DNA of 64,000 bases from an uncultured Nitrososphaerota archaeon (GCA_963824385.1 CAWGPD010000003.1:64001-128000), one strand, 5' to 3'; positions 1 through 64,000 are shown, counted from the first letter of the stretch. The notes: generated from the sequence alone by a model not told the origin. A program made the numbers and translations.

Positions 1-1
1 T

Positions 2-1333
2 GCATCTCCATTTGCAATCATAATTTATGTAATATCTACAGTACTTGTATTATTTTCAAAACCTTACATGGTTTCAAGAATTACTACCATGTTTGAAGAA
101 CGAATGAGTTCTGAAAAACATTTGGTGGGAGGCGGTACCGAAGTCATAGAATCTTCCTCTCTGAAAGAACATCTGAATCATCAGATTGGAGCATACTATG
201 CACTCTTTCTTGTCATGGCCATGGGAATGCTTGGAACTATCCTTGCAACTAATCTAATAGAATTTTATGTCTTCTTTGAGCTGATGTTAATTCCTGCATT
301 CTTCATGTTGGCAATATGGGGATATGAAGGAAGAAGAAGAGTAGCACTACTGTTCCTTTTCTGGACTCATGTAGGAGCTGTAATTCTTTTACTTGGTTTT
401 CTTTCAATTGGTCTAAGTGTTGGAAGCTTCAACTATGCTGATATCAAATCACATGGCATACCGCCACATGTTTTAGGTCTTGCAGCTGTTGCTATAATTG
501 TAGGTCTTTCAGTAAAAATGGCAGCATTTGTAGTACACATGTGGCTTCCGCATGTTTATCGAGCTTCACCAACACCGCTCAATGCATTATCTTCTGGAGC
601 AATGCTTGGAGTTGGTGCATATGGATTCTTTAGATTAATAGTAATGTTGATGCCTGGTCAATACGAACATCTTGCACTAGCCCTAAACATTTGGGGCTTG
701 GCAACAATGATCTACGGTGGAGCAATGGCACTAGTGCAAGACGACATCAGAAAGCTGTTTGCTTATTCTAGTATTAGTCAAATGGGTTACATTATGTTTG
801 GAATTGGAACTGTTTCCGTACTCGGACTCTCTGGTTCTGAAATGATGTTTGTTTCTCATAGTTTAGGTAAAGTAATTTTATTCATGATGGTTGGTGCAAT
901 AATTTTGCAAGTCAAAACTCGTAGCCTCACAAAGATGGGAGGTCTTGCAGGAAAAATGCCAATAACAGCAGTTTGTGCAATGATTGGAGCACTTACTCTA
1001 ATGGGAGTTCCCCCAACCAGTGGATTCATGGCAGAATGGACCATGTTCTATGGTGCACTTCAAACTGCTATCCAACAAGGCTCTATGATTAGGATGGTTA
1101 CATTTGGTTTAGGTTTGGTTGCAACTGTTATCACAATGGCATACATACTATGGATGATAAAACGAGTTTTCTTTGGAAAACTTCCAGAAAATCTAGAGAA
1201 TACCAAAGAAGCAAACTGGTATGTTACAGGCCCAATGATGGTCCTAGCAGGATTTAGTGTCGTTATCGGAATATATCCTGACATATTCTTTAATCAAATA
1301 ATTCCTTTCATGAAAGGATTGGTGGGAGTTTAG
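2..1333 (+). CDS. nuoM: Complex I subunit M (5' end runs off the window)
   Basis: Antiporter-like membrane subunit (FYVFFELMLIP, HMWLP, AYSSISQMG); frame open from position 2. Confidence 0.92.
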   Translation, partial: ASPFAIIIYVISTVLVLFSKPYMVSRITTMFEERMSSEKHLVGGGTEVIESSSLKEHLNHQIGAYYALFLVMAMGMLGTILATNLIEFYVFFELMLIPAFFMLAIWGYEGRRRVALLFLFWTHVGAVILLLGFLSIGLSVGSFNYADIKSHGIPPHVLGLAAVAIIVGLSVKMAAFVVHMWLPHVYRASPTPLNALSSGAMLGVGAYGFFRLIVMLMPGQYEHLALALNIWGLATMIYGGAMALVQDDIRKLFAYSSISQMGYIMFGIGTVSVLGLSGSEMMFVSHSLGKVILFMMVGAIILQVKTRSLTKMGGLAGKMPITAVCAMIGALTLMGVPPTSGFMAEWTMFYGALQTAIQQGSMIRMVTFGLGLVATVITMAYILWMIKRVFFGKLPENLENTKEANWYVTGPMMVLAGFSVVIGIYPDIFFNQIIPFMKGLVGV

Positions 1334-1336
1334 ATA

Positions 1337-3421
1337 ATGGCTATTTTACCTTTTGATTTTGGTATTGGATTAGGAGCATTACGTGTATGGGGTATCTGGA
1401 TATTGCCATTTGTTGCAGCTGTGATAATTCCAGCTATTGCAAAAGGATCAAAGCGTGCAACAGGGTGGGTGGCAGTAGCATTTGCTCTGGCAAGTGCAGT
1501 TTCAGCTCTATCTCTTCTTCCAGCAGCTCTTGGTAATCACGAAATTCACAACCAAATTCCTTGGATATCATCAATTGGACTCAAGGCAGGAGTACTTGCA
1601 GATCCTCTTGCTGTCATGATGAGTAATGTTGTTGCATGGATTTCATTTTTGATCTTTGTCTATAGTACCGGTTACATGAAAGGGGACAAAGACCTAACTA
1701 GATTCTTCTTCTGGATGGCATTCTTCTTGGGATCCATGCAGCTTATTGTTTTATCTGATAATTTCTTGCAACTTTTCTTTGGATGGGAAGGAGTAGGTCT
1801 GGCATCATATGCATTGGTAGGATTTTGGTATAAAGACAAGAAGAAAGATTATGTTGGAACCGAAGGCCGACATGTACTTGGCTTGATGGATTACTACTCT
1901 CCTACTCATTCAGGAATAAAGGCATTCATCATGACAAAAGTTGGTGATGTTATGATGCTAGCAGGAATGTTTCTAATCTTTGCGTTTGCAGGTACTTTTG
2001 GATTTAGAGAACTAACTGCAAATACAAGTTGGGCCACTGCCATGGCTTCACAACACTTGCTTATTCCAGCTGCAGTTTTGTTATTTGGTGGTGCGATAGG
2101 AAAGTCTGCACAATTTCCATTAAATGAGTGGTTACTTGAGGCAATGACTGGACCTACAGCAGTATCAGCATTAATTCATGCTGCTACAATGGTAAAGGCT
2201 GGTGTGTTCTTAGTAGCTAGACTCACTCCTCTATTCTTTGCATTAGCGGCAATTGGAATTAACATGGATCAATTCTTTGAAGTGATTGCATGGGTTGGAG
2301 CAATAACTGCACTTCTTCTAGCTACTCAAGGAATGGTACATCCTGAGATCAAGAAAGTTCTTGCATATTCTACTGGTTCACAGATAGGCTATATGATGAT
2401 GGCACTTGGTGTTGCTGGTCTTTCAAGACAATTCGTTGATGGTTATACTGCAGGATTTTTCCATTTGATTTCACATGCTATGTTCAAGGCATCATTATTC
2501 ATGGCCGCGGGTTCTATACTCCATGTCGTAGGTTCTAGATTCATGACTGATATGGGTGGTCTTAGAAAATACATGAAAAAGACTTATGTTTTCATGTGGG
2601 CAGCCGGTCTTGGATTAATGGGTGCTCCGTTTATCACTACTGGTTTCTGGAGTAAGGATGCTATCTTTGGAGCAATTTATCAATCTGGTAATACTTGGGC
2701 TCTACCACTATTTTCAATAGCAGTTATTACTGCAGTAATTACCGCGTTCTATACAACTAGAATGATAGGACTGGTCTTCTTTGGTAATAAGAGTAAACAT
2801 ATTGAAGAAATGGAAAAAGAGGGACACCATATTCATGAAGCAAGTCCTTCAATGTGGGTTCCATATGGAATTCTTGCAGTGTTAACAATTGGAGTAGGTG
2901 TAATGGGTCTTGCATTTGAGCACCAAATTCATGATCTCTTTGTCAATTACTTGAGTTCTACATTTGGAATACAATCTAATGTAGGAGCAGTTGCAACAGA
3001 ATCTCAACCATTACTTGGTGGATTCCTAGAAGGTGTTAACCCTGTAGCCCTTATAGCATCACTATCTGCATTTGCCATTGGATTTGGACTAGGATATGTT
3101 TTCTATATTGGAAGATTTGCCGATCCTGTAAAATTTGTAAATTCAAACATATTCTTTTACGCTGTTCACAAATTCTTCTTAAACAGATGGTACCTTAACG
3201 CATTGATTTATTGGGCATTTGTAGTAGCTCCATTATACATTGCTAGAGGTGTTTACAAGTACTTTGAGAATTTTGTATTGGAAGGATTCAACGTGGTCCC
3301 AGAAAAAACTATGGCTGGCGGTGCAAGAATAATGCAAGCAACACAAACAGGAGTTTCACAATCATATCTTTACATTTTTGGAGTAGGTATACTCGTAGTA
3401 GTATTCCTATTGTTAATTTAG
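1337..3421 (+). CDS. nuoL: Complex I subunit L
   Basis: FFGWEGVGLASY, GKSAQFPL, SALIHAATMVKAG motifs. Confidence 0.95.
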   Translation: MAILPFDFGIGLGALRVWGIWILPFVAAVIIPAIAKGSKRATGWVAVAFALASAVSALSLLPAALGNHEIHNQIPWISSIGLKAGVLADPLAVMMSNVVAWISFLIFVYSTGYMKGDKDLTRFFFWMAFFLGSMQLIVLSDNFLQLFFGWEGVGLASYALVGFWYKDKKKDYVGTEGRHVLGLMDYYSPTHSGIKAFIMTKVGDVMMLAGMFLIFAFAGTFGFRELTANTSWATAMASQHLLIPAAVLLFGGAIGKSAQFPLNEWLLEAMTGPTAVSALIHAATMVKAGVFLVARLTPLFFALAAIGINMDQFFEVIAWVGAITALLLATQGMVHPEIKKVLAYSTGSQIGYMMMALGVAGLSRQFVDGYTAGFFHLISHAMFKASLFMAAGSILHVVGSRFMTDMGGLRKYMKKTYVFMWAAGLGLMGAPFITTGFWSKDAIFGAIYQSGNTWALPLFSIAVITAVITAFYTTRMIGLVFFGNKSKHIEEMEKEGHHIHEASPSMWVPYGILAVLTIGVGVMGLAFEHQIHDLFVNYLSSTFGIQSNVGAVATESQPLLGGFLEGVNPVALIASLSAFAIGFGLGYVFYIGRFADPVKFVNSNIFFYAVHKFFLNRWYLNALIYWAFVVAPLYIARGVYKYFENFVLEGFNVVPEKTMAGGARIMQATQTGVSQSYLYIFGVGILVVVFLLLI

Positions 3422-3431
3422 GAGATAAAAA

Positions 3432-4919
3432 ATGATAGAATTTACATCAACACCAATTTTGTTAACTCTGATACTTGGAGCAGTTGGAGTAATAATTCCA
3501 GTAATTAATGCAGCAAGAAAAGAGAAAGGTTCCTCACTTTATGGAGTTATAACTTTTGGAGCCCTGTTATCTGCTATTGGAGTTGTAATCTATCAAATAC
3601 TTGCCAAGAACGTTACACCATCTGCAATATTTTCACAGAATGTTCTTGTTGATGACAGATTTGGATCATTCTTTGCAATAGCAATGCTGATTGTTGGAAT
3701 TATGACAACAGTTGGCTCATTTAACTACATGAGAGGAAGAGCAAACCCTGCTGTATACTATTCACTAATTCTACTTTCATCAATTGGAATGATACTGATT
3801 GCATACTCTACTGATCTAGTAATGTTATTTGTAGCATGGGAACTCATGAGCATTCCAACATATGTCTTGGCAGGATATCTCAAAAAGGATCCTTCATCAA
3901 ATGAAGCTGCAATCAAGTACTTTTTGTTTGGAGCTTTATCATCTGGTATCATAATTTATGGAATCTCAATTGCATATGGTCTAACAGGTTCTACCAATAT
4001 AGAACAAGTAATAGCTGGATTTTCAAAACTCAGTCCTGACATGATGCCACTTGGAATTTTAGCAGTAGGTATGTTCATAGCTGGATTTGGATTCAAAATT
4101 GGTCTAGTTCCATTCCACATGTGGTTACCTGACGCATACGAAGGTGCTCCACCTACAATTGCCGCATTACTTGCTGCTGGTACAAAGAAAGCTGGCTTTG
4201 CAGCAGTGTTAAGGGTAGTAATTATGGGCGCAATAGCACTAAATCTTCACTGGGCATTTGCACTTGCTATAATTGCTATTGTAACTATGACAGTAGGAAA
4301 TTTGGCTGCAATAAAACAGAGAAATCTCACAAGAATGCTTGCCTATTCCAGTATTGGTCAAGCCGGATATATTTTGATTGGTCTTAGTGTGGCACCAGTT
4401 TCACCAATTGGAATTCAAGCTGCATTATTCCATATCATGAATCACTCCGTAATGAAGGCCGCTGCATTCATTGCTGTTGCAGGGATAGTAACAACTCTTG
4501 GCGTAACTCACATTGAGAAAATTAAAGGTCTTGGCAAAAGAATGCCTATTACTGCACTTGGTCTTACGATATCATTACTAGCATTAGCTGGCGTACCTCC
4601 TCTTAATGGATTTTGGAGTAAACTGATGTTATTTGGATCAGCAATAGATGCAGGTCGCACTTTATCATGGGCCCCATATTTGGCCGTGGCAGGAGTTCTT
4701 AACAGTGCGCTTTCACTTGCTTACTATGGTTGGATAATAAGAAAAATGTATTTCGAAGAGGGAGAATCAAACAAGAGACTAAAAGAACCAAAATCCATAA
4801 TAGCAGTTATGATATTCTCAATTATATTTATGGTAGGAATTGGAGTATATCCAGATCCACTTATACAATTTGCAAAATCAGCTGTTCCTATTCTAAGCGG
4901 ATTGCCAGCTATACACTAA
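3432..4919 (+). CDS. nuoN: Complex I subunit N
   Basis: EAAIKYF, FKIGLVPFHMWLPDAYEGAP, RMLAYSSI. Confidence 0.95.
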   Translation: MIEFTSTPILLTLILGAVGVIIPVINAARKEKGSSLYGVITFGALLSAIGVVIYQILAKNVTPSAIFSQNVLVDDRFGSFFAIAMLIVGIMTTVGSFNYMRGRANPAVYYSLILLSSIGMILIAYSTDLVMLFVAWELMSIPTYVLAGYLKKDPSSNEAAIKYFLFGALSSGIIIYGISIAYGLTGSTNIEQVIAGFSKLSPDMMPLGILAVGMFIAGFGFKIGLVPFHMWLPDAYEGAPPTIAALLAAGTKKAGFAAVLRVVIMGAIALNLHWAFALAIIAIVTMTVGNLAAIKQRNLTRMLAYSSIGQAGYILIGLSVAPVSPIGIQAALFHIMNHSVMKAAAFIAVAGIVTTLGVTHIEKIKGLGKRMPITALGLTISLLALAGVPPLNGFWSKLMLFGSAIDAGRTLSWAPYLAVAGVLNSALSLAYYGWIIRKMYFEEGESNKRLKEPKSIIAVMIFSIIFMVGIGVYPDPLIQFAKSAVPILSGLPAIH

Positions 4920-5760
4920 GCATAGTCAAGTCTAGAAGACTTTCCAACCTCATTCTTGCAGGACCGTCGTTAATTTTTCTTAATGCTAACTTTGCTTTAC
5001 TGGAATAATTCTTTAGCATTTCATCCATACGGTCAAATACGATTCGTGGATCAGAACTTTTCTTTATCAGTATATTAAATAATTTATCTTCGTTATTCCA
5101 ATCTTGTAAATCATCTCTAATCTGATATGCGATTCCCATATTCTTACCATATTCTGCAAATGCCATGATTTGTTCTTCATTACCTCCACCTAATATGGCT
5201 CCAATCTTTGCAGCTGCTTCAAATGCAGTAGCAGTTTTGTATTCCATGACCTTTACGTAATCATCAAAAGTAACATCATCACTGGTCTCTAGTCTAGTTT
5301 CAAGCATTTCTCCCTCACTCATCATCATTGCAGTAATTGCAAGCTCTCTTGCCATTCTTGCATTATCTAGACGAGATGATATGTTCAAAATCAAACCAAG
5401 AACAAAATCGCCAGTAATTATGCTTGTATTGTATCCATATTTTATGTGAAAAGGATCCTTTCTCCTTCTTAGAATTTCATTATCAATAATGTCATCATGA
5501 ATCACGGATTCTGTATGTAAAAATTCCACGGCACATGATGCAGTATATGCATTTTCATCACATTTTCCAATGCTTTCTGCTGCTAGGATGAGAATCAAAG
5601 GTCTTATCCTCTTTCCTCCTTCCAAAGCATACTGTAATGGTTCGAAGAATTCTGAGGCAGAATACAGTTCTAATTCATGCTTAATTGCATTATTGACTTT
5701 ACCGATGTATATTTCAAAGTCTTTTATGAGTGGATTTATCTCGAAATTCTTTCTATCCAA
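4909..5760 (-). CDS. Polyprenyl (GGPP) diphosphate synthase
   Basis: GGKRIRP, HDDIID, KTA, QIRDD motifs. Confidence 0.9.
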   Translation of the reverse strand: MDRKNFEINPLIKDFEIYIGKVNNAIKHELELYSASEFFEPLQYALEGGKRIRPLILILAAESIGKCDENAYTASCAVEFLHTESVIHDDIIDNEILRRRKDPFHIKYGYNTSIITGDFVLGLILNISSRLDNARMARELAITAMMMSEGEMLETRLETSDDVTFDDYVKVMEYKTATAFEAAAKIGAILGGGNEEQIMAFAEYGKNMGIAYQIRDDLQDWNNEDKLFNILIKKSSDPRIVFDRMDEMLKNYSSKAKLALRKINDGPARMRLESLLDLTMLSV

Positions 5761-5812
5761 GAATTACACTAGCAATCGTAAATCACGGTTAGGATATTAA
5801 TGCTTTTGAGAG

Positions 5813-5906
5813 TGGTGCTCCAGCCGGGATTTTCATCATTAAGAATTTGAACCCGGGTCGGAGGATTGAAAGTCCCCCATGCTTGACCGGTCTACACCAC
5901 TGGAGC
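5813..5906 (-). tRNA. tRNA-Glu(TTC) with ~16-nt non-canonical T-loop intron; CCA encoded
   Basis: Reverse complement GCTCCAG...GGGGA-CTTTCAA-TCCTC...CCGGG-[23-nt loop]-CCCGG-CTGGAGC-ACCA. Confidence 0.9.
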
Positions 5907-5990
5907 CCAAATTGCATCCTAATTGTTATCCATAAAATCCTTTTGCAGCCATTCAAAAGATTTTTTTATTACCCGAATTTGATAATAGCT

Positions 5991-6628
5991 ATGAGTTCTA
6001 TTATTCAGAGAATTGACAAGATAATTGATGAACAGAGTTTGTTAAAGCACAAATTCTATGTCATGTGGAATGAAGGCAAATTATCAATGGAATCTCTTAG
6101 TGGCTATTCAAAGGAATACTTTCAATTAGTAAAAGCAGTTCCCTCATTTGTAGACAACGTTCTGGTGAAAAGCCCATCTGAAATTCAGAGTAAAATTGCT
6201 TCAAATAGAGATGAAGAATCTGAGCACATAGAACCATGGGTAAAATTTTCTAGTGCACTAGGCATATCACAAAATGAACTAAGAAATTATGCCGGTCTTG
6301 ATAAAACAAAACAAGCTATTTCAAATCTTTCATGTCTTATGAATTCCTTTGAGGGTGGAGCTGCCGCAATGTATGCTTTAGAGCAGGAAATTCCAAAAAT
6401 TAGTTTATCAAAGATAGATGGATTGAGAAAATTCTATGGTTTGTCAGAAGATGATGCAATAGAATATTTCAGACTTCACGCAGAAGCTGACATAAGACAC
6501 GCACTCTTTGGCGAAAAATCTTGGAAAAAACTTCTGCATCACAAGAGGATGATTTAGTAGAAACAGCCAACAAATCCTTAGCAGCTCAAAATCTATTGCT
6601 TGATAGCTGCTATGATGCATACTGTTAA
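5991..6628 (+). CDS. PqqC/TenA/CADD-like heme-oxygenase-fold protein (1-nt frameshift near 6505)
   Basis: HKFY..W..G.L, DEESEHIEPW, EYFRLHAEADIRH; the C-terminus LWRKIL...CYDAYC* continues in another frame. Confidence 0.8.
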
Positions 6629-6670
6629 CTCTATACTATTTTATAGCGCATCTCAATTTGCTCTTTCGTA

Positions 6671-6744
6671 GGGCCCATAACTCAGCTTGGTAGAGTAACC
6701 GGCTCATAACCGGTGAGCCAAGGGATCGAAGCCCTTTGGGCCCA
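6671..6744 (+). tRNA. tRNA with CAT anticodon, probably tRNA-Ile2 (agmatidine type)
   Basis: GGGCCCA acceptor stem; ACCGG-CTCATAA-CCGGT anticodon arm; a GGGCCC start is typical of archaeal Ile tRNAs. Confidence 0.85.
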
Positions 6745-6899
6745 CTATTTAGTTCCTTTTGTTGTTACACTGTATAGATTATGACCCTTTTTCTTCATTA
6801 GTAAAATGTTAATCTAGAATTAACAACCGATAACCATGATTTTTTAAATTTTCATTTTGATATACTAATTTTAAAATAAGCAGTAAATTATCTTCATTT

Positions 6900-6963
6900 G
6901 GCCGCAATGAAGAATCAGAGTTATAACTGAACTGATGATGTTAAGGCATTTGTCTGAGCTGCC
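6900..6963 (+). ncRNA. Box C/D 2'-O-methylation guide sRNA (23S H69 and H71 region)
   Basis: C ATGAAGA 6907-13, D' CTGA 6927-30, C' TGATGA 6933-38, D CTGA 6954-57, terminal GGC.GC/GC.GCC stem, TATA-like element ~6869. Confidence 0.85.
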
Positions 6964-7042
6964 TCTATCTTAGAAAGAATTTGATAAATTTTATACAAGA
7001 AATGTTATAGAGTATATATAAAGTGCATATATATCCACGAAA

Positions 7043-7606
7043 ATGCCTCAAACAAAACCTATTGTTAGTATAGAAAATGTTGTGGCTTCAGCTTCTGTTG
7101 ATCAAAAAATTGATCTTAATATTATAACTCAAACATTTCCTGATGTTGAATATCATCCTGAACAATTTCCTGGTTTAGTGTTTAGAATAAAGTCTCCAAA
7201 AACTGCAACATTGATCTTCAGTTCTGGAAAAATGGTTTGTACTGGAGCAAAATCTGAAGAACAATCAATCGCTGCAGTACGAACTGTTGTTCAAAAATTA
7301 AGAAAAGGTGGAATTAAGATAAAAAAAGATGCTGTAATTACAATCCAGAATATGGTTGCCTCTGCTAATCTTGGTGGCAAGATACATTTGGAACAAGCTG
7401 CTCGGAGTCTTCCAAGAAGCATGTATGAACCAGAGCAATTTCCTGGTTTAATACACAGAATGATTGATCCTAAAACTGTAATACTACTATTTGCTTCTGG
7501 CAAACTTGTATGTACTGGTGCAAAAAAAGAATCAGATGTTTACAGATCAGTACATAATCTGCACACGCTTTTAGAAGAAAAAGAACTAATGATTTACAAT
7601 ATTTAA
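7043..7606 (+). CDS. tbp: TATA-box binding protein
   Basis: Two repeats of NxVAS...YxPEQFPGL...LIFxSGKxVCTGAK. Confidence 0.97.
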   Translation: MPQTKPIVSIENVVASASVDQKIDLNIITQTFPDVEYHPEQFPGLVFRIKSPKTATLIFSSGKMVCTGAKSEEQSIAAVRTVVQKLRKGGIKIKKDAVITIQNMVASANLGGKIHLEQAARSLPRSMYEPEQFPGLIHRMIDPKTVILLFASGKLVCTGAKKESDVYRSVHNLHTLLEEKELMIYNI

Positions 7607-7619
7607 TTTAGAAAATCTG

Positions 7620-8228
7620 TTAGATTGACTTCATCTGTTTTTTAATTCTATTCAAAGTTTGTTCATCAAGAATTTTCTCAGCATGCAAAGCATTGGAAAT
7701 TGCAAGTATGTCTGTAATCTCATACATCTTTACTTTCTCTTTTTCCAAGTTTTCCCTTGCCCCTTCAAGCCTATTGACTATGACAAATGCAGAATCCACC
7801 ATTATTTTGGCATCTTTTAAGGCTCTAATGGCATTAAGTAATGAATGACCCGTCGTTCCAACATCATCTACTAGAACTACTTTTGATCCCTCTAGTATCT
7901 TTCCCTCTATGAGACTACCGGTACCATAGTCCTTTGGTTTTTGCCTGATGTAAATTAGAGGCTTTACAGTTTCTATCGCTAATGCAGATGCTATTACAAG
8001 CCCTGACGTTGGAACTGACGCTATGTAATCAAAATTGTCTAAACCTATTTTCTCTGAAATCAAGTTTTGAAGAGATTTTATCATCTTTCTAAATTGATGT
8101 GGAAAACTTGGTACTAGTCTAAGATCTATATAATATGCGCTTTCTTTTCCACTAGAAAGCTTGAAATTTCCAAATTTGATTGCACCACTTTCTTGTAAAA
8201 ATATCGCAAATTCTTTGACAAAATCCAC
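7620..8228 (-). CDS. pyrE: Orotate phosphoribosyltransferase
   Basis: FGNFKLSSGKESAYYIDLR; VVLVDDVGTTG PRPP motif. Confidence 0.93.
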   Translation of the reverse strand: MDFVKEFAIFLQESGAIKFGNFKLSSGKESAYYIDLRLVPSFPHQFRKMIKSLQNLISEKIGLDNFDYIASVPTSGLVIASALAIETVKPLIYIRQKPKDYGTGSLIEGKILEGSKVVLVDDVGTTGHSLLNAIRALKDAKIMVDSAFVIVNRLEGARENLEKEKVKMYEITDILAISNALHAEKILDEQTLNRIKKQMKSI

Positions 8229-8277
8229 AGCAAAATTTACCGAACTAGATTTATTTTAACTGTCCCATCGGTATGGT

Positions 8278-9366
8278 ATGCCTGAAATTTGGCTCAGTTA
8301 TGGACCCACAGACGTAGTTCTTGATGTAAAGGCAGAGAATCTTGAAAAACAGATAATTCCAGGCGGTGTGAACTTGACTGATTCAGAGATTGTATCAAAA
8401 TTGGAATCTCTTGACATGTCAAAACCTACAGAATTTGTAATTATGGAACATTCTAAAAGTATTCAAAAAGTTATCTCAGTTTTGTTGGATATCTGTACAA
8501 AGAAATCTTTTCCAAAACCTAAATTCTTGGTAGATAAATCAAACTTACATTCTCTAAAAAATATCTTCTCTGATCCCACCATATCTATATCTGAATTTAA
8601 TGCATCTCAATTTTCTAATGTAAATCTAATTTTTATTGGTGAGATGGAATTTGATGGATTATTTGGATACAATAACATCTCTACTAAATTATTGCGAAGA
8701 TTTGGTAAAGACAACATGCTTGAAGCATATGAAAAAAGAGAAGGAAATCTTCCACTTCCTGGATATGAGTTAAAAACTATGGATGTTGCAAAAAAATTTA
8801 CTGATGGATTTGAAATATCTGCCATTGAGATAGTAGCAAATCAAACGGGGGTAGTTGACATCGCAACTGGCCATCCATCATCTACTTCTTTGCTCTCAAC
8901 ATCGCTATCATCCATTGCAATACATCAGACTGAAAAACACAGAGTGGCAATTGTCAGCACTGGCAAAGAGGCAAGCAATGAAACATTGAGCAGATCTATA
9001 TCTACCATCTGGAATTGCTCAAATGCTATAAGGGAAGAAGGATTGGTAATTCTTCTTGCAGAGTGTAAACACGGATTGGGTTCTGAGGCAATTCAGCAGT
9101 ATGTAGATGGCAGAATGAGTTTAGATCGATTAAAGAATCCTTCCAAGTACATAGACGGAATGGATGATCTTTTATTTCTAACAGAAATACATAAAAAATT
9201 TGGGATTGGCATTGTATCAATTCTTCCACATCTTTTCACAAAGGATAAACTTGGCATGATTCCATTTACTGGAGCAAAACAAGCCATTGATTATGTTCTT
9301 AAAACATATGGTGAACGACAAAAAGTTGTAATTGTTTCTGATGGTTCACATGTACTACTTAGGTAA
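8278..9366 (+). CDS. LarA/DUF2088-like domain protein (divergent)
   Basis: N-terminal I.LSYG; C-terminal G.VILLAECKHGLG and VVIVSDG resemble lactate-racemase-family segments. Confidence 0.55.
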   Translation: MPEIWLSYGPTDVVLDVKAENLEKQIIPGGVNLTDSEIVSKLESLDMSKPTEFVIMEHSKSIQKVISVLLDICTKKSFPKPKFLVDKSNLHSLKNIFSDPTISISEFNASQFSNVNLIFIGEMEFDGLFGYNNISTKLLRRFGKDNMLEAYEKREGNLPLPGYELKTMDVAKKFTDGFEISAIEIVANQTGVVDIATGHPSSTSLLSTSLSSIAIHQTEKHRVAIVSTGKEASNETLSRSISTIWNCSNAIREEGLVILLAECKHGLGSEAIQQYVDGRMSLDRLKNPSKYIDGMDDLLFLTEIHKKFGIGIVSILPHLFTKDKLGMIPFTGAKQAIDYVLKTYGERQKVVIVSDGSHVLLR

Positions 9367-10438
9367 AAATGGAAAATGGTAAAGGCGCACAAAGAAATGC
9401 AAGTGCAATAACTAATGCAAACATTCTTTTTCTTTTTTTAGATAATGGCGAAATGTCATCTAATGGTTTTACATCTTGACTTCTCATACTTAACACCAAA
9501 ACAAATAATGCCATTATGTAATATCCTGTAGAAGCTAGAATTCCTATACTTGCATATGTTAGAATTCTATGCCATTTCACACCAAAAGTTGCTCTAGCTA
9601 CGTGACCACCATCAAGTTGCCATGCTGGCAAAAGATTAAGAAATGTTATGAGAAATCCAAACCAAGCCGCTAACAAAACTGGTGACATTACAAGTTCTTG
9701 ATTGGGAACATGTTTTCCAACAAGAGAAATTGTTGCATCCATTAGAATGCTAGAATGTAATTCCATGAGACCAGATTTTTCTAAAAGTTCGTGGGCTTGT
9801 GAACTTGGTACCATTGGAGATATGTATGCCCCATATGTGGAAACAATTATTGCTACAATAAGGCCTGCTATAGGACCTGAGATCCCGATATCAAAAAGTA
9901 TGTTTCTATTTGCAATTAACCCACGAGACATTATGAGAGCTCCAAAAGTTGGGATGAATCCAAATACTGGAATTCCTGGGATGAAATAAGGCCAGCTGAT
10001 CTTGAGTTTGTGTATCTTTGATGCAATCATGTGACCAAGTTCATGAATCCCAAGTATTCCCATTAAGGAGATGGTGTACAGAACAGCAATGTATAGTGGG
10101 TCATCTCCTTTCACAATCAAGTTTGTACTGATGGCTCGATAGTAGCCATCAATCATTACAGTTACTATAGTTGCGGCAAACAGTGCTCTTGGGATCCAAA
10201 ATCGTCGTGACTTTGGAGGTATAAATCTAGAAATTAGTAAAAATGTTTTCCCAAAATTTGATTCTAATCTAACTATCATGTTCTTTGATTCCATTTTTTG
10301 AACTAGTTGAGGAAATTTCTTAGTTACATTATTTCCAGAAATCTCAATTTGTAGTATAGTTGGACTTTGATTAAATCCAACTATAGTAAAATATGAGGAA
10401 ACATCAGATAGGACTTCATCAAGAGTTGATATGTTCAG
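9359..10438 (-). CDS. Site-2 (M50) membrane metalloprotease
   Basis: HELGH and NLLPAWQLDGG motifs; frame is open upstream of the 10294 ATG to a CTG at 10438. Confidence 0.88.
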   Translation of the reverse strand: MNISTLDEVLSDVSSYFTIVGFNQSPTILQIEISGNNVTKKFPQLVQKMESKNMIVRLESNFGKTFLLISRFIPPKSRRFWIPRALFAATIVTVMIDGYYRAISTNLIVKGDDPLYIAVLYTISLMGILGIHELGHMIASKIHKLKISWPYFIPGIPVFGFIPTFGALIMSRGLIANRNILFDIGISGPIAGLIVAIIVSTYGAYISPMVPSSQAHELLEKSGLMELHSSILMDATISLVGKHVPNQELVMSPVLLAAWFGFLITFLNLLPAWQLDGGHVARATFGVKWHRILTYASIGILASTGYYIMALFVLVLSMRSQDVKPLDDISPLSKKRKRMFALVIALAFLCAPLPFSIFT

Positions 10439-10516
10439 ATATGCGCTCTTGGCTGGCTTTAATTATTTCCCTTATTTGCTTAAAGTTAAATAATTAATAA
10501 TTCCAGTATCATCAGG

Positions 10517-11017
10517 ATGCAGGTAGCATTAAGAGAAATTGGAAACTGTGTAATTAGAAGATGCGATCTATCTGATTTAATTTCAACCATGGAGATTAAC
10601 CTAAAAACATTACCAGAACATTATTCTGACTATTTCTATGAAAGCCTACTTGCTGAATTACCTGAAGCATTTCTAGTAGCTGAGGTAGACAAGAGACTTG
10701 TTGGATATATTATGTGTAAAATTGAATATGGCTTTTCAAACTTCAAAAAACTTGGATTTGTAAAAAAAGGTCATGTTGTATCTGTAGCAGTATTGCCAGA
10801 GTATAGACGAAAAGGAATTGGAGAAGGTCTAGTTCAAGAATCTATTGAAGGGATAAAACTGAAAAAATCTGATGAGCTCTATCTTGAGGTCAGAACTAGT
10901 AACAATGAAGCGGTAAAATTGTATGAAAAACTTGGATTTATTATAAAACAGAGACTAAAAGCCTACTATCGTGATGGCGAAGATGCGTATCTTATGGCAA
11001 TTGAGTTTGCCTACTAG
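10517..11017 (+). CDS. rimI: N-terminal acetyltransferase RimI/Ard1
   Basis: LPEHY, GHVVSVAV...RRKGIG, LEVR.SN, YY.DGEDAYLM. Confidence 0.92.
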   Translation: MQVALREIGNCVIRRCDLSDLISTMEINLKTLPEHYSDYFYESLLAELPEAFLVAEVDKRLVGYIMCKIEYGFSNFKKLGFVKKGHVVSVAVLPEYRRKGIGEGLVQESIEGIKLKKSDELYLEVRTSNNEAVKLYEKLGFIIKQRLKAYYRDGEDAYLMAIEFAY

Positions 11018-11054
11018 ATTAAAATAAATAAGTCAGAAAAAGACTCTATAGCTT

Positions 11055-11276
11055 ATGACAAGACAACGAAATGTTGGAATTATGATCTTTGTCTTGGCAA
11101 TTGTAGGATTTTTTCTCTATGCATATCTACTAATGCTCTCTGAATGGAGTCCTATTGTACTACAACTCTCAGTATTAATGGCCGTGGGAGGAATTCTTGG
11201 AGTCATTTCTTGGATAGGATATAACATGGCAACATCAAGACCATCTCCATCTTCTCTTGTAACAGATGACAAGTAA
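11055..11276 (+). CDS. Small two-TM membrane protein
   Basis: Two hydrophobic helices, WIGY.MAT tail. Confidence 0.7.
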   Translation: MTRQRNVGIMIFVLAIVGFFLYAYLLMLSEWSPIVLQLSVLMAVGGILGVISWIGYNMATSRPSPSSLVTDDK

Positions 11277-12113
11277 TCACTTGGATATCGCAGCATCAAC
11301 AACTGCTTGATAAAATCTTGGACCTACGGGTCTTACTATCTTTGCTCCTAAAATTTCTGATTTGACCTTTACAACACTTAGAAAATGCTGCGGTGCAAGT
11401 GATGCGACCTGGTCTTTCTTTTCTGCATGAATATGACAGTAATAGTGAATTATTGCTTTTTTCTTTGCTGCTTTTATGGCAGAGTCTAAAAATTCGTCTG
11501 ATCTTTCAGGTAATAACATTAAAACTCTGTCTCCTACTTCAAGCAATCTTTCTTCTATTATTTTTGTAGCATCGCCCTCTATGGATTCAACAGTTCCTTT
11601 TAGTTTGTTTAATAGTATATTCTCTGAGCATAATCTAGCTGCATCAGGATTGATATCTATATTGTAAACATGACATTTCTTTTTCTTTGCCGCAACAATA
11701 GAAAACATTCCAACACCACCAAACATATTGATTATTGTCTCTCCCTCATTGATCAATCCTGCAATTCTATCTCGCTCAGTTGAAAGTCTCGGTGAAAAAA
11801 AGGTCTTTTCCACATCCACTTTAAATCTACAACCATGTTCTTTGTATTCTGTTTCAGTCTTGTCTTCTCCTGCAAGTAACTCTAGTTTTCTTATTCTAAA
11901 ATCTCCCTCAACTGGAGATGATTGGGCATAGACTGATCTTGCAGTCTTTACTTTATCTAAAAGTACTTCACCAATTATCTTTCTTTTTTGTAAAAGAGAA
12001 TCTGGAATTCTTAATATGATTATATTTCCTATCTGATCAAAGGCACCATAAAGCTCGTCTGCCTCTACTTCTGTGAGGATTCCAATCATTGCCTGTTTTA
12101 GCATCTTTGTCAA
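11277..12113 (-). CDS. Trm5/Taw2-family tRNA SAM-dependent transferase
   Basis: YKEHGCRFKVD, FFSPRLSTER, NMFGGVG, DINPDA. Confidence 0.88.
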   Translation of the reverse strand: MTKMLKQAMIGILTEVEADELYGAFDQIGNIIILRIPDSLLQKRKIIGEVLLDKVKTARSVYAQSSPVEGDFRIRKLELLAGEDKTETEYKEHGCRFKVDVEKTFFSPRLSTERDRIAGLINEGETIINMFGGVGMFSIVAAKKKKCHVYNIDINPDAARLCSENILLNKLKGTVESIEGDATKIIEERLLEVGDRVLMLLPERSDEFLDSAIKAAKKKAIIHYYCHIHAEKKDQVASLAPQHFLSVVKVKSEILGAKIVRPVGPRFYQAVVDAAISK

Positions 12114-13893
12114 TTTCTATAGTAAAACTTTCCAGATTGTTTTTGTTCTCTGTCCAGTCGACTCTCCAATTTGTTTACTCTAGGTCTCATACTTGTTTCA
12201 TCTCGTCTGTATGTCATTTCAAGAGATTTCAAGAATTCGTTCATACCCTCAACTTTAGGTTTTGGAGTTGTTGCATGACCTTCTCTTCCAGGAGTTCCAT
12301 GAAATATTACAATTGAATCAGAAATCAAATCCATAAGTTGAATATCATGGTCAACTATTATTGCAGATTTTCCATACGATCTTACATATCTTTGAATGAG
12401 TTTTGCTACAGTATTCTATCTTCAACATCCAAGAATGCAGAAGGTTCGTCAAGTGCATAAATGTCAACTTTTTGCAAAAGACATGCTCCAATTGCTACTT
12501 TTTGAAGTTCACCACCTGATAAATTCTTGACAGATTTATTGTATAATTTTTTTATCTTCATTGGATTGACTATGATTTCCTCTTCCGGAGTTTCTTCTAT
12601 TGTTCCACCATGTGCTTTTTCAAGAAGCGTAATTACCTCAACATCATAATCATTTGTTAGATATTGCGGTTTGTAGGCAATCTTTACTTTGCTTTCTATA
12701 TTTCCAGAGTCAGGCTTTTCAACACCTGCAATCATCTTCATCATTGTTGTTTTTCCTAATGCATTTGCACCTACGACGCCTAGAACTTCGCTTTTCCTTA
12801 CTCTGCCTGCTTCAATTGAAAGTGAAAAATTTGCAAATTTTTTCTCTAATTTTGGATATGTCATGATATTTTCTATAGTAACAAATTCATCTATGGTGTT
12901 AACTGCATCAAATTTGAATGCGATATCTCTGAACCTGACGTTTTCATTAGGAAGATATCCATCTAGGAATACATTGATTCCAACCTTGGTTGAGAGCATG
13001 CTTGCAACTATGCCATATGCTGCAGGCTCACCATAAAGAATCTCGATAAAATCACTAAGATAGTCTAGTAATGTTAAATCATGTTCTACTACCATCACAC
13101 TCTTTCCAATTTTTGCAAGATCTTGAATCACTCTTGCAACTCCGATTCTCTGAAAGACATCGTTATACGATGAAGGCTCGTCAAAGAAATAAAAATCTGA
13201 TTCTCTTGACGCAGCAACGGCCACGGCTATTCTTTGTAATTCTCCTCCACTCAGGTCTGCCAGTGTATTTTCTAAAGAATTTTGTAATCCAAGTTGTTGA
13301 ATCAATTCTTTTGCCTTTCCACGTTCATCATATTTTTCAAAAAGTTCTTTTGCAGTACCATCAAATACTTTTGCTAGGTTGTACACTTGCTGAGGTTTTA
13401 TGGATGCCTTTAATTCGTTATTTGCAATTTTTTCAAAATGCGGTTTAAGTTCAGTACCTTGAAAATGTTTTAAAATTTGACTCCATTCCGGAGGTGAAGC
13501 AAAATCTCCTAAGTTTGGTCTTAGATTTCCAGATAATATGCCTACAACTGTACTCTTGCCAATGCCGTTTCTTCCTAGTAGACCCATGACTTGACCTTTC
13601 TTCAAACTTGGAATTTTGTAGAGTCTAAATGCATTTTGTCCATATTGGTGAATCTTATCTGATTTTAATTCCTCTGCTAAATTGACAATTGTTATTGCAT
13701 CAAATGGACAAACCTTGACACAAATTCCACATCCGTTGCAAATGTTTTCATCGATTTGAGCCTTGGCGGTTTCTTCATTTAGAACTATACAATCTGATCC
13801 CATCTTGTTTACTGGACAATATTTGATGCATTCCAGCCCACATTTTTTTGTCTGACAACTTTCTTTATCTAAAACTGCTACTCGATGGGTCAT
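12110..13893 (-). CDS. rli: Ribosome recycling ATPase ABCE1/RLI (frameshift near 12411 splits it into two track ORFs)
   Basis: N-terminal Fe-S cysteines, two ABC domains; ORF 12110-12334 is the canonical C-terminus (TYRRD...RPRVNK). Confidence 0.95.
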
Positions 13894-13967
13894 GTGTAAC
13901 CACTTTTTTCTGAATTTATATCTCTATCAAGTAAGATTAATACATAACATTAGAAATTAAAGAAAAC

Positions 13968-14085
13968 AAGCCGGCCACAGCGTTGGGGTCCGACCCGGTC
14001 CCATTCCGAACCCGGAAGTCAAACCCAATGTCGCTACTGTGCTACTTAGGTGCGAGAGCCCTTGGGAAGCAGTAGTGCTGGCGCC
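13968..14085 (+). rRNA. rrf: 5S rRNA (stand-alone)
   Basis: GGCCACAGCG...CCCGGTCCCATTCCGAACCCGGAAGTCAA...GCGAG...GGGAA...TGCTGGC; ends approximate. Confidence 0.93.
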
Positions 14086-14089
14086 TTTT

Positions 14090-14347
14090 CTATTCTAGTG
14101 CTACAGAATTAGGTGTGGCATGCCATGTCGTTTCTATAGGTGTATCTTCATCAACGCCTCTTTTTTGCGAATCGTCTGGAAATTCATTGATATATTCCAA
14201 TAGTAGATCTTTGACAATTTTATCAATCTCTACAATTGATGGCGTATCTGTGAATAGAGATGGTATCTCACTACATGCTACGACATAGCCGTTTGCGTTA
14301 GGTGTTATAGTAAAGGTGATTTTGTGGGCTCTATGGTTATTTTGCAT
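14090..14347 (-). CDS. HicB-like/DUF1902-like small protein
   Basis: GYVVACSEIPSLFTD...EIDKIVKDLL pattern; ATG at 14347 is the more plausible start. Confidence 0.55.
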   Translation of the reverse strand: MQNNHRAHKITFTITPNANGYVVACSEIPSLFTDTPSIVEIDKIVKDLLLEYINEFPDDSQKRGVDEDTPIETTWHATPNSVALE

Positions 14348-14399
14348 TATATTGTATTGTATACAAAACCTAAAAAGATCTCGGTCATTTAGTAAAATC

Positions 14400-14528
14400 A
14401 TGAGCAATTGTTCTATATGTGGAGAAAAATTCTCTGATGACATTAGATTCCTAAATCATATGATGGACAAGCATGGATTTAGAAATCCAAATAGCGGAAC
14501 TCCTGACAGAAATAGTAGAGGATACTAG
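14400..14528 (+). CDS. 42-aa C2H2 zinc-finger microprotein
   Basis: MSNCSICGEKFSDDIRFLNHMMDKHG: C-x2-C-x12-H-x4-H. Confidence 0.7.
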   Translation: MSNCSICGEKFSDDIRFLNHMMDKHGFRNPNSGTPDRNSRGY

Positions 14529-14536
14529 TAGTTCTT

Positions 14537-14926
14537 TTAAGACTTTAGAGATATTCTTTCACTATTGGAAAGCAGACTCTTTGTTCTTGTAAAAAAAGAT
14601 CTTATAGTTTTACAATCTTGACTACAACTAGAAGATGGCACGTACTCTAGTTTTGTTCTTGACTTGCCCATCAGAATGCTTTGAAGGAGAGGTAAAATTG
14701 CTGCTCTTCCACCGTAGGCAGTTTTCTTTGTTATAAACCAGAACATTATAGTAGAATCATAATCTTGCTTAAAAATCTCTGATTTTATTTTCATACCTAT
14801 ATCGGAGTAATGACCTACTAACAAGATCTTGTCTTTAGCAAAGGCATGAACAAAGCTAGCAAATTTTGAACACAGATAACATTTATCATCATAAATCACA
14901 AGGGGGACAAGTTCTCCAATATTCAT
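14537..14926 (-). CDS. DCC1/DUF393-like thiol-disulfide oxidoreductase
   Basis: VIYDDKCYLC (DxxCxxC); ATG 14926 likely start. Confidence 0.75.
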   Translation of the reverse strand: MNIGELVPLVIYDDKCYLCSKFASFVHAFAKDKILLVGHYSDIGMKIKSEIFKQDYDSTIMFWFITKKTAYGGRAAILPLLQSILMGKSRTKLEYVPSSSCSQDCKTIRSFFTRTKSLLSNSERISLKS

Positions 14927-15043
14927 GTTTATCACAAGTTGTTTTTGGATTAATGTTTTGTGAAATAACTTTTTATTTGATACAAATACGGTAAAAATCA
15001 TGAATTTGAATTCTAGTTATAATTTTGAAATTCAAATTATGGA

Positions 15044-16717
15044 ATGGGTATGGCCCTAAATTATTATCATATTTTCAAGAGAGTAAAAGAAGCAAGAAAA
15101 CTTGTTATCAGAGGAATCACTACCGCAGGGTCTGGTCATCCAGGCGGTTCATTCTCAATGGCCGAAATTATGGGGTGCATGTATTTCAAATTCCTAAAAT
15201 ATGATCCAAAAAACCCTCTCTGGGCAGATAGAGACAGACTTGTTTTATCCAAAGGACATGCATCTCCTGGATTATTCTCAAACCTTGCAGTAGCTGGATT
15301 TTTTGACAAATCTGAGATGGAGACTCTACGAAAATTTGGAAGTAGATTACAAGGTCATCCAGACTTGAAATGTCCCGGAGTTGAGTTCTGTGGAGGATCA
15401 CTTGGATTAGGCTTGTCATTTTCAACTGGAATGGCTCTAGCAGCAAGAATTGATGGGAAAAATCATCATATCTATACCATAATAGGAGATGGTGAATCAG
15501 ATGAGGGACAAGTTTGGGAAGCTGCCATGACTGGTTCTAAATATCGCGTTGATAATCTCACTGTTTTCTTGGACAGAAATTTCATTCAGCAAGATGACTA
15601 TACTGAAAGAATAATGCCCCTAGATGAGGAGCTTGTAGGTGATGATATTTCTGAGATGTGGAAAAATGCTGCAAGGTGGAAAGTGGGAGACAAGTGGAGA
15701 TCTTTTGGATGGAATGTTTTAGAAATTGATGGTCATAGAATAGAACAAATCGTCAAGGCAGTAAACTCTGCACTTCAAACAAAAGGAACACCAACTATTA
15801 TTGTATCTCGCACAATCAAAGGCAAATCGGTAGAACACATGGAGGATAATCCAAAATGGCATGGTGTTGCACCAAATCCTCAGATATCGCCAATAATTGA
15901 TCTAGAGCTAGACTGTCAATCTTTGATATCTCCATCTGTAATTGCTGGAGATATGACAAACTTGGAAAACGAGGTTAAGAGAGCTGCACATGCACGGGCA
16001 GATTTTATTCATCTTGATGTGATGGATGGAATGTTTGTTGAGAATAAAACATTTGATCATGAAAAGATAAAACAACTAAGGCCGATTACGCCAATTCCTT
16101 TTGATACACATCTTATGATAAATGAACCTGTAAAGCATGTCAAAAACTATGTAGATGCTGGATGTGATATTATAACAGTACATGCCGAAATATGTGACGA
16201 ATCAAGTTTTGGAGAGATTCACGACATTCTTCGTTCAAACAAGGTAAGTATAGGTCTTGCAATTAATCCTAGTACTGAATTACCTCAATGGTCAGAGAAA
16301 TTTATTTCAGATTTGGATCAACTAATTATAATGTCCGTAATTCCAGGCAAATCTGGTCAAAAATACATTGAATCTACACACGAAAAGACTCAGCGAATAG
16401 CCAAATTCTTGTCTGAGAGAAAATTTGAGGGTCTAATAGAGGCCGATGGAGGTGTAGATTTGTCTAACGTTGAATCTGTTTTCTTGGACGGTGCAAGAGT
16501 GTTTGTAGGTGGTAGTGCAATAATAGGACAAAAAGATGTTCGTACAACAATACTTGAATTTAGAAAAAAGATTATGCATGCAAGAAGAAGCTTGTTAATT
16601 AACAAAGCACATACTCTTGGTGGAGTTGATCTTGTTAAAAAATGGATTGACTTACATGAAGTAGGAAAGAAAAAGACTGAACTCTTACAAATTGCCCAGG
16701 AGGCAGGTTTTGTATGA
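15044..16717 (+). CDS. Transketolase N-terminal subunit fused to ribulose-phosphate 3-epimerase
   Basis: GHPGG, LSKGH, GDGE TPP motif, then HLDVMDG, DTHLM, ITVHAE, ADGG of Rpe. Confidence 0.92.
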   Translation: MGMALNYYHIFKRVKEARKLVIRGITTAGSGHPGGSFSMAEIMGCMYFKFLKYDPKNPLWADRDRLVLSKGHASPGLFSNLAVAGFFDKSEMETLRKFGSRLQGHPDLKCPGVEFCGGSLGLGLSFSTGMALAARIDGKNHHIYTIIGDGESDEGQVWEAAMTGSKYRVDNLTVFLDRNFIQQDDYTERIMPLDEELVGDDISEMWKNAARWKVGDKWRSFGWNVLEIDGHRIEQIVKAVNSALQTKGTPTIIVSRTIKGKSVEHMEDNPKWHGVAPNPQISPIIDLELDCQSLISPSVIAGDMTNLENEVKRAAHARADFIHLDVMDGMFVENKTFDHEKIKQLRPITPIPFDTHLMINEPVKHVKNYVDAGCDIITVHAEICDESSFGEIHDILRSNKVSIGLAINPSTELPQWSEKFISDLDQLIIMSVIPGKSGQKYIESTHEKTQRIAKFLSERKFEGLIEADGGVDLSNVESVFLDGARVFVGGSAIIGQKDVRTTILEFRKKIMHARRSLLINKAHTLGGVDLVKKWIDLHEVGKKKTELLQIAQEAGFV

Positions 16718-17682
16718 CAGAGTTTACTGATATGAGAACAGTTTATGGAGAGACTCTAATCAAGTTAGGAGAAGAGAACACTGATGTTGTTGTAGTTGGT
16801 GCTGATACTACAGATTCATTAAAGACCAAGCCTTTTGGAAAAAAATTTCCAAATAGATTCTTCAATGTTGGAATTGCTGAAGCAAACCTGATAACTATTG
16901 CAGCAGGTCTTGCAAACGAGGGAAAAATTCCATTTGCAAGTACATATGCAGCATTTCTTCCTGGTAGATGTGTTGATCAAATACGTAATGCAATAGCATA
17001 TCCTTCAAGAAATGGTAAGAATGGATTGAATGTGAAAATGGTTGTGTCACACGGTGGCCTTAGTGTGGGTCCTGATGGTGGTTCACATCAACAAATTGAA
17101 GATATTGCAATAATGCGAGTTATTCCAAATGTTAAAGTCTTTATTCCATCTGATACTGTCACTGTAGAAAAACTAACTCGAATTTTTGCTCAAGTTTATG
17201 GTCCATGTTACATGAGATTGGCAAGATCAAAGACACCGGTAATTCATTCAAAAGAACAAGATTTTCAAATTGGTAAAGGTATTGTATTACGAGATGGTTC
17301 GGACTGTACAATTGTTGCATGTGGTATAACAGTTAGCATTGCCCTTGAGGCAGCTGATGCTTTGAAGCAGGAAGGAATAGCATGTAGAGTTATTGACATG
17401 TTCTCAATCAAACCTGTAGATTCTGAACTTTTAGAAAAAGCTGCTCGTGAGACAGGTGGAATTGTTACTTGTGAAGAACATAATATTGTAGCTGGATTTG
17501 GTTCTGCAGTTGCTGAGACCGTCTCTGATATGTACCCTGTTCCTGTAAAACGCATTGGTGCGCAAGACAAATTTGGTGAATCTGCAAGAGATGCCGAGAT
17601 TCCTCTATTACTTGAAAAACATGGTATCACATCAATTCATATATCTAATACTGTCAAGTCTATTCGGAGTCAAATCCGATGA
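16714..17682 (+). CDS. Transketolase C-terminal subunit
   Basis: NVGIAEAN, GPDGGSHQ, EEH...GFGSAVAE. Confidence 0.93.
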   Translation: MTEFTDMRTVYGETLIKLGEENTDVVVVGADTTDSLKTKPFGKKFPNRFFNVGIAEANLITIAAGLANEGKIPFASTYAAFLPGRCVDQIRNAIAYPSRNGKNGLNVKMVVSHGGLSVGPDGGSHQQIEDIAIMRVIPNVKVFIPSDTVTVEKLTRIFAQVYGPCYMRLARSKTPVIHSKEQDFQIGKGIVLRDGSDCTIVACGITVSIALEAADALKQEGIACRVIDMFSIKPVDSELLEKAARETGGIVTCEEHNIVAGFGSAVAETVSDMYPVPVKRIGAQDKFGESARDAEIPLLLEKHGITSIHISNTVKSIRSQIR

Positions 17683-18344
17683 AGATATTTCTTGATACTG
17701 CAAATATTTCTGCAATAAAGATGTATAATGATATGGGACTTGTAGATGGAATTACTACAAACCCCTCTCTTATGGCAAAGGAAGGCGGAGATCCTCAAAA
17801 AGTCATGGAGGAGATTGTTCGAATTATCAAAGGTGATGTAAGCTTGGAAGTGTTAAGTATGGAAACTAACGGAATGCTAGAAGAAGGCAGAAGACTAAGA
17901 AAATATGGAAACAATGTGGTTGTAAAATGTCCCATGACCCCTGAAGGTCTTAAGGCTTGCAAGACATTGACATCAGAAGGCATTCCAGTAAATGTCACAC
18001 TTTGCTTTTCAGTAAATCAAGCAATACTAGCAGTGAAAGCCGGTGCAAAATATGTTAGTCCATTTATTGGAAGACTGGATGACAATGGCCAAGATGGAAT
18101 GAATCTAATCAAAGAAATGCACCAAGTATTTCAAAATTACAAATTTAGCACACAAATTCTTGTTGCAAGTATTAGACATCCTATGCATGTAGTGGAAGCC
18201 GCAAAAATTGGAGCAGATGTAGTTACTTTACCACCTGATGTATTGGGTAAGATGTTAAAACATCCACTAACAGATGTCGGTCTGAAAAACTTTTTGTCAG
18301 ATTGGGAAAAACTCAAAAAAGATAATCCAAACATTAAGATCTAA
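17679..18344 (+). CDS. tal: Transaldolase (Fsa/TalC type)
   Basis: FLDTA, GITTNPSL, VVKCP, SPFIGRLDD, ASIR. Confidence 0.93.
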   Translation: MKIFLDTANISAIKMYNDMGLVDGITTNPSLMAKEGGDPQKVMEEIVRIIKGDVSLEVLSMETNGMLEEGRRLRKYGNNVVVKCPMTPEGLKACKTLTSEGIPVNVTLCFSVNQAILAVKAGAKYVSPFIGRLDDNGQDGMNLIKEMHQVFQNYKFSTQILVASIRHPMHVVEAAKIGADVVTLPPDVLGKMLKHPLTDVGLKNFLSDWEKLKKDNPNIKI

Positions 18345-18366
18345 ATTTTTTTCAATAAAATTTTTG

Positions 18367-18822
18367 CTAATGCTTTCCTATCCATTGATATCTATATTCT
18401 TCATCAAATAGTTCTGATTTTATGTCATTTTTAGACTGTCTAAATTTTATCTTGGCCTCAAAAAAACCTAGACTACCTTTGTATGGAATTGGAACTCGAA
18501 GAGCCTGCGGTTTTCTAAGCAGAAACCCGAATTTGTGACGGAAAACATCTTCGTTGAAAAGGTGTTTACCATGATCTTTTTTGAGTTCTTCTAAGGAATT
18601 GTATGATTTTACATCATAAACCTCAACTTTTCCAATAATTACTCCTATTCTTAGATTTGATTTTTCTATGCCTAATCTATCACATGCATCATCTTTGATT
18701 TTGATTGGTGCATGAATTAGACACTCTCCTCGAAACTTTGTATTCCATGTTCTTAGTTCAATAGTTTTTTTGCCATTTATTATCAAGTCGGCATAGGGTT
18801 GTGATACTGAGAGGCATTTCAT
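18367..18822 (-). CDS. ASCH domain protein
   Basis: LSVSQPYADLIINGKKTIELR, C-terminal KGSLGFF. Confidence 0.88.
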   Translation of the reverse strand: MKCLSVSQPYADLIINGKKTIELRTWNTKFRGECLIHAPIKIKDDACDRLGIEKSNLRIGVIIGKVEVYDVKSYNSLEELKKDHGKHLFNEDVFRHKFGFLLRKPQALRVPIPYKGSLGFFEAKIKFRQSKNDIKSELFDEEYRYQWIGKH

Positions 18823-18826
18823 CTCT

Positions 18827-20393
18827 TCAGCTATTTCCCAAGACATTCAAAACTCTTTTTGGAATATCGCTTAATCTACTAACAGCAAGAGTTCGCTCAT
18901 AGCCTAATCTTCTAAGATTATTTGCAATCAATATGGCATCTTCTGTATCAGGTCCAAAGCCTATGGCGACCATCTTTATGCCAATAGATTTGAAATCTCT
19001 CATTAAATGACGAACTGCGTCAGGATCTGACGGTTCTCCATCTGTCAATGTTAAAAATATGTCTGGTTTTTTTGAACGAAGAGACGGCAATAACATGTTG
19101 TAAACTTCAGCCAGTGGTGTACTTCCATTTGCTTTTATTTGTGCAAGTCTCTTGGCAGAAATATTATTCCATTTTAAATTCTCTGGCTTTATTAGCCAAC
19201 ATACAACATGTTTTTGTTCTGTGTTAAACGCATAGACCGAAAATTTTACTTTTAAATATTCTAAAACTTCACAAAGGGCAAGTGTACGCTTTCTTGTATT
19301 GTATCTCCTGATTTGCAATACTTGAAGAGTGATCTAAAAGTATGATAATCCTGGTCTTGATTGCAATTTTTCTATCTGATATGAATGGTTTATGGTCCTC
19401 CATGTACGACTCTTCATCAAATTCATCTCCTGAAAAGACATGCTCTTCCTTCCATCCAGATTTCCATTCTTTGAATTTTGCTTTTAGGTGATTTATTAGA
19501 TCTATATCAATAATCTTTGTTTCGTCCACATTTGTTGCAGTGGGAATGTTGATTCCAATTGTTTCACTACTCAAACCTTTATTCTCTGTTCTTTTTGCTT
19601 CTTCAAGCAAAACTTTGAATTCTTCAAAAACTTCTTTGCCTTCAGAAATTTTCTGGGGATCTAATTCTCCAAAATCATCTTCACGATATTTTGCAATCTT
19701 GTTTAGAGTCTTAACAAATTCCTCTTCTGAAAGTGCCATGCCAGAACTGATTTTAGGAATTGATAGTGGGATAGTTAAAAGTGGGTCAATCTCTAAGATC
19801 TTGATTATTTCAGGTACTCTTTTTTCAAGCCAGTCTGTACCATATTTTTTTTCAATTGCCTCTTTTACTATCTCTGAGGCAAGATTGATTGCCTTTTTGA
19901 CCTTCTCAAATGCACTAAGCTGCAATTCTCCCTTGATATCCCCTAGAAGAAAGTACTGAGCAAAACCTTCCACTATTCGAGTATTTCCGAATAACGTGTT
20001 CAATAATGGTCTGTATAGCCAAGCAACTCCATATCTGAAAATAATTTCACTGTCCATTCCCTGCCAAACAGTTCTTGCAATAGTCTCAATTCTTCTTGTT
20101 TCAAGAGTATTGAGGATAAATCCAAAAGCGTGATCATTACTAAGAATTTTACTTGAATATCTGATTCTCATTGCTTCATACCACAAGGCAGTTCTGAATT
20201 GGCGATATTTTTGAAAATCAGTTCCTTGATATTTTTCTAATGGAAACATTATGACTTTATTTTCTTTTAGTTTAGTTTGTACTTCTTTTTGATCCGATAT
20301 GCTAACTATAATGGATTCTTTTCCAGACCATCTTCTAACAAGAAATGTAGATATTTCAATTAATGTGTCATTTCTAAGATGTAATGATTGCAT
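18827..20393 (-). CDS. VWA-domain partner of MoxR ATPase (frameshift near 19286)
   Basis: MIDAS DHSSS, GSTPLAE and TDGEP split across two track ORFs. Confidence 0.85.
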
Positions 20394-21190
20394 TAACTAC
20401 CAAACATCGATGTTATGATGTCATTTACTTTTTGGAATTCGACGCTACCCCATTGCAAGTATATGTTGGCAAATACTACCTCTGCCGCTTGCCTTGTTTT
20501 CATACCTGAATCAAGAATCTTTGCAAATGCTATTGTTTCACGCAAGCTTGGAGAATAGTATAACTCTTCTACTGCAGCTGCTTGTCGTAAAATATTTGCC
20601 AATTTTATTCCTTGCAAGATCTCCTTTTCATGAGATGATGATGAATACTGCTTGACTATTCGAAATTCAATATCCTCTGGTGGATAATCTAGTCTAAGTC
20701 TTATGGGGAATCTGCTTAGTAATTGTGGTGGAAGCTCTTTTGTACCAACATGTGATAACGGATTAATTGTAGCAACAACAAACCATCCTTTAGTAGCTTT
20801 TATCAATTCTCCACCCGATTCTTTTAGAACAATCTGTCTTCTATCATCAAGTGCTTCATCAAGGCGAAGAAGGACGTCTGCCTCTGCAGAATTTATCTCA
20901 TCAAGATAAAGCATGTTTCCCTCTCTCATGGATTTGACTAGGATTCCTTGCTCAAATCCAATTGCACCGTTTTCCATTGTTTTTGCTCCTACCAGATGAC
21001 TCTCACGTGTTCTTAAACTAAAATTGATTGACTCTAGCTTTATTCCTTTTCTTGTGGCAAATTCTCTTACTAGTGTAGTCTTACCTGTACCCTTGGGACC
21101 TATTATGAGAACAAATAGATCAGCGGCAAATGCTTTGTCTAGAACTTCAAATGAATTATTCCAATCAATATACAATGATTCTGTAAGCAT
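20393..21190 (-). CDS. MoxR-family (CbbQ/NirQ/NorQ type) AAA+ ATPase
   Basis: GPKGTGKT, LYLDEIN, ATINP, LLSRF. Confidence 0.9.
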   Translation of the reverse strand: MLTESLYIDWNNSFEVLDKAFAADLFVLIIGPKGTGKTTLVREFATRKGIKLESINFSLRTRESHLVGAKTMENGAIGFEQGILVKSMREGNMLYLDEINSAEADVLLRLDEALDDRRQIVLKESGGELIKATKGWFVVATINPLSHVGTKELPPQLLSRFPIRLRLDYPPEDIEFRIVKQYSSSSHEKEILQGIKLANILRQAAAVEELYYSPSLRETIAFAKILDSGMKTRQAAEVVFANIYLQWGSVEFQKVNDIITSMFGS

Positions 21191-21327
21191 GTTTGAACAA
21201 AGTTCTTTCCTTAATTTAAAAATGTCTCATTGTTTAACACTAGGTATAGCAGAATTAATCTTCAAAGAATGTGAAAAGCAGTTCTATTCCAATTAATATT
21301 CCTTGATCTAAATATCTTTGAATTTTT

Positions 21328-22780
21328 TTATACGCCTATTTTTGCGTATGATTCATCCAAAATATGGTGTAAGGTTTTATGCCAAGCATCAAAACCATCT
21401 GGTTTCTTGGGGAAGTTGTAATAATGTTCTGTTAATGCTTTATTTTGTTGTGCAGTGAATCTAAGTCCATCTGCAAGAGTTTTGTTGAGTGCACCTCTTA
21501 TCATCATGCCTAAGCTTTCCAACAGTTCCAAAGTCTGGGTGCTCTCCTTTGCTAATTGCTTCCACGTCTAATTTTGATAAAAAGTGCTTCATTCCATAGT
21601 TTATCTGTTCATTTGTTAGAGTCTGGAGTAAACGTCTGAAAATCTCAAGACCTGCTGTTTTGTATCCATAATCATTAATAAAATCAATATTGTATTGCCA
21701 AAGACCTGCTTCGCTAACATCTCCTGCTTCAATTGCATTTACTGCATTTTTACCTAAGATAGTTGCTGCAACTATCGCTGGACCAATTCCTCCAGCATCA
21801 AGTGGTTTTGGCATCCATGCAGAATCACCAACAAGCATGTATCCATTTGTAACCAAACAATCATTTTGTCTTCTCACAGAAACTTGCCAATTACCTGTTA
21901 CATTATTGGAATCCATTGAATCGTCTGATAATTTTGGATTTATTATGGCCTTGTTCATCTTGACATAATCATTAATTAATTTAGTGACGTCATCATGTGT
22001 TCCTAATCTTTGGTTTCTTTTTATCAACTCTTTTTGTTGAACGCCCAATCCAATGTTTACCTTGTTTTTTCCTTTTGGAAATACCCATCCATATCCTCCA
22101 GGAGCTATATCTTGATCAAGATGAATTATACAATAATCTGGATCAAACTCTTTCTTGTCATCTACACCTTGATCAAATTTCATAATATGTCGTCCTGTTG
22201 ATTCTAAATCATCACGGTCAATTTTTCGCTCTATCTTGTTGCTTATGGTAAGACCGTTTCTTAACATCGAAGTAACACCAGTGGCATCAACTACAATTTT
22301 TGCAGTTTTTTTGAATGGCTCTTTTGTAAGTAGATTTGTTCCTTCTACTCCAACAACTGCACCGTTTTCATATGTTAAACCCCTTAATGCAACAGAATAT
22401 TGGATGTTAATTCCTGCTTTTTTTGCATCACGAAGCTGACGTTGGGGAAGCTGTTGTCTGTTTAACATGTATCCATCGCCATCAAAAGGAATTGATGTCT
22501 CTCTATCAGGGGAAAATGCCATCACTCCCTTTACGGGATGCTCAATCTCTGGGTTACCCCATGCAATCTTGATTCTCTCAGTCATGTAATCTACAGTATT
22601 TTTTCCAACGGCATCACCACAAACCCATCCATTGAGTGTCTTCATGCCAATGGTAATCTCGGGATTTCTATCTATTACAAGAATTGATAATTTTTGTTTT
22701 GAATAATACGCAGCAGATTGAGCAGCAATCATTCCTGCAAGACCTCCACCTGCTACAATGATATCATAATCTGTTTTCAC
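21328..22780 (-). CDS. Geranylgeranyl (DGGGPL) reductase family (frameshift near 21511)
   Basis: GGGLAG FAD motif, VCGDA, GYGWVFPK, GDSA...PLDAGG. Confidence 0.88.
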
Positions 22781-22842
22781 AGCGAAAAAACAGGATCCAC
22801 TCTATTTAAAAGAACCGTATGGAAATAGATCAAAAGGATTTT

Positions 22843-22915
22843 GGGTCGGTTCGTCGCGGCTTCTTCACAGCAGATGCTCAGACTGGAGCGGCAAAAATAT
22901 TACCTCATTCCCTTT
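22843..22915 (-). ncRNA. Box C/D guide sRNA (23S P-loop and H89)
   Basis: GGG-A-ATGAGG (degenerate C)...GCCGCTCCAGT-CTGA (D')...GTGAAGA (C')-AGCCGCGACGAA-CCGA (D)-CCC; upstream TATA-like TTTAATAATA. Confidence 0.75.
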
Positions 22916-22964
22916 TCTCTAGGGTTGACAAATATTATTAAACTATGCTAGGCGCTGATTTTAT

Positions 22965-23387
22965 TCAAACTGTGAGTAACTCTATGTATTTTTTTGAAAT
23001 TTCATCTTTTTTGTAGATTGGCATTTTTACCTTGATTTTTATTGCATTATTTTGTTGTAAACTAATTTCTTTATTTACAAGTTCATTCTTGCCTATCCTT
23101 AAGAAAAGTGTAGTATCTTCAAAATACAAATCTATGTTTTCTATTAGATCTTTCATCTGAGTCTTTGATATTTTGGACGCTAATTTTTTAACAAATTCTT
23201 CTCCACGTTTTTTTGATAGTGTTATCTTGGCAAGCAATATTGGATTTCCATAATGACCAAGAGTTTGTTCTATGGTAAATTCATCTTCTTTTATTTGAAA
23301 CAAGTCAAAGATGGGCTCAAAGATTTTTTTATTATCCTCTGTTGCATGTAAGATTAATTCAGCTTCTACTTCGAACTGATGTGTCAT
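22965..23387 (-). CDS. DUF54-type RNA-binding protein
   Basis: LHATED, GHYGNPI, LFLRIGK. Confidence 0.82.
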   Translation of the reverse strand: MTHQFEVEAELILHATEDNKKIFEPIFDLFQIKEDEFTIEQTLGHYGNPILLAKITLSKKRGEEFVKKLASKISKTQMKDLIENIDLYFEDTTLFLRIGKNELVNKEISLQQNNAIKIKVKMPIYKKDEISKKYIELLTV

Positions 23388-23421
23388 GTTATGTAATACC
23401 TGAAGAATAGGCTAATATCTA

Positions 23422-24036
23422 TTAGGCTTGTAACAGGGCAATCTCGCCCTCTGCAGTCCTGATGAGCTTTGCCTTTTCAATTCCTACGTGTCTTACGTGA
23501 ACTATCTTCTTGACAGCTGCCATGATATCAGAATTAATCTTTCCAAATACTGTAGCCTGGATGAACTGATCTATTGACATTTCTGGTATAGTCTTTGTCA
23601 TTACTTCCTGTGCCACCATTCTGATTGCATGCTTTCTTGACGTGTTCAACTTCTTCTGGGTCAAGGCAACTATCTTTATTCTAAAAATGTAACCATCCTT
23701 TGTCTTAAAATCTGCAATAAAACTAATCAATGAGGAACCGCGTCTTACTAAACTTCTAAGAAATTCCTTTGCATACTCAAATCTCTTGAAAATTGTAGTT
23801 GCTTTTTCACCATCTATTTTGTCAATCTGGAAATACAATTTGAACTGGTGTTGGGAAGGATCTCCTTTTAGTATATCGTGTAATGTGCATTCTATTACTC
23901 TGCCAACTGCACCCTTTTCATCAGTAATTGGAATGTAAGCAATTGGTTTTTTGTCAAACGAAGCAGGAAGTAATACTGTTACCCACTTTTTCTCTCTCCA
24001 CTTGTCTTTTACTCTTGATGTCTTTTGACGAGCCAA
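23422..24036 (-). CDS. rps3ae: 30S ribosomal protein S3Ae
   Basis: KDKWREKKW, RSLVRRGSS, TKDGY. Confidence 0.95.
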   Translation of the reverse strand: MARQKTSRVKDKWREKKWVTVLLPASFDKKPIAYIPITDEKGAVGRVIECTLHDILKGDPSQHQFKLYFQIDKIDGEKATTIFKRFEYAKEFLRSLVRRGSSLISFIADFKTKDGYIFRIKIVALTQKKLNTSRKHAIRMVAQEVMTKTIPEMSIDQFIQATVFGKINSDIMAAVKKIVHVRHVGIEKAKLIRTAEGEIALLQA

Positions 24037-24079
24037 CTATGATGAACTTCTGAGGCCAAAATATAAGTTGTACGACATT

Positions 24080-25343
24080 TTAGATTAGATTAGAGCCTAC
24101 GTATTTTTCTAATACCTTTGGAACTGTAATATGTCCATCTTTTGTCTGGAAATTTTCTATTATTGCAACCATAGTTCGAGTGGTTGCTACCAGTGTGCTA
24201 TTCAAGGAATGGAGATATTGTGGTTGTTCATCTGTTCTATCTCTAAATCTTATTTTTAATCTTCTTGCTTGAAAATCAAGACAATTTGAACAAGATACAA
24301 TTTCTCTATAGCTCTTCTGTCCTGCCATCCATGCTTCCAAGTCATATGTCTTGGCAGAGATCTTGCCCAAATCTCCACTTGATAATAACATGATTCTGTA
24401 CGGGATGCCAATTTTTTGATAAAATTCTTCTGCTATTGCAAGCATTTTTTCATGTTCCTTCCATGAATCCTCAGGTCTTGTAAAGACAAACTGTTCTACT
24501 TTTTCAAATTGATGTACTCGAAATATTCCCTTTTGGTCTCTACCATGAGCTCCTGCTTCTTTTCTAAAACATGTACTTACTCCTGCATATCTTAGCGGTA
24601 ATTTTTTACCATCAATAATCTCATCTGAATGCATTGATGCTACTGCATGCTCACTTGTTCCAATGAGGTAAAGATCTTCAGACTCTATCTTGTAAATCAC
24701 ATCTTCAAAATCTTGGGCAATTATAGCCCCTTCCATTGCATTTCTATTTATCAAAAATGGCGTTTGGATGGGTGTGTAACTTTTCTCAGTCAAAAAATCA
24801 AGTGCATATTGCAGTAACGCTTGATTTAACCTAACAAGTTGATTTTTGAGAAAGTAAAATCTTGCTCCTGAGACCTTGGCGGCTCTTTCCAAATCCACAA
24901 GGTCAAGATTCTGTGTCAAATCGATATGGTCTTTTATATCAAAATCAAAAGTAGGTATAGTACCCCATTTTTTTATCTCCTTGTTTGCAATGTCATCTTT
25001 TCCAATAGGAACTGATTCGTGGACCATATTGGGTAGTGTTAAAGAAAGTTTTGTGAAATTATCTTCTACCTTTATCTGAGTCTCTTCTAATCTACGGAGA
25101 TCCTCCGAAACTGTTTGCATTTGCCCAATGAGGACAGATGCATCTTCATTTGATTTTTTTTTCCTTGAAATTTCTAATGATACCTCGTTTCTTTTTTTCC
25201 TCAATTCATCAGTTTTTATAATTAGTTCTCTTCTTTCCTTGTCTAATGATATTAATTCATCAAGAGGAAATTTGACAGACTCTTGCTTCCAACATGGATT
25301 TTATTTTCTCTGGATTCTCTCGAAGAAGTTTTGGGTCAAGCAT
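24080..25343 (-). CDS. serS: Seryl-tRNA synthetase (1-nt insertion near 25278)
   Basis: True start MLDPKLLRENPEKI at 25343; FRKEAG, GIFRVHQFEKVE, EIVSCSNC, LNST. Confidence 0.95.
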
Positions 25344-25585
25344 CAACTAGTCACTTTGAGTATAACTTGGGTTTGTTCAAGAACTTCATCAATAGTAGAA
25401 ATCAAGGTTCGTATATTTCCTTTACCCTCAAATGTGAAAACTAGAGAGGCGTCTTTTTTTTCTATCTTAAAAGAAAGATTTTCTGGAAAATCTACATTAT
25501 CAGGCTCCAAAGACTTTCTTATGGAATCTATCCTTTTTTCTGAAAGGTTATTCAGAAACACTTCAACTTTACATTCTAGTGACAT
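25343..25585 (-). CDS. pcc1: KEOPS subunit Pcc1
   Basis: 80 aa with SLEPDN; conserved position between the DHH gene and serS. Confidence 0.75.
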   Translation of the reverse strand: MSLECKVEVFLNNLSEKRIDSIRKSLEPDNVDFPENLSFKIEKKDASLVFTFEGKGNIRTLISTIDEVLEQTQVILKVTS

Positions 25586-26966
25586 TTTTTTCCAGATGAT
25601 CTAAAAATTCATCCAATTTGTCTTTTGTAATTCTTGCTCCTGCGGCTGCTGCGTGACCTCCTCCTACACCTGATACCTTTGCAGCGCATTCTCGCATTAA
25701 TAATCCCAAATTTACTTCAGATTTGCAACCAGTAGATTTGCGTGAAGAGAACTTGATCGTGCCTTCATCACCATTTGTTCGAAGTATGATTATTTTTCCA
25801 GTGTTTTTCTGTGATCCGCCAAGAAGTGACGATACTGCACCTGTCATATTCTCTGGCACAAGACCTTCGCCATTGACCATCAAGTATGAACCGTTATCAG
25901 TAATTCTCCATCTTTCACTGGAAAGTGTATTCATGTAAGTTCTCAAGAATGTTCTATATTCCACCAAAATGTTCTCACCCTCTTCTAACATCTTGGTCCT
26001 GTCTCCCATACAGATCGCAACACCTACTCCAGTTTTTCGAATTCTGCCACAAGAGTTTAACATTGTTGAAAACTCTCTTGCATCCCGAAGAAAACTTCGC
26101 TTATCTTCACCAGATAACGTGTATGTGTATCCAACTAGCTCATCAAGTATGTCACTTGCATTTTTTGTAGAGATGTATTTTGATATGGTCTGAAGTAAAG
26201 TTCTTTTTTCATCCTCTGTAAGTTCCGCAGGAACTCTCCATCTACTACCATCCTTTAATTTTATTCCTGACGAATTTAACAGTGAAAGACAGGCATCTCT
26301 ATTCCATGTTAAACCCTCTATGAAAGGCTGAGAAGTAAATGCAAGTGCGTCTGGGAGAGGTCTTGTCTCTCTTCCAACTAGTAAAATATCTAAATCAATT
26401 TCAACTTGATTGTTCTTTTTTGCAGTAGCTGCAATTTCTAAATTTAGTCCTGTAAAAGATTTCTTTTCGCCTTGGTCTTGCCTGTCCCCTAATGCTGCAA
26501 CAACTGCAATCCATGCCAAATCTGTGTTCTCTTTGTGAAGCGCTTTTGATACAAGATATGCCATACCTCCTGCAGACACATCCTTGCCGCCATCCACATC
26601 ATACTTCCAAGCATTGATGACTTTTTGATTATCAAATTCTTCTTGTGGTATTTGGTGATGATCAACTACTATCCACTCCTCGCCTAGGGCATTGTCAATA
26701 TCCTTTGCAAATCCTCCGCCAAGATCAGTAACTATATGAAATTGTCTTGAATCGCTTTTCATTTTTTCAAGAATGTTTTTACTAAATTCATTAACTGTGC
26801 GGACAGTACACTTGGCACCTGCCCTAATCAATGATTTTGTTACAATACTGCCAGAAGTTATGCCATCACAATCAAGATGAGTGATAACTGAAATGTTTTT
26901 TCCTGTTTTGATACAATCAGAAACTCTGTCATGAAAATAAGATAATGCTTGGTCTAACTTTGCCAT
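25569..26966 (-). CDS. RecJ-like DHH/DHHA1 phosphoesterase
   Basis: HLDCDG, DLG, VDHH, GGGHAAAAG. Confidence 0.9.
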   Translation of the reverse strand: MAKLDQALSYFHDRVSDCIKTGKNISVITHLDCDGITSGSIVTKSLIRAGAKCTVRTVNEFSKNILEKMKSDSRQFHIVTDLGGGFAKDIDNALGEEWIVVDHHQIPQEEFDNQKVINAWKYDVDGGKDVSAGGMAYLVSKALHKENTDLAWIAVVAALGDRQDQGEKKSFTGLNLEIAATAKKNNQVEIDLDILLVGRETRPLPDALAFTSQPFIEGLTWNRDACLSLLNSSGIKLKDGSRWRVPAELTEDEKRTLLQTISKYISTKNASDILDELVGYTYTLSGEDKRSFLRDAREFSTMLNSCGRIRKTGVGVAICMGDRTKMLEEGENILVEYRTFLRTYMNTLSSERWRITDNGSYLMVNGEGLVPENMTGAVSSLLGGSQKNTGKIIILRTNGDEGTIKFSSRKSTGCKSEVNLGLLMRECAAKVSGVGGGHAAAAGARITKDKLDEFLDHLEKNVTRM

Positions 26967-27415
26967 TATTCGAGTTGAGCAATGACTGCCTTATATTTCC
27001 AAGTTTTAGGAATTTTGCCCATTTTCTTGTAATATGAAGAAAGTCTATGGACCTTTGCCTCTAAGAGCTCAAGTGATCTGACATTTCTTTTATCTGATCT
27101 ATGTTCTTTCAAATGTTTTTGAAGACCCAGTGCCTTTGTTACTAGATTATTAAGATCTTCAGGCATGTCTGTTTTTACTCCCTTCTCTTCAAGAATCTCT
27201 GTAATTGACTTTTTGACAAGTTGTCTTGTGATCGGTATTGCGTATTGATCACGTAGTTTTATTCCGATCTTGCTTGGGGTGAGACCTTCTTTTGCATATT
27301 TTACAACCAGTTCCTCGATCTCTGCCGGACTTTGTTTTACCCATGTAGGTGCACTAGGAGTGATCGGTCTTGTTGAATGTGACTTGCCATGTCGGTGTGA
27401 ATGAAGTCGTCCCAC
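26966..27415 (-). CDS. rps15: 30S ribosomal protein S15/S13e
   Basis: GKSHSTRP, IGIKLRDQY, PEDL..L, KVHRLSSYYK. Confidence 0.96.
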   Translation of the reverse strand: MGRLHSHRHGKSHSTRPITPSAPTWVKQSPAEIEELVVKYAKEGLTPSKIGIKLRDQYAIPITRQLVKKSITEILEEKGVKTDMPEDLNNLVTKALGLQKHLKEHRSDKRNVRSLELLEAKVHRLSSYYKKMGKIPKTWKYKAVIAQLE

Positions 27416-27522
27416 GAAGCGCTTGTTTTTTAACGAAACATAAATGTTACTTGGGTCTGCGCAAGCCTGATAATCACATAAAAGTTAAATATATACGGAA
27501 TAGAATCACAATAGGTATTCAT

Positions 27523-27828
27523 ATGAAAACACCAATAATTATTGGAACAGTACTCCTGGCTCTATTTGCAGTCTCGACGTTTGTTCCGTTTGCTGCGGCA
27601 CAATACGTGCCAGGCGGTGGAATCAACAGTCTAGAAGAAGATTTGAAACTCGCTCGAGCTAAAGTACAGGCAGTACAAGATAATCCGCACGCAGGTTCCG
27701 GTACTCCATACCTTGATGCAAACGGTGTAGTCGGTGCAACAATCATTTCAGGTGGAATATTCGGTGGAATCTTCATTGCATTTGTCGTAAAAGCAAAGCA
27801 AGCGGAAAAAGCAAAGAGATCTCAATAA
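27523..27828 (+). CDS. amoZ: Probable archaeal AMO subunit AmoZ
   Basis: Signal peptide (AAA|Q), helical segment, GSGTPY, C-terminal TM; adjacent to rps15; assignment is from recalled synteny/topology. Confidence 0.7.
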   Translation: MKTPIIIGTVLLALFAVSTFVPFAAAQYVPGGGINSLEEDLKLARAKVQAVQDNPHAGSGTPYLDANGVVGATIISGGIFGGIFIAFVVKAKQAEKAKRSQ

Positions 27829-27922
27829 TTCTTCTCTTTTTCTTATTTTATTAATTCATGAACAAATCTAATTTTGATCTCATTTTTTATGTGCTTACAG
27901 AAATGTATATATCGCACCTAAA

Positions 27923-28204
27923 GTGTTTTCAATTATGATGAGCACAATATTCACTATGCTCGTAGGTATACTGTCAAACTTTGCAGGTCAGATAGGTCCA
28001 AACTACGACCCGCTATTTTATGATGTGATGGTCTACATATTCGCAACCATCATGTTCTCAGTATTCCTTCTCGGAGTAATTGCATTCTGGCTCAGAGTGC
28101 ACGGTCTTGGTGGCGACACAAGAGAAAGATGGGTCGCAGAACTCAACAAGCACTTTGAAAGAGAAGGCATTGGTCTGATCCCAGACAACGGTAAATACTG
28201 GTAA
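27923..28204 (+). CDS. amoY: Probable archaeal AMO subunit AmoY
   Basis: Small TM protein directly after amoZ with own TATA and T-rich terminator; assignment from recalled synteny. Confidence 0.65.
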   Translation: MFSIMMSTIFTMLVGILSNFAGQIGPNYDPLFYDVMVYIFATIMFSVFLLGVIAFWLRVHGLGGDTRERWVAELNKHFEREGIGLIPDNGKYW

Positions 28205-28299
28205 ACTCCAAAACCTTTTTCCTTATTTTTAATTAATCTCTAAATTATATAATTTTGAATAAATTTTACTTGAAGTCTAGTTCTAATTTATTTTAAAGT

Positions 28300-28812
28300 C
28301 TAACTTGGAGGTGTAAAGGTTGGGGCTCCGGCGTTCTTTGTGACAAATTCTGCCCTGTAATGAGACCCATCATGAACTATGGCATGGATAAATTGAGATG
28401 ACTCTACACCATTTTCATATATTATTGATTTGGTCTCATCCATGTCTCGTAAAGGAAAACCTGACAACCATAGAAATTGCCCTACCTCAAATGGATATTC
28501 ACTTTGCCATGCACCAGTAATTGTTCCATCATCGGCAAAGACCATAGACCTTTGACAATTAGCTGGAATATCCGTAGTACTAATTGGCCTTATCCATTTT
28601 TTACCATCAACTAGAACTTCTAGCGTGGCAGATACATGATATTGGATATTCAATCCATTGAGACATTTATGATAAAGAGGATCTTGTAACTTTATCTGTG
28701 AAATGACTGTAGTACTAATCAATACGACTGCTACTCCTACAGCGGCTGAAATTGCAAGAAACTTGAGCGTTTTTTTACGTTTGGAAGGATCTCCCATTCC
28801 AGGCCAGAACAT
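28300..28812 (-). CDS. Membrane-anchored extracellular hypothetical protein
   Basis: Basic N-terminus plus TM helix; two Cys; YHVSATL.V.VDG. Confidence 0.75.
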   Translation of the reverse strand: MFWPGMGDPSKRKKTLKFLAISAAVGVAVVLISTTVISQIKLQDPLYHKCLNGLNIQYHVSATLEVLVDGKKWIRPISTTDIPANCQRSMVFADDGTITGAWQSEYPFEVGQFLWLSGFPLRDMDETKSIIYENGVESSQFIHAIVHDGSHYRAEFVTKNAGAPTFTPPS

Positions 28813-28886
28813 GACTTTGCTGCGGTTTCTGGAGTTATATAGATTGAGATATTTTTTATTAAATAATTAAAATATATAAAAGAAAT

Positions 28887-29234
28887 TTAGAGTGAGGATT
28901 CGCCGCGTTTTTTGGTTCCTACATCTACTGCATCTGCTACATCATAGATGAAGATCTTTCCTTCTCCAGCTTGACCAGTACCTGCATGAGAAGTTATTGC
29001 ATCTATTACTTTGTCCACCATACTGTCCTTTACAACTGTAATGATGATAGCATTCACATTGTGTGTAGCTTCTACACGTCCTCCTCTGCCCGATGAAACC
29101 ATTTCTCTTTTCCTTTGACCTCTGCCCTTGACATTAAAATACGTAAATCCTCCAATGTCAAGATCTACCAGAGCATAGAAGACGGAATCCAATTTTTCTT
29201 CTGGAATTACAGCCTCGATTTTTTTCATGGTCAT
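28887..29234 (-). CDS. glnB: PII nitrogen regulatory protein
   Basis: MKKIEAVI, VKGRG T-loop, TGQAGEGKIFI. Confidence 0.93.
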   Translation of the reverse strand: MTMKKIEAVIPEEKLDSVFYALVDLDIGGFTYFNVKGRGQRKREMVSSGRGGRVEATHNVNAIIITVVKDSMVDKVIDAITSHAGTGQAGEGKIFIYDVADAVDVGTKKRGESSL

Positions 29235-29301
29235 GATTCATTGCACATATGAAATGCTTTTATTAAAATCATTGCTTAAAATATTCCAAAATAAAGAATA
29301 T

Positions 29302-29346
29302 TATCATAAAATAACTATTTTAGGATAAAATACCTTTTATAGATGA
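29302..29346 (+). promoter_or_regulatory. Promoter with palindromic operator, copy 1 (Cas4-like gene / divergent PII)
   Basis: TATCATAAAA-N6-TTTTAGGATA, then TTTTATAG starting 31 nt before ATG 29366. Confidence 0.75.
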
Positions 29347-29365
29347 AATCCCTCTTTTCAAAAGA

Positions 29366-30115
29366 ATGACAGAATCCAAAGCTCACTACAAAAAAGCAAA
29401 GATAATTGGAAAAGTTCAAGACAAACTTAAGGAAGGAATTGAAAACTACCGTGCGGCATCTGATTCACCGCCTCGAGTAGATGTTTACGATGTCATTGAA
29501 CAAGTCTTTGCAGCACTTAATCCAAAAGTAGCTGATGAAGGAAAGATCTCAGTAGATGAGGTAAGCGGTTGTTTAAGATTTGCATACCTTGATCGAAAGG
29601 ATCCGTCTGAAAGCAATCACAAACAGATGGTGTCAAAGATAATGAAAAAGAGCGCATTTAGTATAATGGAAAAACCGCTTGATGGTCAACTCGATGCAGG
29701 TTCTAACGTAAAGATTGTCGGTAGAGCTGATAGAGTTGAAGATGAAGTGGTGATGCTCTTTAGAGGTTCAGAAAAATTACCTGAAATGCCATATCCGGCA
29801 GATTTCATACATCTGAACTCCTATCTATTCATGTTTGACAAACCAGAAGGAGTGATTGTCTACTTTGATAGGGAAGGAAATGAAATGGAATTCAACGTTC
29901 CAAAAAGTGAGAAACTCTTAAACGAAACAAAACGTAGAGCAAAAATTCTCAATACCTTGCTGACAAACAACATTGCTCCTGCAATCGAACCATCTGAGAA
30001 ATGCATGGAATGTCCTCACAATGAGAAATGTTACTATGCAAATGAAGACAAACAGAAATGGGGATTCTGGGCTCGTGGCAAGTGGCGTGAACTCAAATCA
30101 AAATCCATCCTATAA
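29366..30115 (+). CDS. Solo Cas4-like Fe-S protein with degenerate nuclease motifs
   Basis: SVDEVSGCLR plus CMECPHNEKC (4 Cys); GRAD retained; ExK appears as LFR and QxxxY as HLNSY. Confidence 0.8.
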   Translation: MTESKAHYKKAKIIGKVQDKLKEGIENYRAASDSPPRVDVYDVIEQVFAALNPKVADEGKISVDEVSGCLRFAYLDRKDPSESNHKQMVSKIMKKSAFSIMEKPLDGQLDAGSNVKIVGRADRVEDEVVMLFRGSEKLPEMPYPADFIHLNSYLFMFDKPEGVIVYFDREGNEMEFNVPKSEKLLNETKRRAKILNTLLTNNIAPAIEPSEKCMECPHNEKCYYANEDKQKWGFWARGKWRELKSKSIL

Positions 30116-30165
30116 TCACACACTTTTTTCATTTTAATTTTATTATTATCTAGAGATGATTCTAA

Positions 30166-30393
30166 TTATTTGAGAGATTCTGATTCTTCTGGATTTAGAA
30201 AAACGCGTGTCTTGAAGGGTTTTTCAGAATCTTTGTGAAAATAAAAAATCTTGATGCCATGCTCAAAAGGTTTGATTTCTATTTTATCAGATAATTGGAT
30301 GGAGCTATCTTCTTGTCTGAGATATTGGTATAATTCCTCTTCATCCATCTTCAGTATTTCGCTTATCCGCTTTCTTGTTCCCATGTTGATCAA
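30166..30393 (-). CDS. Hypothetical protein
   Basis: Plausible 72-75 aa ORF filling the gap. Confidence 0.6.
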   Translation of the reverse strand: MINMGTRKRISEILKMDEEELYQYLRQEDSSIQLSDKIEIKPFEHGIKIFYFHKDSEKPFKTRVFLNPEESESLK

Positions 30394-30470
30394 AATAATG
30401 TCAACTTATTTGACATCTTAACTTTTCTTATTGGAAATTTTTGCTTGCAATCTAATCATTAAATACAATC

Positions 30471-30962
30471 TTGCTTCTTGGAATTGACATGTCTGATTCA
30501 AAAATAGAGTGGTTTGAAGATCTTTTAGGCTTGGGGTATCATGTATTTGATGTACGTCCTACTGTATACCTGATATTTGATAATAAAAAAAAACTTGTTA
30601 CCGCCTGGAATCAGATAATAAAATACTGGCCAGACTATGAAATAAAAATGAGATTCTTTGAAGGAGATACTAACTATGAATTTATTCTGTATTGCCAATC
30701 TCGTATATTACAAAAAACAACTGTTTTCTTAAAATCGCTAAAACTATCGGATAACTATCAACAGTTTATGGAAGAATACAATGGGTCTGCATCATTGCAA
30801 GTTGCAAACTATTCTCCCAAGAATAAAAAATATGGGCTAGAGATATTCAAGTTCAAAAAGAAGGTAATTGACGTACAATTCCTAAAAAAAGAAGATACAG
30901 TTGATGATTTTGTCGTTTTACAGGCACTAAAAAGGCTCAGACAGACTCCTGAGAAAAAATAG
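30471..30962 (+). CDS. Hypothetical protein
   Basis: 163-aa ORF, no recognised motif. Confidence 0.65.
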   Translation: MLLGIDMSDSKIEWFEDLLGLGYHVFDVRPTVYLIFDNKKKLVTAWNQIIKYWPDYEIKMRFFEGDTNYEFILYCQSRILQKTTVFLKSLKLSDNYQQFMEEYNGSASLQVANYSPKNKKYGLEIFKFKKKVIDVQFLKKEDTVDDFVVLQALKRLRQTPEKK

Positions 30963-30971
30963 TTTAATGCC

Positions 30972-31463
30972 TTATGGTTTTTTTAATTTTGATGCTATCA
31001 AGCCTATCCAAAGACTCCAGTCCAAATTTTTAAAAACAAGAGGTTGACGAGAAGGATAATTTGTAACCGTTTTAGAAATTCCAAAATCATATTTTTTCTC
31101 TTTTCCTTTTTCTGTAAATGTGATTCGTAAGAAATCTACATTTCTTGCTGTTATGCTTTTAACATCTGTTATGGAATTTAATGGCATTATCCAGGATTTT
31201 GGATTCTCAGTCAAATCTTCGTCAAGATCTGATTCGTTGTAATCTGACATCTTTCCTATACTTGCCTTGTCATCTTCAAAATATCTCACCTTTTCTTTTC
31301 CAGTTATCCATATGTATCGTGGAACAAAAATTACTTTTTTATTTGTAAGAACTAGAACACCTTCTTTATTTTTATGAAAGAAACCGCTTAACCCTAATGC
31401 TATTCCCCAAATCTGAGGAAGTGATGCAATAATGTACTCTTCTTCTTCAAGATTTTTTCTCAT
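30972..31463 (-). CDS. Hypothetical protein, possible PH-like fold
   Basis: GVLVLTNKKVIF and MPLNSITDV segments. Confidence 0.6.
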   Translation of the reverse strand: MRKNLEEEEYIIASLPQIWGIALGLSGFFHKNKEGVLVLTNKKVIFVPRYIWITGKEKVRYFEDDKASIGKMSDYNESDLDEDLTENPKSWIMPLNSITDVKSITARNVDFLRITFTEKGKEKKYDFGISKTVTNYPSRQPLVFKNLDWSLWIGLIASKLKKP

Positions 31464-31543
31464 AATTTGTTTAGCAACTTTTGTGAATAAATCAATCTAT
31501 CTAATCGTGGTGATTATACAAAAATGTGGTAGAGGGTTCTGCT

Positions 31544-31705
31544 CTAGGCGTGACCTTGACCTTCGTATCTCATGCCATAGGTACCCCAAGTCTTGCCTTT
31601 CTTTGCTAAATTATACCTGTGGGCTCTTTCACCAAAGTAAATTGCTATTGTCATTGCAAGACATGCTGCAGTTGCAATGAAAATGTTTATGCCTGCTTCT
31701 GTCAT
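31544..31705 (-). CDS. 53-aa single-TM microprotein divergent from amt (not in ORF track)
   Basis: MTEAGINIFIATAACLAMTIAIYFGERAHRYNLAKKGKTWGTYGMRYEGQGHA*; TATA-like element ~25 nt upstream. Confidence 0.65.
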   Translation of the reverse strand: MTEAGINIFIATAACLAMTIAIYFGERAHRYNLAKKGKTWGTYGMRYEGQGHA

Positions 31706-31805
31706 GCGTGGTTTAGTTAGGATGTTGTATAATAATTTTATTTAGAATTTTTTCAAATTCTATGATACCAAAATTTTTACAAAATTTGGATCTTAAATGG
31801 TATAA

Positions 31806-31850
31806 TATCATAAAAAAAATATTTTAGGATAAAATGCCTTTTATAGATGA
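31806..31850 (+). promoter_or_regulatory. Promoter with palindromic operator, copy 2 (amt / divergent microprotein)
   Basis: 42/45 nt identical to 29302-29346; TTTTATAG starts 31 nt before ATG 31870. Confidence 0.75.
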
Positions 31851-31869
31851 GAAACTTCTCTATCCAAAG

Positions 31870-33375
31870 ATGCTGGAGACAATTTCTAAATCGCCAATAC
31901 AGATAGTAACAAAACACAAATGGCCGGTAGTTTTTGTGCTCGCAGGCTTAATAGTCGGGTTATCTGGATTCACGGCAATACAGGATGCACACGCTCAGTT
32001 TGGTCCGTTAGGAGCTCTTGCAGATCCTAATAAAACTAATGAGCTTCACTGTGCTCAGCCGATGATACCACCAGGTAATGGAACGTTCGGTGGAAGTAAT
32101 GCCCCATGTATAGATACAGGAGATACAACCTTCATGTACGCAGCAGCAGTCTTCGTCATGATCATGACTCCTGGTGGTGTGGGATTCTTGTATGGAGGTC
32201 TTACAAGAAGAAAGCACTCTCTAACAGTAATTTTACAGGCATTCATGGTCTATGCAATTGTCAGTGTTCAATGGGTAGTCTTTGGATACTCGATAATGTT
32301 TGGTCCTTCTGCTGATCCTGTTGGATTTATCGGAAACCTTGACTGGGTAGGCTTGAATAACGTATCGCACAATGCACCAGCCGATGTATATGCTCCAACC
32401 ATTCCTCACTTAGCCTATGTGATGTTCCAACTCATGTTCGCTGCCATCACTCCGTCACTTGCCATAGCTGGTTATGCTGACAGAGTAAAGATGAGTGCAT
32501 TTCTAATACATGTTGTATTGTGGACTACATTTGTCTATGATTTCGTAGGACATGCAAACTGGTCTCTTGCAAGTCAGGGTACCGCGATGGGCTGGTTAGC
32601 CAAGATCGGTACGGAAGACTTTGCGGGTGGAACAGTCATTCACATCACCTCAGGATTTGCAGGTTTAGCTACCGCAATGTTCTTGGGAAGAAGAATAGGA
32701 TATGGCAAGGCACCATTTGAACCACACTCAATTCCGCTTATAATTTTGGGTGCATCATTACTTTGGTTTGGATGGTTTGGTTTTAACCCTGGTAGTGCAG
32801 GATTTGCTGGTTTCCTTGAAACACAAGCATTCCAGAACACCAACATTGCAACTGCTGTTGCAGCAATATGGTGGATGTTCTTAAGCTGGGCACATACAGG
32901 AAAGACTAGTGCCATAGGTGCGGTAAACGGAGCTGTAGCTGGACTTGTAGCAATCACGCCAGCCTCTGGTTTCATTGGAACGTGGGCATCAATAATAGTA
33001 GGATTTGCATGTGCAACGGTATGCTTCTACTGTGTATTAATCAAGAACAGGGCAAGAATAGATGATGCGCTGGATACTTGGGGTGTACACGGAATGGGCG
33101 GTGTTGTTGGTGCATTACTTACAGGTGCATTCAGTGAAGTCAGAATCAATCCATTTGGACACAATGGTCTCTTCTTTGGAAACCCAATGCAGTTTGTAAT
33201 TAATTGTATGGGTGCAGGATTTGGTGCAGCTTGGTCCTTTGGCATAACTTACATCATTTGGAGAATCCAAGATGCAATTTGGCCAGGTGGAGTTAGAGTC
33301 ACACCAAAAGAAGAAGAAGTAGGATTGGACATATCTCAAGTAGGCGAACACGCGTACTCTGGATTCGCAGAGTAA
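31870..33375 (+). CDS. amt: Ammonium transporter Amt
   Basis: DTGD, FQLMFA, DFAGGTVIH, LWFGWFGFN, GLVAITP, GVHG; start moved to 31870 because the 31834 ATG abuts the TATA box. Confidence 0.96.
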   Translation: MLETISKSPIQIVTKHKWPVVFVLAGLIVGLSGFTAIQDAHAQFGPLGALADPNKTNELHCAQPMIPPGNGTFGGSNAPCIDTGDTTFMYAAAVFVMIMTPGGVGFLYGGLTRRKHSLTVILQAFMVYAIVSVQWVVFGYSIMFGPSADPVGFIGNLDWVGLNNVSHNAPADVYAPTIPHLAYVMFQLMFAAITPSLAIAGYADRVKMSAFLIHVVLWTTFVYDFVGHANWSLASQGTAMGWLAKIGTEDFAGGTVIHITSGFAGLATAMFLGRRIGYGKAPFEPHSIPLIILGASLLWFGWFGFNPGSAGFAGFLETQAFQNTNIATAVAAIWWMFLSWAHTGKTSAIGAVNGAVAGLVAITPASGFIGTWASIIVGFACATVCFYCVLIKNRARIDDALDTWGVHGMGGVVGALLTGAFSEVRINPFGHNGLFFGNPMQFVINCMGAGFGAAWSFGITYIIWRIQDAIWPGGVRVTPKEEEVGLDISQVGEHAYSGFAE

Positions 33376-33482
33376 ACTATTCCCACCTTTTTCATTTTTA
33401 TGTTTTCCAAGTCGCTGTTGATTGATTATTATTTCTTAAATTGAGAAACAGTAAATAGATGTCAATTTACCAAACTTTGTAA

Positions 33483-33689
33483 ATGGCAGACAAGTGGTTA
33501 GTTTTTGTTGCATTACAATTTGTTAGTGCTGCAATTGGATTTGGTTTTTGGTATCTTGTTGATCATAGTTTTATCTTTCTAATGGTAGGAGGGCTCTTCT
33601 TTACACTTGGAACATTTGGTGCCACACGCTGGGGCTTTGACAAATGGAAAGGTAAAAACAAACCAAGAAAACGCGAAAAGAAACGATAA
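33483..33689 (+). CDS. Small two-TM protein
   Basis: Two hydrophobic segments, basic tail. Confidence 0.6.
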   Translation: MADKWLVFVALQFVSAAIGFGFWYLVDHSFIFLMVGGLFFTLGTFGATRWGFDKWKGKNKPRKREKKR

Positions 33690-33773
33690 TTTTATTTTTT
33701 ATGTTTTAATTTTTGATTTTCATATAATGGTATCTTTTATATCAATCACAATTTGCACTACCTGTAGATATTC

Positions 33774-34460
33774 TTGTCAGCAAAAAAACTCACATCTAGT
33801 AAAAAGAGACGTCTTGTAATATTTGCCATAATTACCATAATTGGAATTTCATATGCATTTTACAATTCGCAACTCAACTCTGGTTTTAAACATACCGTGA
33901 TGTGGAACTTTGATTCGTATCAAAATGGGACAATCCCCCAGGGTTTTGCTGCACTATCTACTGATCAAACGCCTTCCTGGGTAATAGTATCAGACCCAAC
34001 TGCACCATCTCCACCAAATGTATTGGAAAAAATACCGATTAATGATACTAATGATTATCATCTACAATTAATTCCAAATTCGCCTAATGTTGATACTGAA
34101 AATGTCACCATGAATTTTAAAATTGTGTCAGGTGAAAATGCAAAGTCTGCAGGTATGATTCTTCGATTCGTTGACATGAAACATTATTTTGTTTTGATGG
34201 CAGATTCTGGCCAAAACAGGCTCTCTTTATGCAAGGATACTCCTGACTTTTTATTGTGTATTTATGAAAAAAATATTACGATTACTTCAGGTCAGTGGCA
34301 TACACTCAAAGCATTGGTATCTTCGCAGGGAATAGCCGCATATCTTGATGGTCAAGTTGTCATACGAGCAAATGATCATAATTATCTGCAAGGACAAGTT
34401 GGACTGTGGACCAAGAAAGACACTGGTGCATTATTTGATGATCTTAAAATAGAGTACTAG
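33774..34460 (+). CDS. Membrane-anchored DUF1080/ConA-like beta-sandwich protein
   Basis: N-terminal TM; AGMILR..D...YF, GQWHTLK, G.VGLW, FDDLKI. Confidence 0.7.
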   Translation: MSAKKLTSSKKRRLVIFAIITIIGISYAFYNSQLNSGFKHTVMWNFDSYQNGTIPQGFAALSTDQTPSWVIVSDPTAPSPPNVLEKIPINDTNDYHLQLIPNSPNVDTENVTMNFKIVSGENAKSAGMILRFVDMKHYFVLMADSGQNRLSLCKDTPDFLLCIYEKNITITSGQWHTLKALVSSQGIAAYLDGQVVIRANDHNYLQGQVGLWTKKDTGALFDDLKIEY

Positions 34461-34540
34461 CACAAACTCGTTTTAAAATTCTGGTCGAGTCCTTACACTA
34501 AAATTGCCTAGAGATTTGAATAGACTTTAGTTACAACAAT

Positions 34541-34819
34541 ATGGAGTCAATTGATGCCCAAGAAAAATTTCTCAAGATTCAGCTCATACTTGCAGTAATA
34601 CCTACATTTGTGACTCAGTTGTTTGCGTTTTACAGAATACGAAAACTAACCTATGGTATCATAATTGAAGTGATAATATTTTTTGTAGACTTGGTAATTC
34701 AGACAAGTATATCATGGCCATTTGGAGTGATAATTGTACTTCCGATATCTGTTTTAATTCCTGTTTACTTTGTACGAAAGTGGACTTTGGAATTTAACCA
34801 AACAAAGTCCATGTTCTAA
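34541..34819 (+). CDS. Small membrane protein
   Basis: Hydrophobic 92 aa, LFAFYRIRKL. Confidence 0.65.
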   Translation: MESIDAQEKFLKIQLILAVIPTFVTQLFAFYRIRKLTYGIIIEVIIFFVDLVIQTSISWPFGVIIVLPISVLIPVYFVRKWTLEFNQTKSMF

Positions 34820-34870
34820 AAATAGTTTATACTAATTCAAATAAAATGAAAAGAGAGGGGGTGATTGTTT

Positions 34871-35438
34871 TTAAATCACTTGCCAAGGTCTTGTAGCGAA
34901 AGTAACCACATATCCAATTGCAATGACTATCGATTGATAGGCTACGTTTACATATGGAATTGGTTTTACGATTGGATCGCCTGTTACCACGACTGTTTGT
35001 CCTGGACCTAGACCTGGACCGATGCTTGCTATGTTAAGTCTGTGTATGCATGTGATATACTGCTGGTTCAAGTGCTCTGATTGTTAGCTTGTATGGAACC
35101 ACTCCGTTTGCTGGTATTGTAATTACGTTACCAGGTGGATCTCTTGCTACAATCTCCCATCTGTTACCAGCGTTTGGTGAGTCACCGTAAACGGTGTACC
35201 ATCCTCGCAAGTCTCTGTTTACAAGACTTACAAATTTGCCAGAAACTGTCAGAGTGTCTCCTGTTTTAACAGATTGTTTTGACCAAGTCTCACCATCTAT
35301 TCTAATAAAACGACTCTGTAGTTGTGCCTGGACACCATGTGCTTCAGCATGTTGGAACATTTGTGCCATTGATGGTCCAACTGCTCCAAGTGCTACTATC
35401 ACACTTATTGCAGCCACAATAAACTTCTTATCGACCAT
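34871..35438 (-). CDS. amoB: Ammonia monooxygenase subunit B (1-nt insertion near 35039)
   Basis: Signal peptide, AEA|HGVQAQLQSRF, YHMHTQ then LNIASIGPGLGPG in the shifted frame. Confidence 0.95.
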
Positions 35439-35690
35439 ATCGAACTGTAACAATTGAGAAACTACAACGATATATATTTTGCCCTGACTGATCCCTCTTA
35501 TGACAATAATCATGTATAACAGCGGTGTTAATCATGTATAATGTAATTTTATGTATGATGTAATTATCATATTGTATGTTGATTTAAAGTATTATTGATA
35601 TAATTTTTGGCATAAAAATATAAGAATTATACTTGATCTTATAGAAATTATAACTTATGGTTTAAATAAGTATCAACCATTCACTACTCC

Positions 35691-36254
35691 ATGGCACAAA
35701 TGCCCGCACTAATTCCAAAAGAAGTTGAAATCCAGAGACTGAAGAAGATCTGGCTTATCATCATCGCATTGGGATCAATTGCAGCATCAGTAGAGGTTGA
35801 TAACTTCGTAGATGGATCTTTACACCAGACATCAATCAGAGATAGTGCCTTCACACCAGCACACTGGTGGTTATACAGCCACTTCATTGCTCTTCCATTA
35901 GGATGGGGAATGGTAGCTATGTATGATAGAAAAGTACCAATCCTGAGAGGTCCAAACAACTCAATGAACACAGGTCTTAAGATGACCATCCTTGGTTACT
36001 TGGCAACAATGTTTACCATTGGTGTTAATGAGATGTGGCACTTCTGGTATGTAGAGGAGATCTTTGCAGTTCCAAATCACTGGATGTTTAACATGGGTGT
36101 CGTCGTTGCTTTCATGGGTGCACTTGCCTATGTAGTAAGAGTATACGCACGACTCGTCGAACTTGGAGCAGAAACCCCAGGAGAGAACCCATATGTTGCA
36201 GAAATGTACAAGATGGCCTTAGAGGGCAAATTGTACAGCAGATCAATCCCATAA
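35691..36254 (+). CDS. amoC: Ammonia monooxygenase subunit C
   Basis: MAQMPALIPKEVEIQRLKK, DGSLHQTSIRDSAFTPAH, NEMWHFW. Confidence 0.98.
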   Translation: MAQMPALIPKEVEIQRLKKIWLIIIALGSIAASVEVDNFVDGSLHQTSIRDSAFTPAHWWLYSHFIALPLGWGMVAMYDRKVPILRGPNNSMNTGLKMTILGYLATMFTIGVNEMWHFWYVEEIFAVPNHWMFNMGVVVAFMGALAYVVRVYARLVELGAETPGENPYVAEMYKMALEGKLYSRSIP

Positions 36255-36361
36255 ACGCGCAAAAGGCGCTCTTTCTCTTTTATTTTTCCCGATCAAATTA
36301 ACGCAAGTTATGTCTCATCTTGGGAAAAGATTTAAAAGCATACATCTGTCATTAAATCCAA

Positions 36362-36724
36362 ATGACCTTACCAAAAGGATTCGGTACTGGTGGCGGAGCT
36401 TCAAGTTCCGATATAAGCAAGATGATAGGACGACGTGTAGAAGATCACTTCGGAATTATTACTGCATTCTTCCTCGCATTATGGGGAGGAACATGGGCAG
36501 GAATAGCAGTCGCATGCGTTTACTATCCTTGGGCATATCCACCGCCAAGCGCACACTTTGCATTGACATGCCTTACAATTATCGAGGCAATAGGTTACTT
36601 GTTCTGTGTTAAAGTAGTAACTGAAGGTACATCAAAAGCAAAGACATACAATGGTGCAATCGCTGGCATAATCGCAGCAGTAGCAATAGGCACATTGCTT
36701 ACAGATTGCTTCTTCTTCGGTTAG
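36362..36724 (+). CDS. amoX: Ammonia monooxygenase subunit X
   Basis: TLPKGFG..GG, MIGRRVE; lies between amoC and amoA. Confidence 0.88.
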   Translation: MTLPKGFGTGGGASSSDISKMIGRRVEDHFGIITAFFLALWGGTWAGIAVACVYYPWAYPPPSAHFALTCLTIIEAIGYLFCVKVVTEGTSKAKTYNGAIAGIIAAVAIGTLLTDCFFFG

Positions 36725-36835
36725 AAATTCCCTTTTCATCTTTTCTTTTATTATCCAGATCTAACTTGAGTTGATCTCGTTGTTGATCTCGTACTTGATA
36801 AAATTTTATATACATCACATCCTGAATACAATCCA

Positions 36836-37486
36836 ATGGTCTGGCTAAGACGATGTACTCACTACTTATTCATAGTAGTGGTAGCAGTCAACTCGACCCT
36901 GTTGGTAATCAACGCAGGAGACTACATATTCTACACTGATTGGGCATGGACATCATATGTGATATTCACATTATCACAATCATTGATGCTCGCAGTTGGT
37001 GCAGCATATTACCTAACGTTCACTGGTGTTCCAGGAACTGCAACATACTATGCACTGATAATGACGGTGTATACGTGGATTGCAAAAGGTGCGTGGTTCT
37101 CCTTAGGATACCCATACAGCTTCATCGTTGTTCCGATATGGATTCCGTCAGCAATATTGATGGACTTGGCATATTGGGCAACAAAGAGAAACAAACACTC
37201 TTTGATCCTAATCGGCGGTGTACTCTGTGGAATGTCTATGTCGTTGTTCAACATGATCAATCTAATTACAATAGATGATCCTCTTGAGACTGCTTTCAAA
37301 TACCCGAGAACCACATTGCCTCCATACATGACCCCAATAGAACCCCAAGTAGGAAAGTTCTATGATAGTCCCGTAGCTTTGGGTGCAGGCGCTAGTGCAG
37401 TATTAACGGTAACAATGACTGCATTAGGAACCAAACTAACAACATGGACTTACAGGTGGATGGCAGCTTGGTCTAAGTGGGACTAA
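36836..37486 (+). CDS. amoA: Ammonia monooxygenase subunit A
   Basis: MVWLRRCTHY...YRWMAAWSKWD, canonical archaeal AmoA. Confidence 0.99.
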   Translation: MVWLRRCTHYLFIVVVAVNSTLLVINAGDYIFYTDWAWTSYVIFTLSQSLMLAVGAAYYLTFTGVPGTATYYALIMTVYTWIAKGAWFSLGYPYSFIVVPIWIPSAILMDLAYWATKRNKHSLILIGGVLCGMSMSLFNMINLITIDDPLETAFKYPRTTLPPYMTPIEPQVGKFYDSPVALGAGASAVLTVTMTALGTKLTTWTYRWMAAWSKWD

Positions 37487-37520
37487 CTTCCCTTTCCTTT
37501 TACTTTTATTATTTTACTTG
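37487..37520 (+). terminator. Pyrimidine/T-rich terminator after amoA
   Basis: CTTCCCTTTCCTTTTACTTTTATTATTTT; similar tracts follow amoC, amoX, amoY, amoZ and amt. Confidence 0.55.
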
Positions 37521-37575
37521 TAGTAAGCTATCTTCAAAATTTAGTTTTGATTAAAAAAAGTTACACAAGGTGTGA

Positions 37576-38485
<910 letters not shown>

Positions 38486-38549
38486 AATAGGCACTAAATC
38501 AGACAAACCAGTACAGTAAAATCAAAGATGATTTTCAGTCTCTGATAGA

Positions 38550-39089
38550 TTGGATCAAGACAAGAAAGAACACGTCATAAAAATTGCCAAATTAACAAGT
38601 GTAGAACTCTTGGAATCGGCAAGGCCTTTACGTGAAATCTTGGAGACATGCAAGAGCATCTGCAAGATGGCAGGAATATCTGATGAGAATTCCTGGATTG
38701 ACCTTGAGATTAATGGCTATGCGGTAAAGTACAAGACACAAGATGATCTGTGCCAAAATCTTCCGGCATATAGGAAGACTGGCTGGAAGTTTCATGATCT
38801 TTATGGAAACTTGATTCCACTACACCCCGTAGCAGCTGCTCTTTTTGGCCAGTCTACAATATATCATCCAATTAAGGAATTGGAAAGTAACAAACCAATT
38901 ATAATTGAAGCAAAGTATCTAGAAAAATTTAACAACTTTAGATCTAAATTCGGTTTGGATGAGATCTCTAAAGTTTCAATCCATGAAGGGAGAATCCCTC
39001 CAGAAGAGATAAGACATGTTCTGGAAGGTGTAAAAAATAGAATTCAAGAGTTGCTTGATGTTATCATCTCTTTGCTAGAGATGCAATAA
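38550..39089 (+). CDS. AbiTii-like domain protein
   Basis: L..IL..CK.I...WIDLEINGY...LPAYR pattern. Confidence 0.55.
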   Translation: MDQDKKEHVIKIAKLTSVELLESARPLREILETCKSICKMAGISDENSWIDLEINGYAVKYKTQDDLCQNLPAYRKTGWKFHDLYGNLIPLHPVAAALFGQSTIYHPIKELESNKPIIIEAKYLEKFNNFRSKFGLDEISKVSIHEGRIPPEEIRHVLEGVKNRIQELLDVIISLLEMQ

Positions 39090-39230
39090 ACTGCATATTA
39101 TAATGAAAAGTTAATTTGCTAGCTTGTTACTATAATTGTATTCAAATTAGTCCATTACCAAAATCATATTTTCTGTTACCTGTTTTGGAGTCAAATCTAT
39201 ACAACAAAAGTGTAATGGAGGCTGACTAGC

Positions 39231-40559
39231 ATGGCCGGTTTTGGAAATATTGGCGGACTGTTGCTTGCAATCTTTGGGCTCTTAATTGCAGCCTTTGGGT
39301 TAAATGTGCACGGAAATCACTCAACTTATGCATTCATTCTCGGAGTAGGCTGTGCTGCTACTGGTGGAATAATTGTATGGTCTAGTAAAAGACAAGGAAA
39401 AAATTTCCAAACACAACCATATGAGGTCATATCTGGAAATACAACTTACTCTGTAGACTCGAAATACAAAAAAATCTATGAAGGCTCCCCAATTTTACAA
39501 AGAACGGTAAATACTTCTGGGATCATTCTAGAATGTAATCCTGCATATGTGAAAAATTTTGCAAATTCAAAAGAAGAAATTATCGGCAAGTCTATTTTTG
39601 ATCATGTCGCAGAAAAAAGTTCTGCTGATATGAAAAATGCCTTTGAAAACTGGAAGAAAGCTAATAAAGTAGACAATGTTGAAATATGGTTCAAAAGAAA
39701 AGATGGGACGACATTTCCTGGATTACTTTCTGCAAATAATATCTATGACGACAAAGGCAAAATGATAGGAAGTAATACTTTTATCAGAAATATATCTGAT
39801 ATTTATGACGCTCACAAAGTTCTCGAGGAGCATGAAAGACAAAAAATCCAGATTGACGAGCTACAAAAAACAGATTCTTCTAAAGCAGCATTTTATATGA
39901 CGGTTGCAAAAGAATCTCAAGTTCCTATATCTCCAATCTTGAAATATTCAAGGGATCTTCTAAAGGAGATTCCTCATGGAAAACTTACCAAAAAACAAGT
40001 AGAGGCAATAACTGAGATTCATGATAATGCAGCAAAACTTGATCAATTAATGATTGACATAATAGATGTACAAAAACTCAACACCAAAACCATGGAATTC
40101 AAAAAGGAGCCATTTAATGTTGATAGCTTGATGGGAGAAGTTGTTGAATTGTGCAAACCTATGATGGACGACAAGAAGATCAAGTTTGTAGATTCTTCAA
40201 GCACCAAAAAAACAATATCAAGTGACAAAGCCCTGTTAAACAAGGTCTTTTTCAATTTAGTACAAAATGCAGTTGATTTTGTGCCTACAACAGGCGCACA
40301 AATAGAGATAGGCGCCAAGGAGGAAGGTGATTCTGTGGTATTTTATGTAAAAGATAATGGGGTTGGCATAATGGATAAAAAGAAAGAATTTGTCTTTAAA
40401 AAATTCTATCAGGTGGATATTACCTACAAGAGAAAATATGGCGGTAGTGGATTTGGGTTGGTTATCTGCAAAGGAATTGTCGAAAACCTTGGCGGAAAAA
40501 TTTGGTTTGATACTCAAAGGGATGTAGGTACGACATTTTATTTCTCAATTCCAGCATAA
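39231..40559 (+). CDS. Membrane PAS histidine-kinase-like protein lacking the H-box His
   Basis: 2 TM, PAS/PAC, N/G1/F/G2 boxes; H-box reads VAKESQVP. Confidence 0.85.
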   Translation: MAGFGNIGGLLLAIFGLLIAAFGLNVHGNHSTYAFILGVGCAATGGIIVWSSKRQGKNFQTQPYEVISGNTTYSVDSKYKKIYEGSPILQRTVNTSGIILECNPAYVKNFANSKEEIIGKSIFDHVAEKSSADMKNAFENWKKANKVDNVEIWFKRKDGTTFPGLLSANNIYDDKGKMIGSNTFIRNISDIYDAHKVLEEHERQKIQIDELQKTDSSKAAFYMTVAKESQVPISPILKYSRDLLKEIPHGKLTKKQVEAITEIHDNAAKLDQLMIDIIDVQKLNTKTMEFKKEPFNVDSLMGEVVELCKPMMDDKKIKFVDSSSTKKTISSDKALLNKVFFNLVQNAVDFVPTTGAQIEIGAKEEGDSVVFYVKDNGVGIMDKKKEFVFKKFYQVDITYKRKYGGSGFGLVICKGIVENLGGKIWFDTQRDVGTTFYFSIPA

Positions 40560-40577
40560 TAAAATTATAAAACATTA

Positions 40578-40651
40578 AGCTTCGAACGGGATTCGATCCC
40601 GCGACCTTTACCTTACCAAGGTAACGCTCTACCAGGCTGAGCTATCGAAGC
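40578..40651 (-). tRNA. tRNA-Thr(GGT)
   Basis: GCTTCGA acceptor stem; TTACC-TTGGTAA-GGTAA anticodon arm. Confidence 0.92.
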
Positions 40652-40749
40652 ATAACAAGCTCGCACTTCCGAATCCTTATTAATCTTACTTGGTTTTAGA
40701 AAAAATTTTCATAAAACGTTTAATTTCTCCGACATCTCGCTAATAAAAC

Positions 40750-40871
40750 GCAGGAGTCGCCGAGCCTGGCCAAAGTAGGTCTGATGGCCTTTGGACGCGC
40801 GGGACTTAAGATCATACAAATGGGTGATCCCGTCTCTTAGGGGTTCGTGGGTTCAAATCCCACCTCCTGCA
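40750..40871 (+). tRNA. tRNA-Leu(TAA) with two introns
   Basis: Removing ~40776-40796 and 40811-40826 gives a standard long-variable-arm Leu cloverleaf. Confidence 0.88.
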
Positions 40872-40878
40872 CCTTTTT

Positions 40879-41265
40879 TTATCTTTGGTGCTTTATTCCT
40901 CTAGCATTTAGAATTTCGTAAACTTCTGGAAGAGAAAATACAAATCCTACATGGACACAATTTTTCTCATCACACAATAAACAAAAGAGCTCATTATTTT
41001 GTACAGCAACTTCAGCTATTCTGTTTTTGATGTTATCTTTTATTACAACTCTATCATCGTCAACTGAAATCTTTTCAAGTTTTGGCGCGTATCTTGCAAA
41101 GGTATCGTCCTTTTGCATCAGGTCTTCCATCATGTAAGTAATATATCCTGCAAAACTGTTAACACCCTTCATTGCAAGTTCGTGTTTACTTTTCTTGTAT
41201 GTATCATGGAATTTGTTGTACACTTCTTCTGAAATTGTGATTGATTTGAAACCTGCTTTTGGCAT
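40879..41265 (-). CDS. Hypothetical protein with RHH-like N-terminus and C-terminal Zn motif
   Basis: FKSITISEEVY; CLLCDEKNCVH. Confidence 0.7.
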   Translation of the reverse strand: MPKAGFKSITISEEVYNKFHDTYKKSKHELAMKGVNSFAGYITYMMEDLMQKDDTFARYAPKLEKISVDDDRVVIKDNIKNRIAEVAVQNNELFCLLCDEKNCVHVGFVFSLPEVYEILNARGIKHQR

Positions 41266-41536
41266 TACTTATCTATACCGTACTTTAAAGTACTAATATT
41301 TAATACTTTTGGCTGTAAATATTGCAACCAAAGGTCAGCTTCATGTCAACTAATGTTTCATGAAAAAATGTCTTGATTATAATATGATAAAAATAATTTT
41401 AATATTTAATTAAAAAATTATTTAAAATATAATTTGATCTGTATCACGTGATATGTTTGAAGAACAAATTACTATTTTCAAACTATTAAGGATTGGGTAT
41501 CAATTCTGAGGTTTTTTTAATTACTTTTTTGATGTT

Positions 41537-41653
41537 ATGCAATCTAGTGCGCAAGTGGCATACAATATGCACCACCACATAACTTGGACCAACCAGACCA
41601 TACCAAAGTACCGGGTCAGCAAGGACTGCCTTTCATCAGCGGTCCTTTGCTGA
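41537..41653 (+). mobile_element. Remnant of an IS200/IS605-family element (TnpA N-terminal fragment plus hairpin)
   Basis: MQSSAQVAYNMHHHITW..IPKYR resembles Y1 transposase YHIVWxPKYR; followed by hairpin 41626-41653. Confidence 0.55.
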
Positions 41654-41693
41654 TTTTTATTAATCCTATATACAGGAAAATCAAACAAAGTTT

Positions 41694-42593
41694 GTGACAC
41701 GAGAGTATAGTGCAGAAAAAATACGTCAAAAACTAATTGATGTTTTAGGTTCATCAAAGACAGGATTAACAGGAGTTGAGATCTCAGAAAAACTCAAGGT
41801 TAACCGTGTAACAATGTCAAAATATCTAAAAATTTTTGCAGGCGAGGGTCTGATAAAACAAAAAAACATGGGCAGTGTTAATCTTTGGTTCATTGAAGAG
41901 GGTGCTGATAAACTCAATTTTCCAGCGGATTTTTTCCAAGTAAAAAACAAGTATCTGGAATATGTCTTGGCAGGCTCAACTCCTGAGGCACATACCCTAA
42001 TTCGAACCTCACTTCACTCTGGAGCGGCGCCTACTAAATTGGTAAGTGAGGTAATAATTCCTGCAATAGAATCAATTGAAAATTCCTATGATAGTGGAAA
42101 GATGGGAAGGTCTGAGAAGAATTTCTATAATGAACTGATATCCACCTCGATTTCATTGATTGGCCTATCAGAAGTTGAGGTAGATCCAAAAAAGAATATT
42201 GTCATTTTGGCTACTGATTACCCAAATGCACTTTTAGCTCAAGCCGCCTCTGGCGCACTTCGTACTGGAAAATGGAAAGTATCGTTACTTGGTGACATGT
42301 CCTCTGCAATCGATGTTATGTTTGATATTGACTTGCAGAGATTTCTAAATAAAATCTGGCCCAAGCGTGATGGCATAATGATTATCGCTGTATTTGCTTC
42401 AAAAGAAGCTGAAATCAAATTCTTTTCGCATGCAGTTGAAACAGGCAAGGGAAAATATGGAAAAAATATTCATCTTGCACTTTGCACTAAGATTGGAAAG
42501 AAAACAAAGACTAGTGCAGATTTTGTGTCATCTGATGTAGAAACTTTATTGCAATGGTGTCAGACTGTGTATGAAAGTTATCAGAATCAATGA
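41694..42593 (+). CDS. wHTH regulator with corrinoid-binding-like C-terminal domains
   Basis: EISEKLKVNRVTMSKYL HTH; helical cap (EVIIPAIESI...G) and Rossmann-like tail; no His-on motif seen. Confidence 0.65.
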   Translation: MTREYSAEKIRQKLIDVLGSSKTGLTGVEISEKLKVNRVTMSKYLKIFAGEGLIKQKNMGSVNLWFIEEGADKLNFPADFFQVKNKYLEYVLAGSTPEAHTLIRTSLHSGAAPTKLVSEVIIPAIESIENSYDSGKMGRSEKNFYNELISTSISLIGLSEVEVDPKKNIVILATDYPNALLAQAASGALRTGKWKVSLLGDMSSAIDVMFDIDLQRFLNKIWPKRDGIMIIAVFASKEAEIKFFSHAVETGKGKYGKNIHLALCTKIGKKTKTSADFVSSDVETLLQWCQTVYESYQNQ

Positions 42594-42937
42594 TTGACTA
42601 GTTCTAAAATCTGGAACGGAAGTTTGGAGAAATCAATATCCTTTTCAACTGAGATCAAAAGTATGTTGTCATTTACTGGAAAACTCATAATTATCAGCTT
42701 GTCTCTATATGACATGGCAAATTTTACAGGACCCAATACCTTGTCAAACTCTCTTCGCATCTTTGCCCTTAAAACTAGTTCCATGTACATCATCTCGTCA
42801 TCTCTTGCATCTTCTAAAGACTCAAACCCAGGTTTCATTCCGCCTGCAATCAGTCTACCATTCCCATTAATCAAACCTGCAAATCTTATTCTCGAGTCTA
42901 ACTCGTGGATTTTTTTGCACAACTCGTCTTTATCCAT
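42587..42937 (-). CDS. Roadblock/profilin-like small protein (copy 1)
   Basis: IRFAGLI...GRLIAGG...LGPVKF. Confidence 0.75.
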   Translation of the reverse strand: MDKDELCKKIHELDSRIRFAGLINGNGRLIAGGMKPGFESLEDARDDEMMYMELVLRAKMRREFDKVLGPVKFAMSYRDKLIIMSFPVNDNILLISVEKDIDFSKLPFQILELVNH

Positions 42938-43049
42938 GTTATACCACTTGCTTGTCTTCGAAATATATTACTAGCTTAAATCTTGACAACAAAAGTGTAA
43001 TGGGTTGTTCCTATTTATTGAAATCTGTCATATTTTGATTGAAAACTAG

Positions 43050-43137
43050 TGGGCCGAATGGGATTCGAACCCACGACCTTTCGATATCTGAATAATTTTA
43101 TCAGTCGAACGCTCCAGCCAAGCTGAGCTATCGGCCC
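43050..43137 (-). tRNA. tRNA-Ile(GAT) with ~13-nt canonical intron
   Basis: TTCGA-CTGATA-[AAATTATTCAGAT]-A-TCGAA anticodon arm. Confidence 0.9.
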
Positions 43138-43168
43138 AAATTTTTTTTTATCCGATTCTCATTTAAGT

Positions 43169-43723
43169 CTACTGGCTTTTCCACTTTATTGAACAACCCA
43201 TCGATGGGTCAAAATCTTTCTCTATCTTCTTTTCTGAAAGAACTTTCTCTATATTTTGAATCATTGTCTTCTCTGTTGGCTTGTCTTCTGGTTTTAATGC
43301 ATTGTCTAGTCTTCCATGAAAAACCAGTCTTCCATCTTTGTCAAAAAGAAATGGATCTGGAGTACAGACTGCGCCATATTTTTTTGCAATCTCTTGAGTT
43401 TCATCAACTAGATATGTAAATCCAAAACCTTTCTCTTTTGCAAATTTTTTCATGGCATCAAAACTGTCATCTGGATATTTTGTCGCATCGTTGCTGTTAA
43501 TTCCAATCATGGCAATTTTGCCCTTGAATTTATTGTAGATCTCATTTAGTGCATCTACCTTGGCCTGTACATATGGGCAGTGATTGCACATGAAAATTAT
43601 GAGCTTTGCGTTATAGTCCTTGTATTCAGAAAGTGAATGATTCTTGTCATCAATTCCTAATAAATTAAAGTCAGGTGACTTGTCTCCTGCTTTTAGAACA
43701 ATCTCTGATTTTAGAAGTACCAT
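43169..43723 (-). CDS. AhpC/TSA thioredoxin-family protein
   Basis: FMCNHCPYV, INSND, GAVCTPD, GCSIKW. Confidence 0.9.
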   Translation of the reverse strand: MVLLKSEIVLKAGDKSPDFNLLGIDDKNHSLSEYKDYNAKLIIFMCNHCPYVQAKVDALNEIYNKFKGKIAMIGINSNDATKYPDDSFDAMKKFAKEKGFGFTYLVDETQEIAKKYGAVCTPDPFLFDKDGRLVFHGRLDNALKPEDKPTEKTMIQNIEKVLSEKKIEKDFDPSMGCSIKWKSQ

Positions 43724-43809
43724 GTATCTTTTGTAAGATATTATTCAATAAAATCTTTGCCCGTCCAAAGGCAACAATTAAAATCTAAGCGGTTTTCAAT
43801 TCTTGCAAT

Positions 43810-43881
43810 GGGCTGGTAGTTCAGCGGTAGAATACTCGCCTTGCACGCGAGGGGTCAGGGGTTCAAATCCCCTCCAGTCCA
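43810..43881 (+). tRNA. tRNA-Ala(TGC)
   Basis: GGGCTGG/CCAGTCC acceptor with G3:U70; CTCGC-CTTGCAC-GCGAG. Confidence 0.93.
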
Positions 43882-43972
43882 CTCCTACTGTGAGTTCAAA
43901 CTGAATCTAGGTAATTACTTGCGTTATGATTTGTTGGAAATTGCTTAAAATCAATATCCTCGTAATGACTGC

Positions 43973-44537
43973 GTGAAAAAGCTAGTTTTCATAATTCCAG
44001 TTATTATAGTAATATTTGGAATAGCACTCTCTGCATATTCTGAAATTAATCAGACGCCCAAAACTGTATTCACCTATGTCTGGTAATGATTTACAAATAT
44101 TTTCAGTCTCAAGTAATGCGTTTGAAGACCAAGGCAACATTCCATCAGAGTTTACTTGTGATGGACAGAACATCTCCCCACCTCTAAGTATTGCAAACAT
44201 ACCAAAGGATGCTAAAACTATGTCACTGATTATGACTGACCCTGATACTCCCAAAGGAAATTTTACTCATTGGACTGCCTGGAACATTCCTTATACAAAG
44301 ACAGAATTTGCAAAAGGTGAAAATTTTGATTTCCCTCAAGGGAAGACTAGTTTTGGAACATCAGGATACCAAGGTCCATGTCCTCCATCAGGTACTCATA
44401 GATACTATATTGAACTTTATGCATTGGATATACAACTAGATCTTTCTAAAGAATCAAGTGTTGCGGAACTTCAAAACGCAATGTCAGGACACATAATTTC
44501 AGAATCTTCCTTGATGGGAAAATATTCTAGAAACTAA
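43973..44537 (+). CDS. PEBP (YbhB/YbcL) protein with N-terminal anchor (frameshift near 44058)
   Basis: DPD, HW, GPCPP, HRY; GTG 43973 begins MKKLVFIIPVIIVIFGIALS, one base out of frame. Confidence 0.85.
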
Positions 44538-44616
44538 ATCAAACCAAGTCTTGTAGATTTTTTAAAAAAATCAAAGATAGCCTTAAGAGAAAGTATGAGC
44601 AAATGTGGTTTAAGAA

Positions 44617-44799
44617 ATGAGGTATGTAACACAATGGTACAGACAGGTCATGGGATTATCGCCTAGAAAGAAAAAGATTCTGTTAATCTGCCTGTGGTGT
44701 GTTGCGCCTATTGAGATGGGAGTTATTACAGGTGCATTTTACCTAGGAAAGCACTTGCATCAGAAAAGTATTGGATTACCTGTTCAAATTAGTCAGTAA
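44617..44799 (+). CDS. Small hypothetical membrane protein
   Basis: 60 aa with hydrophobic core. Confidence 0.5.
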   Translation: MRYVTQWYRQVMGLSPRKKKILLICLWCVAPIEMGVITGAFYLGKHLHQKSIGLPVQISQ

Positions 44800-44823
44800 G
44801 TCTTAGGGATAATCTTTAGCGAG

Positions 44824-45401
44824 TTAGTGCAATGGAGGAATCAACCAGTGCAAAACCTCGGGAGATGGAATATTCAAGCCGTAGATGATTAATGGAATTG
44901 CAGTACTTGTAAGAAGCACACCTGCTACTAATCTGATAATTCGTATTGGTATTTTCTTAACAACTCCTAATCGTAACAAGCCAATGATTAGTCCTATTGC
45001 CACAAAGAATCCAGTAGAGCACTGGTTATCTCAATGAGACTAAATGTAGCCAGTGCAACAGAGTTTTCAACTGCCTCTATCATTACTATGTAAAAGTATG
45101 CAATTTTGTATTTTGCGCCATCATCTTCATGTTCATCTTCAAAAAATTCCTTAAACATTGTGCCGCTAAAAAACAGCAATCCTAACCCTAATGCTATCTC
45201 AAGTAGATTAATTGGTACAAACCCTGCGATTTTTAGAAAGACAAAGTACAGAATTACTCCTATCAACAAACCAATAATTGTAATCTTGATGGTCTGACGT
45301 AATCCTATTTTACTTGCTGTTCCTATTCCGACTAGAACTTGTTCTCCACCTTCAACAAAGATGTACTTGAATGATGTGAAAAATACGATTAATTGAAACA
45401 C
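44824..45401 (-). CDS. COG4280/TMEM165-like membrane protein (frameshift near 45013)
   Basis: Two ExxE motifs (VEGGE, IEAVE); shifted frame continues ...KKIPIRIIRLVAGVLL...LIPPLH*. Confidence 0.6.
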
Positions 45402-45473
45402 ATGATTGTAATCGTTGTTTGTCTATAATATCCAAGCTTTATTTTAAATCATAAAATCCAGAAATTTCAATTT

Positions 45474-47018
45474 GTGAGAATTTCCAAGTCTACTGTAAAG
45501 AGAGTTTCTATAATGTTTGCTACAACTATTGCAGTTTTGGTAATATGGTTTGCCGTATATATTCCAGAATTTGAAAAAATCCATACTGACTACCAAGTAT
45601 ACGTGGAACAAGAAGGTCAAGACCAAGTTGCAAATGGTGTTGGAGCTGCACTATCGCAACCATTCAATCTTAGGGAATCATTAATTCAAAAAGTAACTGA
45701 TTCCAATGGCGAATTTATGACAATCTCATCTGTAATTAACGGCGTAAGAAGTGATAATGGACAGGTAATCTTTCATTCTGAAAAACAGTATCAGGTAAAT
45801 GCCTATACTAGAACATATCAGAATATGCCAACAAAACAATTTGCATTCAAACCCGGAGTAGAAAAACATGATTATGAATTTTATCACCCGCTTGTTTTAG
45901 GAGACGCTCCACTAGTGTATAAAAATACAGACACAATTAATGGTCTTCAAGTGTATGTCTTTCAAGCACAAACACACGATGTGGATCTTACAGACGCATT
46001 TCCAAAATATCCTGGTGTAAGAGTGCTCTCTGATACCATCTCAACTTTCTGGATAGAGCCAGTAACAGGAGATCTGATTAAATTTCAAAAGATCTGGAAT
46101 GACCATCAGGTAATAGACAACAAGAAAATATCTTCAATGGAAAAGGGTTCAAAACAGACTACAGATTATTCTGTTTTTATTTTATCTCAGACAGCCAAGA
46201 CTAAAATCGATAACATAAACTTTAACAAAAATGTGATTCCTGCATTTTTGGTTTCTCTAACAATTGGGTTGAACATAATTTTCATTTTAAGAAATAGGCT
46301 AAAACTCTCAAGTGAAATGATGCTCAAAAATGAAAAGCTAGTGGCAGTTGGAAACTTGGCAGCAAGAGTATCACATGATTTGAGAAATCCGCTCTCAGTC
46401 ATAAACGCAGAGGTGGAGATAATGGCACTTCGAGGTCCTAAGGATGAAAAAACCATGTCTAGGATAAATCGATTAAAGCGAGCAATTGAAAGGATGGACA
46501 GACAGATAAACGGAATTTTGGATTTTGTCCGGGAAAAACCATTAACAAGTGAATGGATGTCATCTAAACTTCTAATAGATTCAGTTCTTAGGAGCATCAC
46601 GGTTCCTAGTGGACTACAAATTGTTATGCCAAATCAAGATGTGCAAATATTTGGAGACGTGGTACAGCTTGAAACTGTCTTGTCAAACATTATTACAAAT
46701 GCAATTCAAGCAATAGGAAATACTGGCAAGATTATCATATCTACTGAAGAGACACAAGATCTAACAATACTTAGCATATCTGATTCAGGTCCGGGTATAT
46801 CTGAGAGTGATCTTCCAAAAATATTTGAGCCTCTATTTACTACAAAACAAATGGGAACTGGTCTTGGTCTATCTAGCTGTAAAACAGTTATAGAAAACCA
46901 CGGTGGAAAAATCATAGTAAAAAACAACCCTACCACGTTTATCATTCAATTGCCTAAAGTAAAAGAAGAGTTTGAAAAATTAGTAATAAAAGGACAGAAT
47001 AATCTTAAAGAGATTTAA
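45474..47018 (+). CDS. Sensor histidine kinase with DUF3068-like extracellular domain (copy 1)
   Basis: TM-ectodomain-TM; SHDLRNPL; DSGPG, FTTK, GTGLGL. Confidence 0.88.
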   Translation: MRISKSTVKRVSIMFATTIAVLVIWFAVYIPEFEKIHTDYQVYVEQEGQDQVANGVGAALSQPFNLRESLIQKVTDSNGEFMTISSVINGVRSDNGQVIFHSEKQYQVNAYTRTYQNMPTKQFAFKPGVEKHDYEFYHPLVLGDAPLVYKNTDTINGLQVYVFQAQTHDVDLTDAFPKYPGVRVLSDTISTFWIEPVTGDLIKFQKIWNDHQVIDNKKISSMEKGSKQTTDYSVFILSQTAKTKIDNINFNKNVIPAFLVSLTIGLNIIFILRNRLKLSSEMMLKNEKLVAVGNLAARVSHDLRNPLSVINAEVEIMALRGPKDEKTMSRINRLKRAIERMDRQINGILDFVREKPLTSEWMSSKLLIDSVLRSITVPSGLQIVMPNQDVQIFGDVVQLETVLSNIITNAIQAIGNTGKIIISTEETQDLTILSISDSGPGISESDLPKIFEPLFTTKQMGTGLGLSSCKTVIENHGGKIIVKNNPTTFIIQLPKVKEEFEKLVIKGQNNLKEI

Positions 47019-47063
47019 TCAATTTCGAACAAAAAAATAAAAATTTGGGAAAATATCATATGA

Positions 47064-47540
47064 TTAGCAATATGATGAAAAAAACAATTTCTGCTCATGC
47101 ACATAGTCTGAATCTAGAGCACCCACAATAACTACTCCCATCATCCATGGGTGAAGGTTGTCAAAGTATGGATAAACACCCATTCTATCAAAAAAATAAG
47201 AAAACTTTTGACCCGGTTCAACTACTCCACTGAACAATCCAGCCGGTTTATTGTCGGGATTTCCATTTGTAATCATGTGAACGTTATAATCAAGGTTGAA
47301 CCAAGTTACTGTACCACCTGGAATTATAGTAAGACAAGGCTGAAAACAATCAAAACTGCATTCAGTGGTAGTTATTACTACCTTAGCAGATGCTAGATTG
47401 GGTAGTTTTTGCTGTGTCTGGTAATGATTATGCCATGACAAATCAAGAGTTGCAGCATTGGCAACAGATGGTAAACATAAGACAAGTAAAAGTACTGATA
47501 CTAGAATTGTACTTGATACTAATTTTGAATTAGACGTGAT
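47064..47540 (-). CDS. Exported cupredoxin-like protein with Cys-to-Asp ligand change (start uncertain)
   Basis: G.TVTW.N.D...H; YPYFDNLHPWMMG; signal-like segment in frame upstream of 47441. Confidence 0.75.
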   Translation of the reverse strand: MTSNSKLVSSTILVSVLLLVLCLPSVANAATLDLSWHNHYQTQQKLPNLASAKVVITTTECSFDCFQPCLTIIPGGTVTWFNLDYNVHMITNGNPDNKPAGLFSGVVEPGQKFSYFFDRMGVYPYFDNLHPWMMGVVIVGALDSDYVHEQKLFFSSYC

Positions 47541-47680
47541 TACATATTGGCATTGACTTAGATAAACGGTTCATAGATTCTCAAAAATAATTTCCAACAA
47601 TTATGGCACAATATTATTCTAGTAATAAACAGAATTATAACAAAAAATGCTTAATGGTCAGGAAGCCGTATAGATATCCT

Positions 47681-48165
47681 ATGGGATTGGTGCTTGATAG
47701 ATCACCCCAAAGATGAACCATACAAGAAAGTAGACGAGACAGATGAACTCATAGTGGATGTGTTTGAAGGAATTATCAGATCTAAGCGCATTACAATGGA
47801 AAATATCATGACACGCGATGTTATAGCATTGGATCATACCAAAACCGCACATGATGCAGCTGTAGCCATGATGGAAAAGAAAATTGGGAGTGTCATAATA
47901 ACAGCATATGGAAGACCCTTTGGCATTGTTACAGAAAGAGACTTGGCGCGTCTGGTGGCATTTCTAGATATTCCTGCCAAGAGTCTGATGCTGAGTTTTC
48001 TTGCATCAAGACCGTTAATTTATGCAAGATACAACTCAAACAATCCAAGAGGCATCTGATATCATGGGAATACACCACATTGATCATTTACCGATATTAG
48101 AAAATGACGAGATTGTTGGAATGGTTACAACAAGTGATCTAGCAAAGTATTTGGTTTGTGCTTGA
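47681..48165 (+). pseudogene. CBS-domain protein copy 1 (two +1 indels: pseudogene or sequencing error)
   Basis: Close paralog of 59072-59554; extra bases near 47698 and 48029. Confidence 0.7.
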
Positions 48166-48362
48166 AGAGAACTGTTTGCAATGACATGATATAACAAGTT
48201 CTAAAAACCAACTAGACAGTATTTCATGACTAGGAGTTTGCTCAAAAGCTTACACACTGTATTTTAAATATATTTTCTAATAATTTGGCGCATGACTCAC
48301 AACGATGTGTGGAATTCAAAAAGTGTGATTCCAACTATATTCATTGAGGGATTCAAGTAAAA

Positions 48363-48494
48363 ATGGCAATTTTTTATCTAAAACTCAAATGTTCATTTTG
48401 TGGCTATGATGAAACAGAGATAATAATGTCAAAATCTGCATTTTCACCAATCAGGGCAATATGCATGAAATGCAAAAAACATTTCGAGTACTAG
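48363..48494 (+). CDS. 43-aa Zn-ribbon microprotein
   Basis: MAIFYLKLKCSFCGY...ICMKCKKHFEY*. Confidence 0.6.
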   Translation: MAIFYLKLKCSFCGYDETEIIMSKSAFSPIRAICMKCKKHFEY

Positions 48495-48635
48495 TTTTTT
48501 ACTTTCAGTAAATTAGTTTGGCTCAAACATGTTATAGTTTCAAGTCTTACATGACTCTAACCTTTGTATTTAGATTTATGAAAATTTCTTAATTTTTTAA
48601 AAAACAATTGAAACGAAATGTACTTGGTGTTAAAA

Positions 48636-49499
48636 CTAGTACCCTCGTTTATCAAGCCAGTCTGATATGATTTTGTTTGCAAGCTCATTTGGATGTATAT
48701 CTTTACGGCGTGATTGTACCAATAGTCCATGAGTCTTTCTTTTTGATAACCTTACTGAAACATTCTGTTGTAATGCAAGTGATCTTGCCTTTTTCATTAT
48801 TTTATTGTGTGATAAATTTGGATTATATCCTAAAACCTTGAAGTATCGCTTTTTTGTTTGTGGTTCAAGTTCTGATATTTGATGTGCGATCTTAACTGCT
48901 TTTGAAATATCTGGAATAATTTGATACAACTTTGTTGCGCTATCCCTTGAGAGTATCTTTGGTACAAGTTCTTTTAGCTTGTCTGGTACTCCTGCAAAAC
49001 CGTAATACTTCATGAATGTTGACATTGCAAGTCCCAATGACTTTGCAGCCTTTGACTTACCCATCTGTTCTGCCAAAAACGCACATGCTTCAGCCATATC
49101 CTTTACATTCATGTTTTTGCGGTGAATATTTTCAATAACAGAAGCTGCTTTTGCATCAGGGGTATCATATTCTGTTTTTCTAGTCAAAACCAATACAGGA
49201 ATTTTTTTTGCACCCAGTCTTTTCAGTGCAGCCAATCTACGTTGTCCTGACATCAAAAGATACATGTTTCCTTCTTTTTGCACCATTGGAGGATTTTGCA
49301 GCCCCTCGGTTTTGATTGACTTTGCCAATTCTGATATTCCTTCTCGGTCAAGCTTTCTTGCCTGAGCCTCTTTCCAAACCTTGATCTGTTTTATCGGAAT
49401 TTCCTTTAAGCGATAAGAAACCCTTGAAGTGTATCGTGTCTTGCCACCAGTCCGTCTTTTGGTGATTCGTCTGATTTTTCTTGTCCTAGCCTTTGCCAA
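48636..49499 (-). CDS. ParB/Srx-like N-terminal domain protein with HTH
   Basis: ELAKSIK.EGLQNP, SGQRRLAA, ENIHR; R/K-rich N-terminal tail. Confidence 0.85.
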   Translation of the reverse strand: MAKARTRKIRRITKRRTGGKTRYTSRVSYRLKEIPIKQIKVWKEAQARKLDREGISELAKSIKTEGLQNPPMVQKEGNMYLLMSGQRRLAALKRLGAKKIPVLVLTRKTEYDTPDAKAASVIENIHRKNMNVKDMAEACAFLAEQMGKSKAAKSLGLAMSTFMKYYGFAGVPDKLKELVPKILSRDSATKLYQIIPDISKAVKIAHQISELEPQTKKRYFKVLGYNPNLSHNKIMKKARSLALQQNVSVRLSKRKTHGLLVQSRRKDIHPNELANKIISDWLDKRGY

Positions 49500-49669
49500 C
49501 TATATTGTTTGGTTTTAATTTTGTAAAAGGTGAGATGGTTGAATCCAATTCGCTTATGCGTGATGAATAATTAGGTAATTGAGGATCTAATTATCATTTA
49601 AAAATCCATAAAGAACTCTAATCTTTGAATTTTATATGATCTTGACTACCAGTATGTACGATTACAATA

Positions 49670-50026
49670 TCATTTTTCGCTGTGAACTAGTTCTAAAACC
49701 TTGGTTGGAAGTTTGAAAAAATCAATATTTTTTTCAGCCGAGATTAATAGTATCTGACCACTTACTGGGAAGCTCATCAGGATCAAATTCTCTCTATATG
49801 CCATTGAAAATTTTACTGGACCAAACACTTTGTCAAATGCCTTTCGGAGATTTACCTTTAAAGCTAGTTGGAGAAATATCATTTCATTATCTTTTGACTC
49901 TTCAAGTGATAGTAATCCCGGTCTCATTCCGCCTGCAACCAGTCTACCCATTTCACTAATCATGCCTGCAAATCTAATTTTTGAGTCCAACTCTAGAATT
50001 TTCTTGCATAATTGGTCTTTGTCCAT
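49670..50026 (-). CDS. Roadblock/profilin-like small protein (copy 2)
   Basis: Close paralog of 42587-42937. Confidence 0.75.
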   Translation of the reverse strand: MDKDQLCKKILELDSKIRFAGMISEMGRLVAGGMRPGLLSLEESKDNEMIFLQLALKVNLRKAFDKVFGPVKFSMAYRENLILMSFPVSGQILLISAEKNIDFFKLPTKVLELVHSEK

Positions 50027-50240
50027 GTCATGTGATGTTCTTTTGAGAGTTCTAAAACATTACGACAGGCATATTTTAGTGAACAATTGGTGAGTAAACC
50101 ATTTTTACTGTATAAAAAACCCATTTGGACAAAATTGGAAATAATTGTTATTTTAGGGGCACAAATGGTATTTGAGAAAACTGATTATATCTGATAATCT
50201 AAAATGACTCTTATATGGCAACTTTAGGTAGAATAATTTA

Positions 50241-50423
50241 ATGCAAATACCGTTTGGACTGATAATTTTAATTGGATGTCTCTTAATTGGAGTCTTCGTA
50301 ATGGCAAATTATCTCCTACCAGATGTTATATGCAAAATGATTCCTCAGAGCACCGTTACAACTCAGATGGGCCAATACAATTCACAAGTGTTAAGCGACA
50401 TATGTTCTGGAATACCCAAATGA
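50241..50423 (+). CDS. Small membrane-anchored protein
   Basis: N-terminal TM followed by a Cys pair. Confidence 0.5.
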   Translation: MQIPFGLIILIGCLLIGVFVMANYLLPDVICKMIPQSTVTTQMGQYNSQVLSDICSGIPK

Positions 50424-50475
50424 TATTATGAAAAATTCTGACTGGCTCTAACTATTCCATCAAGTCTTGAAGGAC

Positions 50476-51018
50476 TCAAACTTTAGATTCGGACTTGCGA
50501 GAGATTGGTTGTGATCTTTTTGCTTTTTGCGAATAACCTCGTTGTCTAAGAAAACGTACTAGTGCTACATCATCTTGTCGTTTTATCTGTGATGATACTA
50601 TTGAGCTTGCAAGCTTTGCAGTGATTGGCTCAAAACGAGTCATGACTTCCTCTCTCAAGCTTTGCAAGTCAGTTTCCATTACCTTAAAAAAATATTCTTG
50701 ATCGCCAATTGTAGAATATGCTTCTATAATGCGTGGTTCTTTTCGAATGTATTCGTGCATTTTTTTAACATCATCCTCTCCAAGTCCTGTTTCAGCACCA
50801 ACATATGCAGAGATCCCAATTCCAAGTCTTGTCCAGTCTAACTCGATCTTGTGTTTGAAAACTTCCTTTTCTTTCATGATTCCTACTCTTTTTGCTATTG
50901 TACGCTGATCAACTTTTAGAATTTCTGCTAGTTGCTTGAACTGTATGCTTGCATCTTTTGCCATGTATTCCAATATCATTAAATCCAATTCATCAGACAC
51001 AAAAATTGGTTCCTTCAT
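50476..51018 (-). CDS. Lrp/AsnC-family regulator divergent from kdp
   Basis: DELDLMIL...DA...LAE.L.V...TIAKRV HTH; RAM-like C-terminus. Confidence 0.88.
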   Translation of the reverse strand: MKEPIFVSDELDLMILEYMAKDASIQFKQLAEILKVDQRTIAKRVGIMKEKEVFKHKIELDWTRLGIGISAYVGAETGLGEDDVKKMHEYIRKEPRIIEAYSTIGDQEYFFKVMETDLQSLREEVMTRFEPITAKLASSIVSSQIKRQDDVALVRFLRQRGYSQKAKRSQPISRKSESKV

Positions 51019-51200
51019 ATCAATTCTAGTGATATTTGATATCATATTAATATTTTCTTAATGATATTCAGTAACATCAAAGTCTATATCTTTGTATTTG
51101 GATGAAGAGCTGATTACAGATGGATACAAATGTGGATTTGAGAAAATCGATAAAAACGCCAACTATGAATCAACACCCACATTGTAAAAAAAGAATCTAG

Positions 51201-52817
51201 GTGACATATGTGGACATTGTAATACTTCTAGTTGTACTAGCAGGTTCTCTTGGGTTGGCTGTAATTTTTGGCCGATACATGGCAAGGATGATTGTATATG
51301 AAAAACGTCCATTGGAAAAAACATTGGGTAGCATAGAGAACGGTTTCTACAGGATTATCGGTGTAGACAGATATGAGCAGATGACATGGAAACAATATAC
51401 TCTGGCACTAATAGTAACTAATGTCATAGCAGCTGGTTTTCTGTTGGGGGTACTACTATATCAAAACAATCTGCCACTTTCGCCAAAGCCTGGGTTATCA
51501 CTTGATCTTGCATTTAATACCGCTGCATCGTTTATTACAAATACTGATCTTCAACACTATGCTGGAGATCAACAACTATCAATCTTTTCACAGATGGTAG
51601 GATTAATCTTTATAATGTTTGTAGCGCCTGCCTCTGGAATGGCTGCGGCGTTTGCTTTTATCCGAGGTTTTATCAGAAAAGAATTTGGACTGGGAAATTT
51701 TTATGTTGATTTTACAAGAATAATTTTAACACTTTTACTACCAATTGCATTTTTCTCTGCATTGTTGTTACTTTTCTTGGGGGCTCCTCAGACATTAGAC
51801 CCAACAATTACAGTAGGCACACTCCAAGGAGGAAATCAAACAATTACAATTGGACCAGTCGCATCACTGGAATCAATAAAGGATCTTGGAAGTAATGGAG
51901 GTGGATTTTTCGGTGCAAATTCTGCACATCCGTTTGAAAATCCTACTGGTGTATCAAACGTCTTTGAGTGTATCCTTATGCTTGTAATACCATTTTCATT
52001 TCCAATAGCATATGGTCATCTGTTAGGCAAAGGAAGGGGTATCTCCATACTTGCCGCCATGTTAATTGGATTTGGTGTGATGCTTGCTCTAGGGTTATCA
52101 GAACAGAGCGGTCCATCGGGTCTTGAGACACGTTTTGGAAGCTTTGGAAGTACGCTCTTTATGGAATCATCAGTATCATCAAACACTGGATCTGCAAATG
52201 CATCTCTTACTGGAATGTCCCCCAATGCTGTAATTGGATTATTTTTGGGAATGTTTGTCCAGGCAATACCTGGTGCAGACGGTATGGGAATGATGATGAT
52301 GATTATCTTTGTTATTCTTACACTCTTTTTGGTTGGACTAATGGTAGGAAAGACTCCAGAATTTATGAGCATGAAGATAAGCCCAAGAGATATAAAAATT
52401 GCCGCCTTTGTATTTCTGATTCACCCTGCATTGATATTGGTTCCATCGGTATTGGCGTATACTACTGAGAATGCACAGAGTGTTCTTGGAGAACCAACAA
52501 CTCCTGCGACATTTACACAAGTTTTGTATGAATATAGCTCAGCTGCTGCAAACAATGGATCAGATTATCTTGGCACATCTGCAAACACAGCATTTTGGAA
52601 TTGGTCTACGATGGCAGTCATGTTACTTGGACGTTTTGTGCCAATAGCATTGATGTTGGCAATTGCAGGATCGTTTACCCTAAGAGATAGAAAAGAAGTT
52701 GTCGAGCCAATAAAAACTTCAGGTTTTCTTTTTGTTGGCATATTGTCAATCATGGTATTTATTTTAACTGCTCTTACTTTCTTTCCGTTCTTGGTTATGG
52801 GGCCATTTTCAATATAG
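51201..52817 (+). CDS. kdpA: K+-transporting ATPase subunit A
   Basis: SFITNTDLQHY, GSNGGGFFGANSAHPFENP, GKTPEF, SAAANNGS. Confidence 0.95.
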   Translation: MTYVDIVILLVVLAGSLGLAVIFGRYMARMIVYEKRPLEKTLGSIENGFYRIIGVDRYEQMTWKQYTLALIVTNVIAAGFLLGVLLYQNNLPLSPKPGLSLDLAFNTAASFITNTDLQHYAGDQQLSIFSQMVGLIFIMFVAPASGMAAAFAFIRGFIRKEFGLGNFYVDFTRIILTLLLPIAFFSALLLLFLGAPQTLDPTITVGTLQGGNQTITIGPVASLESIKDLGSNGGGFFGANSAHPFENPTGVSNVFECILMLVIPFSFPIAYGHLLGKGRGISILAAMLIGFGVMLALGLSEQSGPSGLETRFGSFGSTLFMESSVSSNTGSANASLTGMSPNAVIGLFLGMFVQAIPGADGMGMMMMIIFVILTLFLVGLMVGKTPEFMSMKISPRDIKIAAFVFLIHPALILVPSVLAYTTENAQSVLGEPTTPATFTQVLYEYSSAAANNGSDYLGTSANTAFWNWSTMAVMLLGRFVPIALMLAIAGSFTLRDRKEVVEPIKTSGFLFVGILSIMVFILTALTFFPFLVMGPFSI

Positions 52818-52829
52818 TGTGATGGAATC

Positions 52830-54947
52830 ATGGTAGCAAAATTTAGACAATCATTATTTGACAAAAGAATGCTCAAGGATTCAATAACAAAGCTAAGTCC
52901 GCTTTACCTTGCCAAAAAAAGTCCAGTAATGTTTACCGTTGAAGTTGGATTCTTTTTGCTACTTGCAATAGGTTTGTTGCCAAACATGTCATTGGAATAT
53001 GTAAATGAAAACCATGTCTTCTATATCGAGTCTGCAATAATTCTACTTACTACAGTTTGGTTTGCAACATTTTCTGAATCTTTATCAGAGTCACAAGCAA
53101 GGGCAAAGGTTGATTCACTAAAAAATTTAGAAAAGGAAGTTTTAGCAAAAAAACTTGTAGATGGCAAAGAGGTTTCTGTAAAATCAACAAGTCTTGTAGT
53201 GGGAGACAGAGTCAGAGTTTACGCAGGAGAGATAATTCCAAGGGATGGCATTGTTCATGAAGGAAAGGCATTTGTAGACGAATCCATGATGACTGGAGAA
53301 TCAAATCCAGTCTTTAAAGAAAAGGATAATCCTGTTCTTGGAGGAACCAAAGTAGCAAACGACAGTCTCATTATAGAAATAACTTCGGAAGCTGGTAAGA
53401 GTTTTCTTGATGAGATGGTTGGATTAATTGAGAGCGCAAAAAGACCCAAGACAAAAAATGAGATTGCTCTTACCATACTGCTTGCAGGATTATCATTAAT
53501 CTTCATAACTGTAGTTGGAACTATGCTGTTCTTTGGGCACTATCTCGGATATCACATGGACATCTCCGTACTTTTTGCATTACTAGTGGCTTTGATGCCA
53601 ACCACTATTGGAGCATTATTACCTGCCATAGGAGTTGCTGGAATTAACAGACTGGCAAGAGATAACATTGTAGTAAAATCTGGAAAGGGAATAGAGGCAG
53701 CAGGTGACTGTGATATACTCATCTTGGATAAAACTGGAACAATTACTGAAGGTGCAAGAAGAGCAATTGCATTTGTTCCAATGGAAAAATTTACAGAGCA
53801 GGATATTGTTGAAGCTGCATACGCAGCATCATTTAGTGATCACACTCATGAAGGAACATCAATTATTGAACTTGCAAATGAGAAAAAAATTGAACCGCCA
53901 TTTATGATGGAGATTATGACAGGAAAACCTGTCGAGTTTAGTTCAGAAACAAGAGTTAGTGGCATAGAGTTTTCACCAAAGAAAAAATTATCCACTACAC
54001 AGGATCAAACTCTAAAATCAACATTGCCACGTACTAGAGTTTCTGCCAGGGTGGAAGAACTAGAAGAATCCAATACGCCAGTGAAGATCCTAAAAGGATC
54101 AGTTGAGGCCATTCTTAAGATTGCTACAAATGTTAACGAGCCAGAATTACGTTGGAAGGCACAAGAAATATCCAAAAATGGTGGAACACCGCTTGCAGTT
54201 ACAGTAAATGATGAGATAATTGGTTTGATCTCACTTAAGGACACTCTTAAAAAAGACATTCGAGAAAAGTTGGATGAAGTTCATGTCGCTGGCATAACCA
54301 CTGTTATGATCACAGGTGACAATCTACTTACTGCACAGGTAATTGCAAAAGAGGCAAATATTGATCAAATTATTGCCGAAGCCAAACCAACTGACAAGCT
54401 AAACAGAGTTGTAGAAGAGCAGCTAAAAGGCCACGTTGTAGGCATGATTGGTGATGGAACTAATGATGCGCCAGCCCTTGCAAAAGCCGATGTGGGACTT
54501 GCCATGAACCGAGGCACTGCAGTTGCAAGAGAAGCTGCAAACATGGTAGACTTGGATTCTGACCCTTCAAAGATTCTCAATGTTGTAAAGCTTGGCAAGC
54601 AGTTACTAATGACACGTGGTGCAATTACCACATTTTCAATTGCAAACGATGTTGCAAAATACTTTGCAATCCTTCCAGCAATGTTCATGAAGAGCAATCC
54701 AAAAATGGAGTTGCTAAATGTAATGCATCTTCACAGTCCTGAAAGTGCAGTACTAGCCACATTGATATTTAATGCAATAGTAATTCCAATGTTAATTCCG
54801 TTATCACTCAAGGGTGTAAAATACAAGCCAGAACTTCCAGAAAAGACATTTGTCAAGAACATGATGTTATATGGACTTGGAGGAGTTGTCTTTCCATTTG
54901 CAGGAATTAAAGCAATTGACCTACTACTGTCAGTGTTTATGAGATGA
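52830..54947 (+). CDS. kdpB: K+-transporting ATPase subunit B
   Basis: TGES, PTTIG, DKTGT, TGDN, GDGTNDAPAL. Confidence 0.96.
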   Translation: MVAKFRQSLFDKRMLKDSITKLSPLYLAKKSPVMFTVEVGFFLLLAIGLLPNMSLEYVNENHVFYIESAIILLTTVWFATFSESLSESQARAKVDSLKNLEKEVLAKKLVDGKEVSVKSTSLVVGDRVRVYAGEIIPRDGIVHEGKAFVDESMMTGESNPVFKEKDNPVLGGTKVANDSLIIEITSEAGKSFLDEMVGLIESAKRPKTKNEIALTILLAGLSLIFITVVGTMLFFGHYLGYHMDISVLFALLVALMPTTIGALLPAIGVAGINRLARDNIVVKSGKGIEAAGDCDILILDKTGTITEGARRAIAFVPMEKFTEQDIVEAAYAASFSDHTHEGTSIIELANEKKIEPPFMMEIMTGKPVEFSSETRVSGIEFSPKKKLSTTQDQTLKSTLPRTRVSARVEELEESNTPVKILKGSVEAILKIATNVNEPELRWKAQEISKNGGTPLAVTVNDEIIGLISLKDTLKKDIREKLDEVHVAGITTVMITGDNLLTAQVIAKEANIDQIIAEAKPTDKLNRVVEEQLKGHVVGMIGDGTNDAPALAKADVGLAMNRGTAVAREAANMVDLDSDPSKILNVVKLGKQLLMTRGAITTFSIANDVAKYFAILPAMFMKSNPKMELLNVMHLHSPESAVLATLIFNAIVIPMLIPLSLKGVKYKPELPEKTFVKNMMLYGLGGVVFPFAGIKAIDLLLSVFMR

Positions 54948-54952
54948 TATAG

Positions 54953-55435
54953 ATGAGAACAATTAAGAGCAAAGTATTTTCGCCCGCCATAAGAATAGTG
55001 GTACTTATGATTATTACTACAGGGGTTACATACCCATTGGTTATTACAGCGATAGGTCAGACTGCCCTTCCATACCAATCTAATGGAAGTCAGGTTGTTC
55101 TAAACGGCAAAGTAGTTGGTTCAGAACTTATTGCACAAAATTTCACCTCTGCAAAATTCTTTCAACCAAGAAATTCAACTGATTCAGGATCAGGTGTAGA
55201 CCCAGATATTACTCTCAAGATGGCAATATCGCAAATACCTGTCATAAGTACTGCAACTGGAATTCCTGTAAATGCTTTGAAGACTCTAGTTGAGCTAAAC
55301 ATTGCAGGAAACAGGGAAACAAATGCTCTAGTCTTTGCACCGGATTACGTCAATGTATTAAATATCAACGTGGAGCTAGTAAAGCAATATCCCGATGTAT
55401 ATGCACAAGAAGTTTCTGTAAAGGGGGGAACTTGA
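54953..55435 (+). CDS. kdpC: K+-transporting ATPase subunit C
   Basis: YPL, SNGS, GSELIAQNF, SGSGVDPDI, VNVL.IN. Confidence 0.92.
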   Translation: MRTIKSKVFSPAIRIVVLMIITTGVTYPLVITAIGQTALPYQSNGSQVVLNGKVVGSELIAQNFTSAKFFQPRNSTDSGSGVDPDITLKMAISQIPVISTATGIPVNALKTLVELNIAGNRETNALVFAPDYVNVLNINVELVKQYPDVYAQEVSVKGGT

Positions 55436-55436
55436 T

Positions 55437-55523
55437 ATGCATGAAATATTGATAGCATTTGTCATATCTCTTGCCATCTCTGGAGGAGTATTGATGTATT
55501 CCTTGTTAAGAGCTGAGAAATGA
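55437..55523 (+). CDS. kdpF: KdpF small subunit (28 aa, not in ORF track)
   Basis: MHEILIAFVISLAISGGVLMYSLLRAEK*; starts 1 nt after the kdpC stop; YSLLRAEK matches the KdpF tail. Confidence 0.75.
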   Translation: MHEILIAFVISLAISGGVLMYSLLRAEK

Positions 55524-55542
55524 TCATTGTAGTAATTTCAAT

Positions 55543-55821
55543 ATGGCACTAGTCGAATTGTATGAAAAAGCAGTCAAAGGACAATGGTATGACTCACGAA
55601 ATAAGAGGACTGTAGAAGTCTTTGTAGTTACATATGAAATGACACAAAAACCTAGTCGAGAGAAGATTCTGATAATGGAAATTTTGACAGATTTTTCAGA
55701 TGCTGGAAGTTTTGATTATTCCGATGATGAGAAATTACCATATGAGAAAGGCATGCCTGTTTATCCACAAATACAAGTTGGTAGTGTAAACAAAAGAGAG
55801 ATCCTAAGTAAAGATATTTGA
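55543..55821 (+). CDS. Hypothetical protein
   Basis: 92-aa ORF following kdp. Confidence 0.55.
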   Translation: MALVELYEKAVKGQWYDSRNKRTVEVFVVTYEMTQKPSREKILIMEILTDFSDAGSFDYSDDEKLPYEKGMPVYPQIQVGSVNKREILSKDI

Positions 55822-55923
55822 AAATATTAGTATACTATTCAGCACTATATGTGATACCAAGTAAGAATTAACTACTTGATTTAATATTGTATTTTCATAA
55901 ACTCTCCAAAAATAAATCCTAAT

Positions 55924-56244
55924 ATGATAAAATGTGATGTATCAGACATCTGGAAAGTTCTTGGTAAAGCATGGTCGCTTTTGATCCTAAAGAATCTAAG
56001 CACAAAAGAAACTGTACGATTTAACGAGTTAAAGAAGTTACTTCCTGAAATAAGCAATACTGTTTTAGCAGATAGGTTACGGGAGTTGGAATCTGAAAAA
56101 CTAATTGTAAAAAAGATCTATGCTCAAGTGCCATTAAAAGTAGAATATAGTTTGACCAAGGATGCAAAGGATCTTGAAATAGTACTAGAAGAATTGGAAC
56201 GATGGATTAAAAAAAGAGAATCTGCTACAAGGAACAAAAAATAG
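55924..56244 (+). CDS. HxlR/DUF24 wHTH regulator
   Basis: N-terminal Cys, W..LIL..L, RFNEL, P.KVEYSLT. Confidence 0.9.
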   Translation: MIKCDVSDIWKVLGKAWSLLILKNLSTKETVRFNELKKLLPEISNTVLADRLRELESEKLIVKKIYAQVPLKVEYSLTKDAKDLEIVLEELERWIKKRESATRNKK

Positions 56245-56264
56245 TCAAGGTTTTTGACGTACTT

Positions 56265-56981
56265 TTATTGATTGTATTTTTCTGGAAGATCAATCAGTAT
56301 TAATTCTGTTGTTTTTTTAGCCTCTATAGAAATTGTATTTGTATTTTCAATTTTTGCTGCATCTTGTGTTTCCATAATCTTATCGTTCATGGATATTTTA
56401 CCATCAATTACAAACAAGTATGCTTTTCTTCCTGAATCTAGGTTGTGTTCCACTTTATTTCCAGAATCTAAACTTGAGAGATAAAACAAGGCATTTTGGT
56501 GTATTGAAAGTTCAGAACCTGAATTATTCATTGGTCCTATGACTTGAAGTAGCTTGTTTTTTCTATCTTCTAGAGAGTATTTCTTTTGTTGCCATGATGG
56601 GCGAAGTCCCTTCCTATCTGGGAAAACCCACATCTGTAACAATCGTAATGGATTTGTTTTAGACGCATTGTGTTCTGAATGGACAACTCCAGTTCCTGCA
56701 GTCATTCTCTGCATTTCTCCTGCCCCGATTATCCCATCATTTCCTAGATTGTCTCTATGACGTAGTGCGCCATCAATAACATAAGTTACAATTTCCATGT
56801 CCTTATGTTGATGAAATTCAAACCCTGTACCTAGTTTTATCAGATCGTCATTAAATACTCGTAATGGACCATAATCGTGCTTTTCTGGGTTGTAGTATTC
56901 CCCAAATGAGAAATGGTGATATGTTGTAAGCCAGTCTATCTCATTTTTGTAATGTTCATTTGCTTTGATTAATTCTTGCAT
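56265..56981 (-). CDS. Pirin/YhhW-family cupin
   Basis: HQHKDMEIVTYV, HRD..GN, MTAGTGVVHSE. Confidence 0.92.
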   Translation of the reverse strand: MQELIKANEHYKNEIDWLTTYHHFSFGEYYNPEKHDYGPLRVFNDDLIKLGTGFEFHQHKDMEIVTYVIDGALRHRDNLGNDGIIGAGEMQRMTAGTGVVHSEHNASKTNPLRLLQMWVFPDRKGLRPSWQQKKYSLEDRKNKLLQVIGPMNNSGSELSIHQNALFYLSSLDSGNKVEHNLDSGRKAYLFVIDGKISMNDKIMETQDAAKIENTNTISIEAKKTTELILIDLPEKYNQ

Positions 56982-57088
56982 GTTATGTATACGTCAATAT
57001 TATATTTAAATTAAGTAGTAATTTATTACTTAGTTGTTATTAATAACCTAACTAGGTAAGTATGAACTTATCTGATATTTATTATATA

Positions 57089-57481
57089 CTATAAATCGTT
57101 CTTGTCGATAATTCTTTTTGGGATGTAATTTTCTATATCTGTACTGAAAATTCTAATGTTTGCAAATGTCTTTAGTATGGATTTTGCAATTAAACCCATT
57201 GCACTTTTTGCAAAATCTGATTTTCTAAGACTCTCATCTGAAAAAATACTTAAAGTAGATCTCTCCTGCATTGAAATTATCTCAATCATGAACTCTTGAT
57301 TGTTTTTATCAGATGTAACTGGAATTAGTGCTCGTTTTTTCTTCTTGTCAAGGAAGATATCATCTATTTTAATCGGAAATGGTCTCTCTTGTATTATATC
57401 TTGAAATCTTGATGAAAATTCCTCAAGGTTAATTCCATTGTCAAAAATAACATGTGGCATAGCCTCCCTTGAATTTGTCAT
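57089..57481 (-). CDS. Hypothetical protein
   Basis: 130-aa ORF. Confidence 0.6.
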   Translation of the reverse strand: MTNSREAMPHVIFDNGINLEEFSSRFQDIIQERPFPIKIDDIFLDKKKKRALIPVTSDKNNQEFMIEIISMQERSTLSIFSDESLRKSDFAKSAMGLIAKSILKTFANIRIFSTDIENYIPKRIIDKNDL

Positions 57482-57711
57482 TTAAACAATCTAGTTATTC
57501 TAATTTGGTATATTAGAAATTTGTACAAGTTCCTACGGTTTTTTTGATGTAGTCTTGACAAATTCTAATTCTAGATAACTAGAATCATGATTTTGAAAAT
57601 ATTGGTATTTTGTTCAACATTTTACCAAATTATTATGACATGGTATTGTCTAAAAATGATATGACAAAACTTGAAAAAGAGATAAAATAGAGTATTGCCA
57701 ATGCGTTTTAC

Positions 57712-58068
57712 ATGCAAGGCACAAACGCACTTGATAACTATGACGCAAATAAAGCCAACAAATCCCTTAAAATGTTACTCAATGACAAGAGTAATGAATT
57801 TCGGGAGCTTGCAAATGGTATTGGGTATCCAACATCGAACAAGGATTGGGAATTAATAATTTTGAACTTTTGTCTTGATTTTAGTGATTGCTTCAAGGCC
57901 TGGTCAAGTAAGGATATAGACGCAGATCACATGCAAGTTCACAAATGTAATACCATGATGAGACAGATAGGTATTGGCAAGTCCAACATGACTGAAGTTA
58001 CACATCTTGAAAATACTGCATACAGGATTGCAGAAGATTTTAAAGCAATTTACAAGAGAATAGAATAA
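57712..58068 (+). CDS. Hypothetical protein
   Basis: 118-aa ORF with TATA-like element upstream. Confidence 0.7.
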   Translation: MQGTNALDNYDANKANKSLKMLLNDKSNEFRELANGIGYPTSNKDWELIILNFCLDFSDCFKAWSSKDIDADHMQVHKCNTMMRQIGIGKSNMTEVTHLENTAYRIAEDFKAIYKRIE

Positions 58069-58153
58069 TTCTTAAAAAATCTATCTGAATCTACAGATAT
58101 AAATTTCACCTGACATGGCTTAATCTAAATAGTGTGATGAGATATAATATGAA

Positions 58154-58357
58154 ATGAAAAGAAAGGTCTCTGATGCAGAATTTGTAAATGAGTCAGTCGA
58201 GTTCTTCAATGAGCGAATTGATGAAATAATTGCTCAACTTCGTAAATCTACTCTAAGCACACAACAAAAGACCGTACTAGAAAATGAAAAACAACTAGTC
58301 ATAGACAGAAGAAACTATTGGAAGCTTGAACAGACTAAATTACAATTATGTGACTAG
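58154..58357 (+). CDS. Small coiled-coil hypothetical protein
   Basis: 67 aa, helical heptad pattern. Confidence 0.55.
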   Translation: MKRKVSDAEFVNESVEFFNERIDEIIAQLRKSTLSTQQKTVLENEKQLVIDRRNYWKLEQTKLQLCD

Positions 58358-58567
58358 ATCTCTTTTAGATACTAGTAAATTTTCTCCAGTTTAAGATATG
58401 CTAATCGGAGCCAGTTTAATAGGGACGGTGACGTAATAGTATTTGGAGAATTAGCACATGACATATAATGTCGCTAAAAAGTATTTTCTGAATTATCCCT
58501 CAGTGTATAGAGTAGAGTTTGTCAAACTTGTTGACATGTTTGATATCACAACTGGTAGTGATGTAAT

Positions 58568-58687
58568 TTGCAAATAATTACACTAAAAAAATCAAAAATT
58601 TGTAAAAAATGCAAGATAGAATTTGAGGAAGAAAATGGTTATCCAATATGCAACTATTGTCTAAAGTTACTGGATAATTGGGAGTAG
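58568..58687 (+). CDS. 39-aa Zn-finger microprotein (TTG start)
   Basis: CKKC...CNYC. Confidence 0.45.
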   Translation: MQIITLKKSKICKKCKIEFEEENGYPICNYCLKLLDNWE

Positions 58688-58691
58688 TAAA

Positions 58692-58850
58692 ATGTCTCTC
58701 CAAAGCGTTGTTCCAAAAGAGATCAATGAACACCTCCGCCTTTATCTAAAAGAACCATGGGAGATACAATTTCTTGAAGAGTGTGATTTGTGTGGGAGAA
58801 AACTTGACGAATTTGGAATGTGTGGATGTGATACAGGTGGAGGAGATTAA
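58692..58850 (+). CDS. 52-aa Cys-rich microprotein
   Basis: MSLQSVVP...CDLCGRKLDEFGMCGCDTGGGD*. Confidence 0.65.
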   Translation: MSLQSVVPKEINEHLRLYLKEPWEIQFLEECDLCGRKLDEFGMCGCDTGGGD

Positions 58851-59071
58851 AAGTGGAATCTGACTCAAATCATAAAATGCCTGAAAAAGAATCACCAAGA
58901 TATAGTAAAGGTATTTGTTGGTTTTGCCAAAACCACTGCAAAAATTCAGGTTATGCTCATGAAGCATGCATAATAGATTATTTTATAAAACCAAAACCGC
59001 GCCAACTAGTTGCAGCATAGCAAACCAATACTGAAAAAAATGCTTAATGGGTGGGAAGCAGTATAGATACT

Positions 59072-59554
59072 ATGGGGTTGGTGTTTGAAGATCACCACAG
59101 AGATGAACCACACAAGAAAGTAGGCATGACAGACGAAATCATTGTGGATGTATTTGAGGGAATTATCCGAACTAAGCACATTACCATGGAAAATGTCATG
59201 ACGCGCGATGTTATAACATTAGACCATACAAAAACAGCACATGATGCAGCTATGACAATGATGGAAAAAAAGATTGGAAGTGTCATTATAACAGCATATA
59301 GAAAACCCTTTGGCATAGTTACAGAAAGAGACTTGGCGCGTCTAGTAGCATTTCTAGATATGCCTGCCAGGAGCCTAATGCTGAGTTTTCTTGCGTCAAG
59401 ACCACTAATTTATGCAAGTACAACTCTAACAATTCAAGAAGCATCTGATATCATGGGAATGCACAACATTGATCACCTTCCAATATTGGATAAAGGCCAG
59501 ATTGTTGGAATGGTTACCACAAGAGATCTAGCAAAGTATTTGCTTTGTGCTTAA
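59072..59554 (+). CDS. CBS-domain protein copy 2
   Basis: Two CBS repeats (GIVTERDL, GMVTTRDL). Confidence 0.9.
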   Translation: MGLVFEDHHRDEPHKKVGMTDEIIVDVFEGIIRTKHITMENVMTRDVITLDHTKTAHDAAMTMMEKKIGSVIITAYRKPFGIVTERDLARLVAFLDMPARSLMLSFLASRPLIYASTTLTIQEASDIMGMHNIDHLPILDKGQIVGMVTTRDLAKYLLCA

Positions 59555-59726
59555 AAATTCTGTTTGCAATGACATGAAAAAACAAAGCAACAAGTTCTAA
59601 AAAGGCTCAGACTCTAGTCTTACAGAACTCGAATCCTCCTAACATAGATGCAACACGAGTCTAAAATTGTTCCAAGTTAGTAGATGCATGTCCTGTCCGG
59701 TCAATCCTTTTTTGAATTAGGAAATT

Positions 59727-61253
59727 CTATTTTTGTGGAAGTGTTATTGTAAAAACAGTAGGAGGCGATTTGACCGATATAGTTCCACCATGGGATTCTA
59801 CTATGGCGCGAACACTGGAAAGACCTAAACCAGTACCAGTTTGTTTGGTGGTAAACAATGGCTCAAATATTTTATTGATATTTTCTTTTGATATTCCATC
59901 CCCCGAATCCTCAAATTCTATGGTCAGATTATTTTTTTCACTCTTATTACGTATTGTTACAATTCCTTTGTTTTTTCCTATTTCCTCGATTGCATTTAAC
60001 AAAATATTGGTAAATACAACTGATAACTGAATTTTATCTGCCATGAGAGAAAAGTCATTTTCTGGCAGTGTGATAGTGATGTTTTCTGGTATGTGTATGC
60101 TTTTAATAGAATCACCTAAAATATTGGAAATTGAGACTAGTTTTTTGTCTAAGGGTATTGTTTTAACAAATCCTAGTACTTGGTTAATCTGATGATTAAT
60201 TCTAGATACTGCGTCATTAATTATTGGAAGATATTCATCAAGTTTTGGGTCAGATTTGTTATTAATCCGCATCTCCATTCCTTCAACTGATAATCTGATT
60301 ACGCTTAATGGGTTTCGGAGGTCATGTGAAAGTCTTGCAGTAAGCTCACCTATTACAGATAGTTTTTCTTTTTTTATCACTTCATTTTGTGTTTGGATGA
60401 TGATTTTAGTTTGATTTTTTGTCTTGTCAAATAAGAGTATGACAAATAATATTGAAATTCCAATTAAGGCAATCAGCGTTGGAAAAACTAAATCAAGAAA
60501 ATAATAGAGCGTCTTTGCAGATTTTGCAGTATTAACTAGAATATCTTTGGAATATTCTGTGGTGTGCTTTTCTCCGATCTCCACATCTGCTCCTCTAATT
60601 CCATCATTTACAAAATAGTCATCCCAGTATTTAGAAAAAGAAACCATGGTTCCAGTTACAGGTTCAACTGAGATTGTACAACCTCCATCAGACAATATTT
60701 TTTTAGATAAAAACTCTGGATGGTCTGAAGATACATCAACCCCACTATATTTACACGAGAAATCATATACGTCAAGACCGTTAACGTTGTCTTCTTTCTC
60801 AAAAACAAAAGGAGTTTCGGAAAATATCATTGGATGGAAAAAATCATAATCTATTTTTTGAACATTGGGAGGAAAGGTGAAATATCCATTCATTGACTGA
60901 TGCTTTTCAGTTGTCCTGTCAACAAAAAATGTATGAGTGTCATCAAAGACGATTTTATTTGTCATAGGATCTCTTCCCAGTATGGTAGAATTGATCTCTA
61001 AAATATTACCAGTTACATTGATCACGTTTTCTCTCAGAGTCTCCCTTATCCCAAATGGTTCAGACAGGTTTCCACCTAATGAACTCAATACTTGGTCTTG
61101 TCCTTCCTGTTCTGCAATATATTCATAATTTAACGGGATTTTTTTTATTTCGTTAACAAATAAGCCGTATATGATCATGACGGAAATAATAGCTAAAAAC
61201 CCTATGACTAATTTTATCTTAAAATTCATCAAAAGTGTAGTGTATAATACCAC
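59727..61253 (-). CDS. Sensor histidine kinase with DUF3068-like extracellular domain (copy 2)
   Basis: EQEGQDQV, VEPVTG ectodomain; SHDLRNPL; GTGLGL. Confidence 0.88.
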   Translation of the reverse strand: MVLYTTLLMNFKIKLVIGFLAIISVMIIYGLFVNEIKKIPLNYEYIAEQEGQDQVLSSLGGNLSEPFGIRETLRENVINVTGNILEINSTILGRDPMTNKIVFDDTHTFFVDRTTEKHQSMNGYFTFPPNVQKIDYDFFHPMIFSETPFVFEKEDNVNGLDVYDFSCKYSGVDVSSDHPEFLSKKILSDGGCTISVEPVTGTMVSFSKYWDDYFVNDGIRGADVEIGEKHTTEYSKDILVNTAKSAKTLYYFLDLVFPTLIALIGISILFVILLFDKTKNQTKIIIQTQNEVIKKEKLSVIGELTARLSHDLRNPLSVIRLSVEGMEMRINNKSDPKLDEYLPIINDAVSRINHQINQVLGFVKTIPLDKKLVSISNILGDSIKSIHIPENITITLPENDFSLMADKIQLSVVFTNILLNAIEEIGKNKGIVTIRNKSEKNNLTIEFEDSGDGISKENINKIFEPLFTTKQTGTGLGLSSVRAIVESHGGTISVKSPPTVFTITLPQK

Positions 61254-61354
61254 ATATTAAGAAATTAATTTTTTAAGAGAATTATATTTGAAATCAAATC
61301 TTCCTGAACACTGTTTTACCGAATCTTTTTAAATAAACCCTGTCTTGGAATTAT

Positions 61355-61723
61355 GTGATTACCTGTATAGTTGTGGATGACGATGTGAATACTGTCAAGG
61401 TTTTTTCTGACATTCTTGAATTTATGGGGCTACAAGTAATAGGAAGAGGTTTTAGCGGCAGCGAAGCAGTATGTCTCTATAAAACATATGTCCCAGATGT
61501 TATTTTTATTGATCTCATGATGCCAAAAACAGATGGTATTTATGCTATTGAAAAAATTCTGAAAATTAATCCTACTGCAAAGATTGTAGCAATAACAGCT
61601 GATCTTTCACTGGAAACATATCACAAGTTAAATGAACTAAAAATTAAAGCGATTATTTACAAACCGTTTAGTATCCATAACATAAAAAAAGTATTAGAAC
61701 AGTACAATATCAATACATCATAA
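61355..61723 (+). CDS. Single-domain response regulator
   Basis: VVDDD, IDLMMP, ITA, YKPF. Confidence 0.9.
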   Translation: MITCIVVDDDVNTVKVFSDILEFMGLQVIGRGFSGSEAVCLYKTYVPDVIFIDLMMPKTDGIYAIEKILKINPTAKIVAITADLSLETYHKLNELKIKAIIYKPFSIHNIKKVLEQYNINTS

Positions 61724-61804
61724 TTTTATTTTATCAAAAATGTTGCACAAATGCATTTTCCATTATTTCTAATACATCTTGGAACGAAATAAAAAATTTG
61801 GAAA

Positions 61805-62176
61805 TCAGTTAAAACTCTCTTCTACGTAGGATTGTATCTTGATTGAAATATCTGTCAAAACATGTCTATCGGTATTTCTGTCACAACTTACCAGGATTGT
61901 CCAATTATTATGATAATATATCAAAACATGAACCTTTTCCCTTATCAAATGAACCATGGTATTTTTACCAATAAGTTCATCATACAACACTAGCAATCGC
62001 CTGAGTATTTGCATGTCTATTCCAAGCAGAGATGCTTGTTTGTCATTTAGAAGAAAGGAATTTGTAGATATCTTGCTATGAACTATTTTACCTTCCTCGT
62101 CTGTAATGAATACAAAACGAATTAAATCGTTGATTTTTATTATGTTATTTAATAATTCTTCAAAATTAGATGTCAT
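61805..62176 (-). CDS. Roadblock/profilin-like small protein (divergent)
   Basis: IRFVFITDEEGKI...IG...HLIREKV. Confidence 0.6.
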   Translation of the reverse strand: MTSNFEELLNNIIKINDLIRFVFITDEEGKIVHSKISTNSFLLNDKQASLLGIDMQILRRLLVLYDELIGKNTMVHLIREKVHVLIYYHNNWTILVSCDRNTDRHVLTDISIKIQSYVEESFN

Positions 62177-62503
62177 CGTAAAATGATTTCAAGCGTAAGA
62201 TCACTTAACCTTTTGTATAACGGAAATGAAAAAATCAAGTAATTGTAAAAAATTAGGAAAACATCTTTTGAATTTAGAAAATGAAACTTTGTTATTCCTA
62301 AATAAAAAATTAAGGAAAAGGTTTTTAGGTTTTCACCATAATCACCTGATTATTTTACGGCGCAGAACGCGAGATGTAGCACCCTTAGTATGTTCAAACA
62401 CCCTCAGTTTACTCCTACTGTTAGTTCAAACAGTTTACTTCTCTTCCCACGTGTGATGGAGACACATACGATCAATCGATACTGTGTACTCAAAATTAGG
62501 GAT

Positions 62504-63454
62504 TCAGACCTGTGAGATTCTGGTTCTTTTATGGGATTGGAACTGATACAAAAGAATAATTGAAACAATGCTTAGTGCAAGTACAATTTCAGCAAAAGGA
62601 AATTCAGGTACTGCCGGAATAAGTTTCGACATGTTAGTAATTTGCACAGGTGGTTGTTGATTTGTGATCAAATTTGTACTTGGTGTGTTAATAGTAGAAT
62701 TATTCTGAGATGCTACACTGGTACCAATAATTTGGATATCTTTGTTTCCTTGCAGGAACTGTATTGTCAAAATTCTATCACTTGTAGTCCCTTGTTCTTT
62801 TTGTGGAATAGTTTCTATACCATCAATTAAGATAGTAAACGGAACATCAATGCCATTACTTGTCTTTGCATCAAGCAAAGACCGTGGGAGCGAAAGTGTA
62901 ATTGTACCGTAATTAACTGATAGTATGGATACAGTCAGAGAAGGATTTGAGGTATCAGCAGACATTTTCATTACTGAACCTCCGAATATAGTATATGGCA
63001 CATTAAAGATCTGGTGATTATTTGGAATTTGTACTTGGAATGTATCATTGACAGGAGTAGTTGTTGCCGTAAATGCAAAAGTTGTTCGGGTTTGAACTTC
63101 AGAACCATATTGAACTAGAACGGTATAAACGCCGCCTGATTTCCACTCAGAGCCAGTTATCTCCACAAAGTCTGCGTAAGAACCATCTTGAACAACGCTA
63201 GTTTGTGCTGTCTGAATTAAATTACCGTAGGGATCTAAAATTTGGATAGTTATAGAATCTCCTTGTATAACAGTTTTAACAGCACCATAAATTACAATTG
63301 TATCGCCAAAGATGTAAGATGATTTGTCAGTCTTGGCGGTAATATTGGGATTTGTGAGAACTTTTTGTGCAAAAACGATATGAGGATATGTAGATAAAAG
63401 AATTAGACTTGAAATTGTTATTGCCATGATGAAATAAATACGGCTCAATAGCAA
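62504..63454 (-). CDS. PEFG-CTERM-type surface protein
   Basis: Signal peptide, TDKSSY..GDTI, LPRSLLDAK, VPEFP + TM + basic tail. Confidence 0.82.
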   Translation of the reverse strand: MLLSRIYFIMAITISSLILLSTYPHIVFAQKVLTNPNITAKTDKSSYIFGDTIVIYGAVKTVIQGDSITIQILDPYGNLIQTAQTSVVQDGSYADFVEITGSEWKSGGVYTVLVQYGSEVQTRTTFAFTATTTPVNDTFQVQIPNNHQIFNVPYTIFGGSVMKMSADTSNPSLTVSILSVNYGTITLSLPRSLLDAKTSNGIDVPFTILIDGIETIPQKEQGTTSDRILTIQFLQGNKDIQIIGTSVASQNNSTINTPSTNLITNQQPPVQITNMSKLIPAVPEFPFAEIVLALSIVSIILLYQFQSHKRTRISQV

Positions 63455-63586
63455 ATTGTTGATCTTCTAGGGTTCTAAAGGTTTACGATAATAGCGAATT
63501 TTTGTGAGTAAACAGGGGGTAAACCATTTTTACTCGTTGTCAATAAACTCGTTTAGATTTAGTAGCGAGCCTTTAGAACCTGCATT

Positions 63587-63769
63587 CTAACGAGTAAAAT
63601 AATAACAATTCCATTTCATATGGGGAACTGATTCCATTTCATGTTGTAGGCAATGTAATTGAAAGTGTTCTTGTGGTATGTATGGAATAGCAAATAAATG
63701 TACGATGAAAATTAAAATTCCTATTCCAACTATTGAAATTATCAGTATTACAATAACTGATTTTTTCAC
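63587..63769 (-). CDS. Small membrane-anchored protein
   Basis: N-terminal TM, His/Cys-containing tail. Confidence 0.5.
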   Translation of the reverse strand: MKKSVIVILIISIVGIGILIFIVHLFAIPYIPQEHFQLHCLQHEMESVPHMKWNCYYFTR

Positions 63770-63853
63770 ACCATTAGAATGTTAACATTAATGTTAAAGA
63801 TTATTCAAATCGTAACCTTCATGATTGAACAATTTCTAAAAATTCATTATGAT

Positions 63854-64000
63854 TTATTGAACTATCATTTCGCGGGGGCTATTTTCTGATTGGGAATTTG
63901 AATACCTGGATTTTAGATATAATACCTTGTCATCTCCTTCTGGAATTGGATTTGCGCATCTTCCACACTTTGGAAGCATCACAATTGCGTCCTCATCAAT
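63854..64000 (-). CDS. 3' part of a hypothetical protein (5' end outside window)
   Basis: Open frame ...LPKCGRCANPIP...MIVQ*. Confidence 0.45.
   Translation of the reverse strand: MDEDAIVMLPKCGRCANPIPEGDDKVLYLKSRYSNSQSENSPREMIVQ

Follow-up and report, generated by a model that had tools for sequence, protein, structure and literature searches.

Ammonia-oxidising archaea (AOA) drive much of nitrification, and the transporter Amt2 has been tied to success at low ammonium. We know of no identified nitrogen gene regulator in these archaea, and neither a regulator nor an operator for AOA Amt2 was found in the literature searched. In methanogens, NrpR represses nitrogen genes, and this one factor controls amt and PII genes via palindromic operators with the sequence GGAA-N6-TTCC. 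Proteins of the Cas4 fold bind single-stranded DNA ends and not palindromes, and motif III (E-x-K) and the motif I His are catalytic in Cas4. For the haloarchaeal GvpE, excerpts of PMC2241852 describe an invariant distance between the upstream activating sequence and the BRE and one site serving two divergent promoters; for TFB-RF1 of Pyrococcus furiosus, excerpts of PMC5937170 describe an upstream activator with a transporter as its target. The small protein sP36 of Methanosarcina mazei, which acts with GlnK-AmtB, is cytoplasmic until upshift (PMC10714827, excerpt), and the only inactivated Cas4 derivative named in excerpts of PMC5704561 is the TTV1 viral nucleocapsid.

The window analysed here is a 64,000-nt stretch of DNA from an uncultured Nitrososphaerota archaeon (genome 1.68 Mb, 86% complete); the locus of interest covers 28887..33375 and the genes downstream (Table 1). 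A sequence-only reading had called a PII gene, an amt gene and a gene weakly similar to Cas4, and profile searches agreed with all three calls (PF00543, E 2e-20; TIGR00836 above cut-off; TIGR00372 20.9 bits). The 53-aa reading frame is also a real gene, as had been supposed: third codon positions supplied only 3 of the 71 invariant columns among 11 orthologues. Orthologues occur in four families, and the microprotein family is small (12 representative matches, two of them long unrelated-looking proteins). The longest amt reading frame starts at 31834, within the promoter, and the start conserved in relatives is 31870. Eleven genes separate the two small genes that had been named amoZ/amoY from amoB, a count consistent with the '11-12 genes apart' that an excerpt of PMC10030591 states for Nitrosotalea. 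RNA contigs of relatives, which indicate presence only, covered the PII gene and, in 4/4 runs, the Cas4-like gene, and left the 75-, 157- and 163-aa genes uncovered in most bins. The 163-aa family gave weak, below-cut-off PH-type Pfam matches in 6/17 members. No Rfam match to a non-coding RNA was found in 27000-38000.

Table 1 Features of the locus (positions in the window)
Feature	Position	Strand	Remarks
PII protein gene	28887..29234	-	divergent from Cas4-like gene; PF00543 E 2.3e-20
Predicted PII TATA box	29260..29267	-	33 nt from outer half of first operator
Operator 1 (putative), as 1-nt-spacer palindrome	29291..29311	.	degenerate left half, TATCATAAAA right half; 8.3 bits (matrix trained on other genera)
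Cas4-like promoter: proximal half-site TTTTAGGATA, BRE region, TATA box	29318..29342	+	93-100% conserved
Long-type Cas4-fold pseudo-nuclease, 249 aa	29366..30115	+	four invariant Cys (69, 213, 216, 222), motif III Glu lost
75-aa protein, amt2 module member	30166..30393	-	no Pfam/NCBIfam match; adjoins Cas4-like gene in other families
157-aa protein, no known family	30489..30962	+	conserved module member
163-aa protein, possibly PH-like fold	30972..31463	-	conserved module member
53-aa microprotein, hydrophobic N-terminal stretch (likely single membrane helix)	31544..31705	-	divergent from amt2
Microprotein promoter	31727..31767	-	half-site TATCATAGAA (31767-31758), 33 nt ahead of predicted TATA box (31734-31727)
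Operator 2 (putative), distal site of amt2 promoter	31795..31815	.	10.8 bits (matrix trained on other genera)
amt2 promoter: proximal half-site, BRE region, TATA box	31822..31846	+	
Amt2-type ammonium transporter, distinct module-linked clade	31870..33375	+	TIGR00836 397 bits; clade support 100/100
68-aa membrane protein, basic tail	33483..33689	+	follows amt2 in almost every copy of the module
228-aa membrane-anchored lectin-like protein	33774..34460	+	ConA/LamG-like match below cut-off; conserved module member

The segments 29302-29346 and 31806-31850 are identical at 42 of 45 nt, and TTTTATAG begins at 29335 and 31839, each time 31 nt before an ATG (29366 and 31870), exactly as first reported. 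The arms of the inverted repeat are complementary at 9/10 positions. The motif as originally drawn occurs in only two places in the 1.68-Mb genome, where no copies with one or two mismatches at spacers of 5-7 nt were found, and it was matched in 0/100 shuffles of the window. Both copies are retained in 24/24 relatives, and the absence from relatives that had been named as the outcome that would speak against the proposal was not observed. Across the genus (n = 24 genomes) the arms are 95-97% conserved and the spacer 44-60%. The likeness of the paralogous promoter copies within these genomes is no greater than between them, which indicates that selection and not recent copying maintains the sites. 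Two features had been overlooked: a third half-site (31758-31767, minus strand) ahead of the microprotein gene, and the symmetry of the first site, whose centre is equidistant from the predicted PII and Cas4-like TATA boxes. The proximal and distal halves of the Cas4-like promoter together score joint best genome-wide (25.4 bits). Copying without any factor, in which a strong core promoter was transferred from amt2 to its neighbour and kept alike by gene conversion, the palindrome being an A/T-rich by-product, is extremely improbable. Such copying does occur, since the promoter copies of G098 and G161, including leader and first codons, are near-identical (83/88 nt). In the genus, however, spacer and leader have diverged and the arms have not; the dissimilar amt2 and Cas4-like promoters of genus g62, from another family, have in common only the half-site at the same distance of 33 nt; compensating changes preserve the palindrome in L117; and a half-site plus TATA box at offset 33 was found three times genome-wide, the microprotein promoter among them, whereas other offsets gave 0.39 on average. 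The repeat is best explained as two promoters governed by a single transcription factor, and these soil archaea, judged by sequence, appear to carry the same putative protein-binding site before amt2 and before a disabled Cas4-like gene.

The inverted repeat described earlier was a shared putative site, but its N6 form is not the element shared most widely. The most widely shared element is the half-site ATA-N-TATCAYAAAA, placed 33 nt ahead of the TATA box and forming part of the 21-bp palindrome TTTTATGATA-N-TATCATAAAA with a 1-nt spacer; the right arm of the N6 repeat is usually lost outside Nitrosotalea-like lineages. With TATA boxes as predicted, the outer half of the first operator lies 33 nt from the PII TATA box in 28/28 genus loci and 40 nt in 5/5 loci of the sister genus g30, the microprotein half-site lies 33 nt from its TATA box in 25/25 genus loci, and outside the genus the 33-nt spacing is found in 21/22 scoring promoters. 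Relative to these predicted boxes, the element thus keeps the invariant distance from the BRE that characterises an archaeal upstream activating sequence. Half-sites of at least 8 bits occur outside the genus in 10/18 Cas4-like and 12/15 amt2 promoters and in 0/9 microprotein and 0/6 PII promoters. The idea of one factor over four genes therefore holds within the genus, whereas elsewhere PII and the microprotein drop out; the putative transcription-factor site shared by amt2 and the Cas4-like gene, with its conserved arms and free spacer, outlives the divergence of the promoters. Counted against this explanation are the absence of the half-site from the Cas4-like promoters in f4 (0/2), f9 (0/5) and G307 and the weakness of the two window sites as full palindromes (10.8 and 8.3 bits). 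The remark that the NrpR operator does not match was correct, the conserved element having a consensus different from GGAA-N6-TTCC; the NrpR domain PF01995 gave 0 matches in the source genome (86% complete) and was detected in two methanogens used as controls. A conserved stretch 26 nt from the palindrome in Nitrosopumilaceae, at first taken for a second tandem site, is more plausibly the BRE/TATA of the factor gene on the other strand. When 10 complete genomes were searched for a wider regulon with both strict and relaxed patterns, only the amt2/factor site exceeded the control level; a pattern match in g15 fell inside a coding gene.

The amt2 loci of other Nitrosopumilaceae have a divergently oriented winged-helix gene next to amt2 in 19/19 cases, and in 16/19 the palindrome lies between the two genes, 99-100 nt ahead of the amt2 ATG. 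Genera g51 and g63 have additional winged-helix paralogues next to amt2 copies, and one of the paralogues, NVIE_022090, stands beside amt2 according to an excerpt of the supplement of PMC7785015. The orthologue in the source genome (~225 aa) is located on another contig (G000:C2:102331-103011), beside an ATPase operon. When matches were ranked with a matrix trained only on amt2/winged-helix loci of other Nitrosopumilaceae, the site before this orthologue was the top intergenic match (17.4 bits; second of 140 matches >8 bits), although it is orthologous to the training region and so not independent; other intergenic matches reached 11-14 bits. It is the best site in 30/30 genus loci, and in the held-out genome G084 the best palindrome match is at amt2. 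The protein is modelled as a winged helix-turn-helix (pLDDT 91) with PadR/MarR/Fur types as the nearest structures; winged helices head the structure matches (Z 8-9 over residues ~9-137; Foldseek best E 0.03), there is no Pfam match, and the atlas clusters are unnamed, with HTH_5/HTH_20 the nearest named ones at 0.80-0.82. The family, to which ABX13595.1 of Nitrosopumilus maritimus belongs, occurs in 0/19 genomes without amoA. The 75-aa reading frame was rejected as the factor, having no family match and no site upstream.

We think it likely that this AOA-specific winged-helix protein binds the sites. In its favour are the places of its gene and paralogues beside amt2, the site before its orthologue, its fold, the restriction of its family to genomes with amoA, and the reduced genus g41, which kept amt2 and lost the factor, the site and the Cas4-like gene (one event, in a genome that shed much else). 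Another binder, either a different factor or the Cas4-like pseudo-nuclease regulating itself, with the winged-helix gene merely a target, is unlikely. It would suit the site before the Cas4-like gene's own start in 10/18 loci outside the genus, the closer tracking of Amt2 by the Cas4-like family than by the winged-helix gene, and the lack of the Cas4-like gene, too, in g41. It would further suit the winged-helix promoters of family f15, which lack a strong site (best 8.2 bits, 12 loci); this and the weak site of the factor's own promoter in g30 count against the winged-helix protein as a self-regulating binder. In both f15 and g30, the amt2 and Cas4-like promoters still carry the half-site. 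The Cas4 fold, however, binds single-stranded DNA ends rather than palindromes, no strong site precedes the short Cas4-like paralogue (best 8.9 bits, 7 loci), which is the sole kind present in most of the Nitrosopumilaceae whose palindromes are strongest, and in all 19 loci amt2 has the winged-helix gene as its immediate divergent neighbour, with winged-helix paralogues reappearing beside amt2 in g51 and g63. Also counted against the winged-helix protein is its retention in 15/15 g15 genomes without Amt2, which implies that it has other work, perhaps on the ATPase genes downstream of its gene.

Our main reading, to which we assign a probability of roughly 0.55, is that the winged-helix factor acts as a switch which activates expression of amt2 and of the Cas4-like gene while repressing its own. 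The factor would recognise half-sites TATCAYAAAA of the full palindrome. In the promoter of the factor's own gene, a TATA-like box is followed after 7-9 nt by the site, and binding there should prevent initiation; in the amt2 and Cas4-like promoters, the half-site fixed 33 nt before the TATA box should allow the bound factor to recruit TFB/TBP. In Nitrosotalea, a second half-site next to the BRE would take part at both promoters, and in the genus only, the same geometry may take in PII (one site for both divergent promoters) and the microprotein. The signal would presumably be nitrogen status. Activation at the targets is reasonably probable; the constant spacing to the BRE and the sharing of one site by two divergent promoters are hallmarks of the activator GvpE. 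The same factor and sites could instead serve repression of amt2 and the Cas4-like gene, as NrpR represses the nitrogen genes of methanogens, with an oligomer abutting the BRE that keeps TFB off until an effector releases it. This is rather unlikely. It would accord with TTTTAGGATA, whose genus-wide conservation is 96-97% and whose end is separated from the TATA box by 7 nt, with the nearest folds of the factor being mostly repressors, and with g41, whose loss of factor and site is easier to understand if it meant constitutive expression of amt2. However, g62, f4 and f9 retain only the distal half-site at 33 nt, the proximal one being missing or degraded there, and the amt2 promoters of other Nitrosopumilaceae have a single site ~59 nt upstream of the TATA box, which is too distant to obstruct it. 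According to an excerpt of 10.1101/175141, levels of both amt transcripts dropped in Nitrosopelagicus during ammonia-limited stationary phase, which we count against our main reading and its presumed nitrogen signal in particular.

The Cas4-like protein has a Cas4/RecB-like fold (best structure 4IC1, SSO0001, Foldseek E 7e-9; profile match E 1.9e-5) and falls outside the curated Cas4 family (cut-off of TIGR00372, 65 bits). The first description of it as degenerate was borne out. C69, C213, C216 and C222 are present in 114/114 sequences and form the four-Cys (1+3) staple pattern of a predicted [4Fe-4S] cluster, and the motif II acid residue is kept (Asp 85, Glu 29 of 114). The motif III Glu is replaced at position 131 by I/V/M/L/A in 114/114 (position 133: R 91, K 22, S 1), and the motif I His was not seen, position 94 being E/Q/D/K/R/N in the 112 sequences shown. 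An active stand-alone repair or recombination nuclease with a merely positional amt2 link is very unlikely: the fold, the Fe-S cysteines, motif II and the mostly kept QxxxY Tyr would agree with it, as would the virus-mediated recombination speculated for stand-alone Cas4 near atp operons (PMC6863869, excerpt), but the catalytic residues are gone, the short paralogue is as degenerate as the long one, and the amt2 linkage outlives several rearrangements. A defence or viral origin was rejected, with only weak Cas4 models in PADLOC and two weak phage records. The protein is probably a nuclease-dead, Fe-S-bearing accessory of regulated Amt2 uptake.

The Cas4-like family and Amt2 agree in 86/91 Nitrososphaeraceae-type (f15) genomes; the 32 joint absences, in four genera, may represent only two to four events. 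Co-loss within the genus was rejected: genomes without amt2 and the Cas4-like gene also lack amo genes or have them fragmented, which points to gaps in the assemblies (examined in 5 of at least 7 such genomes). A wider joint reading is speculative and doubtful. The winged-helix protein would be the missing AOA nitrogen regulator and the nuclease-dead Cas4, recruited in the AOA ancestor, its Fe-S sensing partner. This partner would respond to NO, O2 or the redox state arising from ammonia oxidation and adjust high-affinity uptake of ammonium, either via the factor or by acting on Amt2 instead of PII. Moving in an eight-gene module together with a distinct clade of Amt2, the long paralogue would have replaced ancestral amt2 and the short paralogue together in Nitrosotalea. 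A named protein, a site of 21 bp and a rule for its spacing are now testable in N. maritimus (ABX13595.1) and Nitrososphaera viennensis (NVIE_022090). The widely annotated AOA 'Cas4 exonuclease' is recast as a pseudo-enzyme whose gain, relocation and loss went along with those of Amt2 and, if this is true, as a cellular, non-defence use of the Cas4 fold.

As far as the excerpts describe GvpE and TFB-RF1, the locus resembles both in that its site has two parts and is placed directly upstream of the BRE with constant spacing, GvpE in the distal site midway between two divergent promoters, and TFB-RF1 in having a transporter as target. It differs from them in its unrelated motif and in the candidate, a winged helix of PadR/MarR-like type that has a helical C-terminal domain and belongs to no Pfam family, for which activation is inferred. 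As in the NrpR regulon, one putative factor would act on amt and PII genes via palindromic operators, but the operator is another one and at the targets it lies upstream of the TATA box. The putative common control of PII, Amt and a small protein suggests that the gating logic of the GlnK-AmtB/sP36 system may apply. Unlike sP36 as described in the excerpt, the microprotein has a hydrophobic N-terminal stretch, and unlike glnK-amtB, PII and amt form no operon, being 2.6 kb apart on opposite strands with five genes between them, and PII is missing from many module copies. The Cas4-like protein shares with the stand-alone SSO0001 (PDB 4IC1) the fold, the four-Cys staple and the motif II acid residue; it differs in the lost motif III Glu and motif I His, in an extra conserved N-terminal helix and an aromatic/basic C-terminal tail, in that no cas1 was found in its genome (86% complete), and in its tie to an ammonium transporter.

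The promoter of the Cas4-like gene at 29366 is duplicated in front of amt2, and this observation was confirmed on re-checking the sequence. The two copies are identical at 42 of 45 nt, and in both of them TTTTATAG starts 31 nt upstream of the ATG (29366 and 31870). No further copy with at most two mismatches occurs elsewhere in the 1.68-Mb genome, and none of 100 shuffles of the window contained a match. The identities of PII and Amt proved correct, as did the weak Cas4 similarity (score far below the cut-off), and the 53-aa ORF was shown to be a true gene by its third codon positions, which make up 3 of 71 invariant columns. The names of the homologues point to Nitrosotalea. The amo/Amt/PII arrangement was already published (PMC4836417, excerpt), and amoYZ and amoABCX were found to be separated by 11–12 genes (PMC10030591, excerpt). 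TATA boxes and transcription starts are predictions throughout.

The motif is also kept upstream of the orthologues in relatives. In the 24 genomes of the Nitrosotalea-like genus with both promoters assembled, the arms of the inverted repeat are conserved at 95–97% and BRE plus TATA at 93–100%, compared with 44–60% for the spacer. The Cas4-like and amt promoters of one genome are no closer to each other than those of different genomes (spacer 0.44 vs. 0.44, leader 0.47 vs. 0.48). The arms are thus held by function and the duplication is old within the genus; judged by this pattern, the repeat is under selection. Two genomes outside the genus, G098 (locus L071) and G161 (locus L075), have Cas4-like and amt2 promoters that share 83 of 88 nt over a stretch taking in the leader and the first codons, which points to occasional gene conversion or, alternatively, a collapse in assembly. 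The G161 copies lie as an inverted repeat in the gap between two divergent genes, and the gene order matches that of the window except for an inversion of the block from the Cas4-like gene to the microprotein.

The candidate regulator is a winged-helix protein of ammonia-oxidising archaea (AOA). Twenty other Nitrosopumilaceae genomes were queried, giving 17 amt2 and 3 amt1 loci, and two further loci brought the amt2 set to 19. An unnamed gene for a ~225-aa protein is divergent from amt2 in all 19. Between the two genes lies the 21-bp palindrome TTTTATGATA-N-TATCATAAAA, 99–100 nt upstream of the amt2 ATG in 16 of the 19 loci, as found by a search seeded with a consensus drawn up from these same sequences. 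Half of this palindrome is the arm found in the window. With a matrix derived from the 19 loci, the site 99 nt before the orthologous factor gene of the window's genome (contig C2) was the top intergenic hit and came second among all 140 hits, this site being orthologous to the training region. The site before the factor gene was the best in all 30 genus loci examined (38 genus genomes with a match), and in G084, a genome outside the training set, the best genome-wide match is at amt2.

Structure prediction and comparison assigned to the factor, with high confidence, a winged helix and a helical C-terminal domain; no Pfam family matched, and the homologues in N. maritimus (orthologue ABX13595.1) and N. 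viennensis are labelled hypothetical. The family was found in none of 19 related genomes without amoA. Two genera of another family (g51 and g63) have divergent paralogues of the factor on one or both sides of an amt2 copy (L093, L176, L177, L183); in L177 an amoC copy comes next. The paralogue NVIE_022090 adjoins amt2 (PMC7785015, excerpt of supplementary file 3). At the factor's own promoter, no strong site was detected in 12 loci of the Nitrososphaeraceae-type family f15 (best 8.2 bits), and the site in the sister genus g30 is weak. The factor is retained in 15 of 15 genomes of genus g15, which are without Amt2, and its gene heads or adjoins ATPase genes; the factor may therefore couple ammonium uptake to energy or pH instead of nitrogen.

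Beyond the genus, promoters have often lost the right arm and keep the half-site ATA-N-TATCAYAAAA, 33 nt upstream of the predicted TATA box. Half-sites of at least 8 bits were found there in 10 of 18 Cas4-like and 12 of 15 amt2 promoters, and in none of 9 microprotein, 6 PII and 52 other module promoters; the spacing was exactly 33 nt in 21 of the 22 scoring promoters. In genus g62, both the amt2 and Cas4-like promoters carry the half-site and are otherwise dissimilar, so that shared control does not depend on promoter copying. Of the 105 half-sites above 12 bits in the window's genome, only three are followed 33 nt downstream by a TATA-like box, namely those of amt2, of the Cas4-like gene and of the microprotein, as against a mean of 0.39 at other offsets, the offset of 33 having been picked after inspection of these promoters. 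The same distance, exactly 33 nt, separates the first operator from the TATA box of PII, which is on the opposite strand. The PII and microprotein spacings are invariant in the genus (28/28 and 25/25 loci) and are 40 and 32 in g30. The sequence-only reading, that one factor controls all four genes, is thus supported in part: amt2 and the Cas4-like gene form the core, and PII and the microprotein belong to it only as a Nitrosotalea feature.

Scored as palindromes with a 1-nt spacer, the window sites are weak (10.8 and 8.3 bits); scored as inner halves 6 nt apart, they are the top two genome-wide (25.4 bits, next best 21.1). The dimer site may be either pair of halves. In two g15 loci (L115 and L116) from genomes with the winged-helix gene and without Amt2, a TTTATGATA half-site lies upstream of the sole amt (amt1). 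Its score falls short of a full site, and it may reflect a rewiring of amt1. Between amt1 and PII, three Nitrosopumilaceae loci (L097, L099, L102) carry two or three copies of TGATWATCA ~12 nt apart; none were seen by eye in the amt1 promoter of the window's genome.

The reduced genus g41 provides a natural deletion. Its three genomes all possess amt2 and lack both the factor and the Cas4-like gene (0/3 each), the ATPase C gene now directly faces amt2, and neither of the two amt2 promoters searched contains the site. This fits the link between factor and site. As g41 transports without the Cas4-like protein, the latter looks tied to regulation rather than to transport itself.

The Cas4-like protein was proposed to be degenerate, and this was borne out: the model has the fold of Cas4 (pLDDT 72), the motif III Glu is gone and the motif I His is replaced, the catalytic roles of such residues being those described for SSO0001. 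Among 119 homologues, 114 are full-length; all 114 retain the four Cys and none has the motif III Glu. Two types, equally degenerate, can be distinguished. Wherever the long type occurs, a member of a distinct Amt2 clade (support 100/100) is nearby, within an eight-gene module of shuffled order that was seen in the genus, in g30 and in families f4, f9 and f15. The short type is near ATPase genes in most AOA, no more than ~2.5 kb from amt2 in the two Nitrosopumilaceae loci examined, and was earlier recorded as stand-alone Cas4 (PMC6863869, excerpt). The window's genome has the long type only. There, the slot of the short gene is empty and the winged-helix gene no longer has amt2 as a neighbour; the module near amo seems to have taken the place of both the short gene and this amt2. 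In two f9 loci (L066, L067), a second Amt2 gene outside the module has a paralogue of the 163-aa PH-like gene (28% identical) as its divergent neighbour.

Among 91 f15 genomes, 54 have the Cas4-like gene together with Amt2 and 32 have neither; the Cas4-like gene occurs alone in 4 and Amt2 alone in 1. The joint absences are confined to four genera and so represent few independent events; Amt-2 loss in Nitrosocosmicus has been published (PMC11559005, excerpt). RNA contigs from relatives covered the Cas4-like, amt2, PII and amo genes in all four soil metatranscriptome runs, indicating presence only. The N. viennensis proteome contains a 217-aa 'Cas4' with 8 unique peptides, by length and name probably the short type.

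Several further features were noted around the window and factor loci (see table). The gene for the 170-aa protein keeps its place downstream of PII in the genus and in g30, and it may share a transcript with PII. Several housekeeping genes at 19269–25204 seem to change frame at their start or end, suggesting assembly errors in the form of indels. The 523-aa frame is either a true fusion or a read-through caused by an assembly indel.

Coordinates of the genes, promoter copies and neighbouring features
Feature	Location	Strand	Remark
Apparently frame-shifted gene	window 19269-20393		
Apparently frame-shifted gene	window 21328-22780		presumably geranylgeranyl reductase-like
Apparently frame-shifted gene	window 24080-25204		presumably seryl-tRNA synthetase
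170-aa protein	window 28300-28812		membrane-anchored, no known family
PII	window 28887-29234	-	
Promoter copy	window 29302-29346		Cas4-like
Cas4-like gene	window 29366-30115	+	
53-aa microprotein	window 31544-31705	-	
Promoter copy	window 31806-31850		amt2
amt2	window 31870-33375	+	
Two ORFs, different frames	window 37618-38485		directly after amoA; presumably Dam-like DNA adenine methyltransferase
Gene just past amo cluster	window 39231-40559		presumably membrane PAS-type histidine kinase
Gene just past amo cluster	window 41694-42593		presumably HTH-containing regulator-like
Factor gene	G000:C2:102331-103011		window's genome
523-aa frame	L119:3186-4757 (G000:C2)		seems to unite two V-type operon ATPase parts, presumably subunit E-like and subunit C
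Empty slot	L119:7104-8238		short Cas4-like gene in other Nitrosopumilaceae
Near-identical promoters	L075:8931-9270		G161

NrpR, whose euryarchaeal operator is GGAA-N6-TTCC, was not found in the window's genome. At the factor's own gene, the site begins 7–9 nt past the TATA-like box, over the start region, where the bound protein would repress its own synthesis. Amt2 is the strongly transcribed transporter in N. devanaterra (PMC4836417, excerpt) and is reported to be high in N. maritimus when ammonium is low (second-hand, PMC11559005, excerpt), and its transcript fell in starved Nitrosopelagicus (10.1101/175141, excerpt).

Full-text literature searches, covering openly accessible papers and mainly their article text, retrieved no published description of the operator, the factor or the Cas4–Amt2 link. 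The factor, the operator and the pseudo-nuclease partner thus appear to be undescribed, and with a named protein, site and spacing the claim is open to direct testing as it stands. The regulon as such is a known kind of system. At the targets, a fixed distance separates the site from the BRE downstream of it, and two divergent promoters share a single site; a factor bound there would probably activate, by analogy with GvpE, an activator whose single site serves two divergent promoters (PMC2241852, excerpt). The layout of the target promoters is also akin to that of TFB-RF1 (PMC5937170, excerpt).
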